Shown here: one piece after another, positions 1 to 64,000 of the stretch | Layout: each line of letters begins with the position of its first letter | How positions within the stretch are numbered: position 1 is the first letter of the stretch | From: Ignavibacteriota bacterium | GTDB taxonomy: Bacteria; Bacteroidota; Ignavibacteria; UBA10030 | Assembly (NCBI GenBank): GCA_963701295.1 | Contig: OY969585.1 | Coordinates: forward strand, 1,696,001-1,760,000 | Direction of reading: 5' to 3' | Length of the DNA: 64,000 nucleotides | Notes under the pieces: generated by a model | What the model saw: only the letters and a program-made list of their open reading frames with translations | Told to the model about the DNA's origin: nothing | Databases searched by the model: none | Program-made: the position numbers and the translations under genes

Positions 1-399
1 AATAGAGAATTCCGGAATGATCGTTCATTCAGGATATTGAAAAACACGGAGAGATGCAAATGACTCTAAGTAAATAACATAATTTTGCTAGCCATCATAT
101 TCCTACAAAGCCAAAATTCTTTTTGACTAAAGCGTTGTAATTGATCAGATGGAGGGAAGATTAGATTACGATGCTGTCATTGTCGTTTAAGAAGAATTCC
201 AATGTGTTATTCCAATCGGGATTAGTCTAAAATATTTGTCGTGGAGCCCTTTTTTCCCGTGGTTATAATTTCTTTAATCAGAGTTATGGAGATACTTTAT
301 ACTAGTTCGAACCACTATTGCTTTGTATGCCAGAGTGGAATCCAGCGGTTGCCTGCAACTTTGAAGAGAATTTTCTTATTGTAATTTGTGAATATCTGT

Positions 400-951
400 T
401 TATTCCAGTTTGAAAGCCACAGTTAATGAAAAATTTAATGTGTCATCACACTTGATCCCCAGCAAGGAGGGCCGCTCTACTTTGAAATCAGTTAAGCTGA
501 GATCAAAATAACCTTGCACTTCAAGTCTGTTTGGTGACCATTGTGTTATCGCTGCTATCATGATGTCTTTTGTGATGCCGTGAAATGTGAGTTTTCCCAT
601 CGCTTTAAGACTGTCGCCATTCTGAACAATGGAAGTGCTTGAGAATATCACATCAGGATATGTGATTGCATCGATCACTTCCATTGCGTGCGAGTCGCGA
701 TTTGAATTACCACTGTTGAAAGTCGTGACATCTATTTGTACCGACACCGTTTTAATTTCTTTCTTTGCAGGGTTGATTTCAATGCGGCAGTCTATTTCTT
801 TGCTTGTACTTTCCATATGATGGAGTGGATGTGAGAGCAAGTACGTCACCGATGTCTCATTTTTGCTGCACTCAATTGACTTCGTTTGGCCAACAGCACA
901 AGATAGCGCCAGAAGCATCCATCCGAAAATAAATACTGTTTTTGTTTTCAT
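400..951 (-). CDS. YceI-family lipid/polyisoprenoid-binding protein, secreted
   Basis: 183 aa with signal peptide; YceI motifs FNSGNSNRDSH, YPDVIFSS, GKLTFHGITK, LTDFKV. Confidence 0.9.
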   Translation of the reverse strand: MKTKTVFIFGWMLLALSCAVGQTKSIECSKNETSVTYLLSHPLHHMESTSKEIDCRIEINPAKKEIKTVSVQIDVTTFNSGNSNRDSHAMEVIDAITYPDVIFSSTSIVQNGDSLKAMGKLTFHGITKDIMIAAITQWSPNRLEVQGYFDLSLTDFKVERPSLLGIKCDDTLNFSLTVAFKLE

Positions 952-961
952 CGTGTTCCTC

Positions 962-1637
962 TTAGAATGTTATGACGATTAATGATGCCGTCAGCGCCGC
1001 GGCGGTGATATATGCGGATGCCTGATGGAAATGTGCGGTTTGGGATGATGTGGCACGACGACTGATCAATGTGCCGAGTATTGGGGTTATGATCATTCCT
1101 GTAAAGTGAACCCAAGCGAGTGCTTTATGAATCGTTATCGGTACTAACTTCGTCTCGGCGAATCATTGGAGGCGGCGAAAGTACCGAAAGCAATCCGGTC
1201 GCTGAATATGATACGATCGTTGCAGTTACAAAAAGTTGATGGTTGCTGCGATAGCTTTTTGCATTGTTGCCGTTAATCATCTTTTGACCGTAATAGATTG
1301 CGGTATACATGCTTCCAAGCGTTATTACCCCACCTATGAGGTGAGCGGTAAGCATGCCGCGGCGGAGACTGAGTTCACTCTTGCGTACTTCCGGTGTCAG
1401 CGGAGAAGCCAAACCCATGTTTCTGAAAAGACCATCTTCATCCCATAGATATTTTTCCATAAAGCTTGCATTCGTTGGAATCAATTTGCGTTTTGGAGGT
1501 CGTGAAAGAGAATCGGGCGGTGTGTCCGGCAGGCCAAACAACAGTTGGTTTCTCAAAGAAGGTTGGAATACAAATTCTTGAGCTTGTAGGTTTTGCATGC
1601 AGATGATAACAATTGTGCATACAAGATAGGGTTTCAT
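962..1637 (-). CDS. Four-helix membrane protein with four His, cytochrome-b-like; +1 frameshift near 1140
   Basis: ORF 1125..1637 continues in the next frame as ITIHKALAWVHFTGMIITPILG...HFHQASAYITAAALTASLIVITF* (stop 962-964), ending just before yceI. His occur in TAHLIGG, SNHQLF, TIHKAL and FHQAS. Confidence 0.7.
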
Positions 1638-1770
1638 TGTTCACCTTTCCGATGAGTGATGAATAGTATACTTCAATTAAAGGGCTTATATAATTACCTT
1701 AGAACAACCGAATCACATCGAAAATATTGATGGAAGTGTGTCGTTCAAACAAAACAACATAAAAAGAAGT

Positions 1771-2288
1771 CTAGTCCCTATAAATCGCCATTGTGCCGAT
1801 ATCATCATGGCGAATCATGAAGGCGGCGAAAACAATTCGAGCAAACCTGTTACTGAATATGAGATGACGGTTGTTATTTCAAAGAGTTGACGGTCTTCGC
1901 GATATTTTCTATTATTATTGCCGTCAATCATCTTCTGACCGTAATAAGTAGCTGTTATAATGGATCCCAAGGTTACAAGTCCGCCAATGAGGTTTGCGGT
2001 AGGCACCGCGGATTGTAGAGATAGTTCATTCCTCGGCGCACCCGCTGTCAGCGGAGAAGCTAAATCCATATTCCTGAAAAGACAATCTTCATCCCACAAA
2101 ACTCCTCCCATAAAACTCACATCTGTTGGCATGAATCTGTGCTTAGATGCTGATGGAATAGAATTGATGCCTGCGTCCGGCGGCCCATAAAGTAATTGGT
2201 CACTCAAAGATGGCTGGAATGCAGATTCTTGAGCTCGCAAGTTCTGCATATAGAAAATAACCACTGCACATAAAAGATAGAGTTTCAT
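1771..2288 (-). pseudogene. Degenerate tandem paralog of the 962..1637 membrane protein
   Basis: Near-colinear similarity (LWDEDCLFRNMDLASPLT vs LWDEDGLFRNMGLASPLT). A 1-nt deletion follows SPP, then MIRHDDIGTMAIYRD* with stop at 1771-1773. His residues are substituted. Confidence 0.7.
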
Positions 2289-2595
2289 AAATAACCTCAC
2301 AAATGAGTGATGCGGAATTTATTCTTCTATCAACTGTAGGCTCTTTGTTCCTTTCTCATCCCCTTTGCAGATTATTCAGTATGAACTTGATGTACTTTAT
2401 TAAACACAGCGGAAGTTGTGTACGTTCCAGTTATTTTATTTATCAAGCCGTTATTATTATTTAAGAATGTTCGAATTATATTAAAGAATCCGATCTATAT
2501 TCATCACGATGACTGTTTTTCTTCCATTTGCTCGTGTCCGATAATTCTCATAAGGCGTAATAAAACAAATTTGCCACTTCAACCGAAAAGTACCT

Positions 2596-4803
2596 TTAAT
2601 GTCTTCCTTCATCTTTGTTTGTACCGCGTTTCGGTGCAGTCCGAGGAGGAGGCAGTGCCCTAGGACTTGAAGTACGTTCGGCTGCACGCTGGCGCACTTC
2701 GCTGTCATGGACTGCTGCTTGTTTTGCTGGTGCCTCGGGTGCATTTTTCCATGTATTTTGATCACGTTGCTGCCAGCCTTGAGAAGTTCTTCGCAAGACA
2801 CTGCCGTCCGGGGCTGCATAAACATTATTCTCTGTTGACGAAGAGTGCGTCACGATTCGTGGTGTGGGTCTTGAAATCGCTCGCGGCATAGGTTGTGCAA
2901 CAGGAGATGTTACAGGCGTGACAATCGGGCGAACTTCGGGTGCAGTCGTCCTTGTTACTTCTCTTACAGGCATTGGCGTCTCACTCACCAACGGTCGTCT
3001 TATGCCGGATCCTCTAAGGTCGTAGAGAGTTGCAGCGCGCTGTATACCGGAAGTACGTCTTACATCATTCGATGTTCTCCCAACCGGTGCGCTCGCTATT
3101 GCTTGGCGATACACTGGATGGTACCCTTCACGATATACTGGTCTTGCAGCTGGACGGTATACCGGATGGTATTCTGCTGGACCCCACCATCCTGCATGCT
3201 CAACTCTTGGTTGGCGTGCGAACCATCCATGTGGCTGCCCCCAACCTGCTCCGAAAGACCAGCCTGACCACGGATCGTAGTGAACATTGAATCCCCACGT
3301 CCACGGCCGTGGATAATATGCATGCCTGTACCATGGATGATAATTGTATCCCGTTCCGTACACAACCGTCCTGCCATAAACATAACATCCAGTGTAACCT
3401 GCGGTATAACCGACATAAACAATATCGGGAGTATAGGTGTACACGCGAACATAGCGGACACAGTATATAGGATAACGAGGTGGAATTGTATAAATAACAT
3501 CAGGAACGCTGATACAGACTTCCCACGGACCATAGGGAGTCGCACTTTCAAACCATACTCCTTTATCACAGTCGTAAAACCGTCCATTGACGTGAATGAC
3601 TGCAGTCGATGTATTTACGGCGTAATCCATTCCCGTGTTCTCAATCGGTTCAAATTGCGGATCTCCGTCGTATTCAACCTGAGTTGTTGTTTGCAAGCGG
3701 TCCACCTCTGCCATTTGAGGAATCTGCGCATCAAAGACAGCTTCTTTTGCCGGCACTGTTCCGGCGACATTCGCGAGTACATCATCGCGCTCTGATCCGG
3801 GAGGAATTTTTTTGAAATCACCAGGAAGCTTTTCAGATGCAATGAACGTCCACGGGCCCGTCAATCTCTTTGCCATGTACCATCGTCCGGAGATAAGGAT
3901 GAAGTACTGCTGAGTATCAATTTCAAGAAACACCCGGCTTGGAGTATTGCTCGCATAAAGAAGTCCAGTTCCCTGGATAGGTGCAAGCTGCATAGGACCG
4001 TCGGTGGCAATCAATTCAGTCGGTTCTGTGCTCACGATAATCTCCGGCACTTTTCCGGTTTTCGACACAATATCGTTTGTCGTCGAATCTTCATCCGATT
4101 CTTCGTCGGATTTCAATTGCTCGAAAAGATCGACAACAGATTGTGGGGAAGTATCTGCTTGTTGCCAGGGTCCCCTGATCATCTTTGCACTAAACCAAAA
4201 ATCTCCTCCGTGAAGATAGAACGTATTGCTGGTAAAATCCTGAACCAAAAAATACGGTGTATTGATAACGCGCTTCAGTGATGTTCCGTTGTTATCACTG
4301 AGAATTGGATCGCCGTCAATCCGAACGAGCACAGCAGGATGATCCATCACAATGATCTTGGGTGGAATCAATTCAAGTTCACGAGCGGTTTCCCGCTCTT
4401 TCTGTGCCGTCTCAACACTTACGAGAAGCAGGTCGAGAGAAAAAGTGAGATCAAATCGTGGTATCATCTCTTCCAATGCTGCAGCAATCTTTGCTGTGTC
4501 CGCATCTGTTTCTGAAGGGAATCTAATCCTTCGCACTTCCATCCCTTCGAGCTTCACCGTACGTGTCGGGCGGTCAGTCATGACTTTGCAATCCACCCAG
4601 ATGGCTCCGAAGATCGGCTCATCCTTCCCGTTGGGGATGATGGAAACGGCGGCGCGGGCTTTCAGAGAATTTCCCGAGTACGATTCAATCTGAGGTTGGT
4701 ACATTGTAATTGTGCCTTCAGAACTCAGTACCTCGCGGGGCCAGTCGTCTGCATAGAGAAATGTTGTCCAGCAAGTTATGAATGCGATGAGTAAGTATTT
4801 CAT
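2596..4803 (-). CDS. Secreted uncharacterised protein with three GxW..GPW repeats and a Pro/Arg-rich tail (family often labelled 'carbohydrate-binding family V/XII')
   Basis: 735-aa ORF with signal peptide and AGGAGA RBS; internal repeats, a Tyr/Gly/Trp-rich segment and a low-complexity C-terminus. Confidence 0.75.
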   Translation of the reverse strand: MKYLLIAFITCWTTFLYADDWPREVLSSEGTITMYQPQIESYSGNSLKARAAVSIIPNGKDEPIFGAIWVDCKVMTDRPTRTVKLEGMEVRRIRFPSETDADTAKIAAALEEMIPRFDLTFSLDLLLVSVETAQKERETARELELIPPKIIVMDHPAVLVRIDGDPILSDNNGTSLKRVINTPYFLVQDFTSNTFYLHGGDFWFSAKMIRGPWQQADTSPQSVVDLFEQLKSDEESDEDSTTNDIVSKTGKVPEIIVSTEPTELIATDGPMQLAPIQGTGLLYASNTPSRVFLEIDTQQYFILISGRWYMAKRLTGPWTFIASEKLPGDFKKIPPGSERDDVLANVAGTVPAKEAVFDAQIPQMAEVDRLQTTTQVEYDGDPQFEPIENTGMDYAVNTSTAVIHVNGRFYDCDKGVWFESATPYGPWEVCISVPDVIYTIPPRYPIYCVRYVRVYTYTPDIVYVGYTAGYTGCYVYGRTVVYGTGYNYHPWYRHAYYPRPWTWGFNVHYDPWSGWSFGAGWGQPHGWFARQPRVEHAGWWGPAEYHPVYRPAARPVYREGYHPVYRQAIASAPVGRTSNDVRRTSGIQRAATLYDLRGSGIRRPLVSETPMPVREVTRTTAPEVRPIVTPVTSPVAQPMPRAISRPTPRIVTHSSSTENNVYAAPDGSVLRRTSQGWQQRDQNTWKNAPEAPAKQAAVHDSEVRQRAAERTSSPRALPPPRTAPKRGTNKDEGRH

Positions 4804-5126
4804 TATATTTCTCCTTTTTGTCTTAGACTGTAGCGAACTGTCAGTTAAAATTTCGATCTATCAATGTCCGATCAACCATTCTAAAGGTACGACGTATGAG
4901 ACAACAAAAAGGTGCCAATAAATTGGCTTACTTTCCAGTTTTTCATTGTCAATCCGGTGTGTCCGTTATGCGGATCTGTTTTTTGGCCGTTCTCTGATGT
5001 ATCGATTTTCTCAAATCGTTTCAGCGCGGTCTTTTCGGATGGATGCCATCAATGCAGCCGACTGAGTTCAATCCTAAATGACCAGTCATGTTAATCAAAA
5101 GGTAAAATCTGTAGATAAAAAATCTT

Positions 5127-5966
5127 CTAACGTACAACAATCCGTTTCGAGTCGATAGCATACGCTGCAAAGTACCCTAGTGCGCCACCGCTGATATTCG
5201 TGTTAGGATTTGCCGGTGCGAGCGACGTTGGGCTTTGGTCGGATGTAAGAATATCGGCAAGCGTGTGGAAGTAGTCATAGGTTGCTTTGTCAATCGACAA
5301 CAAATCTATCGTGATCGTGTCGCCAGGATTGACATTTCTCCCTGCGCGGATTCTCACGGCCATTTCATTGCCATTTGTTAATTTGTCTGTGTAAAGACGG
5401 TACCTGCGCCCGTCAATTGAATCCGCAGGAATCAGGGCACTTGATTTAGCGTTGACCCGATAGTAGTTGCCCAACGCCGGAGGGTCTCTAAACACGACGT
5501 AAATATCGTATCCCTTGTCACCATCGAACCCCTGTCTCGGCACGTCATACAGAGAATCAATAAAAACCTTTGTCGGCATAGATGACGTTGCATCGTATTC
5601 TTTACCTTTTACAACTACCGACAGTTGATAGCTATTGCCGGGCACGCCCTGTACGGTTGAAGTCTGATATGTTCCACTTACTACTTCTTTCAATGTATCG
5701 CGATGTCCCATATCATCGGACATAATAATGAGTGCATTGGAAACCGGCGGAAAATACAACGATGGCGTAAAGTAATCTCCGGTCATGCTGAGGAGGACAG
5801 AGTATGGACCAGGATGATCCTGAACGACACCGTCAATGACAATGTTCGGTGAATTTTGGTTCAAATTAATCGAAACAACTTCCTGGCAAGATGTAATGCC
5901 ACATGCCGTCGCTGCCAGGATGATGAAAAGTGTTAGGCGATTTATGAACATTGCGTTTGATCTCAT
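5127..5966 (-). CDS. DUF4249-family lipoprotein
   Basis: Lipobox GITSC; FRDPPALGNYY; C-terminal NPNTNISGGALGYF. Lies directly downstream of a TonB receptor. Start is 5966 or 5951. Confidence 0.85.
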   Translation of the reverse strand: MRSNAMFINRLTLFIILAATACGITSCQEVVSINLNQNSPNIVIDGVVQDHPGPYSVLLSMTGDYFTPSLYFPPVSNALIIMSDDMGHRDTLKEVVSGTYQTSTVQGVPGNSYQLSVVVKGKEYDATSSMPTKVFIDSLYDVPRQGFDGDKGYDIYVVFRDPPALGNYYRVNAKSSALIPADSIDGRRYRLYTDKLTNGNEMAVRIRAGRNVNPGDTITIDLLSIDKATYDYFHTLADILTSDQSPTSLAPANPNTNISGGALGYFAAYAIDSKRIVVR

Positions 5967-5979
5967 AGGACACCACAAA

Positions 5980-8303
5980 TCAGAAAGTGAAATTATATGT
6001 GACGGATGGAATGATCGGGAAGATTGTTGTTTGCACAGCTTGGGTATTGTTGGGATTGTTGGGGTCCTGACGGAATTCAATCGAATATGCGTTCATCCGG
6101 TCATAGGCATTATAGATAGAAAAATTCAAATTGGAGTGCGGTCCCAATTTCCAGGTGGCAGATAGGTCCAGACGATGATAGGCCGGCATGCGGTACCCAT
6201 TTCGTTGCGTGTAATAGGGAACCAATCGTCCATCGACATAATAGTTTCCGTTCGGAAACGTCACAGCATTTCCTGTGTTGTAGACCCACGTGGCCGAGAA
6301 ATTCCACGTACTGGAATAATCATAAATGAAAACGACAGAGATATCGTGCGTCCTGTCTTGTCTCGCGGGAAAGGGCTGGTCATTGTTGATTTGCGCAAAC
6401 TGTTCCTCTGATCTGGAAAGAGTGTATCCAATCCAGCCGCTGATCGGACCATATCGTTTCCTCATAAGGAACTCCGCCCCGTAACTCCACGCCCTGCCAT
6501 AGAGAAGAAGAGCCTCGACATTGGGATTGAGTTGAAGATCCGCGCCATTTTTATAATCGATGACGTTATGCATGTTCTTGTAATACACTTCGAAGGAAGA
6601 TTCAAACGCGTTGTCGCCGAAATTTCTGAAGTATCCGAGTGTTCCTTGATCGGCATATTGCGGTGCCACATTGTTGCTGCTAGGAACCCACAGATCGCTT
6701 GGGTTCGTTGAAGTAGAATTGGAAAGGAGGTGAAGGTATTGTGTGGTCCTTGTGTAAGACGCTTTGATGGAGCTTGTTTCATCTAAGCAGAAAATTCATG
6801 GAGAGACGCGGCTCAAGATTCGTATATGTTTTGATAAATTTCCCCGAAGGAGTACGTTGCGGTATCGATGACATTTCCATCTTGATCGTACGAATAGATA
6901 TGGCCGGGGCCCAACAGGCTAAACGTAGAGAACCTCAAACCATAATTAACCTTGAGATCGGGGAGCACATTCAGTTCGTGTGAGAAATAGATTCCGTTTT
7001 CCAGACCATATCGATGCTCAAGATTGAGGCTATTTGTTCCACTTGACGTTGTTGCCGTGACGGAGCCTGGCATGAATGTGTGATACATAGAGTTGATGCC
7101 AAATTTTAATGTGCTTTGCGAATTCGTGAAATATTGAAAATCCATTTTGAAATTCAGGTCTTGTATGCCCGATGAAATTTGAGATTGGCTAGTGCTGGTT
7201 TCATCAGAGCTGCTGTAGTTGTAGTCGCTCACAATGAATGATGTATTGGAAAAAAGGTGATCTCCAAAAATATGATTCCAGCGTAAGGTCGCGGTGGTGT
7301 TTCCCCAGTTGAATCCGAAATAATTAGGGTAGTCGAAGTTGTCTCTTCCAAAATAACCGGAAAGAAAAACGCGATCCTTGTCTCCAAGCGTATAGTTTGC
7401 TTTCATATTGAGATCATAAAAGTACACACTTGCCCGGTTAATCATCGTGTCTTTGGATAATCTCAGGAAAATATCTACATATGTTCGCCTTGCGGAGATA
7501 ATAAACGATCCCTGATCCTTGACGATCGGGCCGTTCAACATGAGTCTCGAATCAATCAACCCGATTCCTCCTGAACCTCCGAATTCTTTCATGTTCCCAT
7601 CGTTTGTCCGAATATCGATGACCGAAGAGAGTCGTCCACCGTATTCGGAGGGCATACCACCCGTTATAACTTCCACATCCTTGATGGCGTCGGCATTGAA
7701 TACGGACAAGTATCCCAGAAGATGGGATGGATTGTAGACGGGGGCTTCATCCAAGACGATCAGATTCTGATCAATACCGCCTCCTCTCGCATAAAATCCG
7801 GTACTTCCCTCTCCTGCTGATTTCACGCCCGGAAGCAGCTGAATCGTTTTCAGAATATCCTTTTCTCCTAATAACACGGGGATAGATTTTATTTCATCTA
7901 TTTCAATTTTTTGGGCACTCACCTCCGTTGACGTAATATTTGCATTCGTCCTCTCACCCGATATCACCACTTCACCGACTTTGATAGGCTGGGGAAGAAG
8001 ATTAAAATTTACTATTTGATTATGGTCGAGTACAATGGTATCGGCTGCTGTTTTAAATCCGAGATACTGTACCAGCATTGTGTATGTTCCCAGCGGAAGC
8101 GTAAGAGAATAAAAACCGTACGCATTTGAAACGACTCCCACACCTGACAGCTCTTTTACGACAACTGCGGCGCCTATAAGAGCCTCGCCGGTTTCACCGT
8201 TTTTGACGGTCCCGCTCATTGTTTGTTTCGTCTGTGTGAATGTAATACTGCTGGGGAAATGGAGAAGAAAAAGTGTTGTAATGATTACAGCGGGAATCTT
8301 CAT
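5980..8303 (-). CDS. TonB-dependent receptor with N-terminal CarboxypepD_reg-like domain; two +1 frameshifts (~6845, ~6785)
   Basis: Plug motifs LLPGVKSAGEG, RGGGIDQNL, YGGRLSSV. ORFs 6813..8303 and 5980..6669 join through KFIKTYTNLEPRLSMNFL / ETSSIKASYTRTTQYLHLLSN. Ends PSVTYNFTF. Confidence 0.85.
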
Positions 8304-8609
8304 ATGTTAATCAACGTTATTGGAGAGAATTTTGTTCCCGTCGACAGGAGAGTTCGTGTAATGCTGGGGTGTCGACGAGTGTCACGAAAATTTTATCGCG
8401 CTTATGATATGAAGCAATGTCATGAAGAGGAATACCGAAGATGTTCTGTTCTGCTGTAGCATGAACTCCCACAATGAACGGGAGTACGTGCAGAGAAGGG
8501 ATGGTGCATAATTTATAAAATATCTGCCGGGTGAATGGGTTTTCTAACCATTCGAGATGAAACCGGCGGATACATCAAAGCTCGTTCTATCAGAGATGAT
8601 CTCGGAATC

Positions 8610-8642
8610 CTAAGGTCTGAATCGAAACATATCAGACCTTAG
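8610..8642 (-). terminator. Hairpin downstream of the 8667..9078 gene
   Basis: 11-bp inverted repeat ctaaggtctga / tcagaccttag about 25 nt past the stop; no clear U-tract. Confidence 0.45.
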
Positions 8643-8666
8643 CATCATCCGTAATAAGCAATTGAC

Positions 8667-9078
8667 TTACTTTGTATACTTAAATCCCCACCAACTGCTT
8701 TTTCTGCCTTCTTTCCCATCGGGACCCACGGCCCAGACTCTCCAGCGCCCAGATTGTTTACCCACAAAATCAAACTTATAGATTGTAGCTGTACCTGTCG
8801 ATGTTAGTGCTAATGGTTCCCATTTTGTATCATGCATATTCAACTTCAACCATGTAACTTGCTGCCCCCTTCACTGGACTCCATCGCAATGCGGTGTGGC
8901 GGGGAAAATTATGAAAAGCTGTCCCCGAAGTTGGGGAAACCATAGATGGAGGGCGGAGAACAACTGGCCTTTCCACCTTAACCGTTCGTTCCTGTGCCGA
9001 TCCGAAGGAAATAAATAAAATTGAAGTCGTGATGATAGAGAGTGCGACTATTTTTATTTGGCTCTTGATTTTTCTCAT
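8667..9078 (-). CDS. Small secreted FN3-like beta-sandwich protein; +1 frameshift near 8833
   Basis: Signal peptide plus LRWSPVKGAASYMVEVE joins DTKWEP...FVGKQSGRWRVWAVGPDG...WWGFKYTK* in the adjacent frame. Confidence 0.65.
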
Positions 9079-9457
9079 TTGTTGGTTCTTCCGGTCTCAA
9101 TGTTTTATGTCGTTGAAAAAATGTTTTGCGATCACTTTCACATCCTTATTTAATTCAGGAAGGAATGAATTATAAGTTATAATAATTATGATACCGTATG
9201 ATTCCTATCATCGGTAGAATTTATTTTGGAAAATGAAATCGATAGGATGCCTCATCATAACACTGGAAATCTCGCAAGTGAAATAACTGTGAATAAAATA
9301 TGCAAGAGATCAATAAAACGCAAGTATGCCGAGGAAAATAAAAACTTACAGCAACGCAAACAATAAATGAAAGAACTTGACAACCATTATTCATTTCCCT
9401 ATTATTTATTTCAGTATCTTTATCCATCTATTCTCATTACTCAACAGGAGGTATGTT

Positions 9458-10171
9458 ATGAAGGGTAAATATTCGGTTATCATCTTAGTCGGCGTGATTC
9501 TTTTCGCAGCAACTGTTCTTTTAACGCAAGGAGCCATTGCCAATATCACCGTCAATCAAACCGTTGATAAAATCACCATCAAGGGCGATAAGGGTAAAGG
9601 AATCGCTTCTGATAAATTCGCGCTCAGCAAAGACGGATGGTATATTATTAAGATTTCGTACACAGGAGCCGCTTACAGTGTTTGCCAGCTTTCACTTGTC
9701 ACACAGAAAATGATTACTGACAAACAAACAATCGGCGGCGGAATGTTAACTAACTGGATAGGGCCGAATACGACCGAGAAAATCCCGCATAAAGGATTGG
9801 TAAAGTCCGAAGATTATGTGATCTATGTGGTAGATGCTGGAGGACCGTGGACTGTCGAGATTTTAAAGAGCCCGAAGCCCTCACCGGTATCCACCAGCAC
9901 TACCTTCAGTGGTACTACGGATAAAGTGTCACCTTTCTTCCACCTGAAGAAGGGATCTGCAAAATTTACGATGCACCAGAAACTGAAAGGCAAATTCTCT
10001 TCGCGCCTTGAGGTCGACCTGATCAATGCTGATACAGGTGCTTTTATGAGTTACCTATGCCACAATGCAATCGAACCTACACAGATGGCGAAGGTAGACA
10101 TACCGGTAGCCGGCAACTATATACTTGAGGTTTCTGGCGGCGACAACTGGGATGTATCGTACACCCAGTAA
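9458..10171 (+). CDS. Secreted hypothetical protein with two tandem beta-sandwich repeats
   Basis: AGGAGG RBS before ATG 9458; signal peptide; two halves ending YVIYVVDAGGPWTVEI and YILEVSGGDNWDVSY. Confidence 0.75.
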   Translation: MKGKYSVIILVGVILFAATVLLTQGAIANITVNQTVDKITIKGDKGKGIASDKFALSKDGWYIIKISYTGAAYSVCQLSLVTQKMITDKQTIGGGMLTNWIGPNTTEKIPHKGLVKSEDYVIYVVDAGGPWTVEILKSPKPSPVSTSTTFSGTTDKVSPFFHLKKGSAKFTMHQKLKGKFSSRLEVDLINADTGAFMSYLCHNAIEPTQMAKVDIPVAGNYILEVSGGDNWDVSYTQ

Positions 10172-10555
10172 ATATTCGAGTATGAGCTGATGGCATAAAA
10201 GAAAAGTGAAACAATAATGTAAGATTACGTAATTTTTTTATTTTCGTAACCTTTATTATTTAACACCTCGCGTACCAAAAGAGGGTTGAAAGTCATTAAG
10301 GCTAAATGGACGAAAATCCCGATCAGTTATTAGCGATCTCGGGATTCTTCTTGAGTCCTTGTAGCAGGGCGCGCTATTTTGTTCAGTCACAACTCCTTTA
10401 ATCAATTTTCTTTTCCTTCTTTGTTTTTTTCATTTCTATCTTGATGGTCTTTCCATTAACGCTTAAAACAATTCTTTTATTTTATTCCCCACCGTAACCT
10501 AAACTTCATAAGTGACATCGGGATACTTTAATATATCTGATGAAGTATAAGTGAA

Positions 10556-11623
10556 TTATCTCCCGAATACGAGAATAACAAAAGTGTCAGGAATGATGTT
10601 TGGTCGCGGATGCGGTCGTTCCGGCGTTGGTTCCGGCGGAGGACCAAACTGGGCTGTTGCAAGAAATATGTTGTGAGTTTTTGCATCGATTGCCATCGTT
10701 CGAGCACCGCGTTGGGTCGGAATGGTCTCGATGACGCTGAATTGGTCCGGGGAATCCTCGTGAACGACTGTGAGTGTGCCTTCGCCATTGGAACTGAACG
10801 CCAGTTGAGTTGCAGGATCAAATACCGCCGCATCAGTTCCTTCGCCAATAGAGATGGAAGATATAACGCTGCCGTTGTCAGTGTTTAGCACTATCATCTT
10901 CTTGTTTTCGCATGCAGAAAACAATCTTTGATGTTGTCGATCAATGGCAAGTCCGGATGGACTTTTGCCCGGTGCTAAAGGCCACCGTGATTTGACTTCA
11001 AGTTTTCGTGAATCAAGAGCAATGACTTCACTTTTGTCGTCCAGATTGACATAGACCATTCCATTACCGTCTGCAACTGCGAATTCCGGATGTCCACTCA
11101 GCGCAACCGTTCCTGCGGTATTGCCCGTCTTTGCATTGATTACTGAGGCTGACGAACTGCCCCGATTGAATGCAAACACCTGGTGTGTTGCGGGATCGTA
11201 TAAAATCGCATCGGGATTCTTTTCAACCTTTAGAGAACCAATCGGTTGGTATGTGTTGAGATCAAAGATAATGACAGACGAATCTCGTCCATTACTAGTA
11301 AATCCGCGTCCGAGTTCGGAAGCAACAGCAATTCCATGCACGCCATTCGTATTTGGAATATCGCCAACGACATTTCCTGAGTCCGCGTCAACTACAACGA
11401 CATGTGTCGACCGTGAAATATATAATCGCCGCGCATCGCTATCAACATAGAGATAATCCCATCCTCCGCTGCCGCCGAGGTTCAATTTCTTTATGAGACG
11501 ATATCCGCTGGTAACGGAACTCTGGTTGGATTTTGATCGTGCATTCCCCGTTTTGGAAAATCCGTATATGGAGAGCGCCAAAAAAAGAATAGGTAGTATA
11601 AACTGTCGTATTGATAATTGCAT
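10556..11623 (-). CDS. YncE/YVTN-type beta-propeller protein, secreted
   Basis: Signal peptide; GGWDYL, GVHGIA, NPDAILYDP, GHPEFAVADG, GTDAAVFDP, TQRGARTMA; C-terminal PDTFVILVF. Confidence 0.85.
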   Translation of the reverse strand: MQLSIRQFILPILFLALSIYGFSKTGNARSKSNQSSVTSGYRLIKKLNLGGSGGWDYLYVDSDARRLYISRSTHVVVVDADSGNVVGDIPNTNGVHGIAVASELGRGFTSNGRDSSVIIFDLNTYQPIGSLKVEKNPDAILYDPATHQVFAFNRGSSSASVINAKTGNTAGTVALSGHPEFAVADGNGMVYVNLDDKSEVIALDSRKLEVKSRWPLAPGKSPSGLAIDRQHQRLFSACENKKMIVLNTDNGSVISSISIGEGTDAAVFDPATQLAFSSNGEGTLTVVHEDSPDQFSVIETIPTQRGARTMAIDAKTHNIFLATAQFGPPPEPTPERPHPRPNIIPDTFVILVFGR

Positions 11624-11985
11624 AATCGTTACTCCTTATGATGCGATTATAAAATGAATGATATCGGCTTCTATGAGAAGAATATGCACGTTCCATTTTA
11701 ATGAATGGCGTGAAAAAATGATGAAAAGAAGATGAAAACTTTCAGGAAGGTCGGTCTGGTTGGAGTCGAAAAGATTACTGTCCATACGAAAAACCTGAAA
11801 CCAGTGCCAACTATCTGTGTAACTGGAACCGCATAGCATAATGACAGTGATGAGAATATCATAATCATATCATAGCAAAGCAAGTGAAAATGCTCGGTGA
11901 GGTTGAACGTTTTCTTTATATTCCAAAGCATTAAACTCCATTTTTAGTTTTTTTGAAATAGTGGATACGTAAACGACGTATTTTC

Positions 11986-12014
11986 TTGACAATCACTCAC
12001 AAAACATTTATGTT
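11986..12014 (+). promoter_or_regulatory. Sigma70-like promoter for the 12264 lipoprotein gene
   Basis: TTGACA (11986-11991), 17-nt spacer, TATGTT (12009-12014). Confidence 0.45.
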
Positions 12015-12263
12015 TGACATTAATGGACAGTGATAAATACTAAATATAAGGAGACAAAAAAAAGAGAAATTCTATTAGACTATCGAGCCTTTTCACAAGG
12101 AGGCGAGCATCATTATTGATCCTGGCCCCGGACATCTCAATCATCGAATCAGCCATTACTCCCCCCCACTAACTTTAAGTCAACACTATGGAAAGGCAAT
12201 CTCGCATAGCTTAGTGCGATAGTTATCCCTCAATTATCCCTATAACAAAATATGGAGGTTGTC

Positions 12264-13580
12264 ATGTCATCATTTGATTACTCATGGAAGAGAGTTGCGA
12301 TACAAATGTTGATGGTCTCCGCTGGTCTCTTCTTTGCATCTTGCAAACATGAAACTACATCGGAACCCACCACTCCACAACAAAACAGCATCACAATCAA
12401 GGTCCAGGCAAACACGGGCGATACCTTGAAGCTAACAAATAGTCAGGGCGATGAAATCACTCTCGCGATACCACCATGGTCGCTGGATAGCACGATAATG
12501 ATAACTGTTCTTGCGCTCAAGGCTGCGCCAGTAAATCCAATTGCAAAAAACATTTTTCCCGGGGTGAACATCCTTCCGGACGGGATCGTTCTTGAGCGAG
12601 GAGCACGTTTGTCGGTCCACTGCGCATCCGGTCAGCTCGACACTACACGATGCATGCTCATGTATGTAAAAAATGCCGCACAGGTCTTGCCCATCGGAGA
12701 CCGACGAGTTACACCAACAACCCTCGAAGGGACCATCTATCATTTCAGTAATTACTCAGGTGGAGAACCAACCTCTTCAGAAGCAGACGACCAATCGAGC
12801 GGACTCAATGGTTTCATAATGTCGAGTCCGTTGGCGTGGGGCGAATTGTACGACTATGTGAATGCGAGGCTTATGTGGTGGGACTATTACTACATGACGG
12901 GACAAAATGCCAAAGCTGACGTGGAGAAGCAAGAAGCAAGTCAGGCGGTCAATGACGCTGCAAATGCAATCTTGAATATGCCTCCCCCTCAGGATCCATG
13001 TGGTGCATACAAGCTTGCGGTGGCCAAGATCGCAGAACTTGTGTGGGCGGGAGTAGTCGACGACGAGGGTCTCAGTGCGCAGATGTCTGATCTGGTGACC
13101 CAGGTGAATAACAAATGCCTTTTAACCGGCACATTGGAATACAACCACGATTTGACAATCTCATCAGGCAACAACTATCATCATGAAATAGTCACTGGAA
13201 CATTTCCTTTTTCTGTCAACACCGTTGTTGAGCCAATTGGTCAGATTCAAGGAGGAGGAAGCGGAACCATTACCTTGACGGGAGCGGCGGGAGATTGCAC
13301 CTACTCTGGCGGGGGTAAGATCAATGTTACACTAGGAGGTGAGGAAACTGTCGATGAAATGGGCGCGGGATATCTGGAATTCACTCTGGATGAATCATGG
13401 TACTGTCCAGGTTCAATAATAAATTATTGTCCCAATGGTACAACATCATCGCAGTTGCCATGTACTGAGGTTACACCGAAACTCAGGATCCTTCTGCAAG
13501 ATGGCGTTACTTCTGTTCAACCATTTCTTATGGGTTCGGGATCGTATACTTATACCTTGCATATAACACGCGTTCCGTGA
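12264..13580 (+). CDS. Lipoprotein with N-terminal ZU5-like domain (HFS motif), helical middle and Cys-containing beta C-terminus
   Basis: GGAGG RBS before ATG 12264; lipobox FFASC; LAIPPWSL...ILPDGIVL...TIYHFSNY. Confidence 0.65.
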   Translation: MSSFDYSWKRVAIQMLMVSAGLFFASCKHETTSEPTTPQQNSITIKVQANTGDTLKLTNSQGDEITLAIPPWSLDSTIMITVLALKAAPVNPIAKNIFPGVNILPDGIVLERGARLSVHCASGQLDTTRCMLMYVKNAAQVLPIGDRRVTPTTLEGTIYHFSNYSGGEPTSSEADDQSSGLNGFIMSSPLAWGELYDYVNARLMWWDYYYMTGQNAKADVEKQEASQAVNDAANAILNMPPPQDPCGAYKLAVAKIAELVWAGVVDDEGLSAQMSDLVTQVNNKCLLTGTLEYNHDLTISSGNNYHHEIVTGTFPFSVNTVVEPIGQIQGGGSGTITLTGAAGDCTYSGGGKINVTLGGEETVDEMGAGYLEFTLDESWYCPGSIINYCPNGTTSSQLPCTEVTPKLRILLQDGVTSVQPFLMGSGSYTYTLHITRVP

Positions 13581-14452
13581 TCTTGATAATATGCAGAAGG
13601 TTTTCTCTTGAAAATATCGATGGTACATTATGTTCAGCGAGTATGATAGTCAGCTATTATATTCACGGAGTCGCTGATCGAGATCAGGTGTTTGCTCTCT
13701 ATAGTGATAAACCTCTTTGCTCTATACCATATATACAAATGTATGAAGTACATAAGAAATCCCTTCAGATTTTCATCGATGAAGATTTCTTCTTCAGAAT
13801 TTGCGCGTGAGCGCGTGTTACACATCATAGAAAAATCGATCCTGTGTTAAAGGAAATGCTTAATTTTTTGATCCTAAACGGATGAGATAAATAAAACGGC
13901 ATGCATACTGTCAAGTTCAAAAAATATTGTCTACATAGTTCCTATATCGGCCCGCAATTTAGATGTGCCTTTTATTCTGATACTCGCTTTGAAAAAATAA
14001 ATCACGAGTGGTTTTCATTTGGCCATCTCTATTGTGTAAAGAAATATGGTCCTCTTTTATTAATTTTTAATCTTTTTTAATTTTATGCTTGCAACTTGTT
14101 TGAATAAACCTTAATTATTAATAAAGAAGTGAAGCTCACTAATTAATTTATTGTGCAAGCGATAGATAAGTAAAACCTCATCGATCGTTTTAAGGGATTG
14201 GTAGGCGGAACACCGACCGAGTATCAGTTCCCTTCTTTAGAAATCCTAATTGGTGACCCCAATTTATAAAAATTGATCAGCATGCAAGTGCTATAGTATA
14301 TGGATACGAGTGAATCGTGAAATCTCAAAAACAAATACAGCTAGTGGTAGGATAAAACAGTGATCATAGTGATGTATGGATGACTCGCAAAGTGATTGTT
14401 TCTATGGGATTGTTCAAACACAAATTGTAGCTGGTCAATACTTTTATTTAAA

Positions 14453-14866
14453 ATGAAAAATCCATCAATCAAAATTTCTCTCTTTCATTGTTCAAACTCA
14501 ATTTCCCCCGAAGAAATAAATCAAATAAGTTCGCAATTGGGTGAATTTGAATTAAATACTATCAGTGTGCCATGTTCAGGGAAAATCGCTATTGAATATA
14601 TCTTAAAATCTATCGAGACGGGATCCGACACCGCGATACTTGCCGGCTGTATGACGGGTGAATGCAAATTACTTCAAGGCAATCTCCGTGCACGTAAACG
14701 AATAGACGCTATAAACGATCTTTTAAACGAAACAGGCATAGGAAGCGATCGCGTCTCGTTTATCCAAATCGATAATAAAAATAAAACCGAAAATAGTATA
14801 AATGAATTAACAAGTTGCATCCGGCAAATAATAAACGAACAAGAAAAAGTAACTGAAACATTCTAA
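14453..14866 (+). CDS. MvhD-like [2Fe-2S] protein, divergent copy
   Basis: FHCS, VPCSGKI, LAGCMTGECKLLQGN, LLNETGIGSDRV: the MvhD/FlpD pattern. Confidence 0.85.
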   Translation: MKNPSIKISLFHCSNSISPEEINQISSQLGEFELNTISVPCSGKIAIEYILKSIETGSDTAILAGCMTGECKLLQGNLRARKRIDAINDLLNETGIGSDRVSFIQIDNKNKTENSINELTSCIRQIINEQEKVTETF

Positions 14867-14875
14867 AACAATACA

Positions 14876-15766
14876 ATGGACAGCTTACTAGCAAAAAAAA
14901 TTGAAGAAGGGGATTTCATTATTACTGCCGAATATCTTGCAGGCACTAATATTGATTACGATCCTATCAATAAATCACAAATTCCAGGTGTGCTGGCGGT
15001 GAACGTAGCAGATAATCCGTATGGTCCTATTATATCAGGATTGGCATCGGCGATAAAATTAAAACAGGCAGGAATCGAGCCGATATACCAAATTGTTACC
15101 CGTGATCGCAATAGGATCGCTCTTCAATCCGATATCTTAGGTGCAGCGTCTCTGGGCATTAAAAATATATTATGCCTTTCTGGATATCATCAAAGCATAA
15201 CGGAAATTCCGCAATCGGCAAATGTGTACGATGTCGACTCTATTCAACTGATAGACCTTATAACAAGGATGAACAACGAAAGGGTTCTTCTCAACGGCAA
15301 AAAAATCGGCGGCGATTTTTCTATGCTTGTCGGTGCAGTTGCAAATCCTTATTTAAGGCCACTTGAACTTAATATTATGCGTTTGGCCAAAAAAATTAGG
15401 GCCGGGGCAAAATTCATACAGACACAGGGTGTCTTCAATACTACCGATTTTCATGAATGGTTAGACGCGGCATATCAGGAAGGTTTGACGGAGAAGGCCG
15501 CATTCATTGCAGGAATTTATCCGCTTGAAAGTTATGATGAAGCGATTAGTCTCCTGAAAAAACACACAGATTTTTACATACCCGAGTCGCATATCAATAG
15601 TATGAAAGATGCCGGCGGCCCTGCCGAACAAAAGAAAAGAGGCATCGCAATCTGTGTCGAAACGATCAATAAAATAAAGGAAATGAAGGGATTGAGCGGC
15701 ATCCATATCATTTCTGGCGGGAAAGAAGATATTATAAATGAAATCATTTCTGATGCCGGATTATAA
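14876..15766 (+). CDS. metF: Methylenetetrahydrofolate reductase-family (MetF-like) flavoprotein, atypical active site
   Basis: ITAE, NVADNP, TRDRNRIALQSDILGA, KKIRAGAKFIQTQ, GIHI. Has LSGYH in place of the usual LxGD. Confidence 0.85.
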   Translation: MDSLLAKKIEEGDFIITAEYLAGTNIDYDPINKSQIPGVLAVNVADNPYGPIISGLASAIKLKQAGIEPIYQIVTRDRNRIALQSDILGAASLGIKNILCLSGYHQSITEIPQSANVYDVDSIQLIDLITRMNNERVLLNGKKIGGDFSMLVGAVANPYLRPLELNIMRLAKKIRAGAKFIQTQGVFNTTDFHEWLDAAYQEGLTEKAAFIAGIYPLESYDEAISLLKKHTDFYIPESHINSMKDAGGPAEQKKRGIAICVETINKIKEMKGLSGIHIISGGKEDIINEIISDAGL

Positions 15767-15776
15767 TTAGTTACGT

Positions 15777-17177
15777 ATGCCTGAAAAATATCATATTAAA
15801 ACTAGCCACGTTTTACCCAGACTTCCCCGCATTGGGAAATGTGGAATTGTGGACTGGCGCGAAGACTGTGCACGATGCCATAACTGCGTAAAAAAAGCAT
15901 GCGTCTACGACAAATATCGGGAAGAGGGCACATTCATCAGGGATTTGGACGAAGTCCATGCACTCTATTATGAATGCATGGGATGTTTTTCTTGCGTCCA
16001 GAATTGTACGAAGAATTTATTAACGCTAGCCTTAAATTCAGAATATCAAAAACTCGGCAACGAATATTGGAAGCCGCAAATTTTGAGCACAACTTGGTTA
16101 GAGGCAGAAACGGGAAAAGTCCCAGTATCGGGCGCCGGTTACAGGGGCAAATTTTCAGGTCCCGGGTTCGATTCCATGTGGACCGATATGTCCGAAATTG
16201 TTCGCCCTACACGTGACGGTATTCACGGAAGAGAGTATATTAGTACATCCGTAGATATCGGGAAAAAACCTTCCTTCCTAAATTTTCAGAACAATGAGCT
16301 AGCAACAGTTCTTCCTCCTCTTATTTCTATTCCATTCCCTGTTGTTTTTGACGTGTCTTCCGAAAAACATGCGCTTCCCGTTCTTGAGCCTTGTATTATT
16401 GAGACTGCAAAACAAACAGGACTTATCGCTATTATCGATTCAAGGAAGTGGGAAACGATAAAACTGCCTCACAAAGAGGGCTATCTGAACAATATTGCCT
16501 TCTTTTTAAATCCGGATGGGCCGCAGATATCGAAAGAAATTCTCAATAAAACAAGGCTGGTGGAAATTCCGGACAATAAAAATATCGAGCAACGAATCGC
16601 ATCAATAAAGAAAAATCATCCCGGAATAATTATTGCCGTGCGGATATTCATGGATGAAAAAGTTGTAAAACGTGTCGATGAATTGTCAAGAATCGACATT
16701 GAAGCCGTTCATCTGATTGCCGACCTCAACGGCAATGAAATTAATTCAAACAATCCCCGATTCATGAAGGATATTGTCCGAGAAGTTCATGGATGCTTGA
16801 TAAAAAATGAAAAGAGGGATGAAATAACTCTCATTGCCGGAGGTGGAATCGGTTTATCCGAACATGTCGCTAAAGCTATTATATGCGGCGCCGATCTGGT
16901 TTCAATTAATCTGCCGCTGTTGATTGCAATCGAGTGCCGCTTGTGCGAAAGCTGCAAGCCCGGCAACTACTGTCCTGCAAAATTAGACACAGAAATCGAT
17001 TTGCAATACGGGGCCGCACGTATGACCAATTTAATTGGTGCATGGCATTGGCAATTAGTAGAACTAATGGGAGCAATGGGTATGCGAGAAGTGCGAAGAC
17101 TTCGCGGCGATGTTGGGCGCGCAATGTTTAAAGATGAAATTGAAGAAGAAATTTATGGGCCGATCTTTAGAAAATAA
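15777..17177 (+). CDS. Glutamate-synthase-related FMN-barrel protein with N-terminal ferredoxin, degenerate paralog
   Basis: CARCHNC...C and CMGCFSCVQNC; GPGFDS; IAGGGIG...AKAIICGAD; CRLCESC...CP; GAMGMREVRRLRG. MSFG and QGAKPG motifs are absent. Confidence 0.8.
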   Translation: MPEKYHIKTSHVLPRLPRIGKCGIVDWREDCARCHNCVKKACVYDKYREEGTFIRDLDEVHALYYECMGCFSCVQNCTKNLLTLALNSEYQKLGNEYWKPQILSTTWLEAETGKVPVSGAGYRGKFSGPGFDSMWTDMSEIVRPTRDGIHGREYISTSVDIGKKPSFLNFQNNELATVLPPLISIPFPVVFDVSSEKHALPVLEPCIIETAKQTGLIAIIDSRKWETIKLPHKEGYLNNIAFFLNPDGPQISKEILNKTRLVEIPDNKNIEQRIASIKKNHPGIIIAVRIFMDEKVVKRVDELSRIDIEAVHLIADLNGNEINSNNPRFMKDIVREVHGCLIKNEKRDEITLIAGGGIGLSEHVAKAIICGADLVSINLPLLIAIECRLCESCKPGNYCPAKLDTEIDLQYGAARMTNLIGAWHWQLVELMGAMGMREVRRLRGDVGRAMFKDEIEEEIYGPIFRK

Positions 17178-18726
17178 AATTGACCTGGAAAACGTACTCC
17201 CCGGCAACACTTTTAAAACCCGTGTTCCGCAAGTCGAGGTCGAAAAAAATATTAAACCGGCTCCTTCGAGGTACCGCAATGAAATCGCAAAATATCTCAT
17301 CTATCGTGATGAGGGAAAATGCACAATGTGCGGGACATGTGTAAAGACATGCACAAAGGGCGTTCATGTCCTGAAAAAAGGTTATAAGTTATTTGCTACT
17401 CCATTAAGCTATAAGTGCAATGGGTTCGTTTGCGAGAAGACCGAAAATTTTTGTGTCGCAAAATGCCCTAACGGTGCTTTAAGATTGAAAAAAAATCCGA
17501 TAATGGAAGTTATGGGAGATTACAGATGGACGTCGGACATGATTCTTGCAACATGGAGAATGGCCGAGACCGGAGATATTCTTCCTGAGGATTCCGATTT
17601 TGTATATGAGACCGGTGACTCCGGTGGAGGATTCGATAGAATTCGAATTGTGTTTCCTGACAAGCCCGCAACAGTCGACTCCGATGAAATTGATATCAGT
17701 CTTGAGCTGAACAGGAGAAACGATGGCAGGCCGAAGATAAAAATTGATGTGCCCTGGTATGGCGGAGGGATGTCATTCGGCTCTATAAGCAATGTCACCC
17801 AATTGTCGAAGGTCAGAGCAGCATCTGCATGGAATACTTTTTCCTGTTCCGGCGAGGGCGGTTACATGGAACGCCTGCGGCCGTATGACGACCATATGAT
17901 AACACAGGTTGCTACCGGACTTTTCGGTGTGAGAGAAGAAACAATACAAAGAGTTCCGATCGTCGAATTCAAATATGCTCAAGGCGCGAAACCCGGTTTA
18001 GGTGGCCACTTGCTGGGCACGAAGAATACTCCCGCTGTTGCAAAAATGCGAGAAGCTGTTCAGGGAATTCCATTATTCTCTCCGTTCCCCTTTCACAGTG
18101 TCTATTCAATCGAAGACCATATGAAACACATCGATTGGATAAAACATATAAATCCGAGAGCTCTGATCTCCACAAAGGTTTCTACTCCAACCGATGTAGA
18201 TATGGTTGCCGTTGGAAGTTATTATGCAGGCACGCACATAATACATATAGATGGAGGGTATGGAGGCACGGGAGCTGCTCCTGATATAGCCAAGAAGAAT
18301 ATTGCAATGCCTATAGACTACGCCATCCCGAAGGTTCATAATTTTCTTTCAGCAGAAGGTATCCGCGACGCCGTTGTATTGATAGCAAGCGGCGGTATAC
18401 GTAATTATTATGATATCGCGAAGGCGATTTGCCTCGGTGCCGACGGAGTTGTAATCGGAACTGCAGAATTGGTAGCACTGTGCTGCCTAAGATGCAGCAG
18501 ATGCGAAAGCGGCAAAGGCTGCCCAAGAGGTATTGCGACAACAAATCCGGAACTTGCAGCACAAGTTACTATTGAATGGGGAACGCAGCGTATCATCAAT
18601 CTTTACAACGCCTGGTCAATCGGATTAAAAAACATATTAAGACGCCTCGGCTTGAAAACCGTTAAAGAATTACGCGGAAGAACGGATTTGTTAATACATC
18701 TGGATATCTCGAAGAAGCAAAGTTAA
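17155..18726 (+). CDS. Glutamate synthase FMN-binding (synthase) subunit with N-terminal ferredoxin (archaeal/split type)
   Basis: GGMSFGS, SGEGG, QVATGLFGV, AQGAKPGLGGHL, SPFPFHSVYSIED, DGGYGGTGAAP, ASGGIR, CLRCSRCESGKGCPRGIAT. Start at 17155 is inferred. Confidence 0.9.
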   Translation: MGRSLENKIDLENVLPGNTFKTRVPQVEVEKNIKPAPSRYRNEIAKYLIYRDEGKCTMCGTCVKTCTKGVHVLKKGYKLFATPLSYKCNGFVCEKTENFCVAKCPNGALRLKKNPIMEVMGDYRWTSDMILATWRMAETGDILPEDSDFVYETGDSGGGFDRIRIVFPDKPATVDSDEIDISLELNRRNDGRPKIKIDVPWYGGGMSFGSISNVTQLSKVRAASAWNTFSCSGEGGYMERLRPYDDHMITQVATGLFGVREETIQRVPIVEFKYAQGAKPGLGGHLLGTKNTPAVAKMREAVQGIPLFSPFPFHSVYSIEDHMKHIDWIKHINPRALISTKVSTPTDVDMVAVGSYYAGTHIIHIDGGYGGTGAAPDIAKKNIAMPIDYAIPKVHNFLSAEGIRDAVVLIASGGIRNYYDIAKAICLGADGVVIGTAELVALCCLRCSRCESGKGCPRGIATTNPELAAQVTIEWGTQRIINLYNAWSIGLKNILRRLGLKTVKELRGRTDLLIHLDISKKQS

Positions 18727-18741
18727 CATCCATCAGAATTT

Positions 18742-21405
18742 ATGAATTCTAACAATGTTAAAAATATTCTTCAATCGAAAAGAAATCTAAATAAGACGCT
18801 TCAACTGCCTGATAAATCGAACGCAATGGAAGCTGAAGGCGGGTGCGGTGTTGTAGGATTTTGTTGCACCGAGCCGGTTCCGGGGAAGCATATTCACGAA
18901 CCTTCAAGATTGATGCATAACCGCGGCAACGGCAAAGGCGGCGGAATAGCAGCGGTTGGTTTTATTCCCGATCAATTAGGCGTATCAAGGGAAATGCTCG
19001 ACGATTGTTATATGCTCCATATTGCATATCTTGACCCTTCCGCTCGTCCCGATGTTGAAAAAAAATATGTTGATCCTGTGTTCGATATAAAAAAATCCGC
19101 TAAGCTCAATACGGTCGACGATTGGAAAAGTGTTCCCGGGCTTGAAGTCAAACCGCCCGATGTTTACCGATATTTCGTACGTGTTCAAGACAGCGTTCTA
19201 AGTAAATTTATATCTGAAAACACTTTTGCAAACATTGACCGGCGAGATGTTGAAGATGAGTTGGTCAACCAAAACAGTTTCAAACTTAACCATGAATTTT
19301 ATGTTGCTGCAAAAAAGCAGACGGCTTTTGTCATGTCGCATGGCCGTAATATTATGATCCTGAAAGTTGTCGGTTATGCTGAAGCGGTAACTCAATATTA
19401 TAAGATTGATGATCTTTGTGCTCATGTCTGGATTGCACATCAAAGGTATCCGACAAGAGGCCGGGTCTGGCATCCGGGCGGTGCCCATCCATTTACTGCA
19501 ATGAATATGGCGCTTGTACACAATGGCGATTTTGCAAATTATCATTCAGTAACGGAATATTTAAAACAGCGCAATATTTATCCACAGTTTATAACCGATA
19601 CAGAAGTGTCGGCACAGATGTTCGATTTGTTGTCGAGAATATACAAATATCCGGTAGAATATATAATAGAAGCATTAGCGCCAACGACAGAACTTGACTT
19701 TGACCGCCTGCCGAAGGAAAAGCGGGAAATCTACCGGGCAATTCAATCGACACATATGCACGGTTCCCCGGACGGGCCATGGTTCTTTATCATTGCACGT
19801 AATCTTATTGAGAACCGCAAATTCCAATTGCTGGGCATCACAGATACAGCAATGCTGAGACCGCAGGTCTTTGCATTTGTCGACGGCGAAGTTCAAGTCG
19901 GAATTATCGGCTCCGAAAAACAGGCAATTGATGCGACGCTTGAGAGTCTAGCAAAGAATGATAAACGAATTTGTCCAATTGCTGATAAATACTGGAATGC
20001 CAGAGGTGGGAGCTATTCCGACGGCGGAGCTTTTATGTTCGATATTGTTCCAGATAGTGAAGGCAAATACAGGCTGGAGTGTAAAGATAAATTCGGAACC
20101 CCGGTTGTAATAGCAGAAAAAATCGAAAGCTGTGATTTTACAAAAGAAATTCCGGATGCGACGAATAAGGAACAAATCGAAAAAATAATTAACGAATATG
20201 CTTCTGCGGGAAAATATATTTTTGAATTTGTCAGGGACAACATTCCGCAATGGTCATTCGACGATATCCGTATTGCATGTCGGGCTATGAGAGACCTCGG
20301 CAAAGACAGTGAATTCACATTATATACAATCAATACCCTGACTTTATTAAATGACAGGCATTATCAGACAGGTGATAAAAGACGGTCACACATTCTTCAA
20401 ATAATTCGGACCGAACTGAATTCATTATTCATGAATATTCCAAGGTTGCGTTCTGAAAATGATGAATCGTCTGAGTACCGCCTGTTCGATTTTGAAACAA
20501 GAAGCGAGCTGCGTGGACCAAAAGACAAAGAAAAAACACTGGTGATAAATTCGAAAAAATTTCCGCCGGAAGGCAATGAATGCGATGCGATGTATCTTGT
20601 CAGAGCTTACAAATTAGGTTGGAAGAATTTTATCCTCTTTCATTGCGCAGGCCAACGTTATGTCGGATGCGGTTTCGGACCCGAAACTCATGACCTGACA
20701 ATCGACATTTACGGGAGTTCCGGCGATTATCTTGGTTCCGGTATCGATGGAATGACTATAACCGTTCATGGCAACGCCCAGGACCAGTTAGGCCAGATAA
20801 TAAAGCAAGGAAAATTAGTTATTCATGGTGATGTCGGCCAAACATTTTTATACGGCGCCAAAGGAGGTTCTATATTTGTGAAAGGAAACGCCGCTGGCCG
20901 GCCAATGATTAATTCTGTCGGAAGGCCCAGGATTGTTATCAATGGCACAAGTCTCGATTTTCTCGGCGAATCATTTATGGCGGGCGATCCTCATAATAAA
21001 GGTGGGTTTGTGATCCTCAACGGTATGAAGTTTAATGAAGAAGGCCAAGTCGTACCTCTGCCGGAACCATATCCGGGAAGCAACCTTTTTTCTCTTGCAT
21101 CAGGAGGCGCAGCTTTTATTAGGGATCCTAAGCGGCAATTAATTACAGAACAGTTAAACGGCTGCATTTTTTCTCCCTTTACGGAAAAAGATTGGGAATT
21201 GATAGTACCATATCTGACGGAGAACGAAAAGCTCTTCGGAATTAAAGTAGATGATTTACTGACAGTAAATGGTAAAAAACTTAATCCGATGAAAGTTTAT
21301 CGCAAAGTTTCACCCAGTATCGAGGGCACTCCATCTACGCCTGAACAAGATGTTTATGGAGAAGAGGAGGAAGTCGATGAACTCGCCGAAGAAGTACTTG
21401 AATAA
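18742..21405 (+). CDS. Glutamate-synthase-related class II glutamine amidotransferase fused to a GXGXG beta-helix domain
   Basis: Propeptide then EGG|CGVVG (Ntn Cys); HNRG, AHQRYPT, AHPF, HNGDFAN, TDTE, DGPW, LRP; C-terminal GSSGDYLGSG..GNAQD..GDVG..YGAKGG repeats. Confidence 0.88.
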   Translation: MNSNNVKNILQSKRNLNKTLQLPDKSNAMEAEGGCGVVGFCCTEPVPGKHIHEPSRLMHNRGNGKGGGIAAVGFIPDQLGVSREMLDDCYMLHIAYLDPSARPDVEKKYVDPVFDIKKSAKLNTVDDWKSVPGLEVKPPDVYRYFVRVQDSVLSKFISENTFANIDRRDVEDELVNQNSFKLNHEFYVAAKKQTAFVMSHGRNIMILKVVGYAEAVTQYYKIDDLCAHVWIAHQRYPTRGRVWHPGGAHPFTAMNMALVHNGDFANYHSVTEYLKQRNIYPQFITDTEVSAQMFDLLSRIYKYPVEYIIEALAPTTELDFDRLPKEKREIYRAIQSTHMHGSPDGPWFFIIARNLIENRKFQLLGITDTAMLRPQVFAFVDGEVQVGIIGSEKQAIDATLESLAKNDKRICPIADKYWNARGGSYSDGGAFMFDIVPDSEGKYRLECKDKFGTPVVIAEKIESCDFTKEIPDATNKEQIEKIINEYASAGKYIFEFVRDNIPQWSFDDIRIACRAMRDLGKDSEFTLYTINTLTLLNDRHYQTGDKRRSHILQIIRTELNSLFMNIPRLRSENDESSEYRLFDFETRSELRGPKDKEKTLVINSKKFPPEGNECDAMYLVRAYKLGWKNFILFHCAGQRYVGCGFGPETHDLTIDIYGSSGDYLGSGIDGMTITVHGNAQDQLGQIIKQGKLVIHGDVGQTFLYGAKGGSIFVKGNAAGRPMINSVGRPRIVINGTSLDFLGESFMAGDPHNKGGFVILNGMKFNEEGQVVPLPEPYPGSNLFSLASGGAAFIRDPKRQLITEQLNGCIFSPFTEKDWELIVPYLTENEKLFGIKVDDLLTVNGKKLNPMKVYRKVSPSIEGTPSTPEQDVYGEEEEVDELAEEVLE

Positions 21406-21429
21406 TAAAAATATATTTTCGAAATAAAT

Positions 21430-21978
21430 ATGCCCATAGTCATTAGTAAAGAAAAGTCAGAAACTACTTTATTGCAGACTGTCAAGGAACAATCCGGCGT
21501 CGATATCTCTGGATGTCTGCAATGTAAAAAATGCACCAACGGCTGTCCGGTAACAGCGCTGGTTAAAGTACCTCCTTCGGAAATAATTAGAAGGCTGCAA
21601 TTGAACGCAGACGATTCGATCTTAAACAGCGATCTGGTATGGATGTGTGCTTCGTGTGAAACATGTTTTTCCCGTTGCCCGATGCAAATCGATATGGCAG
21701 CTGTTATGGATGCTCTGCGGATCATCTCGGTCAAGAAAAACGCATCCAAGCAGAAGGGCAATGTTCCACTATTTAACCGATGGTTTCTGAAAACAATTAA
21801 CATATTTGGCAGGACATATGATCTGGGAATGATTGCAGCTTATAAGATTGGAACTGCGAGCTATTTCCAGGACACGGATAAATTTCCAATGATGCTTCAA
21901 AAAAGGAAGATAGCGTTATTCCCGTCTTTCAAAGCCGATAAAAAATATGTAAAAAGAATATTCAAGAAAAAGAAGTAA
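21430..21978 (+). CDS. hdrC: Heterodisulfide reductase subunit C-like
   Basis: CLQCKKCTNGCP and WMCASCETCFSRCP; directly upstream of hdrB. Confidence 0.9.
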   Translation: MPIVISKEKSETTLLQTVKEQSGVDISGCLQCKKCTNGCPVTALVKVPPSEIIRRLQLNADDSILNSDLVWMCASCETCFSRCPMQIDMAAVMDALRIISVKKNASKQKGNVPLFNRWFLKTINIFGRTYDLGMIAAYKIGTASYFQDTDKFPMMLQKRKIALFPSFKADKKYVKRIFKKKK

Positions 21979-22047
21979 TGCAGACCCTTTCCCGGCTTTG
22001 TAGAATTTAAGAAAGTCCGGAAAAAAGTTTTGGAGAATTATAAGAAA

Positions 22048-22917
22048 ATGAAATATGCGTATTATCCTGGATGTTCGGCGGAGTCAACGGCACGCGACCA
22101 ATATATGTCGATTCGAGAAGTCTCGAAAGCTTTGGACATAGAATTGATTGAACCAAAGGGTTGGACTTGCTGCGGATCGACACCGGCTCACCACACAGAC
22201 AGAATTCTATCTTTTGCTCTTCCTGCAGCCAACCTGCTCATGGCCAAAAAAATGGGTCTCGATATGGTTGTATTTTGTGCAGCCTGCTATAACAGAATGA
22301 AAGTCGCCAATTATGAAATTCGAACAAACCTCAAAGTCAGAAAAGAAATATCGGATTCATTGGGAGAAGATTACGATGGTAGTGTGGATGTTCATCATTT
22401 TGTAGAAGTGCTTATCAAGGATATTGGAATTAAAAAGCTGCAGGAAATCTTCACACATTCGTTGGATGGATTAAAAGTGGTCAATTACTATGGCTGTCTG
22501 CTCGTACGGCCGCATAAAGCGACTAATTTTGACGATCCTGAAAATCCAATGATGATGGACAGCCTTGTTACGATCATGGGCGGCGAGAGCATCGATTGGC
22601 CCCATAAAGTTGAATGCTGCGGTGGAGGATTTGCTCTCACACGGACAGATATCGTCATCGAACTTTCCAACTCCATTTTGGGGATGGCAAAAGCAGCCGG
22701 AGCGCAATGTATGGCGGTAGCCTGTCCTATGTGCCAGGTAAATTTAGATTTAAGGCAAAGCGATATAAATAAAACAAAAGGCACAAACTATGATATCCCG
22801 ATTGTTTATATAACTCAGCTTGTGGGATTATGTTTAGGAGTTCCTCCCGAAAAGCTGGGTATGGATAAATGTATTGTCTCTCCAAAGCCGATTATTGAGG
22901 CTGTAATAAGCAATTAA
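22048..22917 (+). CDS. hdrB: Heterodisulfide reductase subunit B-like (two CCG domains)
   Basis: YYPGCS, WTCCGS, CAACY, YYGCLL, ECCGGG, ACPMCQ. Confidence 0.92.
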   Translation: MKYAYYPGCSAESTARDQYMSIREVSKALDIELIEPKGWTCCGSTPAHHTDRILSFALPAANLLMAKKMGLDMVVFCAACYNRMKVANYEIRTNLKVRKEISDSLGEDYDGSVDVHHFVEVLIKDIGIKKLQEIFTHSLDGLKVVNYYGCLLVRPHKATNFDDPENPMMMDSLVTIMGGESIDWPHKVECCGGGFALTRTDIVIELSNSILGMAKAAGAQCMAVACPMCQVNLDLRQSDINKTKGTNYDIPIVYITQLVGLCLGVPPEKLGMDKCIVSPKPIIEAVISN

Positions 22918-22934
22918 CAAAGAAAGATTTATTC

Positions 22935-25900
22935 GTGAAGATTGAAAAGAAAAAGATGACAGGCGCTGTATTGGTTGAAGGCGGAGGTATTGCGGGTGTT
23001 CAGGCGTCTCTCGATCTTGCTAATTCAGGATACAAAGTCTACCTAGTAGACCGCTCTGCAGCTATCGGCGGTATGATGTCTCATCTCGATAAAACTTTTC
23101 CTACAGGCGATTGTGCAACATGTATCGTTTCGCCTAAACTGGTTGAATGTTCCAGAAATCTTAATATTGAAATTCTCACACTTTCGGAATTAGAAAAAAT
23201 TGAGGGGGAACCGGGGAATTTTAAAGTCACGGTAAAAAAATCACCGCGATACATCGATGAAAAAATCTGCAACGATTGTGGCGAATGCACAAAAGCATGC
23301 CCTGTCGATGTAAGCGATAAGTTTAACCGCGATCTTAGTACACGAAAAGCGATACAAAAGTATTATGCGCAGGCTGTTCCCAACAAACCTAATATATTGA
23401 AACTTGGACATTCACCCTGTAAAATAAAATGTCCGGCTCATATCAATGTTCAGGGATACATTCAATTAATCAAAAAGAAAGAATATCTCAAAGCCGTAAA
23501 TCTTATTCGTGAAAGAAATCCGCTTGCCGCTATATGCGGACGGATCTGCCCTGCTCCATGCGAGGCAGCCTGCACGCGCTCCAAAGTCGACAGCTCACTG
23601 GCCATCAGACAATTAAAAAGATTCGCATCCGATCAGGAAATAAAATTGTATAGATCCGGGAAGTTGACACTGCCCGAACAAAAGAATCCTCCTTCAGATG
23701 CCAAGAAAATCGCCATTGTAGGCGGCGGGCCAGCAGGATTAACTGCGGCAGGCGATTTAGCCGAAAAAGGATTCACTGTAACTATATATGAATCGAGGGA
23801 TTCTGCGGGAGGAATGCTTTATTGCGGGATTCCCCGATATAGACTTCCAAAAGATATACTTGATTATGAAATAGAGTTAATAAAACGTAAGGGCGTTCAA
23901 ATTATTCTGAATTGTACTATCGGTAAGGACAAAGTTTTTTCAGAATTGAAAAAAGAAAATAGTGCAGTGTTTATCAGTGCCGGTGCGCATATCAGCAGAA
24001 AATTAGGCATAAGTGGCGAAGATAAAAAAGGTGTGAACTATGGGGTAGAATTCCTCAGGCAGGCAGCGAACGAAAAGAACATGCCGCAGGTCAAGGAAAA
24101 TGTTGTGGTTATCGGTGGAGGAAATGTCGCAGTTGATGTAGCCAGAACAGCACTGAGACTTGGCGCTAACAGAGTTGAACTCATCTCGCTCGAGCAGCGC
24201 AATGAAATGCCTGCATATAAAGATGAGATTAAGGCAACCCTCGAGGAAGGGATTGTGATACGAAACGGATGGGGTCCGAAACAAATACTCGGCAATGGAT
24301 CTGTTACAGGAATAGAACTGAAACAATGTATTTCCGTATTCGATACAGACGGCAAGTTTAAACCGTCTTACGATGAAAACAAAACTTCTACAATCGATAC
24401 CGAGCAGGTAATTGTAGCTATCGGTCAAATGGTCGACGGCGATCTAACCAAGCACATCGGAATCGATATCGAACGCGGATGTTTCAAAGCAAATCCTGTC
24501 ACACTTGAAACTTCGATGGAAGGAATCTTTGCAGGCGGCGATAATGCATCCGGACCGGGTAGCGTCATAGAAGCTGTCGCCGCTGGAAAACGTGCCGCGG
24601 AATCGATCAGCCGCTATCTCAACCATGAAGATTTGCTGCCCGACCGGTTTGAACATTCGCTGAAACCATTTCCGGAAGAATTGCTCCCCTCTGCAAAGAG
24701 GGTCGCAAAAAAGAACCGTGCTTCAGCCGATGAACTTACAGTTGACAAACGCATAAATAATTTTAACGAGATTGAATATCCTTTTTCAGAAGAAGATGCA
24801 ATTGGGGAAGCTGAAAGGTGCTTGAACTGCGCTCAATGCTCTGAATGTATGGAATGTATTTCGGCGTGCGAAAAGAAAGCAGTCAATCACAGTATGAATG
24901 AGAAAAAAGTAGAATTGGAAGTAGGCGCAGTCATACTTACTACTGGCTTCGATGAATATGATGCAGAGCAAAAAGGAGAATACGGATTTAACCGCTATCA
25001 GAATGTTCTTACCAGTGTCCAATTTGAGCGAATGCTTTCCGCTGCAGGACCGTATCTCGGCCATGTTGTGCGCAGGGACAATGGCAAAGATGCAAAACGG
25101 ATAGCATGGATTCAATGCGTGGGTTCCCGCGATTCAAAATCCGGAAACGAATACTGCTCATCCATATGCTGTATGGCGACGACCAAACAAGCCATGATTG
25201 CTTCCGAGCATCTGAACGGGCTGCAGGGAACGATCTTTAACATGGATATCAGGGCGCATGGAAAAGATTTCGATCAGTATTATGAACGCGCGCGCGCAAT
25301 GAAGAATATCGAATATATTAAAAGCATGCCTTCTCGAATTATTGAGATGCCCGGTTCGAACGATTTGAGAATAACCTATGTAGATCCTGTACAAGGATAC
25401 ACGGAGAAGGAGTTTGATCTCGCAGTGTTGGCAGTCGGTCTGGATCCGAAAATTTCGGTTACTGAAAGTGCGCGCAAACTTGGAATTGAAATTAATGAAC
25501 ACGGGTTTTGCAAAACAGACAGGCTGTCGCCACTGGCTACCTCTAAACCAGGCGTATTTGTAGGAGGAGCGTTCCAGGAGCCAAAGGATATTCCTGAAAC
25601 AGTTATACAGGCAAGTGCTGCTGCTGCAATGGCGATGGAATTATTGTCGCCTTCACAAAATACATTAGTTACTTCAAGAGAATATCCGTACGAACATGAT
25701 GTTACCGATGAAAAGCCCAGAATAGGCGTATTTATTTGTCATTGCGGCATCAATATAGCAGGTACTGTCGATGTAGAAAAAGTAACGGAATCGATTAAGA
25801 GCGAACCCGGAGTCGTATTTGCTTCACATACGATGTATACTTGCTCCGATTCTAGTTTATCGAATATGAAAGAGCAAATAGCAAAGGACAGGTTAAATAG

Positions 25901-27392
25901 GATCGTCGTGGCTTCGTGTACTCCGAGAACACATGAGCCTATCTTCCGTGAAACCTTGAGGGAAGCGGGGCTTAATCCTTACTTATTTGAACTGGCAAAC
26001 ATCAGGGATCAATGTTCATGGGTGCATTCATCTGAACCTAAAAATGCAACTCTCAAAGCAGTCGAGCTTGTAAAGATGTCCATCTCGAGGGCATTCAGGC
26101 TCATGCCTCTTGAAGGAGAAAAAATTCCAATTCACCAGAATGCTGTTATCGTCGGAGGAGGCGTAAGCGGGATGTCCGCGGCATTATCGCTCGCCGAGCA
26201 AGGATATGATGTCGAGTTGATCGAAAAGTCTTCCCAGTTAGGCGGAAATTTGTCTCTTGTCCACTCTACTCTCGAAAACGAGAACATCGATAAGTTCAAA
26301 ACTGATCTTATTGAGAAAATCAGTACACATAGAAACATCGACTATCATCTGAATTCTACAGTTGAAAGCGTTACGGGTCATATTGGGGAATTTAAAATTA
26401 ATATTATGAAGGACGACAAACCGAAAGAATTTACCTGCGGGGCTATAATAATTGCAACAGGCGCAAGGCCCGCCGAGACAAAAGAATATACTTATGGAAC
26501 TATCAAAAATGTAAAAACACAAATAGAATTAGAGAGTTTGCTTAATAAAGGCAAAATTGAAAAAAGAGGCCAGACGTATGTGATGATCCAATGTGTGGGT
26601 TCGCGCAATTCGGAAAATCCATATTGCAGCAGAATTTGCTGTTCCATGGCGATCAAGAATGCATTAAGAATTAAAAGAGAAGATCCTGCTGCAAGCATTT
26701 ATGTCCTATACAGGGACATCAGAACGTATGGTTTTAGGGAAATATATTATAAGCATGCACGTGAAGCCAATGTGGTTTTCATAAGATATGATGAAAAGAA
26801 TCTGCCTGTCGTATCTGATGTGAACGGTGTGTTGAGTTCGGTGAAAGTGGAAAGTCCGGATTTTCCAGAACCTATTGTAATAGAAGCCGATCAGCTTATC
26901 CTAAGCACAGGAATAAAAGCCGAGAAGGACAATAAAGTCCTTTCAGATATGCTTAAGGTGCCGCTCAATGCGAACGGATTTTATGTTGAAGCCCACATGA
27001 AATTGAGGCCCGTGGATTTTGCTACAGAAGGATTGTTTGTATGCGGATTGGCCCATTCACCAAAAATGATAGACGAGAATATTTCACAGGCGAAAGCTGC
27101 CGCTGCTCGTGCTGCAACGATTTTATCAAAAACCCATTTGGAAGTAGGAGCACAGGTTTCGATTGTAAATCAAAATAAATGCATATCGTGTATGACATGT
27201 GTGAATGCCTGTCCGTATGGCGCTCCATACTGCAATTATAACCACAAAGCAGAAATTGAAAGAGCGAAGTGTATGGGCTGTGGAATATGCGCATCTGAAT
27301 GCCCTGCACGTGCAATTCAACTTAATCATTTCAAGTCAGTACATTTCAATGCCATGATAGACAATTTATTTCATGTAGAAGAAACCGTATAA
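22935..27392 (+). CDS. hdrA: Large HdrA-family flavoprotein (HdrL type): two HdrA modules with an inserted GltD/NfnB-like NAD(P)H oxidoreductase
   Basis: GGGIAG, DKTFPTGDCATC; insert CPAHINVQGY..ICGRICPAPCE, GGGPAG, GGGNVA; QCVGSR twice; CSSICC and CSRICC; IGVFICHCGINIAG, CTPRTHE, NIRDQCSWVH; C-terminal 2x[4Fe-4S]. Confidence 0.92.
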   Translation: MKIEKKKMTGAVLVEGGGIAGVQASLDLANSGYKVYLVDRSAAIGGMMSHLDKTFPTGDCATCIVSPKLVECSRNLNIEILTLSELEKIEGEPGNFKVTVKKSPRYIDEKICNDCGECTKACPVDVSDKFNRDLSTRKAIQKYYAQAVPNKPNILKLGHSPCKIKCPAHINVQGYIQLIKKKEYLKAVNLIRERNPLAAICGRICPAPCEAACTRSKVDSSLAIRQLKRFASDQEIKLYRSGKLTLPEQKNPPSDAKKIAIVGGGPAGLTAAGDLAEKGFTVTIYESRDSAGGMLYCGIPRYRLPKDILDYEIELIKRKGVQIILNCTIGKDKVFSELKKENSAVFISAGAHISRKLGISGEDKKGVNYGVEFLRQAANEKNMPQVKENVVVIGGGNVAVDVARTALRLGANRVELISLEQRNEMPAYKDEIKATLEEGIVIRNGWGPKQILGNGSVTGIELKQCISVFDTDGKFKPSYDENKTSTIDTEQVIVAIGQMVDGDLTKHIGIDIERGCFKANPVTLETSMEGIFAGGDNASGPGSVIEAVAAGKRAAESISRYLNHEDLLPDRFEHSLKPFPEELLPSAKRVAKKNRASADELTVDKRINNFNEIEYPFSEEDAIGEAERCLNCAQCSECMECISACEKKAVNHSMNEKKVELEVGAVILTTGFDEYDAEQKGEYGFNRYQNVLTSVQFERMLSAAGPYLGHVVRRDNGKDAKRIAWIQCVGSRDSKSGNEYCSSICCMATTKQAMIASEHLNGLQGTIFNMDIRAHGKDFDQYYERARAMKNIEYIKSMPSRIIEMPGSNDLRITYVDPVQGYTEKEFDLAVLAVGLDPKISVTESARKLGIEINEHGFCKTDRLSPLATSKPGVFVGGAFQEPKDIPETVIQASAAAAMAMELLSPSQNTLVTSREYPYEHDVTDEKPRIGVFICHCGINIAGTVDVEKVTESIKSEPGVVFASHTMYTCSDSSLSNMKEQIAKDRLNRIVVASCTPRTHEPIFRETLREAGLNPYLFELANIRDQCSWVHSSEPKNATLKAVELVKMSISRAFRLMPLEGEKIPIHQNAVIVGGGVSGMSAALSLAEQGYDVELIEKSSQLGGNLSLVHSTLENENIDKFKTDLIEKISTHRNIDYHLNSTVESVTGHIGEFKINIMKDDKPKEFTCGAIIIATGARPAETKEYTYGTIKNVKTQIELESLLNKGKIEKRGQTYVMIQCVGSRNSENPYCSRICCSMAIKNALRIKREDPAASIYVLYRDIRTYGFREIYYKHAREANVVFIRYDEKNLPVVSDVNGVLSSVKVESPDFPEPIVIEADQLILSTGIKAEKDNKVLSDMLKVPLNANGFYVEAHMKLRPVDFATEGLFVCGLAHSPKMIDENISQAKAAAARAATILSKTHLEVGAQVSIVNQNKCISCMTCVNACPYGAPYCNYNHKAEIERAKCMGCGICASECPARAIQLNHFKSVHFNAMIDNLFHVEETV

Positions 27393-27394
27393 AG

Positions 27395-27868
27395 ATGAAT
27401 GATAAGACTTTTGAACCGAAAATAATAGCCTTTTGCTGCCATTACTGTGCTTATGCATCGGCCGATTTGGCCGGTTCGATGCGGCTGCAATATCCATCAG
27501 GAGTGCGTATAATTCGTACACCCTGCACAGGTAGACTCGAAGTGGAATATTATATGAGAGCATTTGAAAACGGCGCCGATGGTGTTCTGGTAGCCGGCTG
27601 TCTTGAAGGCGGATGTCATTTTATAGAAGGAAATTTATTAGCTAAAAAGAGGGTCAGCGCTACCAGGGACATCCTTCAAGAAAGCGGTATTGAAAAAGAA
27701 CGCCTGCGAATGGTAAACATATCTGCAGCAATGGCTACTAATTTAGCAGCAGTCATCAACGAGATGGTAAACACAATTAAAGAACTCGGTCCCAATCCTA
27801 TTCGAAAGACAAATAACGGGCCGGAGGTTGAATATAAAGAATTTGAAATGCTTAAATCACAGCAATAA
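27395..27868 (+). CDS. mvhD: MvhD [2Fe-2S] protein
   Basis: AFCCHYCAYASADLAG, PCTGR, GADGVLVAGCLEGGCHF. Confidence 0.92.
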   Translation: MNDKTFEPKIIAFCCHYCAYASADLAGSMRLQYPSGVRIIRTPCTGRLEVEYYMRAFENGADGVLVAGCLEGGCHFIEGNLLAKKRVSATRDILQESGIEKERLRMVNISAAMATNLAAVINEMVNTIKELGPNPIRKTNNGPEVEYKEFEMLKSQQ

Positions 27869-27894
27869 ATTATTATGAACAAAATGGATTTACC

Positions 27895-28563
27895 ATGATA
27901 GTCGCTCAACGGAAAAAAATACCGGAAATATTTAATGTCATTCAAGAGCATAAAAATGTCTTGGTTCTCGGATGTGGCACGTGTGTTACTGTATGCCTTG
28001 CCGGGGGCGAACGTGAAGTTTCAATCATATCCTCGGCGCTCAGAATTGCATCTCGCAAAGCTGGTAAGAAAATTAAAGTCAACGAATTTACTATCGAACG
28101 CCAATGCGACAATGTTTTTATAGAAGGCGCTGCTGAAGAAATCAAAAATAACGATGCGGTCCTTTCATTAGGCTGCGGAGCAGGAGTACAGGCAATAGCG
28201 GAACGTTACCCCGATATGCCGGTATATGCAGGTCTTGATACTGCGTTTCTTGGTATACTCGAATCGAGAGGTGTATGGACGGAAAAATGCATGCAATGCG
28301 GGACTTGTGTTCTTTCTGATTTTGGCGGGATATGCCCGGTGACACGATGTGCAAAACACATGCTCAATGGTCCTTGCGGCGGCTCTCGTGAAGATAGATG
28401 TGAAATTAGGGCCGATCAACCATGCGCGTGGCAACTCATTTATAAGAGATTAAAGAATATCAATCAGTTAGATAAAATTGCTAAGGAGCATCCTATTAAG
28501 GATCGGAGCAAAAGCATTGATGGCGGTGTCCGAACAATTATTCGCGAGGATCACAGGATATGA
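27895..28563 (+). CDS. metV: MetV, methylene-THF reductase Fe-S/Zn small subunit (MTHFR_C domain)
   Basis: GCGTCVTVCLAGG, RQCD, GCGAGVQ, CMQCGTC, GICPVTRCAKHMLNGPCGG, PCAW. Confidence 0.9.
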   Translation: MIVAQRKKIPEIFNVIQEHKNVLVLGCGTCVTVCLAGGEREVSIISSALRIASRKAGKKIKVNEFTIERQCDNVFIEGAAEEIKNNDAVLSLGCGAGVQAIAERYPDMPVYAGLDTAFLGILESRGVWTEKCMQCGTCVLSDFGGICPVTRCAKHMLNGPCGGSREDRCEIRADQPCAWQLIYKRLKNINQLDKIAKEHPIKDRSKSIDGGVRTIIREDHRI

Positions 28564-28706
28564 AAAGTGCTATTTGTGACGTGAATATTATGGTATGAAA
28601 TCCATTTTAGATATGCGGTATGGCGCTGGTTCTCCTTAGCTTCAGATCTACTTTAATGTCTAGTGTTATGTTGTTTCATATTTCGTCCATAATGATGTGC
28701 GATTCG

Positions 28707-29535
28707 TTATTGTAGAACGACATTAATAAAAAGACTATCGCTGGCAAACGCTGTAAATATACCTAACCCATTATTGACATTTGTCAGTGGTTCGTTGAGA
28801 CTTCGAGAATCCTGCTGCCGGGATTTATAGAGATTTACATATTCTTGATTTACCCGATAGACCGTTACTTTATATTTACCGGTATAACTGATATCCTGAT
28901 CAAAGACTCGATAATGATCTTCTGCGGTAGGTTCCGTTACAAACCGACGGTTGCGAAAGAAAGATATTGTATCCGATTGAAGCGCTTGACGGGTCGAGTC
29001 AACACTCTCGACAACCACATAATAAGGATCTGCAGCAGGATTACTCCAGGAAACAATTAACGAATCTGAAGACGTAATCGTTTCACGTGTTCCGCCATAT
29101 CGCGTAGTTACTGAGTCTGTCGTAAATGTCATAGTCGAAATGTTCGCGGATAAACCCTGCGGCTTCGGTGGCACAGTGGTCTGCGCTGTTGAGATCATTC
29201 CATTGTAGCTCACTTCAATTCTGTATTGGTCATTAGATCGAACGGAAAGATCGGTTCCTGCATAATAATATTTTCCAGTACCTCTGATTGGAAGGAGCCA
29301 ACTGATAGCTCGAATTATTTTTATAAAGGGTGACATTTGCTGTTGAAACTGGTGTGTTGACCGTATCGAAACTTGAAAGCGGCCTGCTTAACATAACAGT
29401 AATTTCCGTGACGGGTTCATTTGCATACAAATATGCTTGGAGCACAATCTGTTGACTCTCGGGAATGACAGGATTCTTCTCACAGCCCGAAACCACCAGG
29501 ATAAGCACGCAGAAAAGACGAATACTTTTTTTCAT
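28707..29535 (-). CDS. DUF4249-family lipoprotein; +1 frameshift near 29283
   Basis: Lipobox VSGC in ORF 29233..29565 joins GTGKYYY...EPLTNVNNGLGIFTAF in ORF 28707..29336. Confidence 0.8.
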
Positions 29536-29545
29536 GATCGTTCCC

Positions 29546-31966
29546 TTAAAATTCATATTGAACAAAAACAGATGGAAGGAAACCCAATCCAGTCACCGCT
29601 GTTACAATGATCGGTTGAGTATTCAAATTGTATTGGTAGTATGATATATTGACATGGTTATAGACATTGAAGAGCGAAATACCGACGTTCAATGACGATT
29701 CTTCCAAACGGAATTTCTTTGAGACACTGAGATCCAGCCGCTGATAATCGGGCAAGCGATAGGCATTCTGCCCGCTGACATGCGTATAGCTGTACGCAGT
29801 GCTATCTAGAAGAACAAGAGAGTATTGACTGATAGGTGCTGTATATGGCTTTCCGGTTGCATAGATTAATGTTGCAGAAACGTTCCAGTCGCTTCCGAGA
29901 TCAACATTACCAACGATCTTCAACTCATGCGTCTGATCATTGTCTGCAGGAAAATATTGGCCATCATTCAACTCCGGATAGCGATCCTCTGCTTTGCTCA
30001 GAGTATAACTGATCCATCCAGTTAAGAATCCGCTCTTCTTTTGTAATAAGCATTCCACACCTTTCACACGTCCGTCACCGCTTAAAAACGTGTATAGATC
30101 AAGCGGATCACGGCGATAGCGTTGGGTAAACTCGACCAGATTGCTTAAGTCTTTATAAAAGCCTTCGACATCAACAACATATAATTCATTTTCCCATTCC
30201 ACACCAGCAACAGTATGGATCGCTTTGCTTGGTAACAGCGAATTATCTGCGAGGATCCAGAAATCACGGCTTGCTTGCGTAACATCTTCATTTAATATTT
30301 GGTTTACAAACTGATGATGGATGCCATAAGCTGCTTTCAGGGAGATATCGTCGGTAAGTTCATAACGCGACGAAAGTCTCGGCTCCAGATACCATGAATT
30401 TGTCTCTGAGTAATAATTAGATCGCAATCCTCCAGTCACAGAGAACCGATCAGAGAGCGTCCATTTATCTTGAATATATGCCGCAGCCAACGATCCATGC
30501 TGATTCAAAGCCAGAATATTTTGTGTCTCTTGTGATGAATTAAGACCCGAGAGTGAATATTGCACTGCTGTTTGAGATACCTGGAAACCAAACCCTAACT
30601 CATGTGCCGACGTCAGTTTCCAGACATTATCTTCCGAAAAGTTCATATCATCAATTTTATTATTTTCATCAGTCGAAAATTGTGTTGCATTAGTTGTTTG
30701 CGATCCTGTATTTGAAGTAAATGCACTAGTGTAACCGTTGTATGCGAGAATCACGTTAGAATAAAAGTCATCACCCCATTGCGCAAACAGCTTGATACTT
30801 GCACCATCGTTCCCTTGCTGGGTGTTGTTTGAACTCGACGGTACACGAAATCCGAAACCAAAACCAGAGCCGTTTTGAGTTGATGATTGCTGGCTTAGGT
30901 CATAATCATCAGAACTTTTATAATAACTCGCAGACAAAATATATTTCGATGCGATGGTGTAGGAATATTTCGCATTCAGATCAAGGAATGCCGAACTCGG
31001 AGTCTGTTGTTGCGAATATGCACTGCCAAATCTTCCACCTCTTTGCGACCCGCTCGTTGATTGCGGTGCATCAGTGCCGGTAAGTAATTTATAGATACTA
31101 TTATAGGCATTGCTCGCAATAATATCACTATACGATCTGCGTGCAGAGATGAGAAACGAGCCATCTAATAACGGTCCTTCGAGAGTTGCATTACCGCTGA
31201 GCAAACTCAATCCGGCAACTCCATGGATCTCATCCGAATTACCTGTCTTCCCGACCATATCGATGACACTCGATAGCCGTCCGCCATATTTTGCCGGAAA
31301 AGCACCTTTATAGATCTGTACATCTTTAATGGCATCAGGATTAAATGCGCTGAAGAATCCAAAAAAATGATCAACATGATACACCGTCATTCCATCAAAG
31401 AGAATGAGATTCTGATCAGGCGTGCCGCCACGAACATACAGGCCAGACGATCCATCGTTCGTCGCTGAAATTCCGGGAAGCAGTTGGATTGAGCGAAAGA
31501 TATCCACCTGACCGACACTTGGAAGTGTCGCAATCTGTGTTGGTGATACCGTTGTGAGGCTAGGTGTTGATTCTGTTTTTATAAAGTTGGATTGAGCTGC
31601 TGAAACAGTCACTCCTTCCACATTGATGGACGTTTGTCTCATTTTGATAAGCATTCCTGTATTCTTTGAGTCTTGATCAATCGGAACTTCAACTTGAAAA
31701 TATCCCATATAGGTCACTTGAAGAAAGCACAGTGAATCAGGGACATTGTGCAACAGAAAAAATCCTTCGACATTTGTTTGTGTGCCAATTTTCGTCCCTT
31801 TGATCATCACGTTGGCATAAGGCAATCGCTCCTTACTGTTACCATCTATGACTTGTCCGGAAATAGTTTTGGATTGTCCCAAAAGAGGAATGTAAAGGAA
31901 GACCAAACACACTCCCATACTTAATAACCAAGCAGAAAGAAAGAATCTTAGTTTCTTATCGGGCAT
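29546..31966 (-). CDS. TonB-dependent receptor
   Basis: CarboxypepD_reg-like N-terminus; LLPGIS, VRGGTPDQNL, YGGRLSSV; ends PSVFVQYEF. Start 31966 follows AAGGA. Confidence 0.9.
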   Translation of the reverse strand: MPDKKLRFFLSAWLLSMGVCLVFLYIPLLGQSKTISGQVIDGNSKERLPYANVMIKGTKIGTQTNVEGFFLLHNVPDSLCFLQVTYMGYFQVEVPIDQDSKNTGMLIKMRQTSINVEGVTVSAAQSNFIKTESTPSLTTVSPTQIATLPSVGQVDIFRSIQLLPGISATNDGSSGLYVRGGTPDQNLILFDGMTVYHVDHFFGFFSAFNPDAIKDVQIYKGAFPAKYGGRLSSVIDMVGKTGNSDEIHGVAGLSLLSGNATLEGPLLDGSFLISARRSYSDIIASNAYNSIYKLLTGTDAPQSTSGSQRGGRFGSAYSQQQTPSSAFLDLNAKYSYTIASKYILSASYYKSSDDYDLSQQSSTQNGSGFGFGFRVPSSSNNTQQGNDGASIKLFAQWGDDFYSNVILAYNGYTSAFTSNTGSQTTNATQFSTDENNKIDDMNFSEDNVWKLTSAHELGFGFQVSQTAVQYSLSGLNSSQETQNILALNQHGSLAAAYIQDKWTLSDRFSVTGGLRSNYYSETNSWYLEPRLSSRYELTDDISLKAAYGIHHQFVNQILNEDVTQASRDFWILADNSLLPSKAIHTVAGVEWENELYVVDVEGFYKDLSNLVEFTQRYRRDPLDLYTFLSGDGRVKGVECLLQKKSGFLTGWISYTLSKAEDRYPELNDGQYFPADNDQTHELKIVGNVDLGSDWNVSATLIYATGKPYTAPISQYSLVLLDSTAYSYTHVSGQNAYRLPDYQRLDLSVSKKFRLEESSLNVGISLFNVYNHVNISYYQYNLNTQPIIVTAVTGLGFLPSVFVQYEF

Positions 31967-32003
31967 GGAATTCAATTCCTTATAGTAATAAATTGAATAA
32001 TAT

Positions 32004-32074
32004 ATAGACACAGGTGATACCAAAGGCCGGTTGTTCTTCCACCACGAAGTCGGCTTGTTCGTGCCTGTGTCTAT
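32004..32074. repeat. REP-like inverted repeat/hairpin
   Basis: 11-bp stem atagacacagg / cctgtgtctat enclosing further pairing. Confidence 0.5.
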
Positions 32075-32315
32075 TTGTGAGTAATGTGAACAAATGACTT
32101 TCACTTTCTACCATATCTTTTCAGCTGTCACATTTTCGTGTCTTCCCAGTGGAGCGCCTGGCGATATTCCATCGTTCCCACTGAATCCCCTTCCACGGCT
32201 TCTTTGGCATAGTACTGGTCCGATTCTTTCCCCTATTTCCTGCCTACAGTAGACTAGAAGATTTCGCTTGATGATATTAACCAGCAGAGTTTTGCCTGTC
32301 TTTCTATTGGAGGAA

Positions 32316-35147
32316 TTATCTTAATGTGTATGTAAATGTTAGCATACAATAACGAGTTAAAGCAGTATTACTTACGTCCTCTGTGTATGTGTCGGTAATG
32401 TTGCGGGTGATGCTTTTATTTTGGCCGAGCAAATCGGATACGCCTAATTTCAGTTCTCCGCGCTGGTTTGAAAGAAATTTCTTTCCAAAACTCATATTCC
32501 ACAAAAGGATATTCTGGTTGTATCCGCTGGAAAGACCGCTCGTGACTGTGCTATTCAGTTCGTTTCTGAACACGATCCCATTCCAAAAAATCCAATTGAA
32601 CTTGAAGCTCGCCGTATGTGAATAATAATTGCTGTTTTGATCCGGCTGCAGCTGAGTGCGGCTGATATTGAAGTTGCCTGAGTACGCAAGAGTGAAATCG
32701 ACTTCAGGACTAATGTTGCTTCCAAGCGTGAATCCTTGAGTGATGGCATATGTGTTTGTCATATCTAAAAGAGTATTTATTTCAGCCGGGGTACGTGTGT
32801 ATGTTAAACCCGTACTCAAGTTCAACATACTGCTGAGAAAGTTTACTGGAAAGCCGTATGTAAAGAATGAACGAACGTTTGCATATCCATTGAGATTGAC
32901 GGGAATAGTTAGCTGCGAACCTTGCGCCAATTTTGTTCCATTAGAAAGCACGGTATCACGCATCGCCAGAGTTGTCGCGTTGCCGATGTACTCATTCGTA
33001 AATGTTGCAGAGAGCAGGAGGAACATGCTTCTGGCTTTTTGGGGAGTCGTAATGGAATACCGAACGTTAAGAGCATTACTATACGATTCTTGCAAATCAG
33101 GATTGCCGGATGTGAGCAGCAGCGGGTTTGAATTGTTGATAACATTTTGTAATTGTGCAATGTTCGGCGGTCGTGTGGACGCGCGGTACATCACACGCAA
33201 ATTTTCATGCGCACCCAGTGCAAGGCTGAGGAGTGCATTCGGAAGGTAATCGATAAATGATTTTGAAAGATTCCCTGCAAGTGGAAATGTTTGATCGTTT
33301 TTCAATTCTGCAGATTGGACGGAGAATCCCGCCATCGCGTTCAGTCCATCTCCCCGAATTCGATAACCCATGCCGGCACTCTGCGTGATATATTCATTTT
33401 CATACGTATTGGAGAGTAGAGTATCGAAATCCGAATATTGCTGTCGCATTGCATTGAAATTATATGTTCGCATATCTGCGGTAGTTTTTGAATACAAGGC
33501 GTTGTATGTCAGTTGCAATTGACTATTGAAGGTTATCGGCTCTGTGTAGGTGAGTGTTGGAGAAATGGTGTACCCGAGTGTTGTAGAATGTGCTTGCTGG
33601 TTCGAAGTATCGACGCCAATAGAATCGCCCGTTTGTTGCGTTAAGGCATCGTAAAGTGTCGATGTCAGTTTTTGATTATGCGCCAGAGAGAAATCTAAGG
33701 AGATTGTTCTTCCGGGAAGCTCGAATTTGTGGCGAAAAGTAATATGGCCGGTAAAATTGTGCCCGGACGCGTCCGTCTGATTGTCGATCTGCGATTCGCT
33801 GAGAGGGACATTCGTTGGAAGAGAACTCGTCGCATTTAAGACATTGGATATATCGTTCTGTTGAAAAAGAAGTTGCGGTGTGACAATAATGGAATTCGAG
33901 GAGTCCATGGTATAGACGATGCGGGCATTCGCTCGGTGGTTATAATTTTTACTGTCGGCATCTGTCTGCTGATCATAAAGGCTTCCGGAACTTCCCGCAT
34001 TATAATATTGTCTGTTCGTTGTCTGATCATTTTGGTTGTTGACCTGATTGAAGAAATAGCTCCCCTGTGCAAATACTTGAGAAGAGAGACTGTCGATATA
34101 ATTACCGCCGATCATATTTGTTGTATTGATTCCTTGCGGTTGCGTAGAAGAGAAGCTATTGGTGCTCCCGCTGCTTCCACCGAAAGAGAACTGACTTCCT
34201 GGAGGACGTCCACCCTGGCTCCCGCCTCCACCAGACGATGAAGATCGCCTTCCTCCGGGAAGCCTCTGCGATGTATTCACACCTGGACCAGTACCGAGAA
34301 CATCCTGCGCAGTAAAATTTTGTTGGTTGACGTTATTGGTTAATCCAACAAGAGAAAGTCTGGAATCGCCGTCAAATTTATTCAGCGCCGCACCGACTAT
34401 GTAACGACCATCATCATCTCCGTATCCGGCGGAGAATTTTCCAAATTCTGAATGCGCATTTGCAGTGCGGGTAATAACATTCATTGCTTTCACCGATTGG
34501 CCGTCATCGAATCCTGTAAATTGTGCCTGATCACTCATTTGATCGAAAACCTGAATTTTCTCAACGACTTCAGCAGGTAAATTGCGCAATGCCAGTGTGG
34601 GATCATCACCAAAGAAAGGTTTGCCGTCTACAAGGACACGTTGTACCGTTTCGCCTCCGACACTCACGGTGCCTGAACTATTCACTGTAATGCCCGGCAT
34701 TTTAGTTACGAGATCTTCTACAACTGCATCAGGATTAGTTTTGAAAGCACGTGCAATGTATTCTGTTGTGTCACCGTTCTGCACGGCAGCCGGAACATTG
34801 GCTTCGACCACGACTTCTCTAACTGTGATGGGAATTTCTGTCATGGTCAACGCATCCAAGTCCATAGAGTGTTTATCGACAGAAATTGTTTTCACGATTT
34901 TTTGATAGCCGATGTACGTTGCCTCCAGACGATATTGATGTGACTCGGCCAGCAAGAAAAAGAAATATCCATTCCGGTCGGTTATGGTAAAAAAGGTTTT
35001 TGTAGTATCCTGAAGGTTGATAACGCGAATATCTACGGCAAAGAGCGGTATTTTCTTTGAGTCCTGAATAATTCCATGCACTGAGATGTTTTGTGCCTGC
35101 ATTGTCGGAATAAGGAAGAAAAGAAATATCGCAACACTCTTCTTCAT
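32316..35147 (-). CDS. Outer-membrane beta-barrel/TonB-receptor-like protein (OMP_b-brl_3 type)
   Basis: NGDTTEY..AFKTNPDA..EDL..KMPG, LVDGKPFFGDDP, NNVNQQNF, GNPDL; ends LTFTYTLR; Gly/Ser-rich insert. Confidence 0.85.
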   Translation of the reverse strand: MKKSVAIFLFFLIPTMQAQNISVHGIIQDSKKIPLFAVDIRVINLQDTTKTFFTITDRNGYFFFLLAESHQYRLEATYIGYQKIVKTISVDKHSMDLDALTMTEIPITVREVVVEANVPAAVQNGDTTEYIARAFKTNPDAVVEDLVTKMPGITVNSSGTVSVGGETVQRVLVDGKPFFGDDPTLALRNLPAEVVEKIQVFDQMSDQAQFTGFDDGQSVKAMNVITRTANAHSEFGKFSAGYGDDDGRYIVGAALNKFDGDSRLSLVGLTNNVNQQNFTAQDVLGTGPGVNTSQRLPGGRRSSSSGGGGSQGGRPPGSQFSFGGSSGSTNSFSSTQPQGINTTNMIGGNYIDSLSSQVFAQGSYFFNQVNNQNDQTTNRQYYNAGSSGSLYDQQTDADSKNYNHRANARIVYTMDSSNSIIVTPQLLFQQNDISNVLNATSSLPTNVPLSESQIDNQTDASGHNFTGHITFRHKFELPGRTISLDFSLAHNQKLTSTLYDALTQQTGDSIGVDTSNQQAHSTTLGYTISPTLTYTEPITFNSQLQLTYNALYSKTTADMRTYNFNAMRQQYSDFDTLLSNTYENEYITQSAGMGYRIRGDGLNAMAGFSVQSAELKNDQTFPLAGNLSKSFIDYLPNALLSLALGAHENLRVMYRASTRPPNIAQLQNVINNSNPLLLTSGNPDLQESYSNALNVRYSITTPQKARSMFLLLSATFTNEYIGNATTLAMRDTVLSNGTKLAQGSQLTIPVNLNGYANVRSFFTYGFPVNFLSSMLNLSTGLTYTRTPAEINTLLDMTNTYAITQGFTLGSNISPEVDFTLAYSGNFNISRTQLQPDQNSNYYSHTASFKFNWIFWNGIVFRNELNSTVTSGLSSGYNQNILLWNMSFGKKFLSNQRGELKLGVSDLLGQNKSITRNITDTYTEDVSNTALTRYCMLTFTYTLR

Positions 35148-35202
35148 TGCGGTAATGTACCGGTTATTCGATGATAGAGGATGATGTTCAATATATTATT
35201 TG

Positions 35203-36045
35203 CTACAGCGCAAGGTGGACACGAAGGCTGAAAGAAATTGGCTCGGGTGAAGTCTTTCCTTCGCCATTGTGTCCTCCAGAATTCCCTCCTCCACCGCCAG
35301 AATAATCACCGCCATGTGTCCCTTCGTTACCCGGCATACTACCACCTGCCGGCGGTGTTTCACCGTTCGGAATGCTGCCGCCGTGCCTTCGTCTCCCGCC
35401 GCCCGTACTTTCACCTTGATGTTTTCCGCCGGAAGGCATTTCGATCTTTCCCGATTCGATGTTCATATTCAAAGTGTTGTCGATTCCAGCTCCATAGGGC
35501 TCTTGTTTTGCTTTGCGCGGAATTTTCAATTCAAGAATAGCAAGCCCGGACGAATCGCGGAATGCAGCGGCAATGCCGTACTCGCTTTCGGATGTTAGCG
35601 TTGAGCTCTGGGTTATCGCGTCTTTTTCAGGTCCCAATATCTCCATCTCGGTTCGATTACCGGAAGAGTCGATCCCTGCTGCAACTGAAGGCCTGCCCAT
35701 TTGGAGAGGGTAATGAATTCCAAATTTCTTCCCATGTTCAGGTTCGATCCAGACAATCATTCCCGCCGCATTCATCCGCTGTGCTGTTGTTCTATCGGTG
35801 GATATAAGGCAGATATACATATTGCTTGCGTCGTTTTGAATGCCGACCAATAATCCTTTGTCTTTTAGATCTAGCATTTTCTTTCCGTTCCATTTATCGG
35901 CACGGCCGTCAACAACATATGTCCCGCTTAACAATTCGCTGTTCAATTCTTTTGTCGAGGAACACCCTGAAATGACCGCAGTTTGGAGCAATGAGAAAGA
36001 AAAAAACGTCGCTTTTACACACATTCTAAATTTCCATCTTGACAT
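35203..36045 (-). CDS. Hypothetical lipoprotein with Gly-rich C-terminal region
   Basis: Lipobox ISGC; VDGRADKW, QNDASNMYI, ELKIP; Gly-rich tract. Confidence 0.7.
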   Translation of the reverse strand: MSRWKFRMCVKATFFSFSLLQTAVISGCSSTKELNSELLSGTYVVDGRADKWNGKKMLDLKDKGLLVGIQNDASNMYICLISTDRTTAQRMNAAGMIVWIEPEHGKKFGIHYPLQMGRPSVAAGIDSSGNRTEMEILGPEKDAITQSSTLTSESEYGIAAAFRDSSGLAILELKIPRKAKQEPYGAGIDNTLNMNIESGKIEMPSGGKHQGESTGGGRRRHGGSIPNGETPPAGGSMPGNEGTHGGDYSGGGGGNSGGHNGEGKTSPEPISFSLRVHLAL

Positions 36046-36701
36046 ACAAAACCCTCTTGATGAGTGCAATGAACCGATTGTCTATTAGATGCAATATGTA
36101 TGTGTAAAGTTTAAGATAAGGTATGCCTATTGAAAAATATTTCCTATGAGCTTTATAAATTTTTGCAACTTCATTGCATAATAAGAATCAAGTTGTATTG
36201 TAATTTCGTGGAGGAAGCTGCACACTCGAAGACAAGAGTGCAAAGGTGGCTCGAATTAGTTCCGGAGTGCGATTCCATTACAGCAAGGATCTTTTCGTGC
36301 GTTGCATGGATAGCTTTATCTGAAAGTTGTTGCATCGTTAGACGATATCCTTCAAGAATTATTTACCTATATGCAGCTCCACAAACATTATTGGCCAAGT
36401 ATAAAATCCACTAATGTCATAGATTTCAAGTTGTTTGACGTTGCAGGTTCAACTCGGGGCTGTGAAAAACGATAACGAAACTTTTAGAATCGGTTTTTGG
36501 AGTAGCGAAAAAAAACATGTAACGTCGGGAAAGATTCCTAAGAATAAAACCTTCTTAAATTCATGCAGCTACACCAATAAAGTATCAGCACATACCAACT
36601 CAATGGTAAACTGTTCGTAAAAAAATGAAGGGAAATAATATAAGTTATCTGAACGCTCCTTTACTACTAAAAAGAGTATAATAATCTGCTTTCAGATATG
36701 A

Positions 36702-37733
36702 TCAGGTGTTCAAGACCTTAGATGACTGTCTGACAATAAATTCTGTCTCTAAAATAACTCGTTCAATCGGCATAATCGTCGAAGATTCGATATTACGGAT
36801 TAAAATTTCTGCAGCCATTATTCCAATCTCTTGTTGAGGTGCCCTTATTGTTGTCAGGGGAATTGGATACATTTTCGCATAATAAATATCATCGTTTCCA
36901 ATAATAGATATATCGTCGGGTACGCGAATATTGAGTTCCTTCAATGCCAGCATAACTGCAAGAGCTTGCTGATCATTGAAACAAACAATTGCGGTCGGGT
37001 AATTATCACGGTTTCTATTCTTAAAATACTCGAGGGTTTTATCAAAACATTCTTCAAAATGAGATCCCACCGAGATGATCATATCTTTATGAAAGACCAA
37101 TGTGCTTTCACTGAAAGCATAACGGAATCCTTCCATTCGTTCTTGTGTATGTGATGACTGTGGAGGACCTGCAAAATGTACAATTTTTGTGTGACCGCTA
37201 TCTATTAAATATTTCACTGCTCTTTTTATTGCCTTTTTGTTGTCAATTGCCACAACGTTTGCTTGAATCCCCTTAACATCTTCTAATAAGACAAAAGGAT
37301 AATTAATCATTTTTAGTTTAAAAAGATGTTCAATTTCAGCTGTTCCTTCAACTATGGGAGCGATAATAATGCCTTTGATATCCTTCGTGGAGAAAAGCCG
37401 AGATAAATTCTTTTCACTTTCATGACTGTCATCTGAACTGGAAACAATGACAGAATATCCTTTGCTGTTTGCATATTCACTTACACCTTTTGCTATCGTA
37501 GTGTAGAAAGGATAAGTTAAATCCTTGATGATTATTCCAATACTTTTATCATAGTTTTCATTTTTAAAATTTCTTGCCACACCGTTGGGACGGAAGTTGA
37601 GTTCTTTCATTACTTCTAATATGAAATCTCTTGTTGCTGGCTTGACCGTTTTCTTCGCATTTATGACAGCAGAAACAGTTCCTTTTGAAACTCTCGCTCG
37701 CTTAGCAACATCCTCAATGGTTATCTTTTTCAT
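36702..37733 (-). CDS. LacI-family transcriptional regulator (LacI-1)
   Basis: TIEDVAKRARVSKGTVSAVIN HTH; FRPNGVA; CFNDQQA; VPDDISIIG; LTTI. Confidence 0.95.
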   Translation of the reverse strand: MKKITIEDVAKRARVSKGTVSAVINAKKTVKPATRDFILEVMKELNFRPNGVARNFKNENYDKSIGIIIKDLTYPFYTTIAKGVSEYANSKGYSVIVSSSDDSHESEKNLSRLFSTKDIKGIIIAPIVEGTAEIEHLFKLKMINYPFVLLEDVKGIQANVVAIDNKKAIKRAVKYLIDSGHTKIVHFAGPPQSSHTQERMEGFRYAFSESTLVFHKDMIISVGSHFEECFDKTLEYFKNRNRDNYPTAIVCFNDQQALAVMLALKELNIRVPDDISIIGNDDIYYAKMYPIPLTTIRAPQQEIGIMAAEILIRNIESSTIMPIERVILETEFIVRQSSKVLNT

Positions 37734-37899
37734 TTATTGCCTTAGCTCTCTCCTATGGATCAATTTATCACACCTGTCTCATTCAAAGATAACATGTAAC
37801 AGCACAATCAATTTTTTTATTCTCTGTTAAATCAATCACCAATGAACAATATATATTGCAGACATAAGTTTAAGACAAATTATTCGAACAATCAAACCG

Positions 37900-37913
37900 T
37901 TGAAACAGTTCAA
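37900..37913. promoter_or_regulatory. Predicted LacI-1 operator TTGAAACAGTTCAA
   Basis: Imperfect palindrome, identical to 38012-38025 and 13/14 identical to 48588-48601. Confidence 0.7.
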
Positions 37914-37983
37914 TTATTGTGTGGTATGAGTAGAAAATCACCAGAATGTTTTGATAAGTTGTAATAAGTGTTGATTTTTATGC

Positions 37984-38025
37984 TTGCTATTACAATGGAA
38001 CATCTTTAGTATTGAAACAGTTCAA
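37984..38025 (+). promoter_or_regulatory. Promoter (TTGCTA-17-TAGTAT) overlapped by LacI-1 operator 38012-38025
   Basis: -35 at 37984-37989, -10 at 38007-38012, immediately followed by TTGAAACAGTTCAA. Confidence 0.7.
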
Positions 38026-38180
38026 AATATATTCAACAAATGAAGTATCTCTTTGGCTCCCATGATCATCTTGGAATAGTGATGCAAAAAATAGTTGTAG
38101 AAACCGGCGAAGTGAAACCAAGTTATTTAGGACCGCCAGAAAGTTATCATCAGATTTTTACAAGAAAAGGAGAATTCCAT

Positions 38181-39887
38181 GTGAATAGGTCATTAATGTT
38201 CGTTTTATGTTTTTTTATTACTCTATGTTTTATTTTATCTGCGCAGGACAAAAAAATGTTCACAAATCCAATCCTAGCTGGATTTTACCCTGATCCGAGT
38301 ATTTGCAGAGTCGGCGGCGATTATTTTCTGGTGAACTCTACGTTTTCCTACTTCCCGGGAATCACAATATTTCAAAGCAAAGATCTCGTGAACTGGAAAC
38401 TCATTGGTTATGTTTTAGATAGACCAGAACAATTAAATTTGGAAGGCCAGGGAGTCTCTCGAGGCATTTATGCTCCAGCAATAAGGTATCATAATGGTAC
38501 GTATTATGTGACTTGTACATTAGTTGATATCGGTGGAAATTTTGTAGTCACTTCAAAATCGGCTTCTGGTCCATGGTCTAATCCAGTCTGGATTCCTCAA
38601 ATTAATGGGATAGACCCTTCTCTGTTTTTTGACAAAAATGGAAAGGCATACATACTCTATAATAGTGTACCTCCAGGCGATAAGCCGCTTTATAATGGAC
38701 ACAGAACATTGAGAATGTACGAATTTGACATTGAGAATCTTAAAGTGGTCGGTGAAGAAAAAATTTTAGTCAATGGCGGAGTAGACATTAGTAAAAGACC
38801 TGCTTGGATAGAAGGACCTCATATTTTTCAAAAGGACAATTATTACTATCTGATCGCTGCCGAAGGTGGCACAGGTGATCAACACTCCGTGGTCGTATTT
38901 AGAAGTAAAAGTGTTGACGGTCCATATATCCCTTATGAAAAGAATCCCAGTTTAACTCAAAGACACTTGGATCCCAAAAGGAATAACCCTATCACATCAA
39001 CTGGACATGCGGATTTTGTCCAGACCGAAGCAGGAGACTGGTGGGCGGTTTTTTTAGGATGCAGACCATACGGTCCATTTGAAGAAGGATATATTAACAC
39101 CGGTAGAGAAACCTTTTTGGCTCCTGTAAAATGGGAGGAAGGTTGGCCCGTTATAACTAAAGGAAAGGAAGAAGTACAATATCATTATCCTCTTCCCATG
39201 CCGTTGAATATCAAAGGCATTGAGAGACCTTACAGCGGGAACTTTACATGGAGAGATGAGTTTAACAAAGAAAGTCTGTGCCGTGACTGGGTGTTCTTAA
39301 GAACACCAAAAGAAAAATGGTACGATTTGAAACAAACGCCAGGTTCTTTGTCGATACAATTAAGACCGGAATCATGTTCTGGAAATGGCAATCCAAGTTT
39401 TTTAGGTTTTCGACAACAACATCTTTGTGGATCCGCAAGTACTGAAATCGATTTTGCGCCAAAGGCGGAAAATGAAAAAGCCGGATTGTTAGTTTTTCAA
39501 AACGAGCAGCACTTCTATTTCCTCTGCAAATCACTGGAAGGTAATCAACCAGTAGTTCAGCTCTATAAATCCGGTGACAATAAAAGTTCCGATGACCCAA
39601 AGGAGTTGATAACTTCTCAAAAAATTCAAAATGAAGAGAAGGGAAAAAAATTGTTGCTCAAAATAGAAGCTCAAGGGTCTGTGTATTCCTTTTCTTATGC
39701 ATATGAGCCTCAGAAATGGATCCTCTTAAAAGATAGTGTTGACGCCAGATTCTTAAGCACAAGAGTTTCAGGAGGATTTGTAGGCTGTATGTATGCTTTG
39801 TATGCGACCTCTATGGGCAAATCCAGCAAAAATGTATCCAAATATAATTGGTTTGAATATCGCGGAGATGATGAAGTATACAGATGA
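38181..39887 (+). CDS. GH43 beta-xylosidase/alpha-L-arabinofuranosidase with C-terminal beta-sandwich
   Basis: NPILAGFYPDPSICRVG, GIYAP, GIDPSLF, WIEGPH, GHAD, GRETFL. GTG start follows AGGAG; signal peptide present. Confidence 0.93.
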   Translation: MNRSLMFVLCFFITLCFILSAQDKKMFTNPILAGFYPDPSICRVGGDYFLVNSTFSYFPGITIFQSKDLVNWKLIGYVLDRPEQLNLEGQGVSRGIYAPAIRYHNGTYYVTCTLVDIGGNFVVTSKSASGPWSNPVWIPQINGIDPSLFFDKNGKAYILYNSVPPGDKPLYNGHRTLRMYEFDIENLKVVGEEKILVNGGVDISKRPAWIEGPHIFQKDNYYYLIAAEGGTGDQHSVVVFRSKSVDGPYIPYEKNPSLTQRHLDPKRNNPITSTGHADFVQTEAGDWWAVFLGCRPYGPFEEGYINTGRETFLAPVKWEEGWPVITKGKEEVQYHYPLPMPLNIKGIERPYSGNFTWRDEFNKESLCRDWVFLRTPKEKWYDLKQTPGSLSIQLRPESCSGNGNPSFLGFRQQHLCGSASTEIDFAPKAENEKAGLLVFQNEQHFYFLCKSLEGNQPVVQLYKSGDNKSSDDPKELITSQKIQNEEKGKKLLLKIEAQGSVYSFSYAYEPQKWILLKDSVDARFLSTRVSGGFVGCMYALYATSMGKSSKNVSKYNWFEYRGDDEVYR

Positions 39888-40378
39888 TTTATTTTTGATA
39901 ACCCTTTTCACAGTACGCAGTATCGGTTCACTCATTGTAAGAGATGGTCTATATTATTCATAATGAATCATACATCATTGTTTTCGTATCGAAATAAATC
40001 TAGTATTTTTGAATATTAAAGAGATTTTCAAAATGAATTTCTTTTCATGGTTCGTTGAGAAGGAAAGCAATTTTTGCAGGGCTGAATTTTCTTTTCTGCT
40101 GTCACCCAGTTCGAATATTTCATTTGTGCCGGGTATCAGGTACCTCTTTCTAAAAGAGTGGTCTATGGTAATAATCGAGCAGACTTTTTCTTCTTTGGCG
40201 GCGGTATCGTCCAGGGAGTTCTTATTCTCAAACCCGATTTTCCTGAAAATAAAGAAGAATGGCCGTTCTTTTGGGGGAGGAATTGAATATGTGATTGGAG
40301 GGGATCCATCATACATATGCTTGGTACGCACTGTTGGGGATATTCTACAAGAGAAAAAATAGAAAGCTGGAGTATGCC

Positions 40379-41578
40379 ATGAAACAAACATGTGCACTTG
40401 TCGGTGTTGGAATAGGGCTTGTTTGCGGAATTCTTTTTGCACAACAGCCGCATCTTCCCCAAAACTATCCTCCGGGATTATACGATGAATCCAAAGTCCC
40501 AAAGTATACATTGCCAGATCCATTGACATTACTCAACGGCGATAAGGTAACTGACATAAGAATCTGGAAGGAGAAACGAAGGCCAGAGATATTGAGACTC
40601 TTTGAAATCAATGTTTATGGAAAGACCATGATTGGTAAACCTAAGGAAATGACGTGGGAAGTTACATTGGAAGACAGGAAGGCAATGCATGATTCGGTAA
40701 TTGTAAAGAAAGTAACGATTTACTTCACTGCAAAAAAAGACTGGCCAAAGATGGAACTGAATATTGTCCTTCCCAATCATACGTCTCGACCTGTTCCAGT
40801 ATTCTTTGTTCCAGGATGGATGCGCAATCAGGAGCTGCTTCTGAAGCGCGGATATGGCCTTGTAAACTTTAATCCATGGGAAATAGAACCAGATAGAAAA
40901 GACAGTGCATACGAAAAAAGTATTCGCAAGTTCTTTGCTCGTCCCGGTCAAATGCAACCAGATTCCAACGAATGGGGAGCAATTGGAGCTTGGGCTTGGG
41001 CGATGAGCCGTGCAATGGATTACATTGAAACCGATTCTGATATCGATGCATATAAAGTATGTATCATGGGTGTATCACGGTTTGGAAAAGTTGTTATGTG
41101 GGCAGGGGCTCAAGATGAGCGATTTGCGATTGTCTTCTCTTGTGAATCCGGTTGCGGTGGTGCGATTATCGTTCGTCGCGGATTTGGCGAAACAGTCAAA
41201 TCGATTAATGGTTACGCCCCTCATTGGTTCAACAGTAATTTCAAAGAATATGGTGATCGGGTCAATGATCTCCCTGTTGATTGGCACATGCTCGTTGCAT
41301 TGATGGCGCCAAGACCTGTTTATATTGCAACAGCTGAGGAAGATTACTGGGGCGATCCGCGCGGCTCATTTCTTTCAGGGAAATATGCTGAACCAGTTTA
41401 TAAGCTATTTGGAAAAGGCGGACTTAGCGTAGATAGTATGCCTGCGGTAGGAATTTCTGTAGGCGACTTTATTGGTTATCATAACAGGAAGGGCGGGCAC
41501 GGATTAAACGAATACGATTGGGAGCAGTTTCTCAAATTTGCAGATCATCATTTTGGCATTACGAAAGACGAAAGGTAA
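40379..41578 (+). CDS. CE15-family glucuronoyl-esterase-like protein
   Basis: YTLPDPL, RRPEIL, WGAIGAWAWAMSRAMDY, nucleophile motif GVSRFGK, SGCGG, LPVDWH, WGDPRG; signal peptide. Confidence 0.85.
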   Translation: MKQTCALVGVGIGLVCGILFAQQPHLPQNYPPGLYDESKVPKYTLPDPLTLLNGDKVTDIRIWKEKRRPEILRLFEINVYGKTMIGKPKEMTWEVTLEDRKAMHDSVIVKKVTIYFTAKKDWPKMELNIVLPNHTSRPVPVFFVPGWMRNQELLLKRGYGLVNFNPWEIEPDRKDSAYEKSIRKFFARPGQMQPDSNEWGAIGAWAWAMSRAMDYIETDSDIDAYKVCIMGVSRFGKVVMWAGAQDERFAIVFSCESGCGGAIIVRRGFGETVKSINGYAPHWFNSNFKEYGDRVNDLPVDWHMLVALMAPRPVYIATAEEDYWGDPRGSFLSGKYAEPVYKLFGKGGLSVDSMPAVGISVGDFIGYHNRKGGHGLNEYDWEQFLKFADHHFGITKDER

Positions 41579-41825
41579 TTCTTAATACTCTCCAATAGAA
41601 GAACTTCAAAAAAATTCTTATAAAGAAACAGAGTTAATCAGACAAATTATTCAAAATGAAGATTCAACTTCTCCCATTTCTTTTGATTACAATGCTGAGT
41701 GGCGCAGTCGTTAGTGCAAAAAGTTGATGATATCCCGCATCTCAAAAAACAGGAAACTGCTTAATAGCTAATCACTTATAAATTGTGATATTCAAAGAGT
41801 CTTTCTCTAGGGGATTCTTTTCTTC

Positions 41826-41879
41826 TTGACATTTAGAAAAAAAATCATTACTTACACGAGTAAGTAATCGAGTAAGTAA
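41826..41879 (+). promoter_or_regulatory. Promoter with palindromic operator TTACTTAC-ACGA-GTAAGTAA (predicted LacI-2 site)
   Basis: TTGACA at 41826-41831; palindrome 41848-41867; direct repeat CGAGTAAGTAA at 41857 and 41869. Confidence 0.65.
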
Positions 41880-41886
41880 GGATATT

Positions 41887-42900
41887 ATGGCATTTCATAC
41901 TCAAACAGATATCGCAAATAAACTCAAAGTCTCACGCGTGACAATTTCAAAAGCTCTTCGGGATCATCCTGATATTTCTCCTGAAATGAAAAGGCGTGTG
42001 AAAGAAGCTGCCGAAGAATTTGGATATACTCCAAATCTTATCGCTAAAAACTTAACCACAAAGAAAACTCTCACCATTGGAATTGTTGTTCCCGATCTTG
42101 AAAATAGTTTTTTTTCATATGCCGTAGATAGTATAATCGATGCTGCTTCGGAACATCATTACCATACGATTCTTACAGTCTCGAGGGAAAACGAGCAGAA
42201 TGAAAAGTCTAACATTCAAAGTTTGATAGGTATGCGAGTCGACGGGTTATTGGTCTGCGTCTCTCAACGTACGTCCGATCCTCATGTCTTCGAAGAAGTG
42301 AAAAAAAAGAATATTCCATTTGTTTTCTTTGATCGTCAACTAGAAGGGATAGGTTTTAAAAGTATCACATTCAATGACAAGATTGGTGCAATCGATGCTC
42401 TAGATCAAATCATTAAAAATGGGTATTCACGCATTGCACACTTTGCTGGATATATGAATGTTAGCATCGGCCAGAAACGGTGTGAAGGATATAGAAACGC
42501 TTTAGAGAATAATGGATTGAAGGTTGATCCGGCTTGGATTCTTGAGGCAGGATTTGAAATACAGGACGGATACAATTCCTTCATGAAATTATATCAAACA
42601 AAGAAAATACCTGAAATCATTTTTGCAGTGAATGATCGTGTGGCATTAGGTGCATACAAAGCGATACAGGAAGTTGGCATGGCCATTCCAAAAGATATCG
42701 GCATAATGGGATTTGGATTTAACGAAACCGCGCAGATGTTTTCACCGACATTGTCAATTATTCATCAAGATCCTCGTAAACTTGGAACTGCTGCGTTGAA
42801 TGTACTCATCGAAGAGATACAAAACATTGGTCAGAAAAAACCTCGTCAAGTTACTATAGAAGAAGAATTTATTTGGAACAATTCAATTATAAAAAAATAA
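41887..42900 (+). CDS. LacI-family transcriptional regulator (LacI-2)
   Basis: TQTDIANKLKVSRVTISKAL HTH; YTPNLIA; VDGL; FAVNDRVA; IPKDIGIMGF. Confidence 0.95.
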   Translation: MAFHTQTDIANKLKVSRVTISKALRDHPDISPEMKRRVKEAAEEFGYTPNLIAKNLTTKKTLTIGIVVPDLENSFFSYAVDSIIDAASEHHYHTILTVSRENEQNEKSNIQSLIGMRVDGLLVCVSQRTSDPHVFEEVKKKNIPFVFFDRQLEGIGFKSITFNDKIGAIDALDQIIKNGYSRIAHFAGYMNVSIGQKRCEGYRNALENNGLKVDPAWILEAGFEIQDGYNSFMKLYQTKKIPEIIFAVNDRVALGAYKAIQEVGMAIPKDIGIMGFGFNETAQMFSPTLSIIHQDPRKLGTAALNVLIEEIQNIGQKKPRQVTIEEEFIWNNSIIKK

Positions 42901-42916
42901 CATTGAGAATAAGATT

Positions 42917-43921
42917 ATGAAAAAAATCATTGTTGCTGGAGCCGGCGGGTTTATCGGCGGTCATTTGACAAAAGCATTGAGCACTATGGGGCACAAAGTG
43001 CGCGCAGTGGATATTAAACCGCTGAACAAATGGTATCAAGTTCATTCTGGCGTCGAAAATATGATCCTCGACTTGCGCGTCAAAGATAACTGTTATCAAG
43101 CAGTGAATGGTTGTAACGAGGTCTTCAATCTTGCAGCGGACATGGGTGGTATGGGATTTATAGAGACTCATAAAGCAGCATGCATGCTCAGTGTGTTGAT
43201 CAACACGCATATATTAATGGCAGCAAAGGACTGCGGGATTGACCGATTATTCTATGCATCATCTGCTTGTGTGTACAACGGAGAAAAGCAAACTGATCCC
43301 AACAATCCCGGACTCAAAGAAGCTGACGCATATCCGGCGCTTGCCGAAGATGGATATGGCTGGGAGAAACTATTCAGTGAACGCATGTGTCGTCATTTCA
43401 GTGAGGACTTTGGATTGGTGACACGTGTTGCACGATTTCACAATGTGTATGGACCGTTTGGCACATACGACGGTGGCAGAGAAAAAGCTCCGGCAGCTAT
43501 TTGCAGGAAGGTAATTGATGGGAAAATATATGGGAAGAAAGATATAGTGATTTGGGGGGACGGACATCAGACCAGAAGTTTTATGTACATCGATGATTGC
43601 GTCAAAGGTGTGCTTGATATTATGTACAGCACCATTATGGAACCGATCAATCTTGGTAGCAGTGAAATGGTTTCCATTAACCAATTAGTTGATTATGTGG
43701 AAGAGATTGCCAATTACAAGATGGAAAGGAAGTACGATCTGAAAGCGCCCAAAGGTGTTCGGGGACGCAATAGTGACAACACACTGATTAAGAAATATTT
43801 GGGCTGGGAACCATTCATCCCATTAAAGGTCGGACTAAAGAAAACGTATGATTGGATCAATGAACAAATGATGAGCAACAATGGAAAAGATAGCAAAGCA
43901 GTTGTATTCAATGAGAACTAA
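42917..43921 (+). CDS. GDP-mannose 3,5-epimerase-like extended SDR
   Basis: GAGGFIG, NLAADMGGMGFI, YASSACVY, YGWEK, RFHNVYGP, REKAPAAICRK, WGDG.QTRSF, PKGVRGRNSDN: the GME-type signatures. Confidence 0.85.
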   Translation: MKKIIVAGAGGFIGGHLTKALSTMGHKVRAVDIKPLNKWYQVHSGVENMILDLRVKDNCYQAVNGCNEVFNLAADMGGMGFIETHKAACMLSVLINTHILMAAKDCGIDRLFYASSACVYNGEKQTDPNNPGLKEADAYPALAEDGYGWEKLFSERMCRHFSEDFGLVTRVARFHNVYGPFGTYDGGREKAPAAICRKVIDGKIYGKKDIVIWGDGHQTRSFMYIDDCVKGVLDIMYSTIMEPINLGSSEMVSINQLVDYVEEIANYKMERKYDLKAPKGVRGRNSDNTLIKKYLGWEPFIPLKVGLKKTYDWINEQMMSNNGKDSKAVVFNEN

Positions 43922-43939
43922 GCCTTTGGAAACGATACA

Positions 43940-45076
43940 TTGAACGGAAAAAAAGTTCTCGTTAGCGGTTGTTATGATTTACTGCATGCTGGTCACATTG
44001 CTTTCTTCAAAACGGCCGCTCAGTTTGGCAAACTATTCGTAGCTGTCGGCGCGGATGAAAATGTTCGTTTGTTAAAAGGAAAGGCGCCATACTATTCTCA
44101 AGAAGAAAGAGTTTATATGGTTAACTCCGTCCGCTATGTCGAAAGCGCCTTTATTGCATCAGGTTCGGGTATGCTAGACTTTGGACCCGATATTGAACGG
44201 ATCAAACCCGATATTTTTATTGTGAACCACGATGGCCATACTCTAGACAAAGAAGCATTGTGCAAAAAATTCTGTATCGAATATAAAGTATTGGAAAGAA
44301 TTCCAGAACCGAGACTTCCGGTGCGGGCAAGTTCGTCTACAAAACAAGAATTACAATTTCCATATAGAATTTGTTTAGCCGGTGGTTGGATGGACCAACC
44401 ATGGGTTTCGGAAATTTATCCTGGTAGCGTTGTTGTTGCTCAATTGTGTCCGACAATTGAATTCAATGACCGTTCTGGTATGGCGACCAGTTCAAGAAAA
44501 ATCGCTGTTGAAATTTGGGGAAATAGACTTCCAGACGGAAATCCAATTAACAATGCAAGAATTTTATTCGGTGCTGAAAATCCTCCTGGTTCAAAGTACA
44601 TTTCCGGTTCACAAGATCACATTGGCTTGCTGAATCAGGGAATCAGCCGTCTTTATTATAAAGGCAAATATTGGCCTGATAAAATTGATTCTACAAGAGA
44701 CGAAGATATTTGCGATTGGCTTTCTAATGTAATTCATTTAATTCCCCTGGAACCTAGGCCGGTCGGCTATGATCCCCTCAAAGAGAAAAAACTTACTATC
44801 AACAATGTTAAAGAACTTGGCGATGCAGGCGAACAATGCTGGAAAAGCATTCTTCGGAAAGACGCCGCAGGTTTGGGCCAGTCGATGACAAAATCTTTTC
44901 TTGCATGGAAAAAGATGTTCCCTTACACTGTTCCGGAATATGTTATGAAAGAAATGGAAGAGAAATATTTACCTCATTATCTTGGTGCCATAACTTCTGG
45001 CAGTGGCGGAGGCTATATGGTTGTTGCGTCGGAAATAGAAATAGATGGATCTCTTAAAATCAAAGTTAGGTCATAA
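43940..45076 (+). CDS. Fusion of HxGH nucleotidyltransferase (cytidylyltransferase-like) and GHMP sugar kinase
   Basis: SGCYDLLHAGH at the N-terminus; PYRICLAGGWMD, GMATSS, GSQD and GSGGGY at the C-terminus. Confidence 0.8.
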   Translation: MNGKKVLVSGCYDLLHAGHIAFFKTAAQFGKLFVAVGADENVRLLKGKAPYYSQEERVYMVNSVRYVESAFIASGSGMLDFGPDIERIKPDIFIVNHDGHTLDKEALCKKFCIEYKVLERIPEPRLPVRASSSTKQELQFPYRICLAGGWMDQPWVSEIYPGSVVVAQLCPTIEFNDRSGMATSSRKIAVEIWGNRLPDGNPINNARILFGAENPPGSKYISGSQDHIGLLNQGISRLYYKGKYWPDKIDSTRDEDICDWLSNVIHLIPLEPRPVGYDPLKEKKLTINNVKELGDAGEQCWKSILRKDAAGLGQSMTKSFLAWKKMFPYTVPEYVMKEMEEKYLPHYLGAITSGSGGGYMVVASEIEIDGSLKIKVRS

Positions 45077-45167
45077 ATATTGAATAAATTCAAATGCTTT
45101 TACAAAACTGTATTTAAGATATATATATTTTTAGAATGCGTAGTCAATTATTTTAAAGGAAGTCATT

Positions 45168-46508
45168 ATGAATTTGTCCAAGATGTTTAAAACGGAAGAA
45201 GGTAAAAATTATGTATTCACGTTTGCACTCGTCAGCACATTATTCCTATTATGGGGAACTTGTAATGGAATGATCGATGTGATGGACAAGCACTTTCAGG
45301 ATCAGCTGCATCTGACGAAAGCACAGTCAGCATGGGTGCAGTTTGCACATTATTTGGGTTATCTTTTAATGGCCATGCCTGCAAGTTGGCTGGCGCGCAA
45401 ACTTGGTTATAAAGGCGGTATCATTTCAGGGCTGCTGCTCGTAGCGCTGGGCGGATTCTGGTTTGTCCCGGCTACATATATTTCGTCATTCTGGGCGTTC
45501 CTGCTGGGTGTGTGTGTCATCGCAATGGGATTGACAATTCTTGAGACGGTAGCTAATCCCTATACTACTGTGCTCGGTCCTAAGAACTTCGCAGCAGCGC
45601 GTATCAATTTTGCGCAATCGTTCAATGGCGTTGGTTGGATTTTCGGCCCGATCATTGGTGGAGTGTTCTTCTATTCTGCAGGTGGCTCAGAGGTCGCTCA
45701 AGGTCAACTCTACATTCCGTACCTTGCGGTGGCAGTCATCGTCCTTGCTATGTCCGTGGTCTTCTTCTTCGCCAACGTCCCCGACCTTAATACGGAGGAT
45801 GAGTATCACTTAAGTGATACAACTGCAACCAATGTCAAGCGGTCCATCTGGTCACACCCCCACTTCATCGGCGCAGTCGCAGCTCAGTTCTTATACGTCG
45901 CGGCGCAAGCGGGCATTTTTAGTTTTTTCATTAACTATATAACTGAGGAAATGCCTTCAATTTCGCATGGACTATCAAGCAGTTGGTTCTTTAAAGACCG
46001 CGCTATGTTGCGTGAAGGTGCTTACTACGTGAACGAGCAAGGAGCTACTTTTCTGCTCGGTACAATTGGATTTCCGCTCTTCCTGATCGGCCGCGCCACG
46101 GGGGCGGCAATTCTGAGGAAATTGAAAGCGCATCGGGTGCTGGGTACGTACGCAATTGCTAATGTTTTTCTCTGCGGCATTGTCATTCTTAGACTTGGTT
46201 GGATTTCGGTTGCAGCGATGTTTCTGAGTTTTTTTTTCATGTCGATTATGTTTCCGACGATATTCGCACTTGGTATCTACGGTCTTGGCGTACAGGCGAA
46301 GAGAGCATCAGGTTTCATCGTCATGGCTATTATTGGCGGAGCAATCATGCCGAAGCTTATGGGTTACCTCGGAGATGTCTACAATATGTCTGTCAGCTTT
46401 CTCATGCCACTAGGTTGCTTCGCGCTCATCGCGATGTATGGATATTCGTGGCCTAGACTGAGCAAGGCGGATGCTCAAGAAAGTTTTTCCAGTGTAAAAG
46501 GACACTGA
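45168..46508 (+). CDS. FucP-like MFS sugar:H+ symporter
   Basis: LFLLWG, LETVANPY, RINFAQSFNG, AQFLYVAAQ, MSIMFPTIF, VMAIIGGA. Confidence 0.9.
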   Translation: MNLSKMFKTEEGKNYVFTFALVSTLFLLWGTCNGMIDVMDKHFQDQLHLTKAQSAWVQFAHYLGYLLMAMPASWLARKLGYKGGIISGLLLVALGGFWFVPATYISSFWAFLLGVCVIAMGLTILETVANPYTTVLGPKNFAAARINFAQSFNGVGWIFGPIIGGVFFYSAGGSEVAQGQLYIPYLAVAVIVLAMSVVFFFANVPDLNTEDEYHLSDTTATNVKRSIWSHPHFIGAVAAQFLYVAAQAGIFSFFINYITEEMPSISHGLSSSWFFKDRAMLREGAYYVNEQGATFLLGTIGFPLFLIGRATGAAILRKLKAHRVLGTYAIANVFLCGIVILRLGWISVAAMFLSFFFMSIMFPTIFALGIYGLGVQAKRASGFIVMAIIGGAIMPKLMGYLGDVYNMSVSFLMPLGCFALIAMYGYSWPRLSKADAQESFSSVKGH

Positions 46509-46556
46509 ATGTGAAGGTAAGACAACATTAAGAAGAATTTTATCTTATTTCATAGG

Positions 46557-48112
46557 ATGAAAATTATTCAATAGAATCACAGACTATAACCAAACCGTCA
46601 GAGAACCCTCTCAAAGTATTTATTAATCCCCCCGAATGTGCAGAGCCTTGTGTTTTGTGGATGCGGATAGGGTCGAACATAAGTAAAGAAGGCATTACGA
46701 AAGATCTGGAAGCTTTGAAAAAAGCAGGATTTAAGAGAACAATTATGTTCAGTCTGGCAGATATTACTACTCCTTGGGTCAGTGAGTATAGACAAGAGCC
46801 CGACACCGGAAATTATTTCCTGGACAGAACCCTTGTGGAAATTGGTGCACCATGCAGTGGAAGAATCAGAACGCTTGGGTATGGATTTTGGCGTGTTCAA
46901 TGGCCCAAGTTATGAATCAAGCGGTGGTGTATGGATGACACCTGAGTTATCGATGCAGGAAATTTGCTGGTCTCAAAAAAGGAATGCCGGCGACAAACAT
47001 ATAAGTATAATTCTTGACCGGGCTTCTGTTGATCCCCATGCGAACCATCCTTATCCTTTATTTAATCCCAAAAACAGGCTTAGTAGAAAAGCCGATAATA
47101 GAGGCACGGAAAACGTACTACAAAGATATTACAGGTACTGGCAGTTCCGGCAAAGGGAATAGTTTCCCAAAAAGTATCATTAGTCTGACCGAAAAGATGA
47201 AATCAAATGGGTAGTTGGGATGGGATGCTCTAACCGGAGACTGGATAATCTATAGGTTTGGCTATACAACGGGGGGGCGTTAATACAGCCTGCACAATGG
47301 AAGGCGACAGGTTTAGAATGCGATAAAATAAGCCAGAATGCAGTAGATTTCCACATGAATCATGTGTGATAGGTGAAATTCGAATTTAAAGTATATTCAC
47401 AGAAATAGTGATAAATATGGATGTATATTTTGTTGCGAATACAGCTTGCGAAGCCGGTTCTGCAACTTATACTTTTAAAATATTGGGGATGCAACCTGAT
47501 CTTTGGGACCTGTTACTGGAGCGATGCGAAGTCTCTCACAATTTGAAATCAGTAATGACATAACTTTAATTCCACTTAATTTTGCTGAGGCTCAAAGTTT
47601 TTTTTATCGTCTTTCGGAATAAATCTCCCAGTTCAGGTTCAAGTGGAAAAAGTATTTTTCCTTCCATGAAAGAAATAGTGACTATTAATGAACCATGGCA
47701 GGTTCAATTTGATTCTGCATAGGGAAGTCCTGCCAAACCTGTTACTTTTACAACACTCATTGACTGGACAAACCATCCTGAACCAGGCATTAAGTACTTT
47801 AGTGGTACAGCAGTTTACCAAACATCGTTCGATATACCTACTTCACAAATCTCAGATAAACTTTCTGTATTGAAGTCACTAATGTATGGGTCAACCGCTT
47901 ATAGGAAACGAACAGGAGCCCGCTGATTGCAAATGGTCAGCAGGTCATTTTGGAGGTTCCTTTTTACAAGAATTCCCTGATCGGTTCCTAAAAAATCAAT
48001 CTCGCCCTTCTAAGGAGGATATTGTTCTACAACTTGGAATTATTTTACCAACGATTCCTCATTAATTCCTTCCGGTTTGTTAGGACCCGCGAGGATAATG
48101 GCAGGGGATTAA
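46557..48112 (+). pseudogene. GH106 alpha-L-rhamnosidase-like pseudogene
   Basis: Fragments in shifting frames: FINPP, NISKEGITKDLEALKKAG, SSGGVWMTPELSMQ, GLECDK, DVYFVAN, IKYFSGTAVY, NRLIG, PSGLLGP. Many frameshifts and stops, plus large internal deletions. Confidence 0.8.
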
Positions 48113-48359
48113 CCAAGATGAATGATTTAAGTAAATAATGAATGATCTCTTTAAAAATAAAACGTTTGCATATATTTAGAAAAAATTGTCATTAAACAGT
48201 TTTTAAAAAACTTTGAGATTTTGATATTATAAGAATCTAACAAATCAGTTAATACTTCTACGGAAGAACATATCATTTAAGTATCGCGAATACTCGAAAG
48301 ACTAACAGCAACTTCCATCTCGTATCAACTGATAGTGTAAATGATCACCTCTATAGAAT

Positions 48360-48540
48360 ACTAGAAGTCATCTCAAAATACGTTGTCACTCCCGAAAGTT
48401 TCAATCGGGAGTCCAGGGTTTTGGATATCCGACTGACTTCGCCGAGATCTCATTTCGATTTCTTAATCGAAAAGGACTTAAAATCCGCAGGTATGACAAG
48501 AGTATTTTGGCACGTCATCATTTTTGAAATAGGTTCTAGT
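48360..48540. mobile_element. MITE-like element with terminal inverted repeats enclosing a palindromic repeat
   Basis: Left end actagaagtcatctcaaaa; right end ttttgaaataggttctagt. Internal tgtcactcccga...tcgggagtcca...gtatgaca. No ORF. Confidence 0.6.
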
Positions 48541-48559
48541 TTGAACGGCAATTTTTCTC

Positions 48560-48601
48560 TTGACATTTAAAGTCAAGATTTATTACATTGAAACGGTTCA
48601 A
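48560..48601 (+). promoter_or_regulatory. Promoter (TTGACA-18-TACATT) overlapped by LacI-1 operator TTGAAACGGTTCAA (48588-48601)
   Basis: Same operator placement as at 38012; a weaker site ACAAAGCGTTTCAA lies at 48650-48663. Confidence 0.7.
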
Positions 48602-48750
48602 CTGTAATTAAACCTCTTTAATTCGTTAAACCGAATGTGATTTATCGGGACAAAGCGTTTCAACTCGAGATGTGGATGTAATATGCTGCAGTCTTTTTAA
48701 CGAAAGAGATTTCCATTGACGATTTCTATCTTCAAACATAGGACGTAAAA

Positions 48751-51072
48751 ATGTTGGATAAGAATTCAAAGAATGAATTAGTAGAACAAGAAGAGTTGTT
48801 GGAATATAAAAATTCAGAATTATCGATTGAAGTTCGTGTTGCTGACTTAATAAGTCGGATGACACTTGAAGAAAAAGTAGCTCAGATGCTTTGTATCTGG
48901 GGACAAAAAAAGACTGCTCTATTCGATAAGGAAAGTAACTTCAATCTCAAAAACTTAGAACTTCATTTCAAACATGGTGTCGGTCAAATAGCAAGATTGA
49001 GTGATACGGGCAAAGGTCAGAATGCGCGTGAAATGGCGGCGTTAGCAAATACCATTCAAAAATATTTCGCTGAAGAAACTCGTTTAGGCATTCCAGTTAT
49101 TTTTCATGAAGAATGTTTGCACGGCCTTGCTGCTAAAGAAGCCACCAGTTTTCCTCAGCCAATCGGATTAGCATCTACGTTTAATCCTGATCTTATAGAA
49201 GAAATATATACAGCAATTGCTGAAGACACTCGTTCTCGAGGTGCACATCAAGCTTTAACTCCCGTTGTCGATGTCGCTCGCGATCCTCGCTGGGGACGAG
49301 TAGAAGAAACGTTTGGTGAAGATCCATACCTTGTAGCTCAAATGGGTATTTCGGCAGTAAAAGGTTTTCAAGGTGATGGAAGTTTTAAGAACAAGAAACG
49401 AATTATTGCAACATTGAAACATTTCGCAGCACATGGGCAACCAGAGTCTGGCATCAATTGTGGTCCTGTCAATATCTCTGAACGTCTCTTGCGGGATACG
49501 TTCCTTTATACATTTAGAGAAGTAGTGAAAAAAGCCGACGCCATAAGTGTGATGGCATCATACAATGAGATTGATGGTGTTTCATCGCATGCTAATAAAT
49601 GGCTGTTGAAGGATGTACTGCGAGATGAGTGGGGTTTTAAAGGATATGTTGTTTCAGATTATTATGCGATTACCGAATTGAACTTTCGAGAAGAAGCGAT
49701 AAGCCACGCTATGGCTAAGGACAAGACTGAGGCCGCTTTGCTTTCGGTAGAAGCGGGTGTCAATATCGAATTACCGGATCCTGATTGTTATCCCAATCTC
49801 ATTCAACTCGTTCAAAGCGGCAAATTATGCGAATCAGTTTTAGATGGATTAGTCGCCTCGCTCTTAAAGTATAAATTCCAACTCGGTCTTTTTGATGACC
49901 CTTATGTCGATCCGGAGTTGATTCATAGTGAAACGAGACTTGAAAAAGAAAGAACACTTGCTTTGCAGGCAGCTCATGAGACAATTACTCTGCTTAAGAA
50001 CGAAGGGAATATATTACCCCTCAATAGAAAGGAAATTACTACTCTTGCCGTGATTGGCCCGAATGCGGATCGGAAGTTGCTGGGAGGGTACAGCGGTGAG
50101 CCAAAGTACTATACTTCTGTCCTGCAAGGAATAAAAGAAAAAATTGGGAAAGATATTCATGTCCTTTACAGTGAAGGTTGTAAGATTACACTTGGTGGAT
50201 CATGGAATGAAGATGCAATAACATTCTCAGATCCGGAAGAAGATCGAAGATCAATTGCTCAGGCTGTTGCTATAGCTCAAAAGGCTGACACCATCATTCT
50301 TGTTTTGGGCGGCAATGAACAAACCTCACGAGAGGCATGGAATAAAACCCACATGGGTGATAGAGCCAACTTAGATCTCTTTGGTATGCAGAACGATTTG
50401 GTAAAAGCAATTTTAGAAACAGGAAAACCCGTTGTCGTGGTGCTTTTCAATGGCAGGCCGAACTCCATAACCTATCTTCAGAGACACATACCGGCGATTC
50501 TCGAGTGCTGGTATTTAGGACAGGAGACAGGGAATGCCGTGGCAGATGTTCTTTTTGGAGATTACAATCCCGGGGGAAAACTTCCGATCTCTATTCCTAG
50601 ATCTGTAGGACATTTGCCTTGTTACTATAATTATAAACCTTCCGCGCGTCGTGGCTATTTAAACGATGATGTTTCTTCACTTTACCCATTTGGCTTTGGT
50701 TTAAGTTATACTACATTTAGTTTCAATAACCTCCGACTTGAGAAATCTTCGATTAGCGTAAATGAATCGACGAGTGTATCCATCGATGTAAAGAATACAG
50801 GCCATCGTTCTGGCGATGAGGTTGTGCAGATGTATATCCGAGATATTTTTAGCTCGGTCACTCGCCCGATCAAAGAGTTACGTGGATTTAAGAAGATTCA
50901 TCTCAATCCGGGTGAAACGAAGACTGTGGCCATACCAATCGAACCGGAACATTTAGCCTTTACGGATATCAACAAGAAGAATATTGTTGAACCTGGAGAT
51001 TTCATGATTATGGTCGGTAACTCGTCACAAGATTCCGATTTACAGAAACTTATTTTAACCGTTCAGAAATAA
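48751..51072 (+). CDS. GH3 beta-glucosidase/beta-xylosidase, no signal peptide
   Basis: IFHEECLHG, DVARDPRWGRVEE, KHFAA, VSDY, FGDYNPGGKLP, FGFGLSYTTF, FN3-like tail. Confidence 0.95.
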   Translation: MLDKNSKNELVEQEELLEYKNSELSIEVRVADLISRMTLEEKVAQMLCIWGQKKTALFDKESNFNLKNLELHFKHGVGQIARLSDTGKGQNAREMAALANTIQKYFAEETRLGIPVIFHEECLHGLAAKEATSFPQPIGLASTFNPDLIEEIYTAIAEDTRSRGAHQALTPVVDVARDPRWGRVEETFGEDPYLVAQMGISAVKGFQGDGSFKNKKRIIATLKHFAAHGQPESGINCGPVNISERLLRDTFLYTFREVVKKADAISVMASYNEIDGVSSHANKWLLKDVLRDEWGFKGYVVSDYYAITELNFREEAISHAMAKDKTEAALLSVEAGVNIELPDPDCYPNLIQLVQSGKLCESVLDGLVASLLKYKFQLGLFDDPYVDPELIHSETRLEKERTLALQAAHETITLLKNEGNILPLNRKEITTLAVIGPNADRKLLGGYSGEPKYYTSVLQGIKEKIGKDIHVLYSEGCKITLGGSWNEDAITFSDPEEDRRSIAQAVAIAQKADTIILVLGGNEQTSREAWNKTHMGDRANLDLFGMQNDLVKAILETGKPVVVVLFNGRPNSITYLQRHIPAILECWYLGQETGNAVADVLFGDYNPGGKLPISIPRSVGHLPCYYNYKPSARRGYLNDDVSSLYPFGFGLSYTTFSFNNLRLEKSSISVNESTSVSIDVKNTGHRSGDEVVQMYIRDIFSSVTRPIKELRGFKKIHLNPGETKTVAIPIEPEHLAFTDINKKNIVEPGDFMIMVGNSSQDSDLQKLILTVQK

Positions 51073-51094
51073 ATTACCCAAGAGAAAATAGACT

Positions 51095-52633
51095 ATGGCA
51101 GAAGAACACTTCCATCAAAAACTCTCTTTCGTCGAAAAAGCGGGGTATAGTGCCGCTGATGCTGCAGCGAATTTCGTCTTCATGACAATGATTCTTTTCC
51201 AGACGAATTTTTACACAGATGTCTTTGGCATCACCGCGGGTGCTGCAGCAACTATTCTCATGGTCGCCCGGTTATGGGACGCTTTCGCCGATCCGATTGT
51301 TGGTGTGCTTGCCGACCGCACGGACACTCGCTGGGGAAAATTCCGTCCATGGGTTCTTTTCACGGCACTACCTTGGTGTATCGTGATGGTGCTGGCATAC
51401 ACCACGCCAAAGGGCTGGGGCATGACCTCGATGATTGTATATGCCGCAATCACCAACATTCTGCTGATGAGCATCTATTCCATGAACAATATGCCATACT
51501 CAGCGCTGGGCGGTGTCATGACCGGCGATATCAACGAGCGCGCCAAGCTTAACTCCTACCGGTTTATCGCAGTGAATGCAGCACAATTCATTGTAGGTGG
51601 TTTCACTCTGCCGTTGATTGCTAAATTCGCAGTCGGGCATGACAGGCAGTACGGCTGGCAAATGACCATGACTATTTGGGCTGTTGTGTGTTTCATTCTG
51701 TTCCTTATTACATTTGCTACGACAAAAGAACGCATTAAACCCGAGCCTCATCAAAAATCTTCACCGAAAGAGGATTTTGTTAATCTGCTCAAGAACAATC
51801 CGTGGAAAGTAATGTTTTTCATGACGCTGGTGCACTTTGCGATTCTTTCGTTCAGGGGTGCCGCGCTCTATAACTATTATCATCATTTTGCTGACAAAGC
51901 TGCATTATACGATTGGGTACAGAGCATGGGTTTGACTGCGCCTTCGCTCACTCCTGGTGCCCCTGCACCCGGCGGCATTCTTGAATGGCTCGGATACATC
52001 GTCCACGGAGAAAAAGCAAACCTTGCGAGTTCAAACGTTGCCGATGTTGCTAATAGCATCATCAATATGATCGGAACCGGTATCACTATTATTGTCATCA
52101 TTCTCTCGCCGGCCCTTTCTAAGAGGTTTGGAAAAAAGGCAGTTGCGATTAGCGGTTTCGCTCTAGCGAGCATCGGGACACTGGCATTCTATATGCTTGG
52201 ACCTACGAATGTTACCGGCATGGTCGTGCTGACAATTCTCATCGCGATAGCATACGCTCCAACCATTCCATTGATTTGGGCGATCTATGCGGATGTGGCG
52301 GACTACTCTGAATGGAAGACGGGACGACGCTTTACAGGAATCGTTTTTGCAACCATTGGTTTTGCTTTGAAAGGCGGTTTAGCGCTTGGCTCTTCTTCGT
52401 TCCTCTGGATCATGGCCGGCTTATTCTGCTATGACACCCAGATGCCTGATGCACCTCAAGCGCTAGAGGGGTTCCGCACATGCAGCGGAATTGTTGTCGG
52501 CATTATGTTTATGATCTGTACCATCTTGCTCACTGCTTACCAGATCAATAAAAAGATGACGATTCAAATGGCTGATGAGTTAGCAGAACGGCGAAGAGCA
52601 TTCGCATCGAGAACTCGAACACATGAAGCTTGA
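51095..52633 (+). CDS. GPH-family glycoside/pentoside:cation symporter
   Basis: FYTDVFG, RLWDAFADP, DRTDTRWGKFRPW, NMPYSAL, ADVADYSEWKTGRR. Confidence 0.92.
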   Translation: MAEEHFHQKLSFVEKAGYSAADAAANFVFMTMILFQTNFYTDVFGITAGAAATILMVARLWDAFADPIVGVLADRTDTRWGKFRPWVLFTALPWCIVMVLAYTTPKGWGMTSMIVYAAITNILLMSIYSMNNMPYSALGGVMTGDINERAKLNSYRFIAVNAAQFIVGGFTLPLIAKFAVGHDRQYGWQMTMTIWAVVCFILFLITFATTKERIKPEPHQKSSPKEDFVNLLKNNPWKVMFFMTLVHFAILSFRGAALYNYYHHFADKAALYDWVQSMGLTAPSLTPGAPAPGGILEWLGYIVHGEKANLASSNVADVANSIINMIGTGITIIVIILSPALSKRFGKKAVAISGFALASIGTLAFYMLGPTNVTGMVVLTILIAIAYAPTIPLIWAIYADVADYSEWKTGRRFTGIVFATIGFALKGGLALGSSSFLWIMAGLFCYDTQMPDAPQALEGFRTCSGIVVGIMFMICTILLTAYQINKKMTIQMADELAERRRAFASRTRTHEA

Positions 52634-52674
52634 AGAGAAAAACATCTTCTACATAAAATATTAGGAAAAAGACT

Positions 52675-54297
52675 ATGAAACAAAAATGCAGACTTGTTGT
52701 TTCAACTAGTATAGTGCTATTCTTCTTAATCACCGTACCTAAGGAAATATTTGCTGCTGATGGAACAATAAAAGCTAAAGAGACTCATCAAGTAATGATA
52801 GGTTTTGGTGCCTCTATTGCATGGGCCGATGATCAATTAACTACACATCCAGCAAAGGGTGAAATTTATAATTACATTTTTAAGGATCTCGGTTTGGATA
52901 TCCTGCGGATTCGAAATATGTATCGGAATAATCCATTGGACTTTGCACCAACGTTTGCTGAAATTGTTGATACAATGTATGCCCTTTCACCTCAGAGGCC
53001 GAAAATTCTTATTTCTTCATGGTCGCCCCCTGCTGATATAAAGAGTAATAATGACGTCGAAAATGGCGGAACATTGATAAAGCAAAATGGAAAATATGTT
53101 TATGGTGCATTTGCTCAATACTGGGTAGACGCCATAAATGCTTATAGAGCTATTGGTATTGATCCGGATTATATCACTATTCAAAATGAGCCAGATTTTT
53201 CGGCAACATGGGAATCATGTCTTTTCAACCCCACAGAAACATCAACTATTGCTGGCTATAATCGTGCATTGGATACTGTGTATATTGGACTGCAACAGTT
53301 GCAATCACCTCCAAAAATATTGGGTCCAGAGGTTTTGGGAATTGGCTATAGTGAATTCCAAAAATATGGGTCGTCTTTTAATCAGAGTCATCTTGATGGA
53401 TATGCGTATCATTTATATCACGGCGAATCTGATAATGTTAACGATAATCACAACCCTGATTTGTTTATCACGAATCTTACTACCATAGCAAACAGCTATC
53501 AGGGTAAACCGATATTTCAAACAGAATATGACCGTGGTGATTGGTTCAATACAGCCTGGTTGATGCACAACTGTTTAGTCTATGGAAATGTTTCAGCGTA
53601 TCTCTGGTGGGAATTGGTGTGGGGATCGGGCGGCAATCCCCTGATAGAAATGGAATCAGACACCTATACAATTACTAAATACTATTGGGCGTTCAGACAA
53701 TATTCAAAATATATTGATTCCGGTTATGAAAGGGTGACTGCATCAGTTAATGCAGATAGCCTCAGGATGTCCGCTTTCATTAATCCTGGCGGTAATAAGT
53801 TGACGGTAGTGGTGCTAAACATTGGGTCGCAGGCTCAATCGATGAATTTTGATATCCAAGATTTCAGCGTTGATAGCGGGATGGTTATTCGTACTTCTGA
53901 GACCGAATCGGGTGATACAATAAGTAATAGTTATGATGGCAAATCAGCATTGGATTTTCCTGTTCGTTCTATTACCACGCTCTCGTTTTCCGGTGCGTTG
54001 GCCACCAATGTCGACAATAAACCAGTAATGCCAGTAAAATTTTCATTATCTCAAAATTATCCTAATCCTTTTAATCCAACCACAACAATTGAATATTCTT
54101 TAGGAAGAGAAAGTTTCGTTCGACTAAAGATCTATGATGTTTTGGGCCGGGAAATAACAACATTGGTTCAGGAAAGAATGGCAGCAGGAAAACATACTGT
54201 TCAATTTGACGCAAAGGATATGAATTCAGGTATCTATTTCTATAAAATAATGGCGGGAGATTTTATTCAATCTAATAAAATGATGGTGATAAAATAA
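52675..54297 (+). CDS. GH30 xylanase-like glycoside hydrolase with T9SS C-terminal domain
   Basis: GFGAS, SWSPPADIKSN, IQNEPD, YAYHLY, FQTEY, AYLWW; C-terminal QNYPNPFNPTTTIEY. Confidence 0.85.
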   Translation: MKQKCRLVVSTSIVLFFLITVPKEIFAADGTIKAKETHQVMIGFGASIAWADDQLTTHPAKGEIYNYIFKDLGLDILRIRNMYRNNPLDFAPTFAEIVDTMYALSPQRPKILISSWSPPADIKSNNDVENGGTLIKQNGKYVYGAFAQYWVDAINAYRAIGIDPDYITIQNEPDFSATWESCLFNPTETSTIAGYNRALDTVYIGLQQLQSPPKILGPEVLGIGYSEFQKYGSSFNQSHLDGYAYHLYHGESDNVNDNHNPDLFITNLTTIANSYQGKPIFQTEYDRGDWFNTAWLMHNCLVYGNVSAYLWWELVWGSGGNPLIEMESDTYTITKYYWAFRQYSKYIDSGYERVTASVNADSLRMSAFINPGGNKLTVVVLNIGSQAQSMNFDIQDFSVDSGMVIRTSETESGDTISNSYDGKSALDFPVRSITTLSFSGALATNVDNKPVMPVKFSLSQNYPNPFNPTTTIEYSLGRESFVRLKIYDVLGREITTLVQERMAAGKHTVQFDAKDMNSGIYFYKIMAGDFIQSNKMMVIK

Positions 54298-54444
54298 TAT
54301 CAAATGGTATTAGAGGCATGGATAATACGTCCATAAATTTTTTAGAAAAGCTCAATAAAAAAGATTGAACAATACAAAGCGATGAACGAATAAATAATTA
54401 TCCAATTAATAAACTAATTTCCAACAAACAATGGAGGTTGTAAA

Positions 54445-55584
54445 ATGAAAAACTTATTATTTAGTTTTTTCATGATAGTCTTGATCTTTACTTCTGGAAA
54501 AGCACAGGGCTTTATCACAATTGATGCCCAAAGGGATGCTTTTTTTGATGGCTTAACTAATCCTAATGATGGAAAAATATTTATACCATCAAGGGCTTAC
54601 CTGCCGGAAGATACCGGCAAATACGGACCTCCGTGGGGTGACGCAGATATTTCCGGAATAGTATGGACTGCATGGGACACTACATATCTATACTACTATG
54701 TTGAAGTAAAAGATAATATCATTATTGACAATCAGAAAGCTAATTGGTCAAATGATAAAATTGAACTTAAATTTGATCCGAATCCTACACTAAAATTGAC
54801 AGGACAGGGTAATTGTATTCAGGTCGGTATGACGGCATTAGACCGTGGTGATGCTCAGTTAGACACAGCAGTAGATAATTTGGACTTAGACCAGAAGATT
54901 GCTAATGGGAAAGAAATGATAGATACATCTGGAAACCCATTTTGGTCTACACCTAATGATTATGCACGTAGAGAAACTGCTGATGGTTATGTTTTAGAAT
55001 TCAGGCTTCCTTTCAAATATATTAATAAATCGAAAAATTGGCTTCGGCCTGTAGCAGTGGGTTTACAATTCGGAAGTGCGATAAATTTAAATGATAACGA
55101 TAGTACTGGAAGAATGAATGCTGTGAATTGGTCTGCTGGACATAAAGATGCAGTTTGGAATACTCCAAAGTACGATGGCACAGTAACGTTATTAGACGGC
55201 CATAAGTGTAAATATGAAGCCAAAAGCCTTCAAGACTCAACTATTGTTAATGATAGTGCTGCGGTTTGGTATTTTGGTGGCACACCATTCACATCCGTAA
55301 AATCTTTTAGTGGTACTCCAGAATCTTTCAATTTAATGCAGAATTATCCCAATCCATTTAATCCGACAACAACCATTAAATTCACGTTACCACAGCGCAG
55401 CGATGTCCGGATTGTCCTTATAAACGTGTTAGGACAAGTCTTGAAAGAAATCGCCAAGGGCAACTACAGTGCCGGCAGTCATCAGGTGACGTTGGATGCT
55501 TCGCGTCTTGCAAGTGGCATTTATTTCTACAAACTACAGGCAGGTTCATTGAGCGATACAAAGAAGTTAGTGCTTATGAAATAA
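54445..55584 (+). CDS. CBM9-like sugar-binding protein with T9SS C-terminal domain
   Basis: AWDTTYLYYYVEVKD, DKIELKFD, GYVLEFRLPF, NLNDND; C-terminal QNYPNPFNP...SGIYFY. Confidence 0.75.
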   Translation: MKNLLFSFFMIVLIFTSGKAQGFITIDAQRDAFFDGLTNPNDGKIFIPSRAYLPEDTGKYGPPWGDADISGIVWTAWDTTYLYYYVEVKDNIIIDNQKANWSNDKIELKFDPNPTLKLTGQGNCIQVGMTALDRGDAQLDTAVDNLDLDQKIANGKEMIDTSGNPFWSTPNDYARRETADGYVLEFRLPFKYINKSKNWLRPVAVGLQFGSAINLNDNDSTGRMNAVNWSAGHKDAVWNTPKYDGTVTLLDGHKCKYEAKSLQDSTIVNDSAAVWYFGGTPFTSVKSFSGTPESFNLMQNYPNPFNPTTTIKFTLPQRSDVRIVLINVLGQVLKEIAKGNYSAGSHQVTLDASRLASGIYFYKLQAGSLSDTKKLVLMK

Positions 55585-55624
55585 TACTTCTTCCTGTCAT
55601 GATGTTCGTGCATGCTCGCTTATT

Positions 55625-55654
55625 TCTGCCCTCTTCGTATCGGAAGAGGGCAGA
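55625..55654 (+). terminator. Strong hairpin downstream of the CBM9-like gene
   Basis: Perfect 12-bp stem tctgccctcttc / gaagagggcaga, extendable outward; no U-tract. Confidence 0.5.
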
Positions 55655-55779
55655 TGAGCGAGTGCATAAAGATTATGAACACAAGATAACTCGTTAAGAA
55701 AATGAAGATGGATGTATAGATAAATATTACTGTGGATAATAAGTAGTGTGGGTATTTCAAACAATTACAAGTAGGTAAA

Positions 55780-55921
55780 GAGGGTATCGCAAAAAGGAAC
55801 ATGTCATTGCGATCCCGATTCATCGGGAGAAGCAATCCGATAAAATGAGTAAAAAAGGAAAAGAGAAAAAGAGAAATTGCTCCGTTCGCAATGACTCTGA
55901 GGCAACTTTTTAGACAGCCGC
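55780..55921. repeat. Composite palindromic repeat/MITE-like element
   Basis: Inner gtcattgcga (55803) / tcgcaatgac (55886-55895) with tcccgattcatcggga; degenerate outer ends gagggtatcgcaaaaa / tttttagacagccgc. Confidence 0.55.
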
Positions 55922-55973
55922 ACATCACAAGAACTATATTTTAAGTAAAATCAGTTAGTACATACGCGCATTC

Positions 55974-57479
55974 ATGATGAAAATTTTTAAATCGATATTC
56001 TGTATCAAGAGTTTTGCAGGGTTCCTGTACTGCATGAGTATTCCGCTTTTAGGACAAATGAAGTCTGTCATCCCTGCCGGCGGTTCTCTCGGTATAGAAA
56101 ACGGCAATGATGCGTTAGCTATAGTGGGCGAAAAAATAATTACGGTAAGAGATTTCAGGGAACGCAGTGAATTTACGGTTCGCCCTCAGAATTTTAAAGA
56201 CAAGAATATCACATTAAACAATTTAATTTTTGAAAAGATTCTTACCCTAGAAGCAGAACAAGAGGCGAAGTCTGCAGTACATCCTGGGATGCAGGCCATG
56301 CTAGATGGCATTAAAGAACAACAGATGCGGGCTCAGCTCTACTATGAGGTTGCTTATAACAAAGTGAAATTCAATTCCGCTGAATTGGAAAAAGCGTACA
56401 CGCTGTCCACTCGTGAATACGAACTCGAGTTTTATCGCTTACCGAATAAGAAGTTCGCATACAAAATTCAAACAGCGATCGATGCTGGACCTACACGAGC
56501 CGATTCCTTATTTAAGGAAGTGGAAGAGATTCTGGGAAAGAAACCTGTCCATAAAACAAAATTTGACGATAACGATGACGATGCTATTCATAAAGCATTG
56601 TACACGGAGGCGCTGGATCCGGGGAAGATTGTTGGACCTGTGAGACTCGGTGATGGCGGATATATCGTTATGAAAGTGTTGACATGGGTTGATTATCCTC
56701 TTATAAGCGGTGAAGAACAGCAAGCAAGGTGGAATAAAGTAGGGGACATTATCCAAAACCGAAAAGCAGAGCAGCAGTGGCGCTCCTACCAGGCAAGTGT
56801 CATGAAGGGGAAGCGATTAGTATTTGATAAGCATTCTTTTGATGTGTTATCGGCCTGGGCGATGGAAAATTATTATTCCCACAAACAAAACGATTCTCTG
56901 AATATTCACATTGCAGAAATTGAAGGAAAGAAACCGGAAATTGATTTTAACAACCCTTTCTTTACGCTCGATAAAAAAGTATGGACTCTAAAAGACTTTC
57001 GAAAAGTGCTTCGTACTCATCCCCTCGTCTATAGAACGACTGCGCTTGACAGTACAAATTTTCGGAAACAATTCAAATTGGCAATCATTGATTTGATGCG
57101 GGATCATTATTTGACACAGGCGGCTTATAAGCGTTCTTTGGACAAGCATGAAAACGTGAAAAATACAGTCGGAATGTGGAGAGATTCTTTTTTGGCAACG
57201 GAAAAAGCAAAGAGTATTGTTGATACGGGCGTAGCTCAGGGGATCGTCAAGAGAAACGATGAGCGCGGCTTATCGGAATTTTGGAATTCGCAAGTGATCA
57301 TATTGCAGCAGAAATATGGCAAATCGATCTGGATAAACCATCCTTTGCTGGATCGTCTTGCATTAACAAGAATTGATATGATTGCCTTAAAACCAGGTTT
57401 TCCCTATCCTCTTGAGGTCCCTCAATTCCCGACATTGATCGTTTCCGAGAATCTTGACTATGCGACACTTAAAAAATGA
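55974..57479 (+). CDS. SurA/PrsA-like periplasmic foldase (degenerate parvulin-type)
   Basis: Signal peptide; LAIVGEKIITVRDFRERSE, LIFEKIL..EA, PGKIVGPVRLGDGGYIVMKV. Confidence 0.6.
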   Translation: MMKIFKSIFCIKSFAGFLYCMSIPLLGQMKSVIPAGGSLGIENGNDALAIVGEKIITVRDFRERSEFTVRPQNFKDKNITLNNLIFEKILTLEAEQEAKSAVHPGMQAMLDGIKEQQMRAQLYYEVAYNKVKFNSAELEKAYTLSTREYELEFYRLPNKKFAYKIQTAIDAGPTRADSLFKEVEEILGKKPVHKTKFDDNDDDAIHKALYTEALDPGKIVGPVRLGDGGYIVMKVLTWVDYPLISGEEQQARWNKVGDIIQNRKAEQQWRSYQASVMKGKRLVFDKHSFDVLSAWAMENYYSHKQNDSLNIHIAEIEGKKPEIDFNNPFFTLDKKVWTLKDFRKVLRTHPLVYRTTALDSTNFRKQFKLAIIDLMRDHYLTQAAYKRSLDKHENVKNTVGMWRDSFLATEKAKSIVDTGVAQGIVKRNDERGLSEFWNSQVIILQQKYGKSIWINHPLLDRLALTRIDMIALKPGFPYPLEVPQFPTLIVSENLDYATLKK

Positions 57480-57581
57480 TATTGAAGATAGATTACAGTA
57501 CTGACAAAGACATCAATAAGTTTGATTCATGTACATTGTTTTTTGATATAACTTATGGTAAACAAAGGAAGGGTTGTTAAA

Positions 57582-60569
57582 ATGAAAAAACTAACTACAA
57601 TCTTTTTGTCAATTTTCTTCCTCCTTGCTGCAAGTGCAAGTATGCTCTATGCTGGAGTAGCAGGAAAAATTTCTGGCAGGCTGATCGATAAAGCAACGCA
57701 AGAGCCATTAATAACGGCAAATGTCATCATTAAGGGAACCTCGCTAGGTGCATCAAGTGATATCGATGGAAGTTATTCGATATTAAATATTCCTCCTGGG
57801 GTCTATACTGTCAGTATATCCGTCGTTGGATATCGAAAGGTACAGATTGAAAATGTCCGTGTGAATATAGATCTTACGACTACCGTTGATGTCGCGCTTG
57901 AACCAGAAGCCGTTGAAATGGATGCTGTCGTTATTTCAGCGGAGAGACCTCTGGTGACAAAAGATATGACATCGTCTCTTTCAACCGTTACATCTGAGCA
58001 GATTCAAAATCTGCCGGTCGATAACATTGCACAAGTTCTGAGATTAAATGCGGGTATAGTCATGAGTGGAGGTCAGATTACGATTCGCGGCGGCAGGACG
58101 GGTGAAGTGGCATATTGGGTTGATGGTATTTCATCGACTGATGTCTATAATGGGACACAGGGTGTGACGGTGGAAAACTCTTCTATTCAGGAACTTCAGA
58201 TTGTAAGCGGTACCTTCAACTCTGAATACGGACAGGCAATGTCGGGTATTGTCAATATTGTCACGAAAGATGGCGGCAGCAATTATACCGGGCAGATAAA
58301 AATTTATGGAGGGAGTTACTTAAGCGGTGATGATGTGTTTAGTCTGTACAAACATCTTGTTACGGCGGAAAATCCTGTTGCCAATTCGAATGGGATTAAT
58401 ACAACACAGATCGTAAGCAGCGAAAAATATTATCCGTTGAAAAAAATAAATCCTCTTTATAGCGGAGAATTTACACTGAGCGGTCCGGTGCCTTTCTTGG
58501 AAAATAATTTAAAATTCTTTGCAAACGGTCGTTACTATTCAGACGATGGATATTTTTATGGGGCAAATTGGTACTTGCCAGATGGAGTTGCAGGTGATTC
58601 CTCTATAGTGACGATGAATCCATATCAGAATATCTCCGCCCAGGGAAAACTCACCTACAACTTAATGGGTGGCAATATACGGATGAGCTATGAGTTCTTC
58701 GGGAATAAGTGGAAGAGAGACAGGACTTACTATCCGTTTTCATCGAGCGATTTTCCTTACAATTTTAATGCTCATGATTATTTGTACGATCCGTATGGAT
58801 TGCCAAAATCCTTTGGCGATGCATACACTCACCTTTTTTCATTGAGTCATGTTTTGTCTTCATCAACCTTTTACGAACTGCGTGTCAGCAGATATCAATC
58901 AGAAATGAATCAATACGTATTTGAGAATCCAACACAAGCAGTAAGATATTTGGACAGTACAGGCACGGTCGATCCAAATGGTCCAGATGGCTATCTCCAA
59001 CCAAACAATAGTGGAGGTTATTCAGCACCCGCTTCCAACAGTTTCAATAACAAAGGTATGGATCCAACCCATACAAGCCGCAGTACGGCTTATTGGGCCG
59101 CAAAATTCGATCTTACCAGCCAGGTTAATAAATCTCACGAAATGAAATTCGGTGCAGAAGCAAGACTTCATGAACTCACATTAGATAGATATCAAATCGT
59201 GAGCGCAACGGATGCAAGCGGAACGATAATAACTCCATTTGTTCCGGCTGTGCCAAATCAAAGCAGCATTTACAGAAGTTTGTATGATAGAAAACCGCAA
59301 GAGTATTCTGCCTATGTGCAGGACAAAATGGAGTACAACCAAATCATCGTTAACATTGGATTGAGGTACGATTATTTCGATGCAAATGCATCAATGCTGA
59401 CAGATCCAACTGACCCTGATATATACTCACCAGTTAAACCTGAACACATCTATGCCGGATGGATCCCTTTACCAGACAGTTATTCCGGAACACTCGATCA
59501 ATGGATCGCAGATAACTTAGCAAACGGAACCTTCAGGGAATATACTCCCGATGAACGAAGAGCTTTTATGCAGCAAAAAGTCAGTGCCAAGATGGCTCTA
59601 AGCCCGCGGCTCGGCATTGCGTTCCCGATTACCGATAAAGGAGTTATCCATTTTTCCTATGGGCATTTCTTCCAAATTCCGCAATTCCAGTATCTCTATG
59701 CTAATCCCGATTTCAAAATCAGCAGCGGCAGCACTTCCAGTGCCACACTCTTTGGAAATCCAGATCTGAAACCTCAAAGGACTGTGATGTATGAACTTGG
59801 ATTGCAGCAACAGCTTTCTGATAACATTGGAATAGATGTGACAATGTTCTACAGAGATGTACGCGATTGGGTGGGAACAAGCAGTGTGCCAATTTCAGTA
59901 TATGGGGGAAGTGCGACGTATGCGATGTTTGTGAATAAAGACTATGAAAATGTGCGCGGAGTGACATTAAAATTCGAGAGACGAATGAGCAATAATTTTT
60001 CATTCCGTGCCGATTATACATACCAGATTGCTGATGGAACGTATTCTAATCCGACGGATGCCTTCAATGCGATATCCAGCAATCAAGCGCCAGTCTTAGC
60101 TCTCGTTCCTATGAATTGGGACCAGAGACATACTCTCAATGCGCAATTGATCTACAGTAATTCCGATTGGATTATTTCACTTATCGGCACATACTGGAGC
60201 GGACAGCCATACACGCCAAGTTTTCCCTCGAGTGAAGCGACAGGTTCCTCAGCAGTTACAGGCCTGACGACAAATAGCGAGAATATGCCAGACCAGAAAA
60301 ATATTGATTTAACAATCAGCAAAAAAATCCAAATGAGCCATTCTCTCTCTCTCGAATTTTTTATGAATATTTATAACTTACTCGATGAAAGAGATGCAAC
60401 GAATGTTTATTCCGACACAGGAAACCCGGATTACACGACAAACCCTCGGCGACTTTCGCAAGTATCATATAATTCAGATAGGGTAAGCACACCGGAAGAT
60501 AATATGAATCAACCCGCTTGGCATACTGCACCGCGCCAAATTCAACTTGGTATAACATTAGGATTCTAA
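57582..60569 (+). CDS. TonB-dependent receptor (non-SusC type)
   Basis: GKISG..ID..T.EPL; IRGGRTGEVAYWVDG; GTFNSEYGQAMSGIVN; SPRLGIAFP; GNPDLKPQRT; ends PRQIQLGITLGF. Confidence 0.93.
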   Translation: MKKLTTIFLSIFFLLAASASMLYAGVAGKISGRLIDKATQEPLITANVIIKGTSLGASSDIDGSYSILNIPPGVYTVSISVVGYRKVQIENVRVNIDLTTTVDVALEPEAVEMDAVVISAERPLVTKDMTSSLSTVTSEQIQNLPVDNIAQVLRLNAGIVMSGGQITIRGGRTGEVAYWVDGISSTDVYNGTQGVTVENSSIQELQIVSGTFNSEYGQAMSGIVNIVTKDGGSNYTGQIKIYGGSYLSGDDVFSLYKHLVTAENPVANSNGINTTQIVSSEKYYPLKKINPLYSGEFTLSGPVPFLENNLKFFANGRYYSDDGYFYGANWYLPDGVAGDSSIVTMNPYQNISAQGKLTYNLMGGNIRMSYEFFGNKWKRDRTYYPFSSSDFPYNFNAHDYLYDPYGLPKSFGDAYTHLFSLSHVLSSSTFYELRVSRYQSEMNQYVFENPTQAVRYLDSTGTVDPNGPDGYLQPNNSGGYSAPASNSFNNKGMDPTHTSRSTAYWAAKFDLTSQVNKSHEMKFGAEARLHELTLDRYQIVSATDASGTIITPFVPAVPNQSSIYRSLYDRKPQEYSAYVQDKMEYNQIIVNIGLRYDYFDANASMLTDPTDPDIYSPVKPEHIYAGWIPLPDSYSGTLDQWIADNLANGTFREYTPDERRAFMQQKVSAKMALSPRLGIAFPITDKGVIHFSYGHFFQIPQFQYLYANPDFKISSGSTSSATLFGNPDLKPQRTVMYELGLQQQLSDNIGIDVTMFYRDVRDWVGTSSVPISVYGGSATYAMFVNKDYENVRGVTLKFERRMSNNFSFRADYTYQIADGTYSNPTDAFNAISSNQAPVLALVPMNWDQRHTLNAQLIYSNSDWIISLIGTYWSGQPYTPSFPSSEATGSSAVTGLTTNSENMPDQKNIDLTISKKIQMSHSLSLEFFMNIYNLLDERDATNVYSDTGNPDYTTNPRRLSQVSYNSDRVSTPEDNMNQPAWHTAPRQIQLGITLGF

Positions 60570-60588
60570 TCGAAAATTAGGAGATAAC

Positions 60589-63500
60589 ATGAAAAATAAA
60601 TTCTTTTATTCTATTTTTGCTGTCCTTTCATGGATTGGGTTATCCAATTCAATTGTGCAAGCCCAGATGCGATACCTTCATGGAGATGATCGAGAATACC
60701 GAATCGGAATGCATTCCGGGAATCAATTCAGGACAACTTTTTTCAATGATGGAACATGGGGTGGAAATACGAGCAATACACCAGGAATGAGCATTGTAAA
60801 GACTCAAATTGCTGGTGAATGGCCTATTAATTCAGGCCACTGGTACCTTATTGATGGAGATACTTTTGTCCTTTCGGAAGTTGCTGACAATTATGATCCG
60901 CTTGAACATTATTTCTTGGCAGACTCGGGTAAAGTGGGTAGAGTTCATCACATTCAGAGCACCGTCAAAGCTGCACCTGGAGGAGGTACTGTAGGTGATC
61001 AAGATCCAAACACTAAAAAGTGGTGGACTTTCTTACCGTTACCGGGATTTGCAAATCCAAGAGATCAGATCATTGCTATGGCAAAGGGAGACCAACAATG
61101 GTATGACGATGCAAAGTCAGCGGGATCCTGGCCTCTCTTCTGGCCAGATATTAGAGATCCACAAAACCCTTACAAAATATATTCCGCCGATGGGTGGGCT
61201 GGTTCCTGGAATGGATATTTTGGCAGAAATAAATTTAATGCTGATGAAGAGAGTTACTTTGTTGCCGATGATTATGCAAAACAGAAGTTCCCTTCGTTCA
61301 GGCCGGATACAACAGATGTACTTAGAGGCGGATTAGGCATACGAATGTATGTGAGAGGATTTCAATGGGCAAAAATGCCCGTACAGGATGCTTTATTTAT
61401 CGTGAGCGATCTGCAGAATATTGGAACCTATCAGCACAATAAAGTGGTGTTCGGATATAAGATTGGCAACAACATGGGTCAAACAAACGGTGGAGCCGAT
61501 GCAGGTGATGACGGCGGCAGTTATAGTATTGTTGATAATTTATGTTGGACGTGGGATCAAAACGGTCTTGGCGCTTCAGATTGGGGACCAACTCCTGTTG
61601 GAATATCAGGCGCCGCGCTTCTGGAGACCCCGGGTAATCCTTTTGATGGAATCGATAATGATAATGATGGAAACCCAAATAGTCCCAATTATGGTATGAA
61701 AAACAAAGAAACAGGTCCCGTGACGCTACATACCGTTAATGGACCACAAACATTTTATGCTGGTTCAGGGCCGACTATTTCAACGAATACGTTTGCACCG
61801 AAGGTGCTTGGACTTAACGACCAGATCGTATTGATTGATTACAAAGACCCACATTATAAGCGAACTGTTACAACGTTCAAACAGGCTCTTCTCGCTCAGG
61901 GCAAAACATTGGCCACGGATACTCTTCTCATTCCATTTGGTGGAATCACGTACAAGTTTTGGGTTGGAGATACATTGAAAGAAATCGGCGATAATTTATT
62001 CGATGATAATTTAAATGGTATCATTGATGAAAACAGAGGAGTTACAAATCCATCGACTGGAGTAACGACCTATCTGTATCTAGACCATAAGTACATTGAC
62101 TATTTGAACCCTGATGTAACCACAAATGGATCGCTGAATCCTCTTATTGATGAACGCAGGGATGATGGTATTGATAACAATGATAATTGGGATCCTGCTA
62201 AAGATGATGTTGGCCAGGATGGTTTAGGTCCTACAGATCTCGGTTACCCGGGGCCTGATATCGGAGAAGGTGACGGGAAGCCGACACCGGGAGAACCCCA
62301 TTTTGATAAAACAGATATCAATGAAAGCGACATGATAGGGTTGACGAGCTTTAATTTGTACCTATGGGCTCAGAAAGACCAGTTTGGAGACGGGACACAG
62401 CAAGATGATGAAGGTTTTTGGAATAGGCTTGCTCCAGGCTCTTTTTATGCCTACCCCAGTGCAGACAATGTCGAATTATTATTCGGTTCCGGATATTTCC
62501 CGTTGCCCCCGGGTGATCTTGAAAGAATTTCCTATGCGTTTATTGTTGTGAGCGGCCCTGCGGGCGGTTGGAAAGGCGGTTCTGGCGAAGTTGCACCACC
62601 TGATAATTTACTTTTGGAAAAGACCAATGTGCAATCGGCTTACGATCAAAATTATAATTTTGCCAAGGCTCCTTTTATACCTGCCGTTATAGCTGTTGCA
62701 GGTGATAAGAGAGTGACTTTATTTTGGGATGATATAGCAGAATCTTCTGTTGACGCAAACAATGTTGTAAATTTTGAGGGATACAAAATTTATCGTTCCA
62801 CAGATCCTGGCTGGAATGACATGACTCCAATTACCGACGGCCATGGTAACGTGGTAATGCGCCAACCGTTAGCACAGTATGATCTTGATGATACATATTC
62901 TGGCTATATTTCTGCAACTCCAAATACAGGAGTTCGTTTTTGGTTAGGGAGTAATACCGGTCTGAGACATTTTTATATCGATACAACTGTAACGAATGGA
63001 ACTACCTATTATTATGCAGTGACGTCGTACAACTTTGGCGATGTCAATAAGGGAATCGATCCTTCTGAATGCGTTAAATACGTTGCCGTTCAATCATCTG
63101 GCGATGTCGAAAAAGGGAAGAATGTGGTTGTCGTTCGACCGGAAGCACCTGCCGCAGGATATGTCCCAGCAAATTTTAAAGATTCAAAAGTCACAGCCTT
63201 ACCTGGTAGCACGGGTACAGGAGTAGCTGGTTATAAAATTTTGGATGATACTCGAATTAAGAATAGCCATACCTATCAAATCACATTCAAAGATACAGTC
63301 ACTGGTATAGCAAAAGGTTTAGCAGAATCGACAAAGAGTTTTACACTTACCGATATCACCGTGATAGACACTCCGAAAATTTTATTAAAGGATAACTCGT
63401 TTACGGGAGACAATGGAGGACTTCCGGTGACAGATGGTTTTCAGTTATCGTTCTCCAGTAATCCTGAAAAACTGAGCTATGATTCAGCAAGTTCTGGATG

Positions 63501-64000
63501 GAGTAGATCGGGTATTCCAGCATTCGAAATGAATCCATTTGCAGTGCCCAATATGCCAGTGAAGCTTATGGCTGGTGATTTTAAAATTATCTTTAGCGAT
63601 GTAGGCGTTAGTACTTCAAAACGATTTAAACGAGCTTCTACGATGCTCCCAGCAATACCGGTGAACTTCAAAATATATAATACAACAACAAATAAAGAAG
63701 TGGATTTTGCCTTTTATGAACTCGCCTATTTATTACCCAGTGAAGTAGCAGGTGACTCTGATAATTTTAATATAAATTTTAAAAATGGTAGATCCGATCA
63801 AATAATATTCTTAAATGATGGAGATTCAGTTGCAAGTTGGCAGGTTGACTTTGTGTATCCATCTCAAGGAGGTACCAGTATGCCTGGGCCAGGAGATAGC
63901 CTAACTCTTAAACTGAATAAACCATTTCTTTCTAACGATACGTTAATTTTTACAACTCTTGCTTCAAGCATTGATAATGAAATGGCAAAAACAGATATGG
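60589..64000 (+). CDS. Large secreted receptor-partner protein with Asp-rich Ca-binding-like motifs and an FN3-like domain; truncated by the window end
   Basis: Absent from the ORF track because it has no stop in the window. AGGAG RBS, ATG 60589, MKNKFFYSIF... signal peptide; GEWP, DGIDNDNDG, DDGIDNNDNW, DDVGQDG, GDKRVTLFWD, FEGYKIYRS, YYYAVTSY. Confidence 0.85.
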   Translation, partial: MKNKFFYSIFAVLSWIGLSNSIVQAQMRYLHGDDREYRIGMHSGNQFRTTFFNDGTWGGNTSNTPGMSIVKTQIAGEWPINSGHWYLIDGDTFVLSEVADNYDPLEHYFLADSGKVGRVHHIQSTVKAAPGGGTVGDQDPNTKKWWTFLPLPGFANPRDQIIAMAKGDQQWYDDAKSAGSWPLFWPDIRDPQNPYKIYSADGWAGSWNGYFGRNKFNADEESYFVADDYAKQKFPSFRPDTTDVLRGGLGIRMYVRGFQWAKMPVQDALFIVSDLQNIGTYQHNKVVFGYKIGNNMGQTNGGADAGDDGGSYSIVDNLCWTWDQNGLGASDWGPTPVGISGAALLETPGNPFDGIDNDNDGNPNSPNYGMKNKETGPVTLHTVNGPQTFYAGSGPTISTNTFAPKVLGLNDQIVLIDYKDPHYKRTVTTFKQALLAQGKTLATDTLLIPFGGITYKFWVGDTLKEIGDNLFDDNLNGIIDENRGVTNPSTGVTTYLYLDHKYIDYLNPDVTTNGSLNPLIDERRDDGIDNNDNWDPAKDDVGQDGLGPTDLGYPGPDIGEGDGKPTPGEPHFDKTDINESDMIGLTSFNLYLWAQKDQFGDGTQQDDEGFWNRLAPGSFYAYPSADNVELLFGSGYFPLPPGDLERISYAFIVVSGPAGGWKGGSGEVAPPDNLLLEKTNVQSAYDQNYNFAKAPFIPAVIAVAGDKRVTLFWDDIAESSVDANNVVNFEGYKIYRSTDPGWNDMTPITDGHGNVVMRQPLAQYDLDDTYSGYISATPNTGVRFWLGSNTGLRHFYIDTTVTNGTTYYYAVTSYNFGDVNKGIDPSECVKYVAVQSSGDVEKGKNVVVVRPEAPAAGYVPANFKDSKVTALPGSTGTGVAGYKILDDTRIKNSHTYQITFKDTVTGIAKGLAESTKSFTLTDITVIDTPKILLKDNSFTGDNGGLPVTDGFQLSFSSNPEKLSYDSASSGWSRSGIPAFEMNPFAVPNMPVKLMAGDFKIIFSDVGVSTSKRFKRASTMLPAIPVNFKIYNTTTNKEVDFAFYELAYLLPSEVAGDSDNFNINFKNGRSDQIIFLNDGDSVASWQVDFVYPSQGGTSMPGPGDSLTLKLNKPFLSNDTLIFTTLASSIDNEMAKTDM

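Follow-up and report, generated by a model that had tools for sequence, protein, structure and literature searches.

A widely conserved ten-gene cluster of split glutamate synthase, HdrABC, MvhD and MetFV homologs in an Ignavibacteriota genome

Within a 64,000-nt stretch of the genome of an Ignavibacteriota bacterium (hereafter, the window), ten genes on the forward strand are packed as one run at 14453-28563. The next gene downstream lies on the opposite strand (28707-), and the upstream neighbour is 870 nt away. Domain searches located all ten genes where the first-pass annotation had placed them. The genes (g1-g10) and two upstream elements are:

14086..14125, +, candidate promoter region: 40-nt block, nearly invariant in eight related loci
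14150..14275, +, candidate cis-regulatory 5' UTR: conserved leader of ~125 nt with three predicted hairpins
14453..14866, +, g1 MvhD': 137 aa; PF02662 (FlpD), 2.4e-21
14876..15766, +, g2 MetF': 296 aa; MTHFR-fold flavoprotein; MTHFR, 1.7e-24
15777..17177, +, g3 GltBx: 466 aa; Glu_synthase, 1.1e-12, C-terminal third only
17110..18726, +, g4 GltB2: 538 aa; Fer4 and full Glu_synthase domain, 2.2e-85
18742..21405, +, g5 GATase+GXGXG: 887 aa; class-II (Ntn) glutaminase fused to GXGXG beta-helix
21430..21978, +, g6 HdrC: 182 aa; 2x[4Fe-4S]
22030..22917, +, g7 HdrB: 295 aa; two CCG domains
22935..27392, +, g8 giant HdrA: 1485 aa; HdrA-GltD/NfnB-HdrA fusion
27395..27868, +, g9 MvhD: 157 aa; canonical [2Fe-2S] adaptor, 2.7e-49
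27895..28563, +, g10 MetV: 222 aa; Cys-rich MetF partner; PF12225 (DUF5981), 4.9e-35

The intergenic gaps from g1 to g10 are 9, 10, -68, 15, 24, 51, 17, 2 and 26 nt, the negative value being the overlap of g3 and g4, whose exact extent depends on the uncertain start of g4 (taken as ATG 17110; alternatives are 17134 and 17155). Terminator-like sites are not in excess over shuffled sequences (14 found vs 14.1 expected). Gaps this short (2-51 nt), together with the one overlap, make a single operon likely. The arrangement is far beyond chance: all ten genes recur in the same order at 28 of the 44 related loci seen in full. Related clusters in other anaerobes had been suggested as a possibility by the first-pass annotation. 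The loci were gathered via g5 and limited to the best 80 of 147; locus counts are therefore not prevalences. The other 26 open reading frames of at least 150 aa in the window include TonB receptors, GH43, GH3, LacI regulators and T9SS-tailed proteins, and, as first noted from the sequence, no hydrogenase or Wood-Ljungdahl gene is among them.

Upstream of the operon, invariant alignment columns cluster at 14086..14125, even when the more distant locus L012 is included, and mark this block as a candidate promoter region; no sigma-54 promoter was found upstream of the operon. The leader at 14150..14275, present as a single copy in the genome, has 32-36 predicted pairs, two of them with a compensatory change among eight sequences. 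It has no Rfam match and no credible match in 40 more distant loci. One RNA-library contig spans 14225-14284. In one peat metatranscriptome, contigs of at least 90% identity leave no bin from 14034 to 28451 uncovered (flanks, 0.2-0.5), a hint of operon expression that comes from the assembled contigs of a single run, most of which derive from relatives (241/365 at 90-95% identity); the bare flanks may simply be unshared sequence.

Glutamate synthase (GltS) is the constant core of the family, and its catalytic motifs are near-invariant. The g4 protein aligns to residues 856-1170 of Azospirillum GltB and carries the motifs KxAQGAKPGxGG (retained in 63/65 homologs), GGTGA (64/65) and the Fe-S cysteines (64/65). 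In g5, a pro-segment of ~34 residues precedes the catalytic Cys35; GGCG[VI] is found in 70 of 72 homologs, both misses being N-terminally cut, and HxRxxTxG, VHNG and TDTE in all 72. The third member, g3, is paralogous to the GltS FMN domain and degenerate: it is 23% identical to g4 over 462 aa, and the QGAKPG substrate motif is absent from it. It has two N-terminal CxxCxxCxxxC motifs (2x[4Fe-4S]) and a C-terminal CxxCxxC...CP, its structure model is confident for the TIM-barrel core only, and it is probably an electron-transfer or scaffold subunit.

Among the redox proteins, g1 is a divergent MvhD/FlpD-type [2Fe-2S] adaptor (36% identity to g9 over 92 aa) that has lost the N-terminal CCxxC and retains four cysteines, C13, C41, C66 and C71, which are invariant in 19 sequences. 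Both CCG motifs are kept in 34 of 35 homologs of HdrB (g7), implying that its non-cubane cluster site is functional. The g8 protein, of the HdrL type described in PMC2702500, begins with the FAD-binding start of HdrA (~1-130), followed by a GltD/NfnB-like NAD(P)H:FAD:2x[4Fe-4S] insert (~130-665), the remainder of the first HdrA copy (~607-907) and a full second HdrA with a C-terminal 2x[4Fe-4S] ferredoxin domain (~926-1485). It matches the structures of HdrA (5odc, 2.9e-168) and NfnA (9n5u, 6.5e-100); the latter match covers residues 160-641, where both dinucleotide motifs are present, and GGG[ND]x[AG]xD is found in 33/37 homologs.

The MetF-like protein is altered. In g2, Tyr104 occupies the column of E. 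coli Asp120, a catalytic residue (PMC11868366), according to a mapping that relies on aligning g2 with ordinary MetFs, on a known motif and on the spacing of residues rather than on structure. Asp is found at this column in none of 40 Hdr-containing versions, the window included: clusters with HdrBC have Y, F or H (35/35) and those of Acidobacteriota have N (5/5), with the Glu also replaced in three of these five. The Hdr-free MetVF clusters have Asp in 17/17 cases and retain Glu, Asp and Gln alike. Both other MTHFRs of the source genome carry Asp, as do 13 of 19 unlinked paralogs; since the remaining six do not, loss of the Asp need not mean that all activity is lost. MetF' forms one clade beside ordinary MetFs (SH-aLRT 100, stem length 0.49), and both Cys motifs of MetV are kept in 52/52 homologs. 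Because the Asp is lost in every Hdr-containing version, MetF' of the window is probably not a working folate reductase; the contrast between Hdr-containing and Hdr-free clusters at this column is possibly a new point.

The fully viewed loci fall into several architectures. The Hdr-containing ten-gene set accounts for 31 of the 44, confirming the linkage of gltB-like and hdr/met genes in other genomes: apart from the 28 of identical order, which occur in Bacteroidota/Ignavibacteriota, Planctomycetota and Thermodesulfobacteriota, one is without g9 and g10 and two (L028 and L029) are circularly permuted, reading hdrC-hdrB-hdrA-mvhD-metV-(mvhD')-metF and then the glt genes. A form without HdrBC is found in Acidobacteriota (5/44), six loci have only MvhD-MetV-MetF and the three glt genes, and two (L060, L063) have only MvhD and the three glt genes, adjoining glnA. 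In all three MetF-containing architectures, metF is directly upstream of g3. The shorter forms drop Met or Hdr genes but keep the Glt trio and MvhD, which are thus the constant part; this inverts the original description of a MetFV-Hdr module merged with a glutamate synthase. In the window's phylum, the cluster occurs in 6 of 301 sampled genomes, five of them (counting the window) in the window's genus. Such a patchy spread fits the horizontal acquisition suggested earlier, but base composition shows no anomaly.

We also surveyed the flanks of related loci (140 open reading frames). Outside Bacteroidota, these contain glnA (L060, L063, L071), gdh (L032, L063), amt (L040, L079), glnE (L061), a glnD-like gene (L065), carA(B) at seven loci and purF-like genes at five; sigma-54 activators flank L047, L049 and L055, glyA lies downstream in L063, and a class-I GATase gene is directly upstream in 6/6 delta/Syntrophorhabdus loci. 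Bacteroidota loci, including the window, have no nitrogen genes among their neighbours. A GltB of ~1500 aa is present in none of five Hdr-free genomes, four of which have the cluster g4 as best match; of five Hdr-containing genomes, two (Syntrophorhabdus and a deltaproteobacterial MAG) likewise have no large GltB. Several genomes have no strong GltS candidate other than the cluster. The source genome has a separate canonical gltB with an adjacent gltD-like gene, two further MTHFR homologs and no acetyl-CoA synthase (AcsB). AcsB is present in all five Hdr-free genomes searched, and in the Dehalococcoidales genome G003 the cluster MetF is the sole strong MTHFR match.

Directly observed are which genes are present, how tightly they are packed, that the set is conserved across phyla and that the motifs of GltS and glutaminase are intact. 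On this basis we propose that the ten proteins form one Fe-S flavoprotein complex with a glutamine-dependent glutamate synthase core, fed by NAD(P)H and possibly electron-bifurcating, a reading to which we give an even chance. NAD(P)H would be oxidized at the GltD/NfnB-like insert of g8, and the electrons would run along the flavins and Fe-S clusters of HdrA. The MvhD-type adaptors g1 and g9, together with MetV and the Fe-S-rich GltBx, would then hand them on to GltB2, at its Fe-S cluster and FMN. There, 2-iminoglutarate, formed from 2-oxoglutarate and ammonia freed from glutamine at Cys35 of g5, would be reduced to glutamate. MetF', lacking the Asp, probably no longer reduces methylene-THF but relays electrons through its flavin, acts as a scaffold or has taken on a new substrate. 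Glutamate formation with NAD(P)H is strongly exergonic, so the HdrA flavin may bifurcate the two electrons and reduce ferredoxin too. The complex as proposed would channel electrons from NAD(P)H into nitrogen assimilation, possibly reducing ferredoxin as well, and in the source genome would be an auxiliary, energy-saving route beside canonical gltBD. The model is incomplete because MetF', MetV and HdrBC are conserved yet are given no job of their own by it. The first-pass annotation had already proposed an uncharacterised flavin-based complex coupled to glutamate synthesis or oxidation, and a flavin/Fe-S system linked with glutamate synthesis is supported here; our literature search found no published description of the ten-gene cluster, a widely conserved and apparently unstudied gene set.

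Folate chemistry was part of the initial interpretation, and a folate-coupled enzyme, in which the methyl-/methylene-THF couple at MetF is tied to glutamate synthesis or oxidation, is an unlikely alternative. Methyl-THF could, for example, be the GltS reductant, or glutamate could reduce methylene-THF, with Hdr adjusting the energetics. The constant position of metF 5' of g3, the glyA of L063, the AcsB of the Hdr-free genomes, the sole MTHFR of G003 and the documented oxidative direction of MTHFR (PMC11868366) are consistent with this. The Hdr-free forms, moreover, combine a MetF retaining every catalytic residue with no NAD(P)H module or other input module; the donor there must be another, which suggests that some members of the family, at least, depend on folate chemistry. 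For the window, the link is weakened by the replaced Asp, shared by all 40 Hdr-containing clusters (and joined by loss of the Glu in three of the five Acidobacteriota clusters), by the two ordinary MTHFRs and missing AcsB of the source genome, and by the two MvhD-glt loci that manage without MetFV.

Somewhat less probable again is that the operon encodes a split glutamate synthase of the ferredoxin type alongside a distinct Hdr/MetFV enzyme like that of Moorella, with no joint complex. The permuted loci L028 and L029 would suit this, having the Moorella order (PMC5736913) followed by the glt genes, and the ferredoxin-like domains of g3 and g4 could take electrons from free ferredoxin. Against it stand the interleaved met-glt-hdr-met order of 28/44 fully viewed loci in several phyla, the retention of MvhD, a non-catalytic adaptor, with the glt genes of L060 and L063, and the change of MetF', which coincides with the appearance of Hdr.

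We hold it improbable that the glt-like trio is not GltS but a related amidotransferase or imine reductase, MgsABC-like or of unknown type, that would use a different 2-oxo acid or amine and be served by Hdr/MetFV. No NCBIfam equivalog exceeds its cut-off for g3, g4 or g5, two FMN-domain paralogs accompany an unusual GATase-GXGXG fusion, and gltBD is already in the source genome; but g4 retains the GltS 2-oxoglutarate-site and FMN motifs, g5 has the full glutaminase set, glnA, amt, glnE, glnD and carAB neighbour related loci, and several genomes have their sole strong Glu_synthase gene in the cluster. The same motifs and cut-offs leave the MgsABC/methylamine idea of the first-pass annotation unsupported. 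Equally improbable is a plain non-bifurcating chain from reduced ferredoxin or an HdrB thiol/disulfide couple, or a two-donor confurcation, which the intact HdrB motifs and the C-terminal ferredoxin domain of HdrA would allow, but which the complete NAD(P)H module built into g8 and the wholly HdrBC-free Acidobacteriota version argue against.

The closest known system includes the MetFV-HdrABC-MvhD methylene-THF reductase of Moorella thermoacetica, reported by Mock et al. in 2014. In the accounts summarising it (PMC5861303, PMC5736913, PMC7325909, PMC6085437), NADH is the donor and the second partner is given as unidentified. The two systems have six families in common (MetF, MetV, HdrA, HdrB, HdrC and MvhD), the Moorella HdrA is described as a fused double protein like g8 (PMC9012536), and the hdrCBA-mvhD-metVF order recurs in L028 and L029. 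Unlike the Moorella enzyme, the window cluster interleaves three glutamate-synthase genes and a second MvhD, has a GltD/NfnB insert in HdrA and lacks the Asp in MetF'; without acetyl-CoA synthase in the source genome, the Moorella-type Wood-Ljungdahl role is absent. Large HdrA proteins like g8, with a GltS-small-subunit/NfnB-like NAD(P)H domain and a following mvhD, are HdrL of Desulfobacterium autotrophicum (PMC2702500) and the HdrA-NfnB fusions of ANME-1 (PMC9012536). Where these sources describe their neighbours, these are dsr, fdh or other genes, not GltS large-subunit genes, and no selenocysteine was seen in the window cluster.

MgsABC is likewise a split GltB homolog (glutaminase-like, GXGXG and FMN subunits), from which the cluster appears to be set apart by a context of nitrogen assimilation instead of methylamine use and by intact Ntn-Cys and GltS motifs; the family-model search gave no Mgs-type match for window genes. 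In archaeal-type split glutamate synthase, the glutaminase, the ferredoxin-fused FMN protein and the GXGXG protein are separate. The window cluster resembles it in having domains on separate polypeptides and 2x[4Fe-4S] fused to the FMN domain, but joins glutaminase and GXGXG in one 887-aa protein, has a second FMN-domain paralog and is always accompanied by an MvhD adaptor. All functional modules of GltBD (Azospirillum brasilense 1ea0/2vdc/6s6s; Bacillus 7mfm) are also in the cluster, namely the Ntn glutaminase, the FMN/2-oxoglutarate domain with Fe-S, GXGXG and the GltD-type NAD(P)H:FAD:2x[4Fe-4S] module. In the window, by contrast, these are spread over g3, g4, g5 and the insert in g8, with GltD embedded in HdrA, and are joined by a degenerate FMN-domain paralog, ferredoxin domains, MvhD, MetF'V and HdrBC.

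The ten co-oriented open reading frames (ORFs) at 14453–28563 form a tightly packed operon, with intergenic gaps of 2–51 nt, a single overlap of 68 nt (g3/g4, the start of g4 being ambiguous between 17110, 17134, and 17155), and neighbouring genes that lie either 870 nt upstream or on the opposite strand. Terminator-like sites are not enriched across the operon. Pfam and NCBIfam matches agree for all ten genes with the list in the first-pass annotation, which had read the operon as a MetFV–HdrABC–MvhD module merged with a split glutamate synthase (GltS). The genes and the conserved elements preceding them are as follows:

Features of the operon and its leader
14086–14125, + strand: near-invariant 40-nt block, recurring in eight close relatives
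14150–14275, + strand: conserved 125-nt 5′ leader, probably structured (three predicted hairpins, two pairs with compensatory change, eight close relatives)
g1, ATG at 14453: MvhD′, 137 aa (Pfam/NCBIfam)
g2, second gene of the operon: MetF′ (Pfam/NCBIfam)
g3: degenerate GltS FMN-domain paralog with two N-terminal [4Fe-4S] motifs (Pfam/NCBIfam)
g4: ferredoxin domain plus complete Glu_synthase domain (PF01645, 2.2e-85)
g5: class II glutaminase domain fused to a GXGXG domain, 887 aa
g6: HdrC (Pfam/NCBIfam)
g7: HdrB (Pfam/NCBIfam)
g8: HdrA, 1485 aa
g9: MvhD (2.7e-49)
g10: MetV (Pfam/NCBIfam)

Judged from their sequences, the products of g3, g4, and g5 (the Glt trio) bear the hallmarks of a glutamate synthase. 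In g5, the motif GGC35GVVGF follows a pro-segment of ~34 residues that is presumably removed, and the protein has the N-terminal catalytic Cys and the oxyanion/substrate residues of the Ntn-type (class II) glutaminase of GltS, its glutaminase motifs being the residues aligned with GlmS. GGCG[VI] is found in 70 of 72 homologs (both exceptions are N-terminally cut), and HxRxxTxG, VHNG, and TDTE are each found in all 72. Residues 638–805 correspond to the GXGXG beta-helix of GltS (PF01493, 1.4e-16), with FwdC/GltB C-terminal domains as top PDB matches. The g4 product, aligned to residues 856–1170 of Azospirillum GltB including the substrate/FMN motifs and the Fe–S cysteine motif, has the FMN/2-oxoglutarate domain and Fe–S cluster of a GltS; its homologs retain KxAQGAKPGxGG (63/65), GGTGA (64/65), and the Cys motif (64/65). 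The g3 product is 23% identical to g4 across 462 residues, lacks QGAKPG, and retains three Cys motifs. Its AlphaFold2 model (mean pLDDT 59) is confident only for residues ~160–380, the TIM-barrel core, and Foldseek matched it to generic IMPDH/FMN-oxidoreductase TIM barrels (TM 0.3–0.5), which adds only ‘TIM barrel’ to the description. A comparison with N-methylglutamate synthase (MgsABC), based on family matches and gene context, yielded no specific family match and a nitrogen-assimilation context.

The giant HdrA encoded by g8 opens with an HdrA-like stretch bearing the FAD motif (residues 1–130), after which a GltD/NfnB-like module (~130–665; NfnA 9n5u, 6.5e-100; GltD 7mfm, 2.2e-47) breaks in; the first HdrA copy resumes at ~607–907, and a complete second copy (~926–1485) ends the protein; four stretches spanning the two copies match HdrA 5odc (2.9e-168). 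The genes of an HdrA-type bifurcating module are present, namely an HdrA with a thioredoxin-reductase-like FAD domain and Fe–S domains (g8) and an MvhD adaptor (g9). By its domain order, g8 belongs to the ‘HdrL’ type, named in Desulfobacterium autotrophicum for a heterodisulfide reductase/glutamate synthase fusion (PMC2702500, in part), and it resembles the HdrA–NfnB fusions and double HdrAs described for ANME and Moorella (PMC9012536, in part).

Relatives of g5 number in the thousands (7630 of 8000 candidates scored). A scan of genome contigs via g5 gave 147 confirmed places, of which the best 80 were taken and 78 loci kept; the ten proteins were mapped onto these by tblastn and the loci then classified. 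A full view, defined as at least 5 kb upstream and at least 7.5 kb downstream of g5, was available for 44 of the 78 loci, the other 34 ending at contig ends. The fully viewed loci fall into four architectures, whose counts are not prevalences, since g5 served as the entry point and only the best 80 of the 147 places were retained: type A, with HdrC, HdrB, and HdrL (31 of 44); type B, from Acidobacteriota, with HdrL and no HdrBC (5 of 44); type C, mvhD-metV-metF-g3-g4-g5 with no Hdr genes, from Desulfobacterales, Dehalococcoidales, and Syntrophobacterales (6 of 44); and type D, consisting of mvhD-g3-g4-g5 alone, immediately following glnA (L060 and L063, 2 of 44). All ten genes occur in the window's order in 28 type-A loci, which come from Bacteroidota/Ignavibacteriota, Sedimentisphaerales, Syntrophorhabdus, and other deltaproteobacterial metagenome-assembled genomes (MAGs). 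Two further type-A loci (L028 and L029) are circularly permuted to hdrC-hdrB-hdrL-mvhD-metV-mvhD′-metF′-g3-g4, which is the gene order of the MetFV–HdrABC–MvhD methylene-THF reductase of Moorella thermoacetica (hereafter the Moorella enzyme) followed by the glt genes. The remaining one (L027, at 5.7–17.1 kb, from a complete Bacteroidales chromosome) lacks g9 and g10, has an HdrL of only ~1000 aa, and may represent decay or remodelling of the cluster. An FGE-sulfatase-type gene lies downstream, where mvhD and metV are missing.

The linkage of gltB-like with hdr and met genes, on which the first-pass annotation had staked its reading, thus recurs in other genomes. Its framing is nevertheless inverted: what stays constant is the Glt trio with an MvhD, to which Met and Hdr parts are added in varying combination. 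In a quick IQ-TREE phylogeny of g5 (72 rows), a branch separates each architecture from the others (SH-aLRT 100, 100, and 89); ‘C’ as labelled in this tree takes in three type-D loci and 13 loci of unassigned architecture.

Recruitment of Hdr genes goes together with a change in MetF. The g2 product belongs to the MTHFR fold and family (PF02219, 1.7e-24, above cut-off), and it matches the MTHFR half of NF006396 at 1.5e-51, below that model's cut-off; a PDB sequence search gave only weak matches for MetF′, to eukaryotic MTHFR, and none for MetV. The catalytic essentials of Escherichia coli MTHFR are Glu28, Asp120, Gln183, and Phe223, the first three of which contact the pterin (PMC11868366, in part). 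Our alignment of the cluster MetFs took in both other MTHFR homologs of the window's genome and 20 unlinked paralogs from five genomes; 19 of these paralogs are counted, as L093 represented a wrong ORF. The column of the ‘L[ST]GD’ motif, which we take to be E. coli Asp120 from the alignment to ordinary MetFs, the motif, and spacing, is Tyr104 in MetF′ of the window; the Glu and Gln columns, matched by motif and spacing to Glu28 and Gln183, are kept. Among type-A clusters, the Asp column is non-Asp in 35 of 35 (Tyr 27, Phe 6, His 2), a count that includes L036 and L038 and the incomplete L013 and L035; in type B, it is Asn in 5 of 5, with Glu also lost in three; and in type C, Asp is retained in 17 of 17. 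Hdr-linked clusters are therefore uniformly non-Asp (40/40), whereas Hdr-free clusters uniformly keep Asp (17/17). Asp is also present in both other MTHFRs of the window's genome and in 13 of the 19 unlinked paralogs; all six exceptions lie within the nine lowest Pfam scores of that set, and the other three of these nine (L099, L102, and L106) keep it. In the MetF tree, type-A and type-B proteins form one clade on a long stem (SH-aLRT 100) beside type-C and ordinary MetFs; the Asp change therefore arose once, together with HdrL recruitment.

In its predicted catalytic residues, g2 departs from MTHFR, and MetF′ probably serves as a flavin relay or as a scaffold, or else acts on a new substrate. 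Nor does the cluster appear to serve as a Wood–Ljungdahl MTHFR complex: acetyl-CoA synthase (PF03598) has no match in the window's genome, a single contig of 99.3% completeness, and is present in all five type-C genomes. The first-pass annotation was likewise right that hydrogenase and Wood–Ljungdahl genes are absent from the other ORFs of the window. Elsewhere in this genome, at G000:C1:3580241-3584113, a 297-aa acetogen-type MetF that keeps the Asp adjoins a 290-aa ORF whose start resembles a putative pterin-binding methyltransferase, a pair that may point to C1 metabolism of the corrinoid or methyl-transfer kind in an organism lacking acetyl-CoA synthase.

A survey of 140 flanking ORFs found that neighbours outside Bacteroidota are repeatedly nitrogen-assimilation genes, namely glnA (three loci), gdh (two), amt (two), glnE, a glnD-like gene, carA/carB (seven), purF-like genes (five), NAD synthase (two), and sigma-54 activators (three). 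In all six deltaproteobacterial/Syntrophorhabdus type-A loci L036–L041, a class I glutamine amidotransferase gene (260–300 aa, at about 4.7–5.7 kb) lies immediately 5′ of mvhD′ and is possibly an eleventh operon member there. In several genomes, the cluster offers the only strong candidate for a GltS. A GltB of ~1500 aa was found in none of five type-C genomes (MAGs of unstated completeness), and the cluster's g4 is the top Glu_synthase match in four of the five MAGs. Canonical large GltB is kept in three of five type-A genomes and absent from two (Syntrophorhabdus and a deltaproteobacterial MAG, completeness likewise unstated). Such neighbours and sole-GltS genomes lend indirect support to catalysis of Gln + 2-oxoglutarate + 2e- -> 2 Glu by the predicted enzyme. 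Elsewhere in the window's complete genome lies a canonical gltB with an adjoining gltD-like gene, a point raised in the first-pass annotation, so that the cluster is a second system here.

Of 301 genomes sampled evenly from the window's phylum, only six have g5 at E ≤ 1e-50: that of the window, four of five other species of its genus, and one of another family (52% identity), with none in the nine other genera of the family. This patchiness fits lateral gain by the genus, horizontal acquisition having been suggested in the first-pass annotation, but the GC content of the operon (0.38–0.45) is comparable to that of the rest of the window and hence gives no compositional sign of recent transfer. 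The remaining gene content (TonB receptors, GH43, GH3, glucuronyl esterase, LacI regulators, and T9SS-tailed proteins) is consistent with the supposed saccharolytic FCB-group host. A polysaccharide-utilisation-like region at 36702–63999 contains two LacI regulators, a GH43 beta-xylosidase, a glucuronyl esterase, a GH3, MFS sugar transporters, T9SS-tailed CBM9 proteins, and a TonB receptor, and points to xylan or hemicellulose degradation. A TonB-dependent receptor at 5980–8303 (− strand) appears to be split into two ORFs (plug/N-terminal part at 6813–8303, barrel end at 5980–6669) followed by a DUF4249 gene, and may be a frameshift or pseudogene; a similar receptor–DUF4249 pair at 28707–32104 is intact.

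Transcription was assessed in the assembled contigs of one peat metatranscriptome run (share 0.07), which gives no reading of co-transcription across gene junctions or of transcript ends. At ≥90% identity, 365 contigs matched (26 at ≥99%, 98 at 95–99%, and 241 at 90–95%), covering every bin of 14034–28451 at mean word depths of 0.6–46, against 0.2–0.5 in the flanks. This hints that the operon or close relatives are transcribed in peat, although the bare flanks may be just unshared sequence. A riboswitch search of 13400–14600 against Rfam gave no match at E ≤ 1, and within the window's genome the leader model (R1) hit nothing besides the leader of the operon itself, while in 40 more distant loci it gave a single weak match (E 0.21); the leader is thus clade-specific and uninformative on any ligand. 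No sigma-54 promoter (consensus TGGCACN5TTGCW, up to two mismatches) was found in 13581–14452, and such sites numbered 36 over the whole window against 30 expected. Just 5′ of the long leader region, a 442-aa ORF (12252–13580, + strand) has no Pfam or NCBIfam match; a 447-aa unmatched ORF occupies the equivalent position in L005, on the opposite strand.

Beyond the observed gene content, gene order, motif conservation, and context, the ten proteins are predicted to form one complex. In it, NAD(P)H would be oxidised at the GltD/NfnB-like insert of g8, and electrons would pass via the HdrA flavins and clusters to a relay of the two MvhD adaptors, MetV, and the Fe–S-rich g3, reaching the Fe–S cluster and FMN of g4, where 2-iminoglutarate would be reduced, the ammonia coming from glutamine hydrolysis at Cys35 of g5. 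The relevant potentials are ~−320 mV for NAD(P)H, ~−130 mV for 2-oxoglutarate + NH4+/glutamate, and −400 to −500 mV for ferredoxin, values at which the reaction would release enough energy to act as the high-potential branch of an HdrA-type bifurcation, with ferredoxin reduced as well. For methylene-THF, the potential is given as −200 mV (PMC5861303, in part). It is possible, though less likely than not, that the cluster encodes a bifurcating glutamate synthase, in which the very exergonic reductive amination of 2-oxoglutarate, driven by glutamine, is the high-potential branch, HdrA places the second NAD(P)H electron pair on ferredoxin, and MetF′ is a former folate reductase retooled as a flavin relay. 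Type C, with an intact MetF and no NAD(P)H module, is most simply read as truly coupled to the methyl-/methylene-THF couple, and the family may therefore hold two different solutions.

Glutamate synthase is the main entry of ammonia into biomass; the electron donors known for it are NAD(P)H (through GltD), ferredoxin, and F420H2. A GltS that draws on HdrA, MvhD, and MetFV-type proteins would be a new enzyme class. Its genes occur in many uncultured anaerobes from peat, fens, sediments, and digesters. Were it bifurcating, it would extend the small set of flavin-based electron-bifurcating systems and tie nitrogen assimilation to energy conservation, yielding low-potential reducing power in energy-starved anaerobes. 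The natural series (MvhD only, then with MetVF, with HdrL, and with HdrBC) could reveal the way in which Hdr-type modules come to be recruited. That the MetF Asp is replaced in step with this recruitment provides a concrete, testable handle.

A search of the freely accessible full-text literature did not turn up any paper that connects split glutamate synthase genes to MetFV or Hdr; the candidates PMC6046458, 10.1101/207811, and PMC7117923 proved irrelevant to the cluster. The present analysis adds the four-step architecture series, counted on one locus set, and the strict match between Hdr presence and loss of the MetF Asp. By its predicted products, the cluster combines the full Moorella-type MetFV–HdrABC–MvhD gene set with all modules of a glutamate synthase: all six subunit genes of the Moorella enzyme are also clustered in the window's operon. 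The second acceptor of that enzyme is still given as ‘?’ (PMC5861303, in part), and the same natural series could hint at its partner.

Follow-up and report, generated by a model that had tools for sequence, protein, structure and literature searches.

A four-gene operon in an Ignavibacteriota bacterium probably encodes a salvage route for L-galactose, a rare sugar of plants and algae, and the best reading of its genes leads from L-galactose through L-galactose-1-phosphate and GDP-L-galactose to GDP-D-mannose, with an exit through ManC. The window, which is the whole 64,000-nt stretch of contig OY969585.1 that was analysed, was examined together with related loci in other genomes. The order of the genes, their protein families and folds, the conserved residues, the patterns of linkage and a conserved palindrome were observed directly; from these comparative data we infer all substrates, which nucleotide is used, which way the flux runs and how the genes are regulated. 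The first-pass annotation had listed a LacI regulator, a GME-like epimerase, a nucleotidyltransferase-GHMP kinase fusion, a FucP-like permease and a glycosidase relic, and the profile (Pfam/NCBIfam) and fold searches located all five on the + strand of one stretch (Table 1). Its description of a unit that holds no glycosyltransferase or export genes was also borne out within the four genes.

Table 1. Features of the operon region; positions are those within the window.
Feature	Position	Strand	Description
Probable LacI operator	41848..41867	.	20-bp conserved palindrome with central CG
LacI-family regulator	41887..42900	+	337 aa; PF00356 and PF00532 (Peripla_BP)
GME-A, GDP-mannose 3,5-epimerase homologue	42917..43921	+	334 aa; NAD epimerase; 2C59 E 4.5e-96
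Type-A fusion	43940..45076	+	378 aa; TTG start; PF01467 at residues 8-99
FucP-type sugar:H+ symporter	45168..46508	+	446 aa; TIGR00885 fucP
GH106 (alpha-L-rhamnosidase family) pseudogene	46538..48109	+	PF17132 on two fragments

The LacI, epimerase, fusion and permease genes were separated by gaps of 16, 18 and 91 nt. The permease is FucP-type by profile, scoring 291.5 bits against a cut-off of 280.4 for TIGR00885 (Pfam/NCBIfam), and L-galactose is its predicted cargo. The surrounding genes of the window include xylan-degrading genes, and L-galactose is present on corn xylan (PMC4491172). Against the L-galactose reading, ManC, GH29, GH95 and mutarotase genes were all absent from the operon, and a search of the genome for RhaM homologues gave none. 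No plasmid match was obtained and no RNA holder was listed. The relic proved to be a GH106 pseudogene, present as the annotation had claimed but not a conserved member of the unit. Compared with an 837-aa relative (P0121), two large deletions have removed residues ∼289-545 and 712-756, and what remains falls into three different frames interrupted by stops; no intact frame of ∼835 aa was found, with frameshifts, stops and ∼300 residues gone. The relic was rejected as the releasing enzyme, as only L045, L064 and L076 among the fetched loci hold distant GH106 genes, and it is a degenerate bystander of the operon.

The fusion family falls into two clades, type A and type B, and the genome of the window carries both, its type-B paralogue at C1:1217273-1218421. 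Neighbourhoods were counted at 85 type-A and 113 type-B loci; these had been chosen by similarity and are related to one another, and the counts therefore do not represent independent events. GME-A lay within 600 bp of the fusion in 82 of the 85 type-A loci as against one of the 113 type-B loci. GME-A was not found in any of 80 genomes without type A. A LacI gene was present within 6 kb of the fusion in 50/85 type-A loci; a transporter (34/85), a mutarotase (27/85) and GH95 (12/85) were further neighbours of type A, and together these genes mark a scavenging unit. GH29a occurred in 39/85 type-A loci versus 0/113 type-B loci, and for the three members tested, from different subgroups, the best solved relative was the exo-alpha-L-galactosidase BpGH29 (E 1e-149, 1e-108 and 2e-83). 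Among 16 GH95 family-7 neighbours, all 11 in which the motif was found carried Thr at the position of BACOVA_03438 T370. This Thr is also present in the fucose-specific XacAfc95 (PMC8245568), and GH95 Thr/His was rejected as an L-galactose marker, being non-discriminating (PMC8245568).

The palindrome upstream of LacI, which is followed by a second half-site at 41869-41879, matched once in the window against 0.02 expected. No other site with ≤3 mismatches occurred in the 3.64-Mb genome; the palindrome reached a matrix score of 32.6 (15.8 for the next-best site) and was also found at ≤3 mismatches in eight related type-A loci. A wider LacI regulon in this genome was rejected for want of a second operator site; neither the mismatch nor the matrix scan found the operator upstream of any GH95 or GH29 gene of the genome. 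The promoter scan ahead of LacI called none, and a TTGACA sequence is located upstream of LacI at 41826-41831. The four genes likely form an operon that would be induced by L-galactose.

In the proposed route, the permease would import L-galactose, the kinase domain of the fusion would convert it to beta-L-galactose-1-phosphate, the nucleotidyltransferase domain would activate this to GDP-L-galactose, and GME-A would epimerise the product to GDP-D-mannose. GDP-mannose could then enter the cell's mannose/fucose glycan pool, or a ManC-type pyrophosphorylase running in reverse could release mannose-1-phosphate and GTP, with phosphomannomutase and PGI/PMI leading on to fructose-6-phosphate; GTP would cycle like UTP in that form of the Leloir pathway which uses a pyrophosphorylase. 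The first-pass annotation had drawn the route as far as GDP-D-mannose and left out this exit, for which a ManC-type enzyme would be needed. A ManC-like enzyme was encoded at 33/85 type-A loci versus 6/113 type-B loci, but not in the window's operon. Three of five genomes tested held a second ManC at 37-38% in addition to the one at the type-A locus, which indicates that the latter is a separate paralogue. The genome of the window contains an unlinked ManC, phosphomannomutase-family genes and PGI/PMI, as well as eight aldo-keto reductase genes.

The best solved relatives of GME-A were plant GMEs, with the next family at 3e-28. Its S116, C118, Y147 and K151 correspond to AtGME S143, C145, Y174 and K178, and its N176, K190, R220 and R284 to N203, K217, R243 and R306 (reference residues from PMC8787198); these positions were invariant in 77/77 GME-A sequences. 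The Ser/Tyr/Lys triad, the Cys145/Lys217 acid-base pair and Arg306 that identify a GM35E were all matched, whereas GMER carries His and Lys instead (PMC8787198). A GxxGxx(G/A) NAD motif was present, its last position being G in 66/77 and A in 11/77 sequences. K198, W213 and Q218 were likewise kept in 77/77; they align with AtGME K225, W236 and Q241, which we take to have a GDP-binding role. GME-A is a GDP-mannose 3,5-epimerase homologue, with predicted activity on GDP-mannose.

The fusion combines an N-terminal HIGH-type nucleotidyltransferase (residues ∼1-135) with a compact fucokinase-like GHMP kinase (∼135-378). No Pfam match was obtained for the C-terminal domain, and when the kinase domain by itself was searched by sequence in the PDB, nothing significant was returned; a fold search was required. 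The model (pLDDT 84) showed a GHMP kinase fold, with the WcbL heptokinase (Z 21.6) scoring slightly above the FKP kinase (Z 20.2) and galactokinase (Z 20.0). FKP requires the L-galacto configuration at C2-C5, and L-galactose is among the sugars that it phosphorylates (PMC11982464). Its sugar contacts R592, W599, D601, E751, Q761 and D762 are retained in the fusion kinase as R143, W150 and D152, assigned by HMMER alignment to FKP, and E213, Q225 and D226, assigned by motif. In each of the two clades, counterparts of R592, W599, D601, G759, Q761 and D762 were conserved at ≥95%, E213 was invariant in alignment A1, and the T602 position is Q153. Type A lacks the motif-1 Asp and the motif-3 Lys (C145 and A350 there), both of which type B keeps. 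Type A also has pocket changes of its own, which, with WcbL and HldC among the fold matches and GDP-L-gulose and GDP-D-altrose among the further products of GME (PMC8787198), would suit as substrate a heptose or a different sugar linked to GME (L-gulose or D-altrose). Such a substrate is very improbable, as the FKP contacts by which the L-galacto configuration is fixed are retained, no heptose isomerase or phosphatase family recurred among the annotated neighbours, and the GH29 enzymes nearby have an L-galactosidase as their closest match.

The nucleotidyltransferase domain carries its HxGH motif as H16-x-G18-H19, and HldC (5XF2) and TagD (2B7L) were among its best matches; against the HldE/HldC profile TIGR02199 the fusion scored 50 bits, below the cut-off of 181.5. 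A family search gave 5039 hits annotated merely as 'cytidyltransferase-like', and ESM Atlas names were automatic cytidylyltransferase only. The HIGH (cytidylyltransferase-like) fold is unlike that of known GDP-sugar pyrophosphorylases, the HIGH-fold relatives found use CTP or ATP, and HIGH-fold heptose enzymes are reported with ATP, CTP and UTP, not GTP (PMC11573728). The use of GTP by this domain would be the weakest step of the route, argued from context; it is here that the annotation's L-galactose salvage, otherwise the best-supported reading by comparative evidence, is least firm. The domain may instead make ADP-, CDP- or UDP-L-galactose that is taken by GME-A, or a ManC-type enzyme may perform the GDP activation while the HIGH domain has another job, with the same sugar and direction. 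The closest solved domains and the ManC paralogue at type-A loci agree with this, as does R129, which is conserved in both clades and corresponds to the arginine of the heptose-enzyme (F/L)XXGRSTT (STTR5) motif (RASS in type A, RSTT in type B); an arginine before an STT-like motif marks NTP-promiscuous heptose enzymes (PMC11573728). Overall it is unlikely, given that ManC is absent nearby in 52/85 type-A loci, that GME-A keeps the presumed GDP-binding residues throughout, and that the placing of type B near gmd/fcl and apart from Fkp, described below, suits a GDP-fucose product.

Judged by its gene neighbourhood, type B resembles a fucose-salvage enzyme. Fkp was found in 0/47 type-B genomes versus 4/50 controls and 0/16 type-C genomes, a faint hint that type B excludes Fkp. 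L-fucose could likewise be the substrate of type A, with the fusion making GDP-L-fucose and GME-A either converting this to GDP-D-rhamnose or being a passenger. FucP, RhaM-type mutarotases, GH29 and GH95 are known from classical fucose systems and suit fucose equally well, a FucI gene is located at a distance of 6-8 kb in L075, L080 and L084, and mutants of Akkermansia muciniphila Amuc_1591 escape D-arabinose toxicity while L-fucose rescues the wild type (PMC13313206). Nevertheless, a passenger would not be expected to be kept beside the fusion as regularly as GME-A is, and the GH29 subgroup beside type A is unlike that near type B. To our knowledge, GDP-D-rhamnose has no catabolic use. Of 13 type-A genomes, nine carried another fucose-salvage candidate, which was a type-B fusion in seven and Fkp in two, and fucose salvage therefore looks covered by another enzyme. 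We consider fucose a rather improbable substrate of type A.

The operon could also serve synthesis, supplying GDP-L-galactose for a surface glycan through salvage (fusion) and de novo (ManC and GME) branches, as Fkp does with Gmd/Fcl for fucose. A link between GME and LPS has been drawn in bacteria (PMC6678494), ManC neighbours some type-B fusions, and the type-B fusion occurs with a different GME in 6/113 loci, one a capsule locus; that of L109, a same-genus genome, holds GME-B, the type-B fusion, gmd and fcl. The annotation had regarded confinement of such sets to capsule or LPS loci as the contrary pattern, which the L109 locus recalls for type B but which type A does not follow: gmd/fcl lay near 0/85 type-A loci versus 23/113 type-B loci, and LacI, transporters and glycosidases are found there instead. 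The surface-polysaccharide cluster of the genome already includes another GME, a de novo epimerase under a sugar-responsive repressor would be unexpected, and the glycosyltransferases near L025/L026 are on the other strand, upstream of LacI. A supply role is accordingly held to be improbable, and catabolic salvage of L-galactose is preferred.

It is possible, although we put this forward only tentatively, that the system is a GTP-cycling, non-oxidative third bacterial L-galactose route, built from a HIGH-fold sugar-1-phosphate guanylyltransferase, an L-galactose-tuned mini-Fkp descended from a fucose-salvage ancestor, a catabolic GME and a dedicated ManC paralogue through which the cycle would close at mannose-1-phosphate. 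The known bacterial L-galactose routes that we found are oxidative; if true, a route through nucleotide sugars would be a new counterpart of the Leloir pathway that handles an L-sugar, relevant to anaerobic soil, sediment and marine Bacteroidota. It would also give a function to the large 'cytidyltransferase-like' family and GTP use to a HIGH-fold enzyme, and an activator of only 378 aa with a preference for L-galactose would offer a compact means of making GDP-L-galactose. The pairing of both types in one genome makes the specificity question directly testable.

The pyrophosphorylase variant of the Leloir pathway consists of a mutarotase, a GHMP 1-kinase, nucleotide activation, an SDR epimerase and an exit by a second pyrophosphorylase. 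The proposed route would have these in common, the kinase sharing the GHMP fold, but differs in its predicted L-sugar, GDP carrier, double C3/C5 instead of C4 epimerisation, fused kinase/nucleotidyltransferase and mannose product. Phocaeicola vulgatus and Luteolibacter LG18 have oxidative pathways (PMC12632266) that share the predicted substrate, but these begin with a dehydrogenase and proceed via D-tagaturonate and KDG, and such genes are absent from the window's operon. Plant and Methylacidiphilum GMEs (2C59, 8SG0; PMC6678494, PMC8787198) have all published catalytic residues in common with GME-A; the roles reported for them lie in biosynthesis, of ascorbate, cell wall and LPS, whereas GME-A sits in a regulated scavenging unit. 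Amuc_1591 has, by description, the same architecture as the fusion, an adenylyl/cytidylyltransferase with a fucokinase-like domain, but is tied by genetics to fucose, proposed for LPS and transcribed with murJ (PMC13313206). The sole genetic evidence for the HIGH plus fucokinase-like architecture favours L-fucose (PMC13313206). The first-pass annotation knew of no description of its route; an epimerase-linked route was indeed not found in the literature searched, and the text on Amuc_1591 mentions an epimerase 0 times, but the domain design itself was already proposed for that fucose enzyme in 2026 (PMC13313206). Fkp of Bacteroides fragilis (PDB 9IIP, 9IIT; PMC11982464) shares the kinase fold at 21% identity, the sugar contacts and two-step activation in one chain, and accepts L-galactose with a Km of 3345 uM versus 34 uM for fucose (PMC11982464). 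It is, however, a protein of ∼950 aa with PF07959, a family not found in the window's genome, whereas the fusion pairs its kinase with a HIGH domain (PF01467) in 378 aa and is coupled to an epimerase.

Gene calls and family matches confirmed the unit proposed by the first-pass annotation: a LacI regulator, a GME-like epimerase, a nucleotidyltransferase-GHMP kinase fusion and a FucP-like permease. These four intact + strand genes are separated by gaps of 16, 18 and 91 nt, and their neighbours are xylan genes (GH43, glucuronoyl esterase, GH3, a glycoside transporter and GH30). The host genome is a single 3.64-Mb contig, 99% complete, and the nearest fusion relatives come from Ignavibacteria and Bacteroidota records (genome scan, best 80 of 157). 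The glycosidase relic also assigned to the unit is present, having lost about 257 and 45 residues relative to GH106 proteins, but it is a bystander; the nearest relative, L012, carries GH95 and GH2 genes downstream of its permease.

Locations of the operon, candidate operators and compared loci (window coordinates unless a contig or locus is named)
Feature	Location	Strand	Evidence or setting
LacI regulator	41887-42900	+	LacI family match
Epimerase	42917-43921	+	NAD-dependent epimerase family
Fusion	43940-45076	+	PF01467 over first 100 residues
Permease	45168-46508	+	TIGR00885 FucP, above cut-off
GH106 relic	46538-48109	+	fragmentary matches (42-77%) to GH106 proteins about 835 aa long
20-bp palindrome	41848-41867		0.02 expected
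12-bp near-palindrome	37901-37912, 38013-38024, 48589-48600		ahead of divergent LacI (36702-37733)/GH43 pair and GH3 gene
Gene run	14876-28563	+	starts presumably glutamate-synthase-like / heterodisulfide-reductase-like (judged by N-termini)
Second host fusion (type B, 46%)	G000:C1:1217273-1218421 (L002, host contig)		directly behind class II aldolase gene
Second host GME (GME-B, 45%)	G000:C1:2933769-2934734		precedes gmd- and fcl-like genes within a surface-polysaccharide cluster
Both fusion types	L140:4252-8953		tandem type-B fusion, GME-A, type-A fusion, FucP
GME-B and type-B fusion	L109:7285-11602		capsule locus with gmd and fcl
Operon-type ManC	L248:2045-4537 (genome of L051)		beside FucP gene, other contig than GME-A and fusion

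Plant GMEs were the best solved relatives of the epimerase (E 4.5e-96; next family 3e-28). We take K225, W236 and Q241 of AtGME to have a GDP-binding role. The catalytic residues given in section 5 of PMC8787198 map to S116, C118, Y147, K151, N176, K190, R220 and R284, and all eight were invariant in 77/77 sequences of the operon homologue (GME-A) and 7/7 of a more distant GME (GME-B). The location of the second host GME suggests a surface glycan that contains L-galactose or L-gulose.

The fusion model (pLDDT 84, 35 sequences) has an N-terminal HIGH domain resembling TagD and HldC. A fold search with the model identified a GHMP kinase domain, matching WcbL (Z 21.6, rmsd 3.0, 238 aligned), FKP (Z 20.2, rmsd 2.9, 225 aligned, 21% identity) and galactokinase (Z 20.0). 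The fucose-1-phosphate-binding residues of FKP correspond to R143, W150 and D152, placed by HMMER alignment to FKP 589-618, and to G223, Q225 and D226, placed by motif match; all are at least 95% conserved in fusion types A and B, and E213 is invariant in alignment A1. According to PMC11982464, FKP is confined to sugars of L-galacto configuration; L-galactose is phosphorylated, at a Km about 100-fold weaker than for fucose. No precedent for GTP use by a HIGH domain was found in the literature covered, including a heptose-enzyme paper (PMC11573728).

The fusion belongs to a large family, with 5039 hits out of 8000 scored. Loci were drawn from the genome scan with the window fusion, a metagenome scan with the second host fusion (best 80 of 283) and genome samples; 198 were kept after leaving out 6 without a fusion frame of at least 300 aa, 1 unrelated kinase row and 9 duplicates. 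Identity to the window fusion separated type A (61-100%, n=85) from type B (42-49%, n=113) without overlap, and the split had a FastTree support of 1.0 (197 sequences). Fixed kinase differences of type A from type B (84 vs 113 sequences) include D145C, Q323W, K350A and the glycine loop. Type A looks derived, because the Asp and Lys are retained in 4/4 type-C proteins seen. Type C is a third, stand-alone family of 449 aa (L237-L240) with a HIGH domain and GHMP kinase, about 30% identical to type B; weak matches occurred in 16/301 Bacteroidales-level genomes (4 examined). In L153, L220, L224 and L228 the type-B frame runs to 566-606 aa and includes an additional N-terminal stretch, and the aldolase and type-B pair recurs in the close relatives L128-L131.

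GME-A adjoins the fusion in 82/85 type-A vs 1/113 type-B loci. Within 6 kb, type-A and type-B loci differed in GH29a, the GH29 group near type A (39/85 vs 0/113), GH95 (12/85 vs 2/113), LacI (50/85 vs 3/113), ManC (33/85 vs 6/113), mutarotase (27/85 vs 12/113), transporter (34/85 vs 22/113), FucI (0/85 vs 4/113) and GME-B (0/85 vs 6/113); as the loci are related, these counts are patterns rather than independent trials, and many type-B loci are short. The pattern was unchanged among loci flanked by 3 kb or more on each side (59 type A, 29 type B): GME-A 57/59 vs 1/29, GH29a 30 vs 0, gmd/fcl 0 vs 5. The sole type-B locus with GME-A, L140, holds both fusion types. Among the type-A exceptions, L045 has GME-A 21 kb off on the same contig; GME-A was not found in the genomes of L065, with transposase remains upstream, and L069, 321 bp from a contig end. 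GME-A was found in 0/80 genomes lacking type A. Of these, 50 carry only type B, in some cases judged from the profile score alone, and 30 carry no fusion; 5 of the 80 have a distant GME (44-52%).

The first-pass annotation had also considered that such sets might occur only in capsule loci. Type A is unaffected, with gmd or fcl within 6 kb in 0/85 loci vs 23/113 for type B, but a type-B/GME-B pair does stand in capsule locus L109. Since six type-B loci carry GME-B (L108, L109, L139, L141, L170, L180), pairing of a fusion with a GME also exists outside type A and can serve biosynthesis. L139, L141 and L170 have LacI, aldolase or FucI alongside, and the pair is possibly a parallel module; neighbours across the non-capsule loci are LacI, aldolase, mutarotase, FucP, GH95 or FucI.

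Regarding the substrate, BpGH29 was the best match for all three GH29a proteins tested, which represent different subgroups and 3/42 family members (E 1.2e-149, 9.5e-109 and 1.8e-83; next-best enzymes 6.9e-75, 2.8e-88 and 2.2e-60). BpGH29 (7LJJ, 7SNK) is an exo-alpha-L-galactosidase, and GH29 L-galactosidases cluster in a small region of the family tree; closeness to it is no proof of activity. The Thr of L-galactosidase BACOVA_03438 is present in the GH95 neighbours, and was dropped as evidence because a fucose-specific enzyme carries it too (PMC8245568). Among 13 type-A genomes, seven also hold type B and two Fkp; this speaks against fucose salvage as the role of type A.

The window operon has no ManC, the pyrophosphorylase proposed as exit from GDP-mannose, and no releasing enzyme. 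Operon ManC proteins elsewhere average 61% identity to each other and 35-41% to other ManC; 3/5 type-A genomes hold this and a second ManC, and 2/5 the second kind only. The host has one ManC (42%), unlinked to the operon, three PGM/PMM-family genes, one PGI/PMI, and GH95 and GH29 genes elsewhere in glycosidase clusters; the queries used detected neither a FucI nor a RhaM homologue. Within the host genome the 20-bp palindrome occurs once, and 8 type-A loci carry it with up to 3 mismatches, in most of them about 1.07 kb before the start of the epimerase gene, as in the window; we infer that the operon LacI would bind it. The 12-bp near-palindrome may be a second operator, but its 4 matches do not exceed chance (2.2 expected).

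The L-galactose route put forward in the first-pass annotation, through L-Gal-1-P and GDP-L-Gal to GDP-D-Man, stands as the best-supported reading and is somewhat favoured by these comparisons of genes. No description of an epimerase-linked route was found in the open PubMed Central and bioRxiv literature. The route would be a variation on Leloir-type and Fkp-type chemistry. FKP shares the kinase fold and fucose-1-phosphate contacts (21% identity). Akkermansia Amuc_1591 is described with the architecture of the window fusion, and its genetics point to fucose (PMC13313206).
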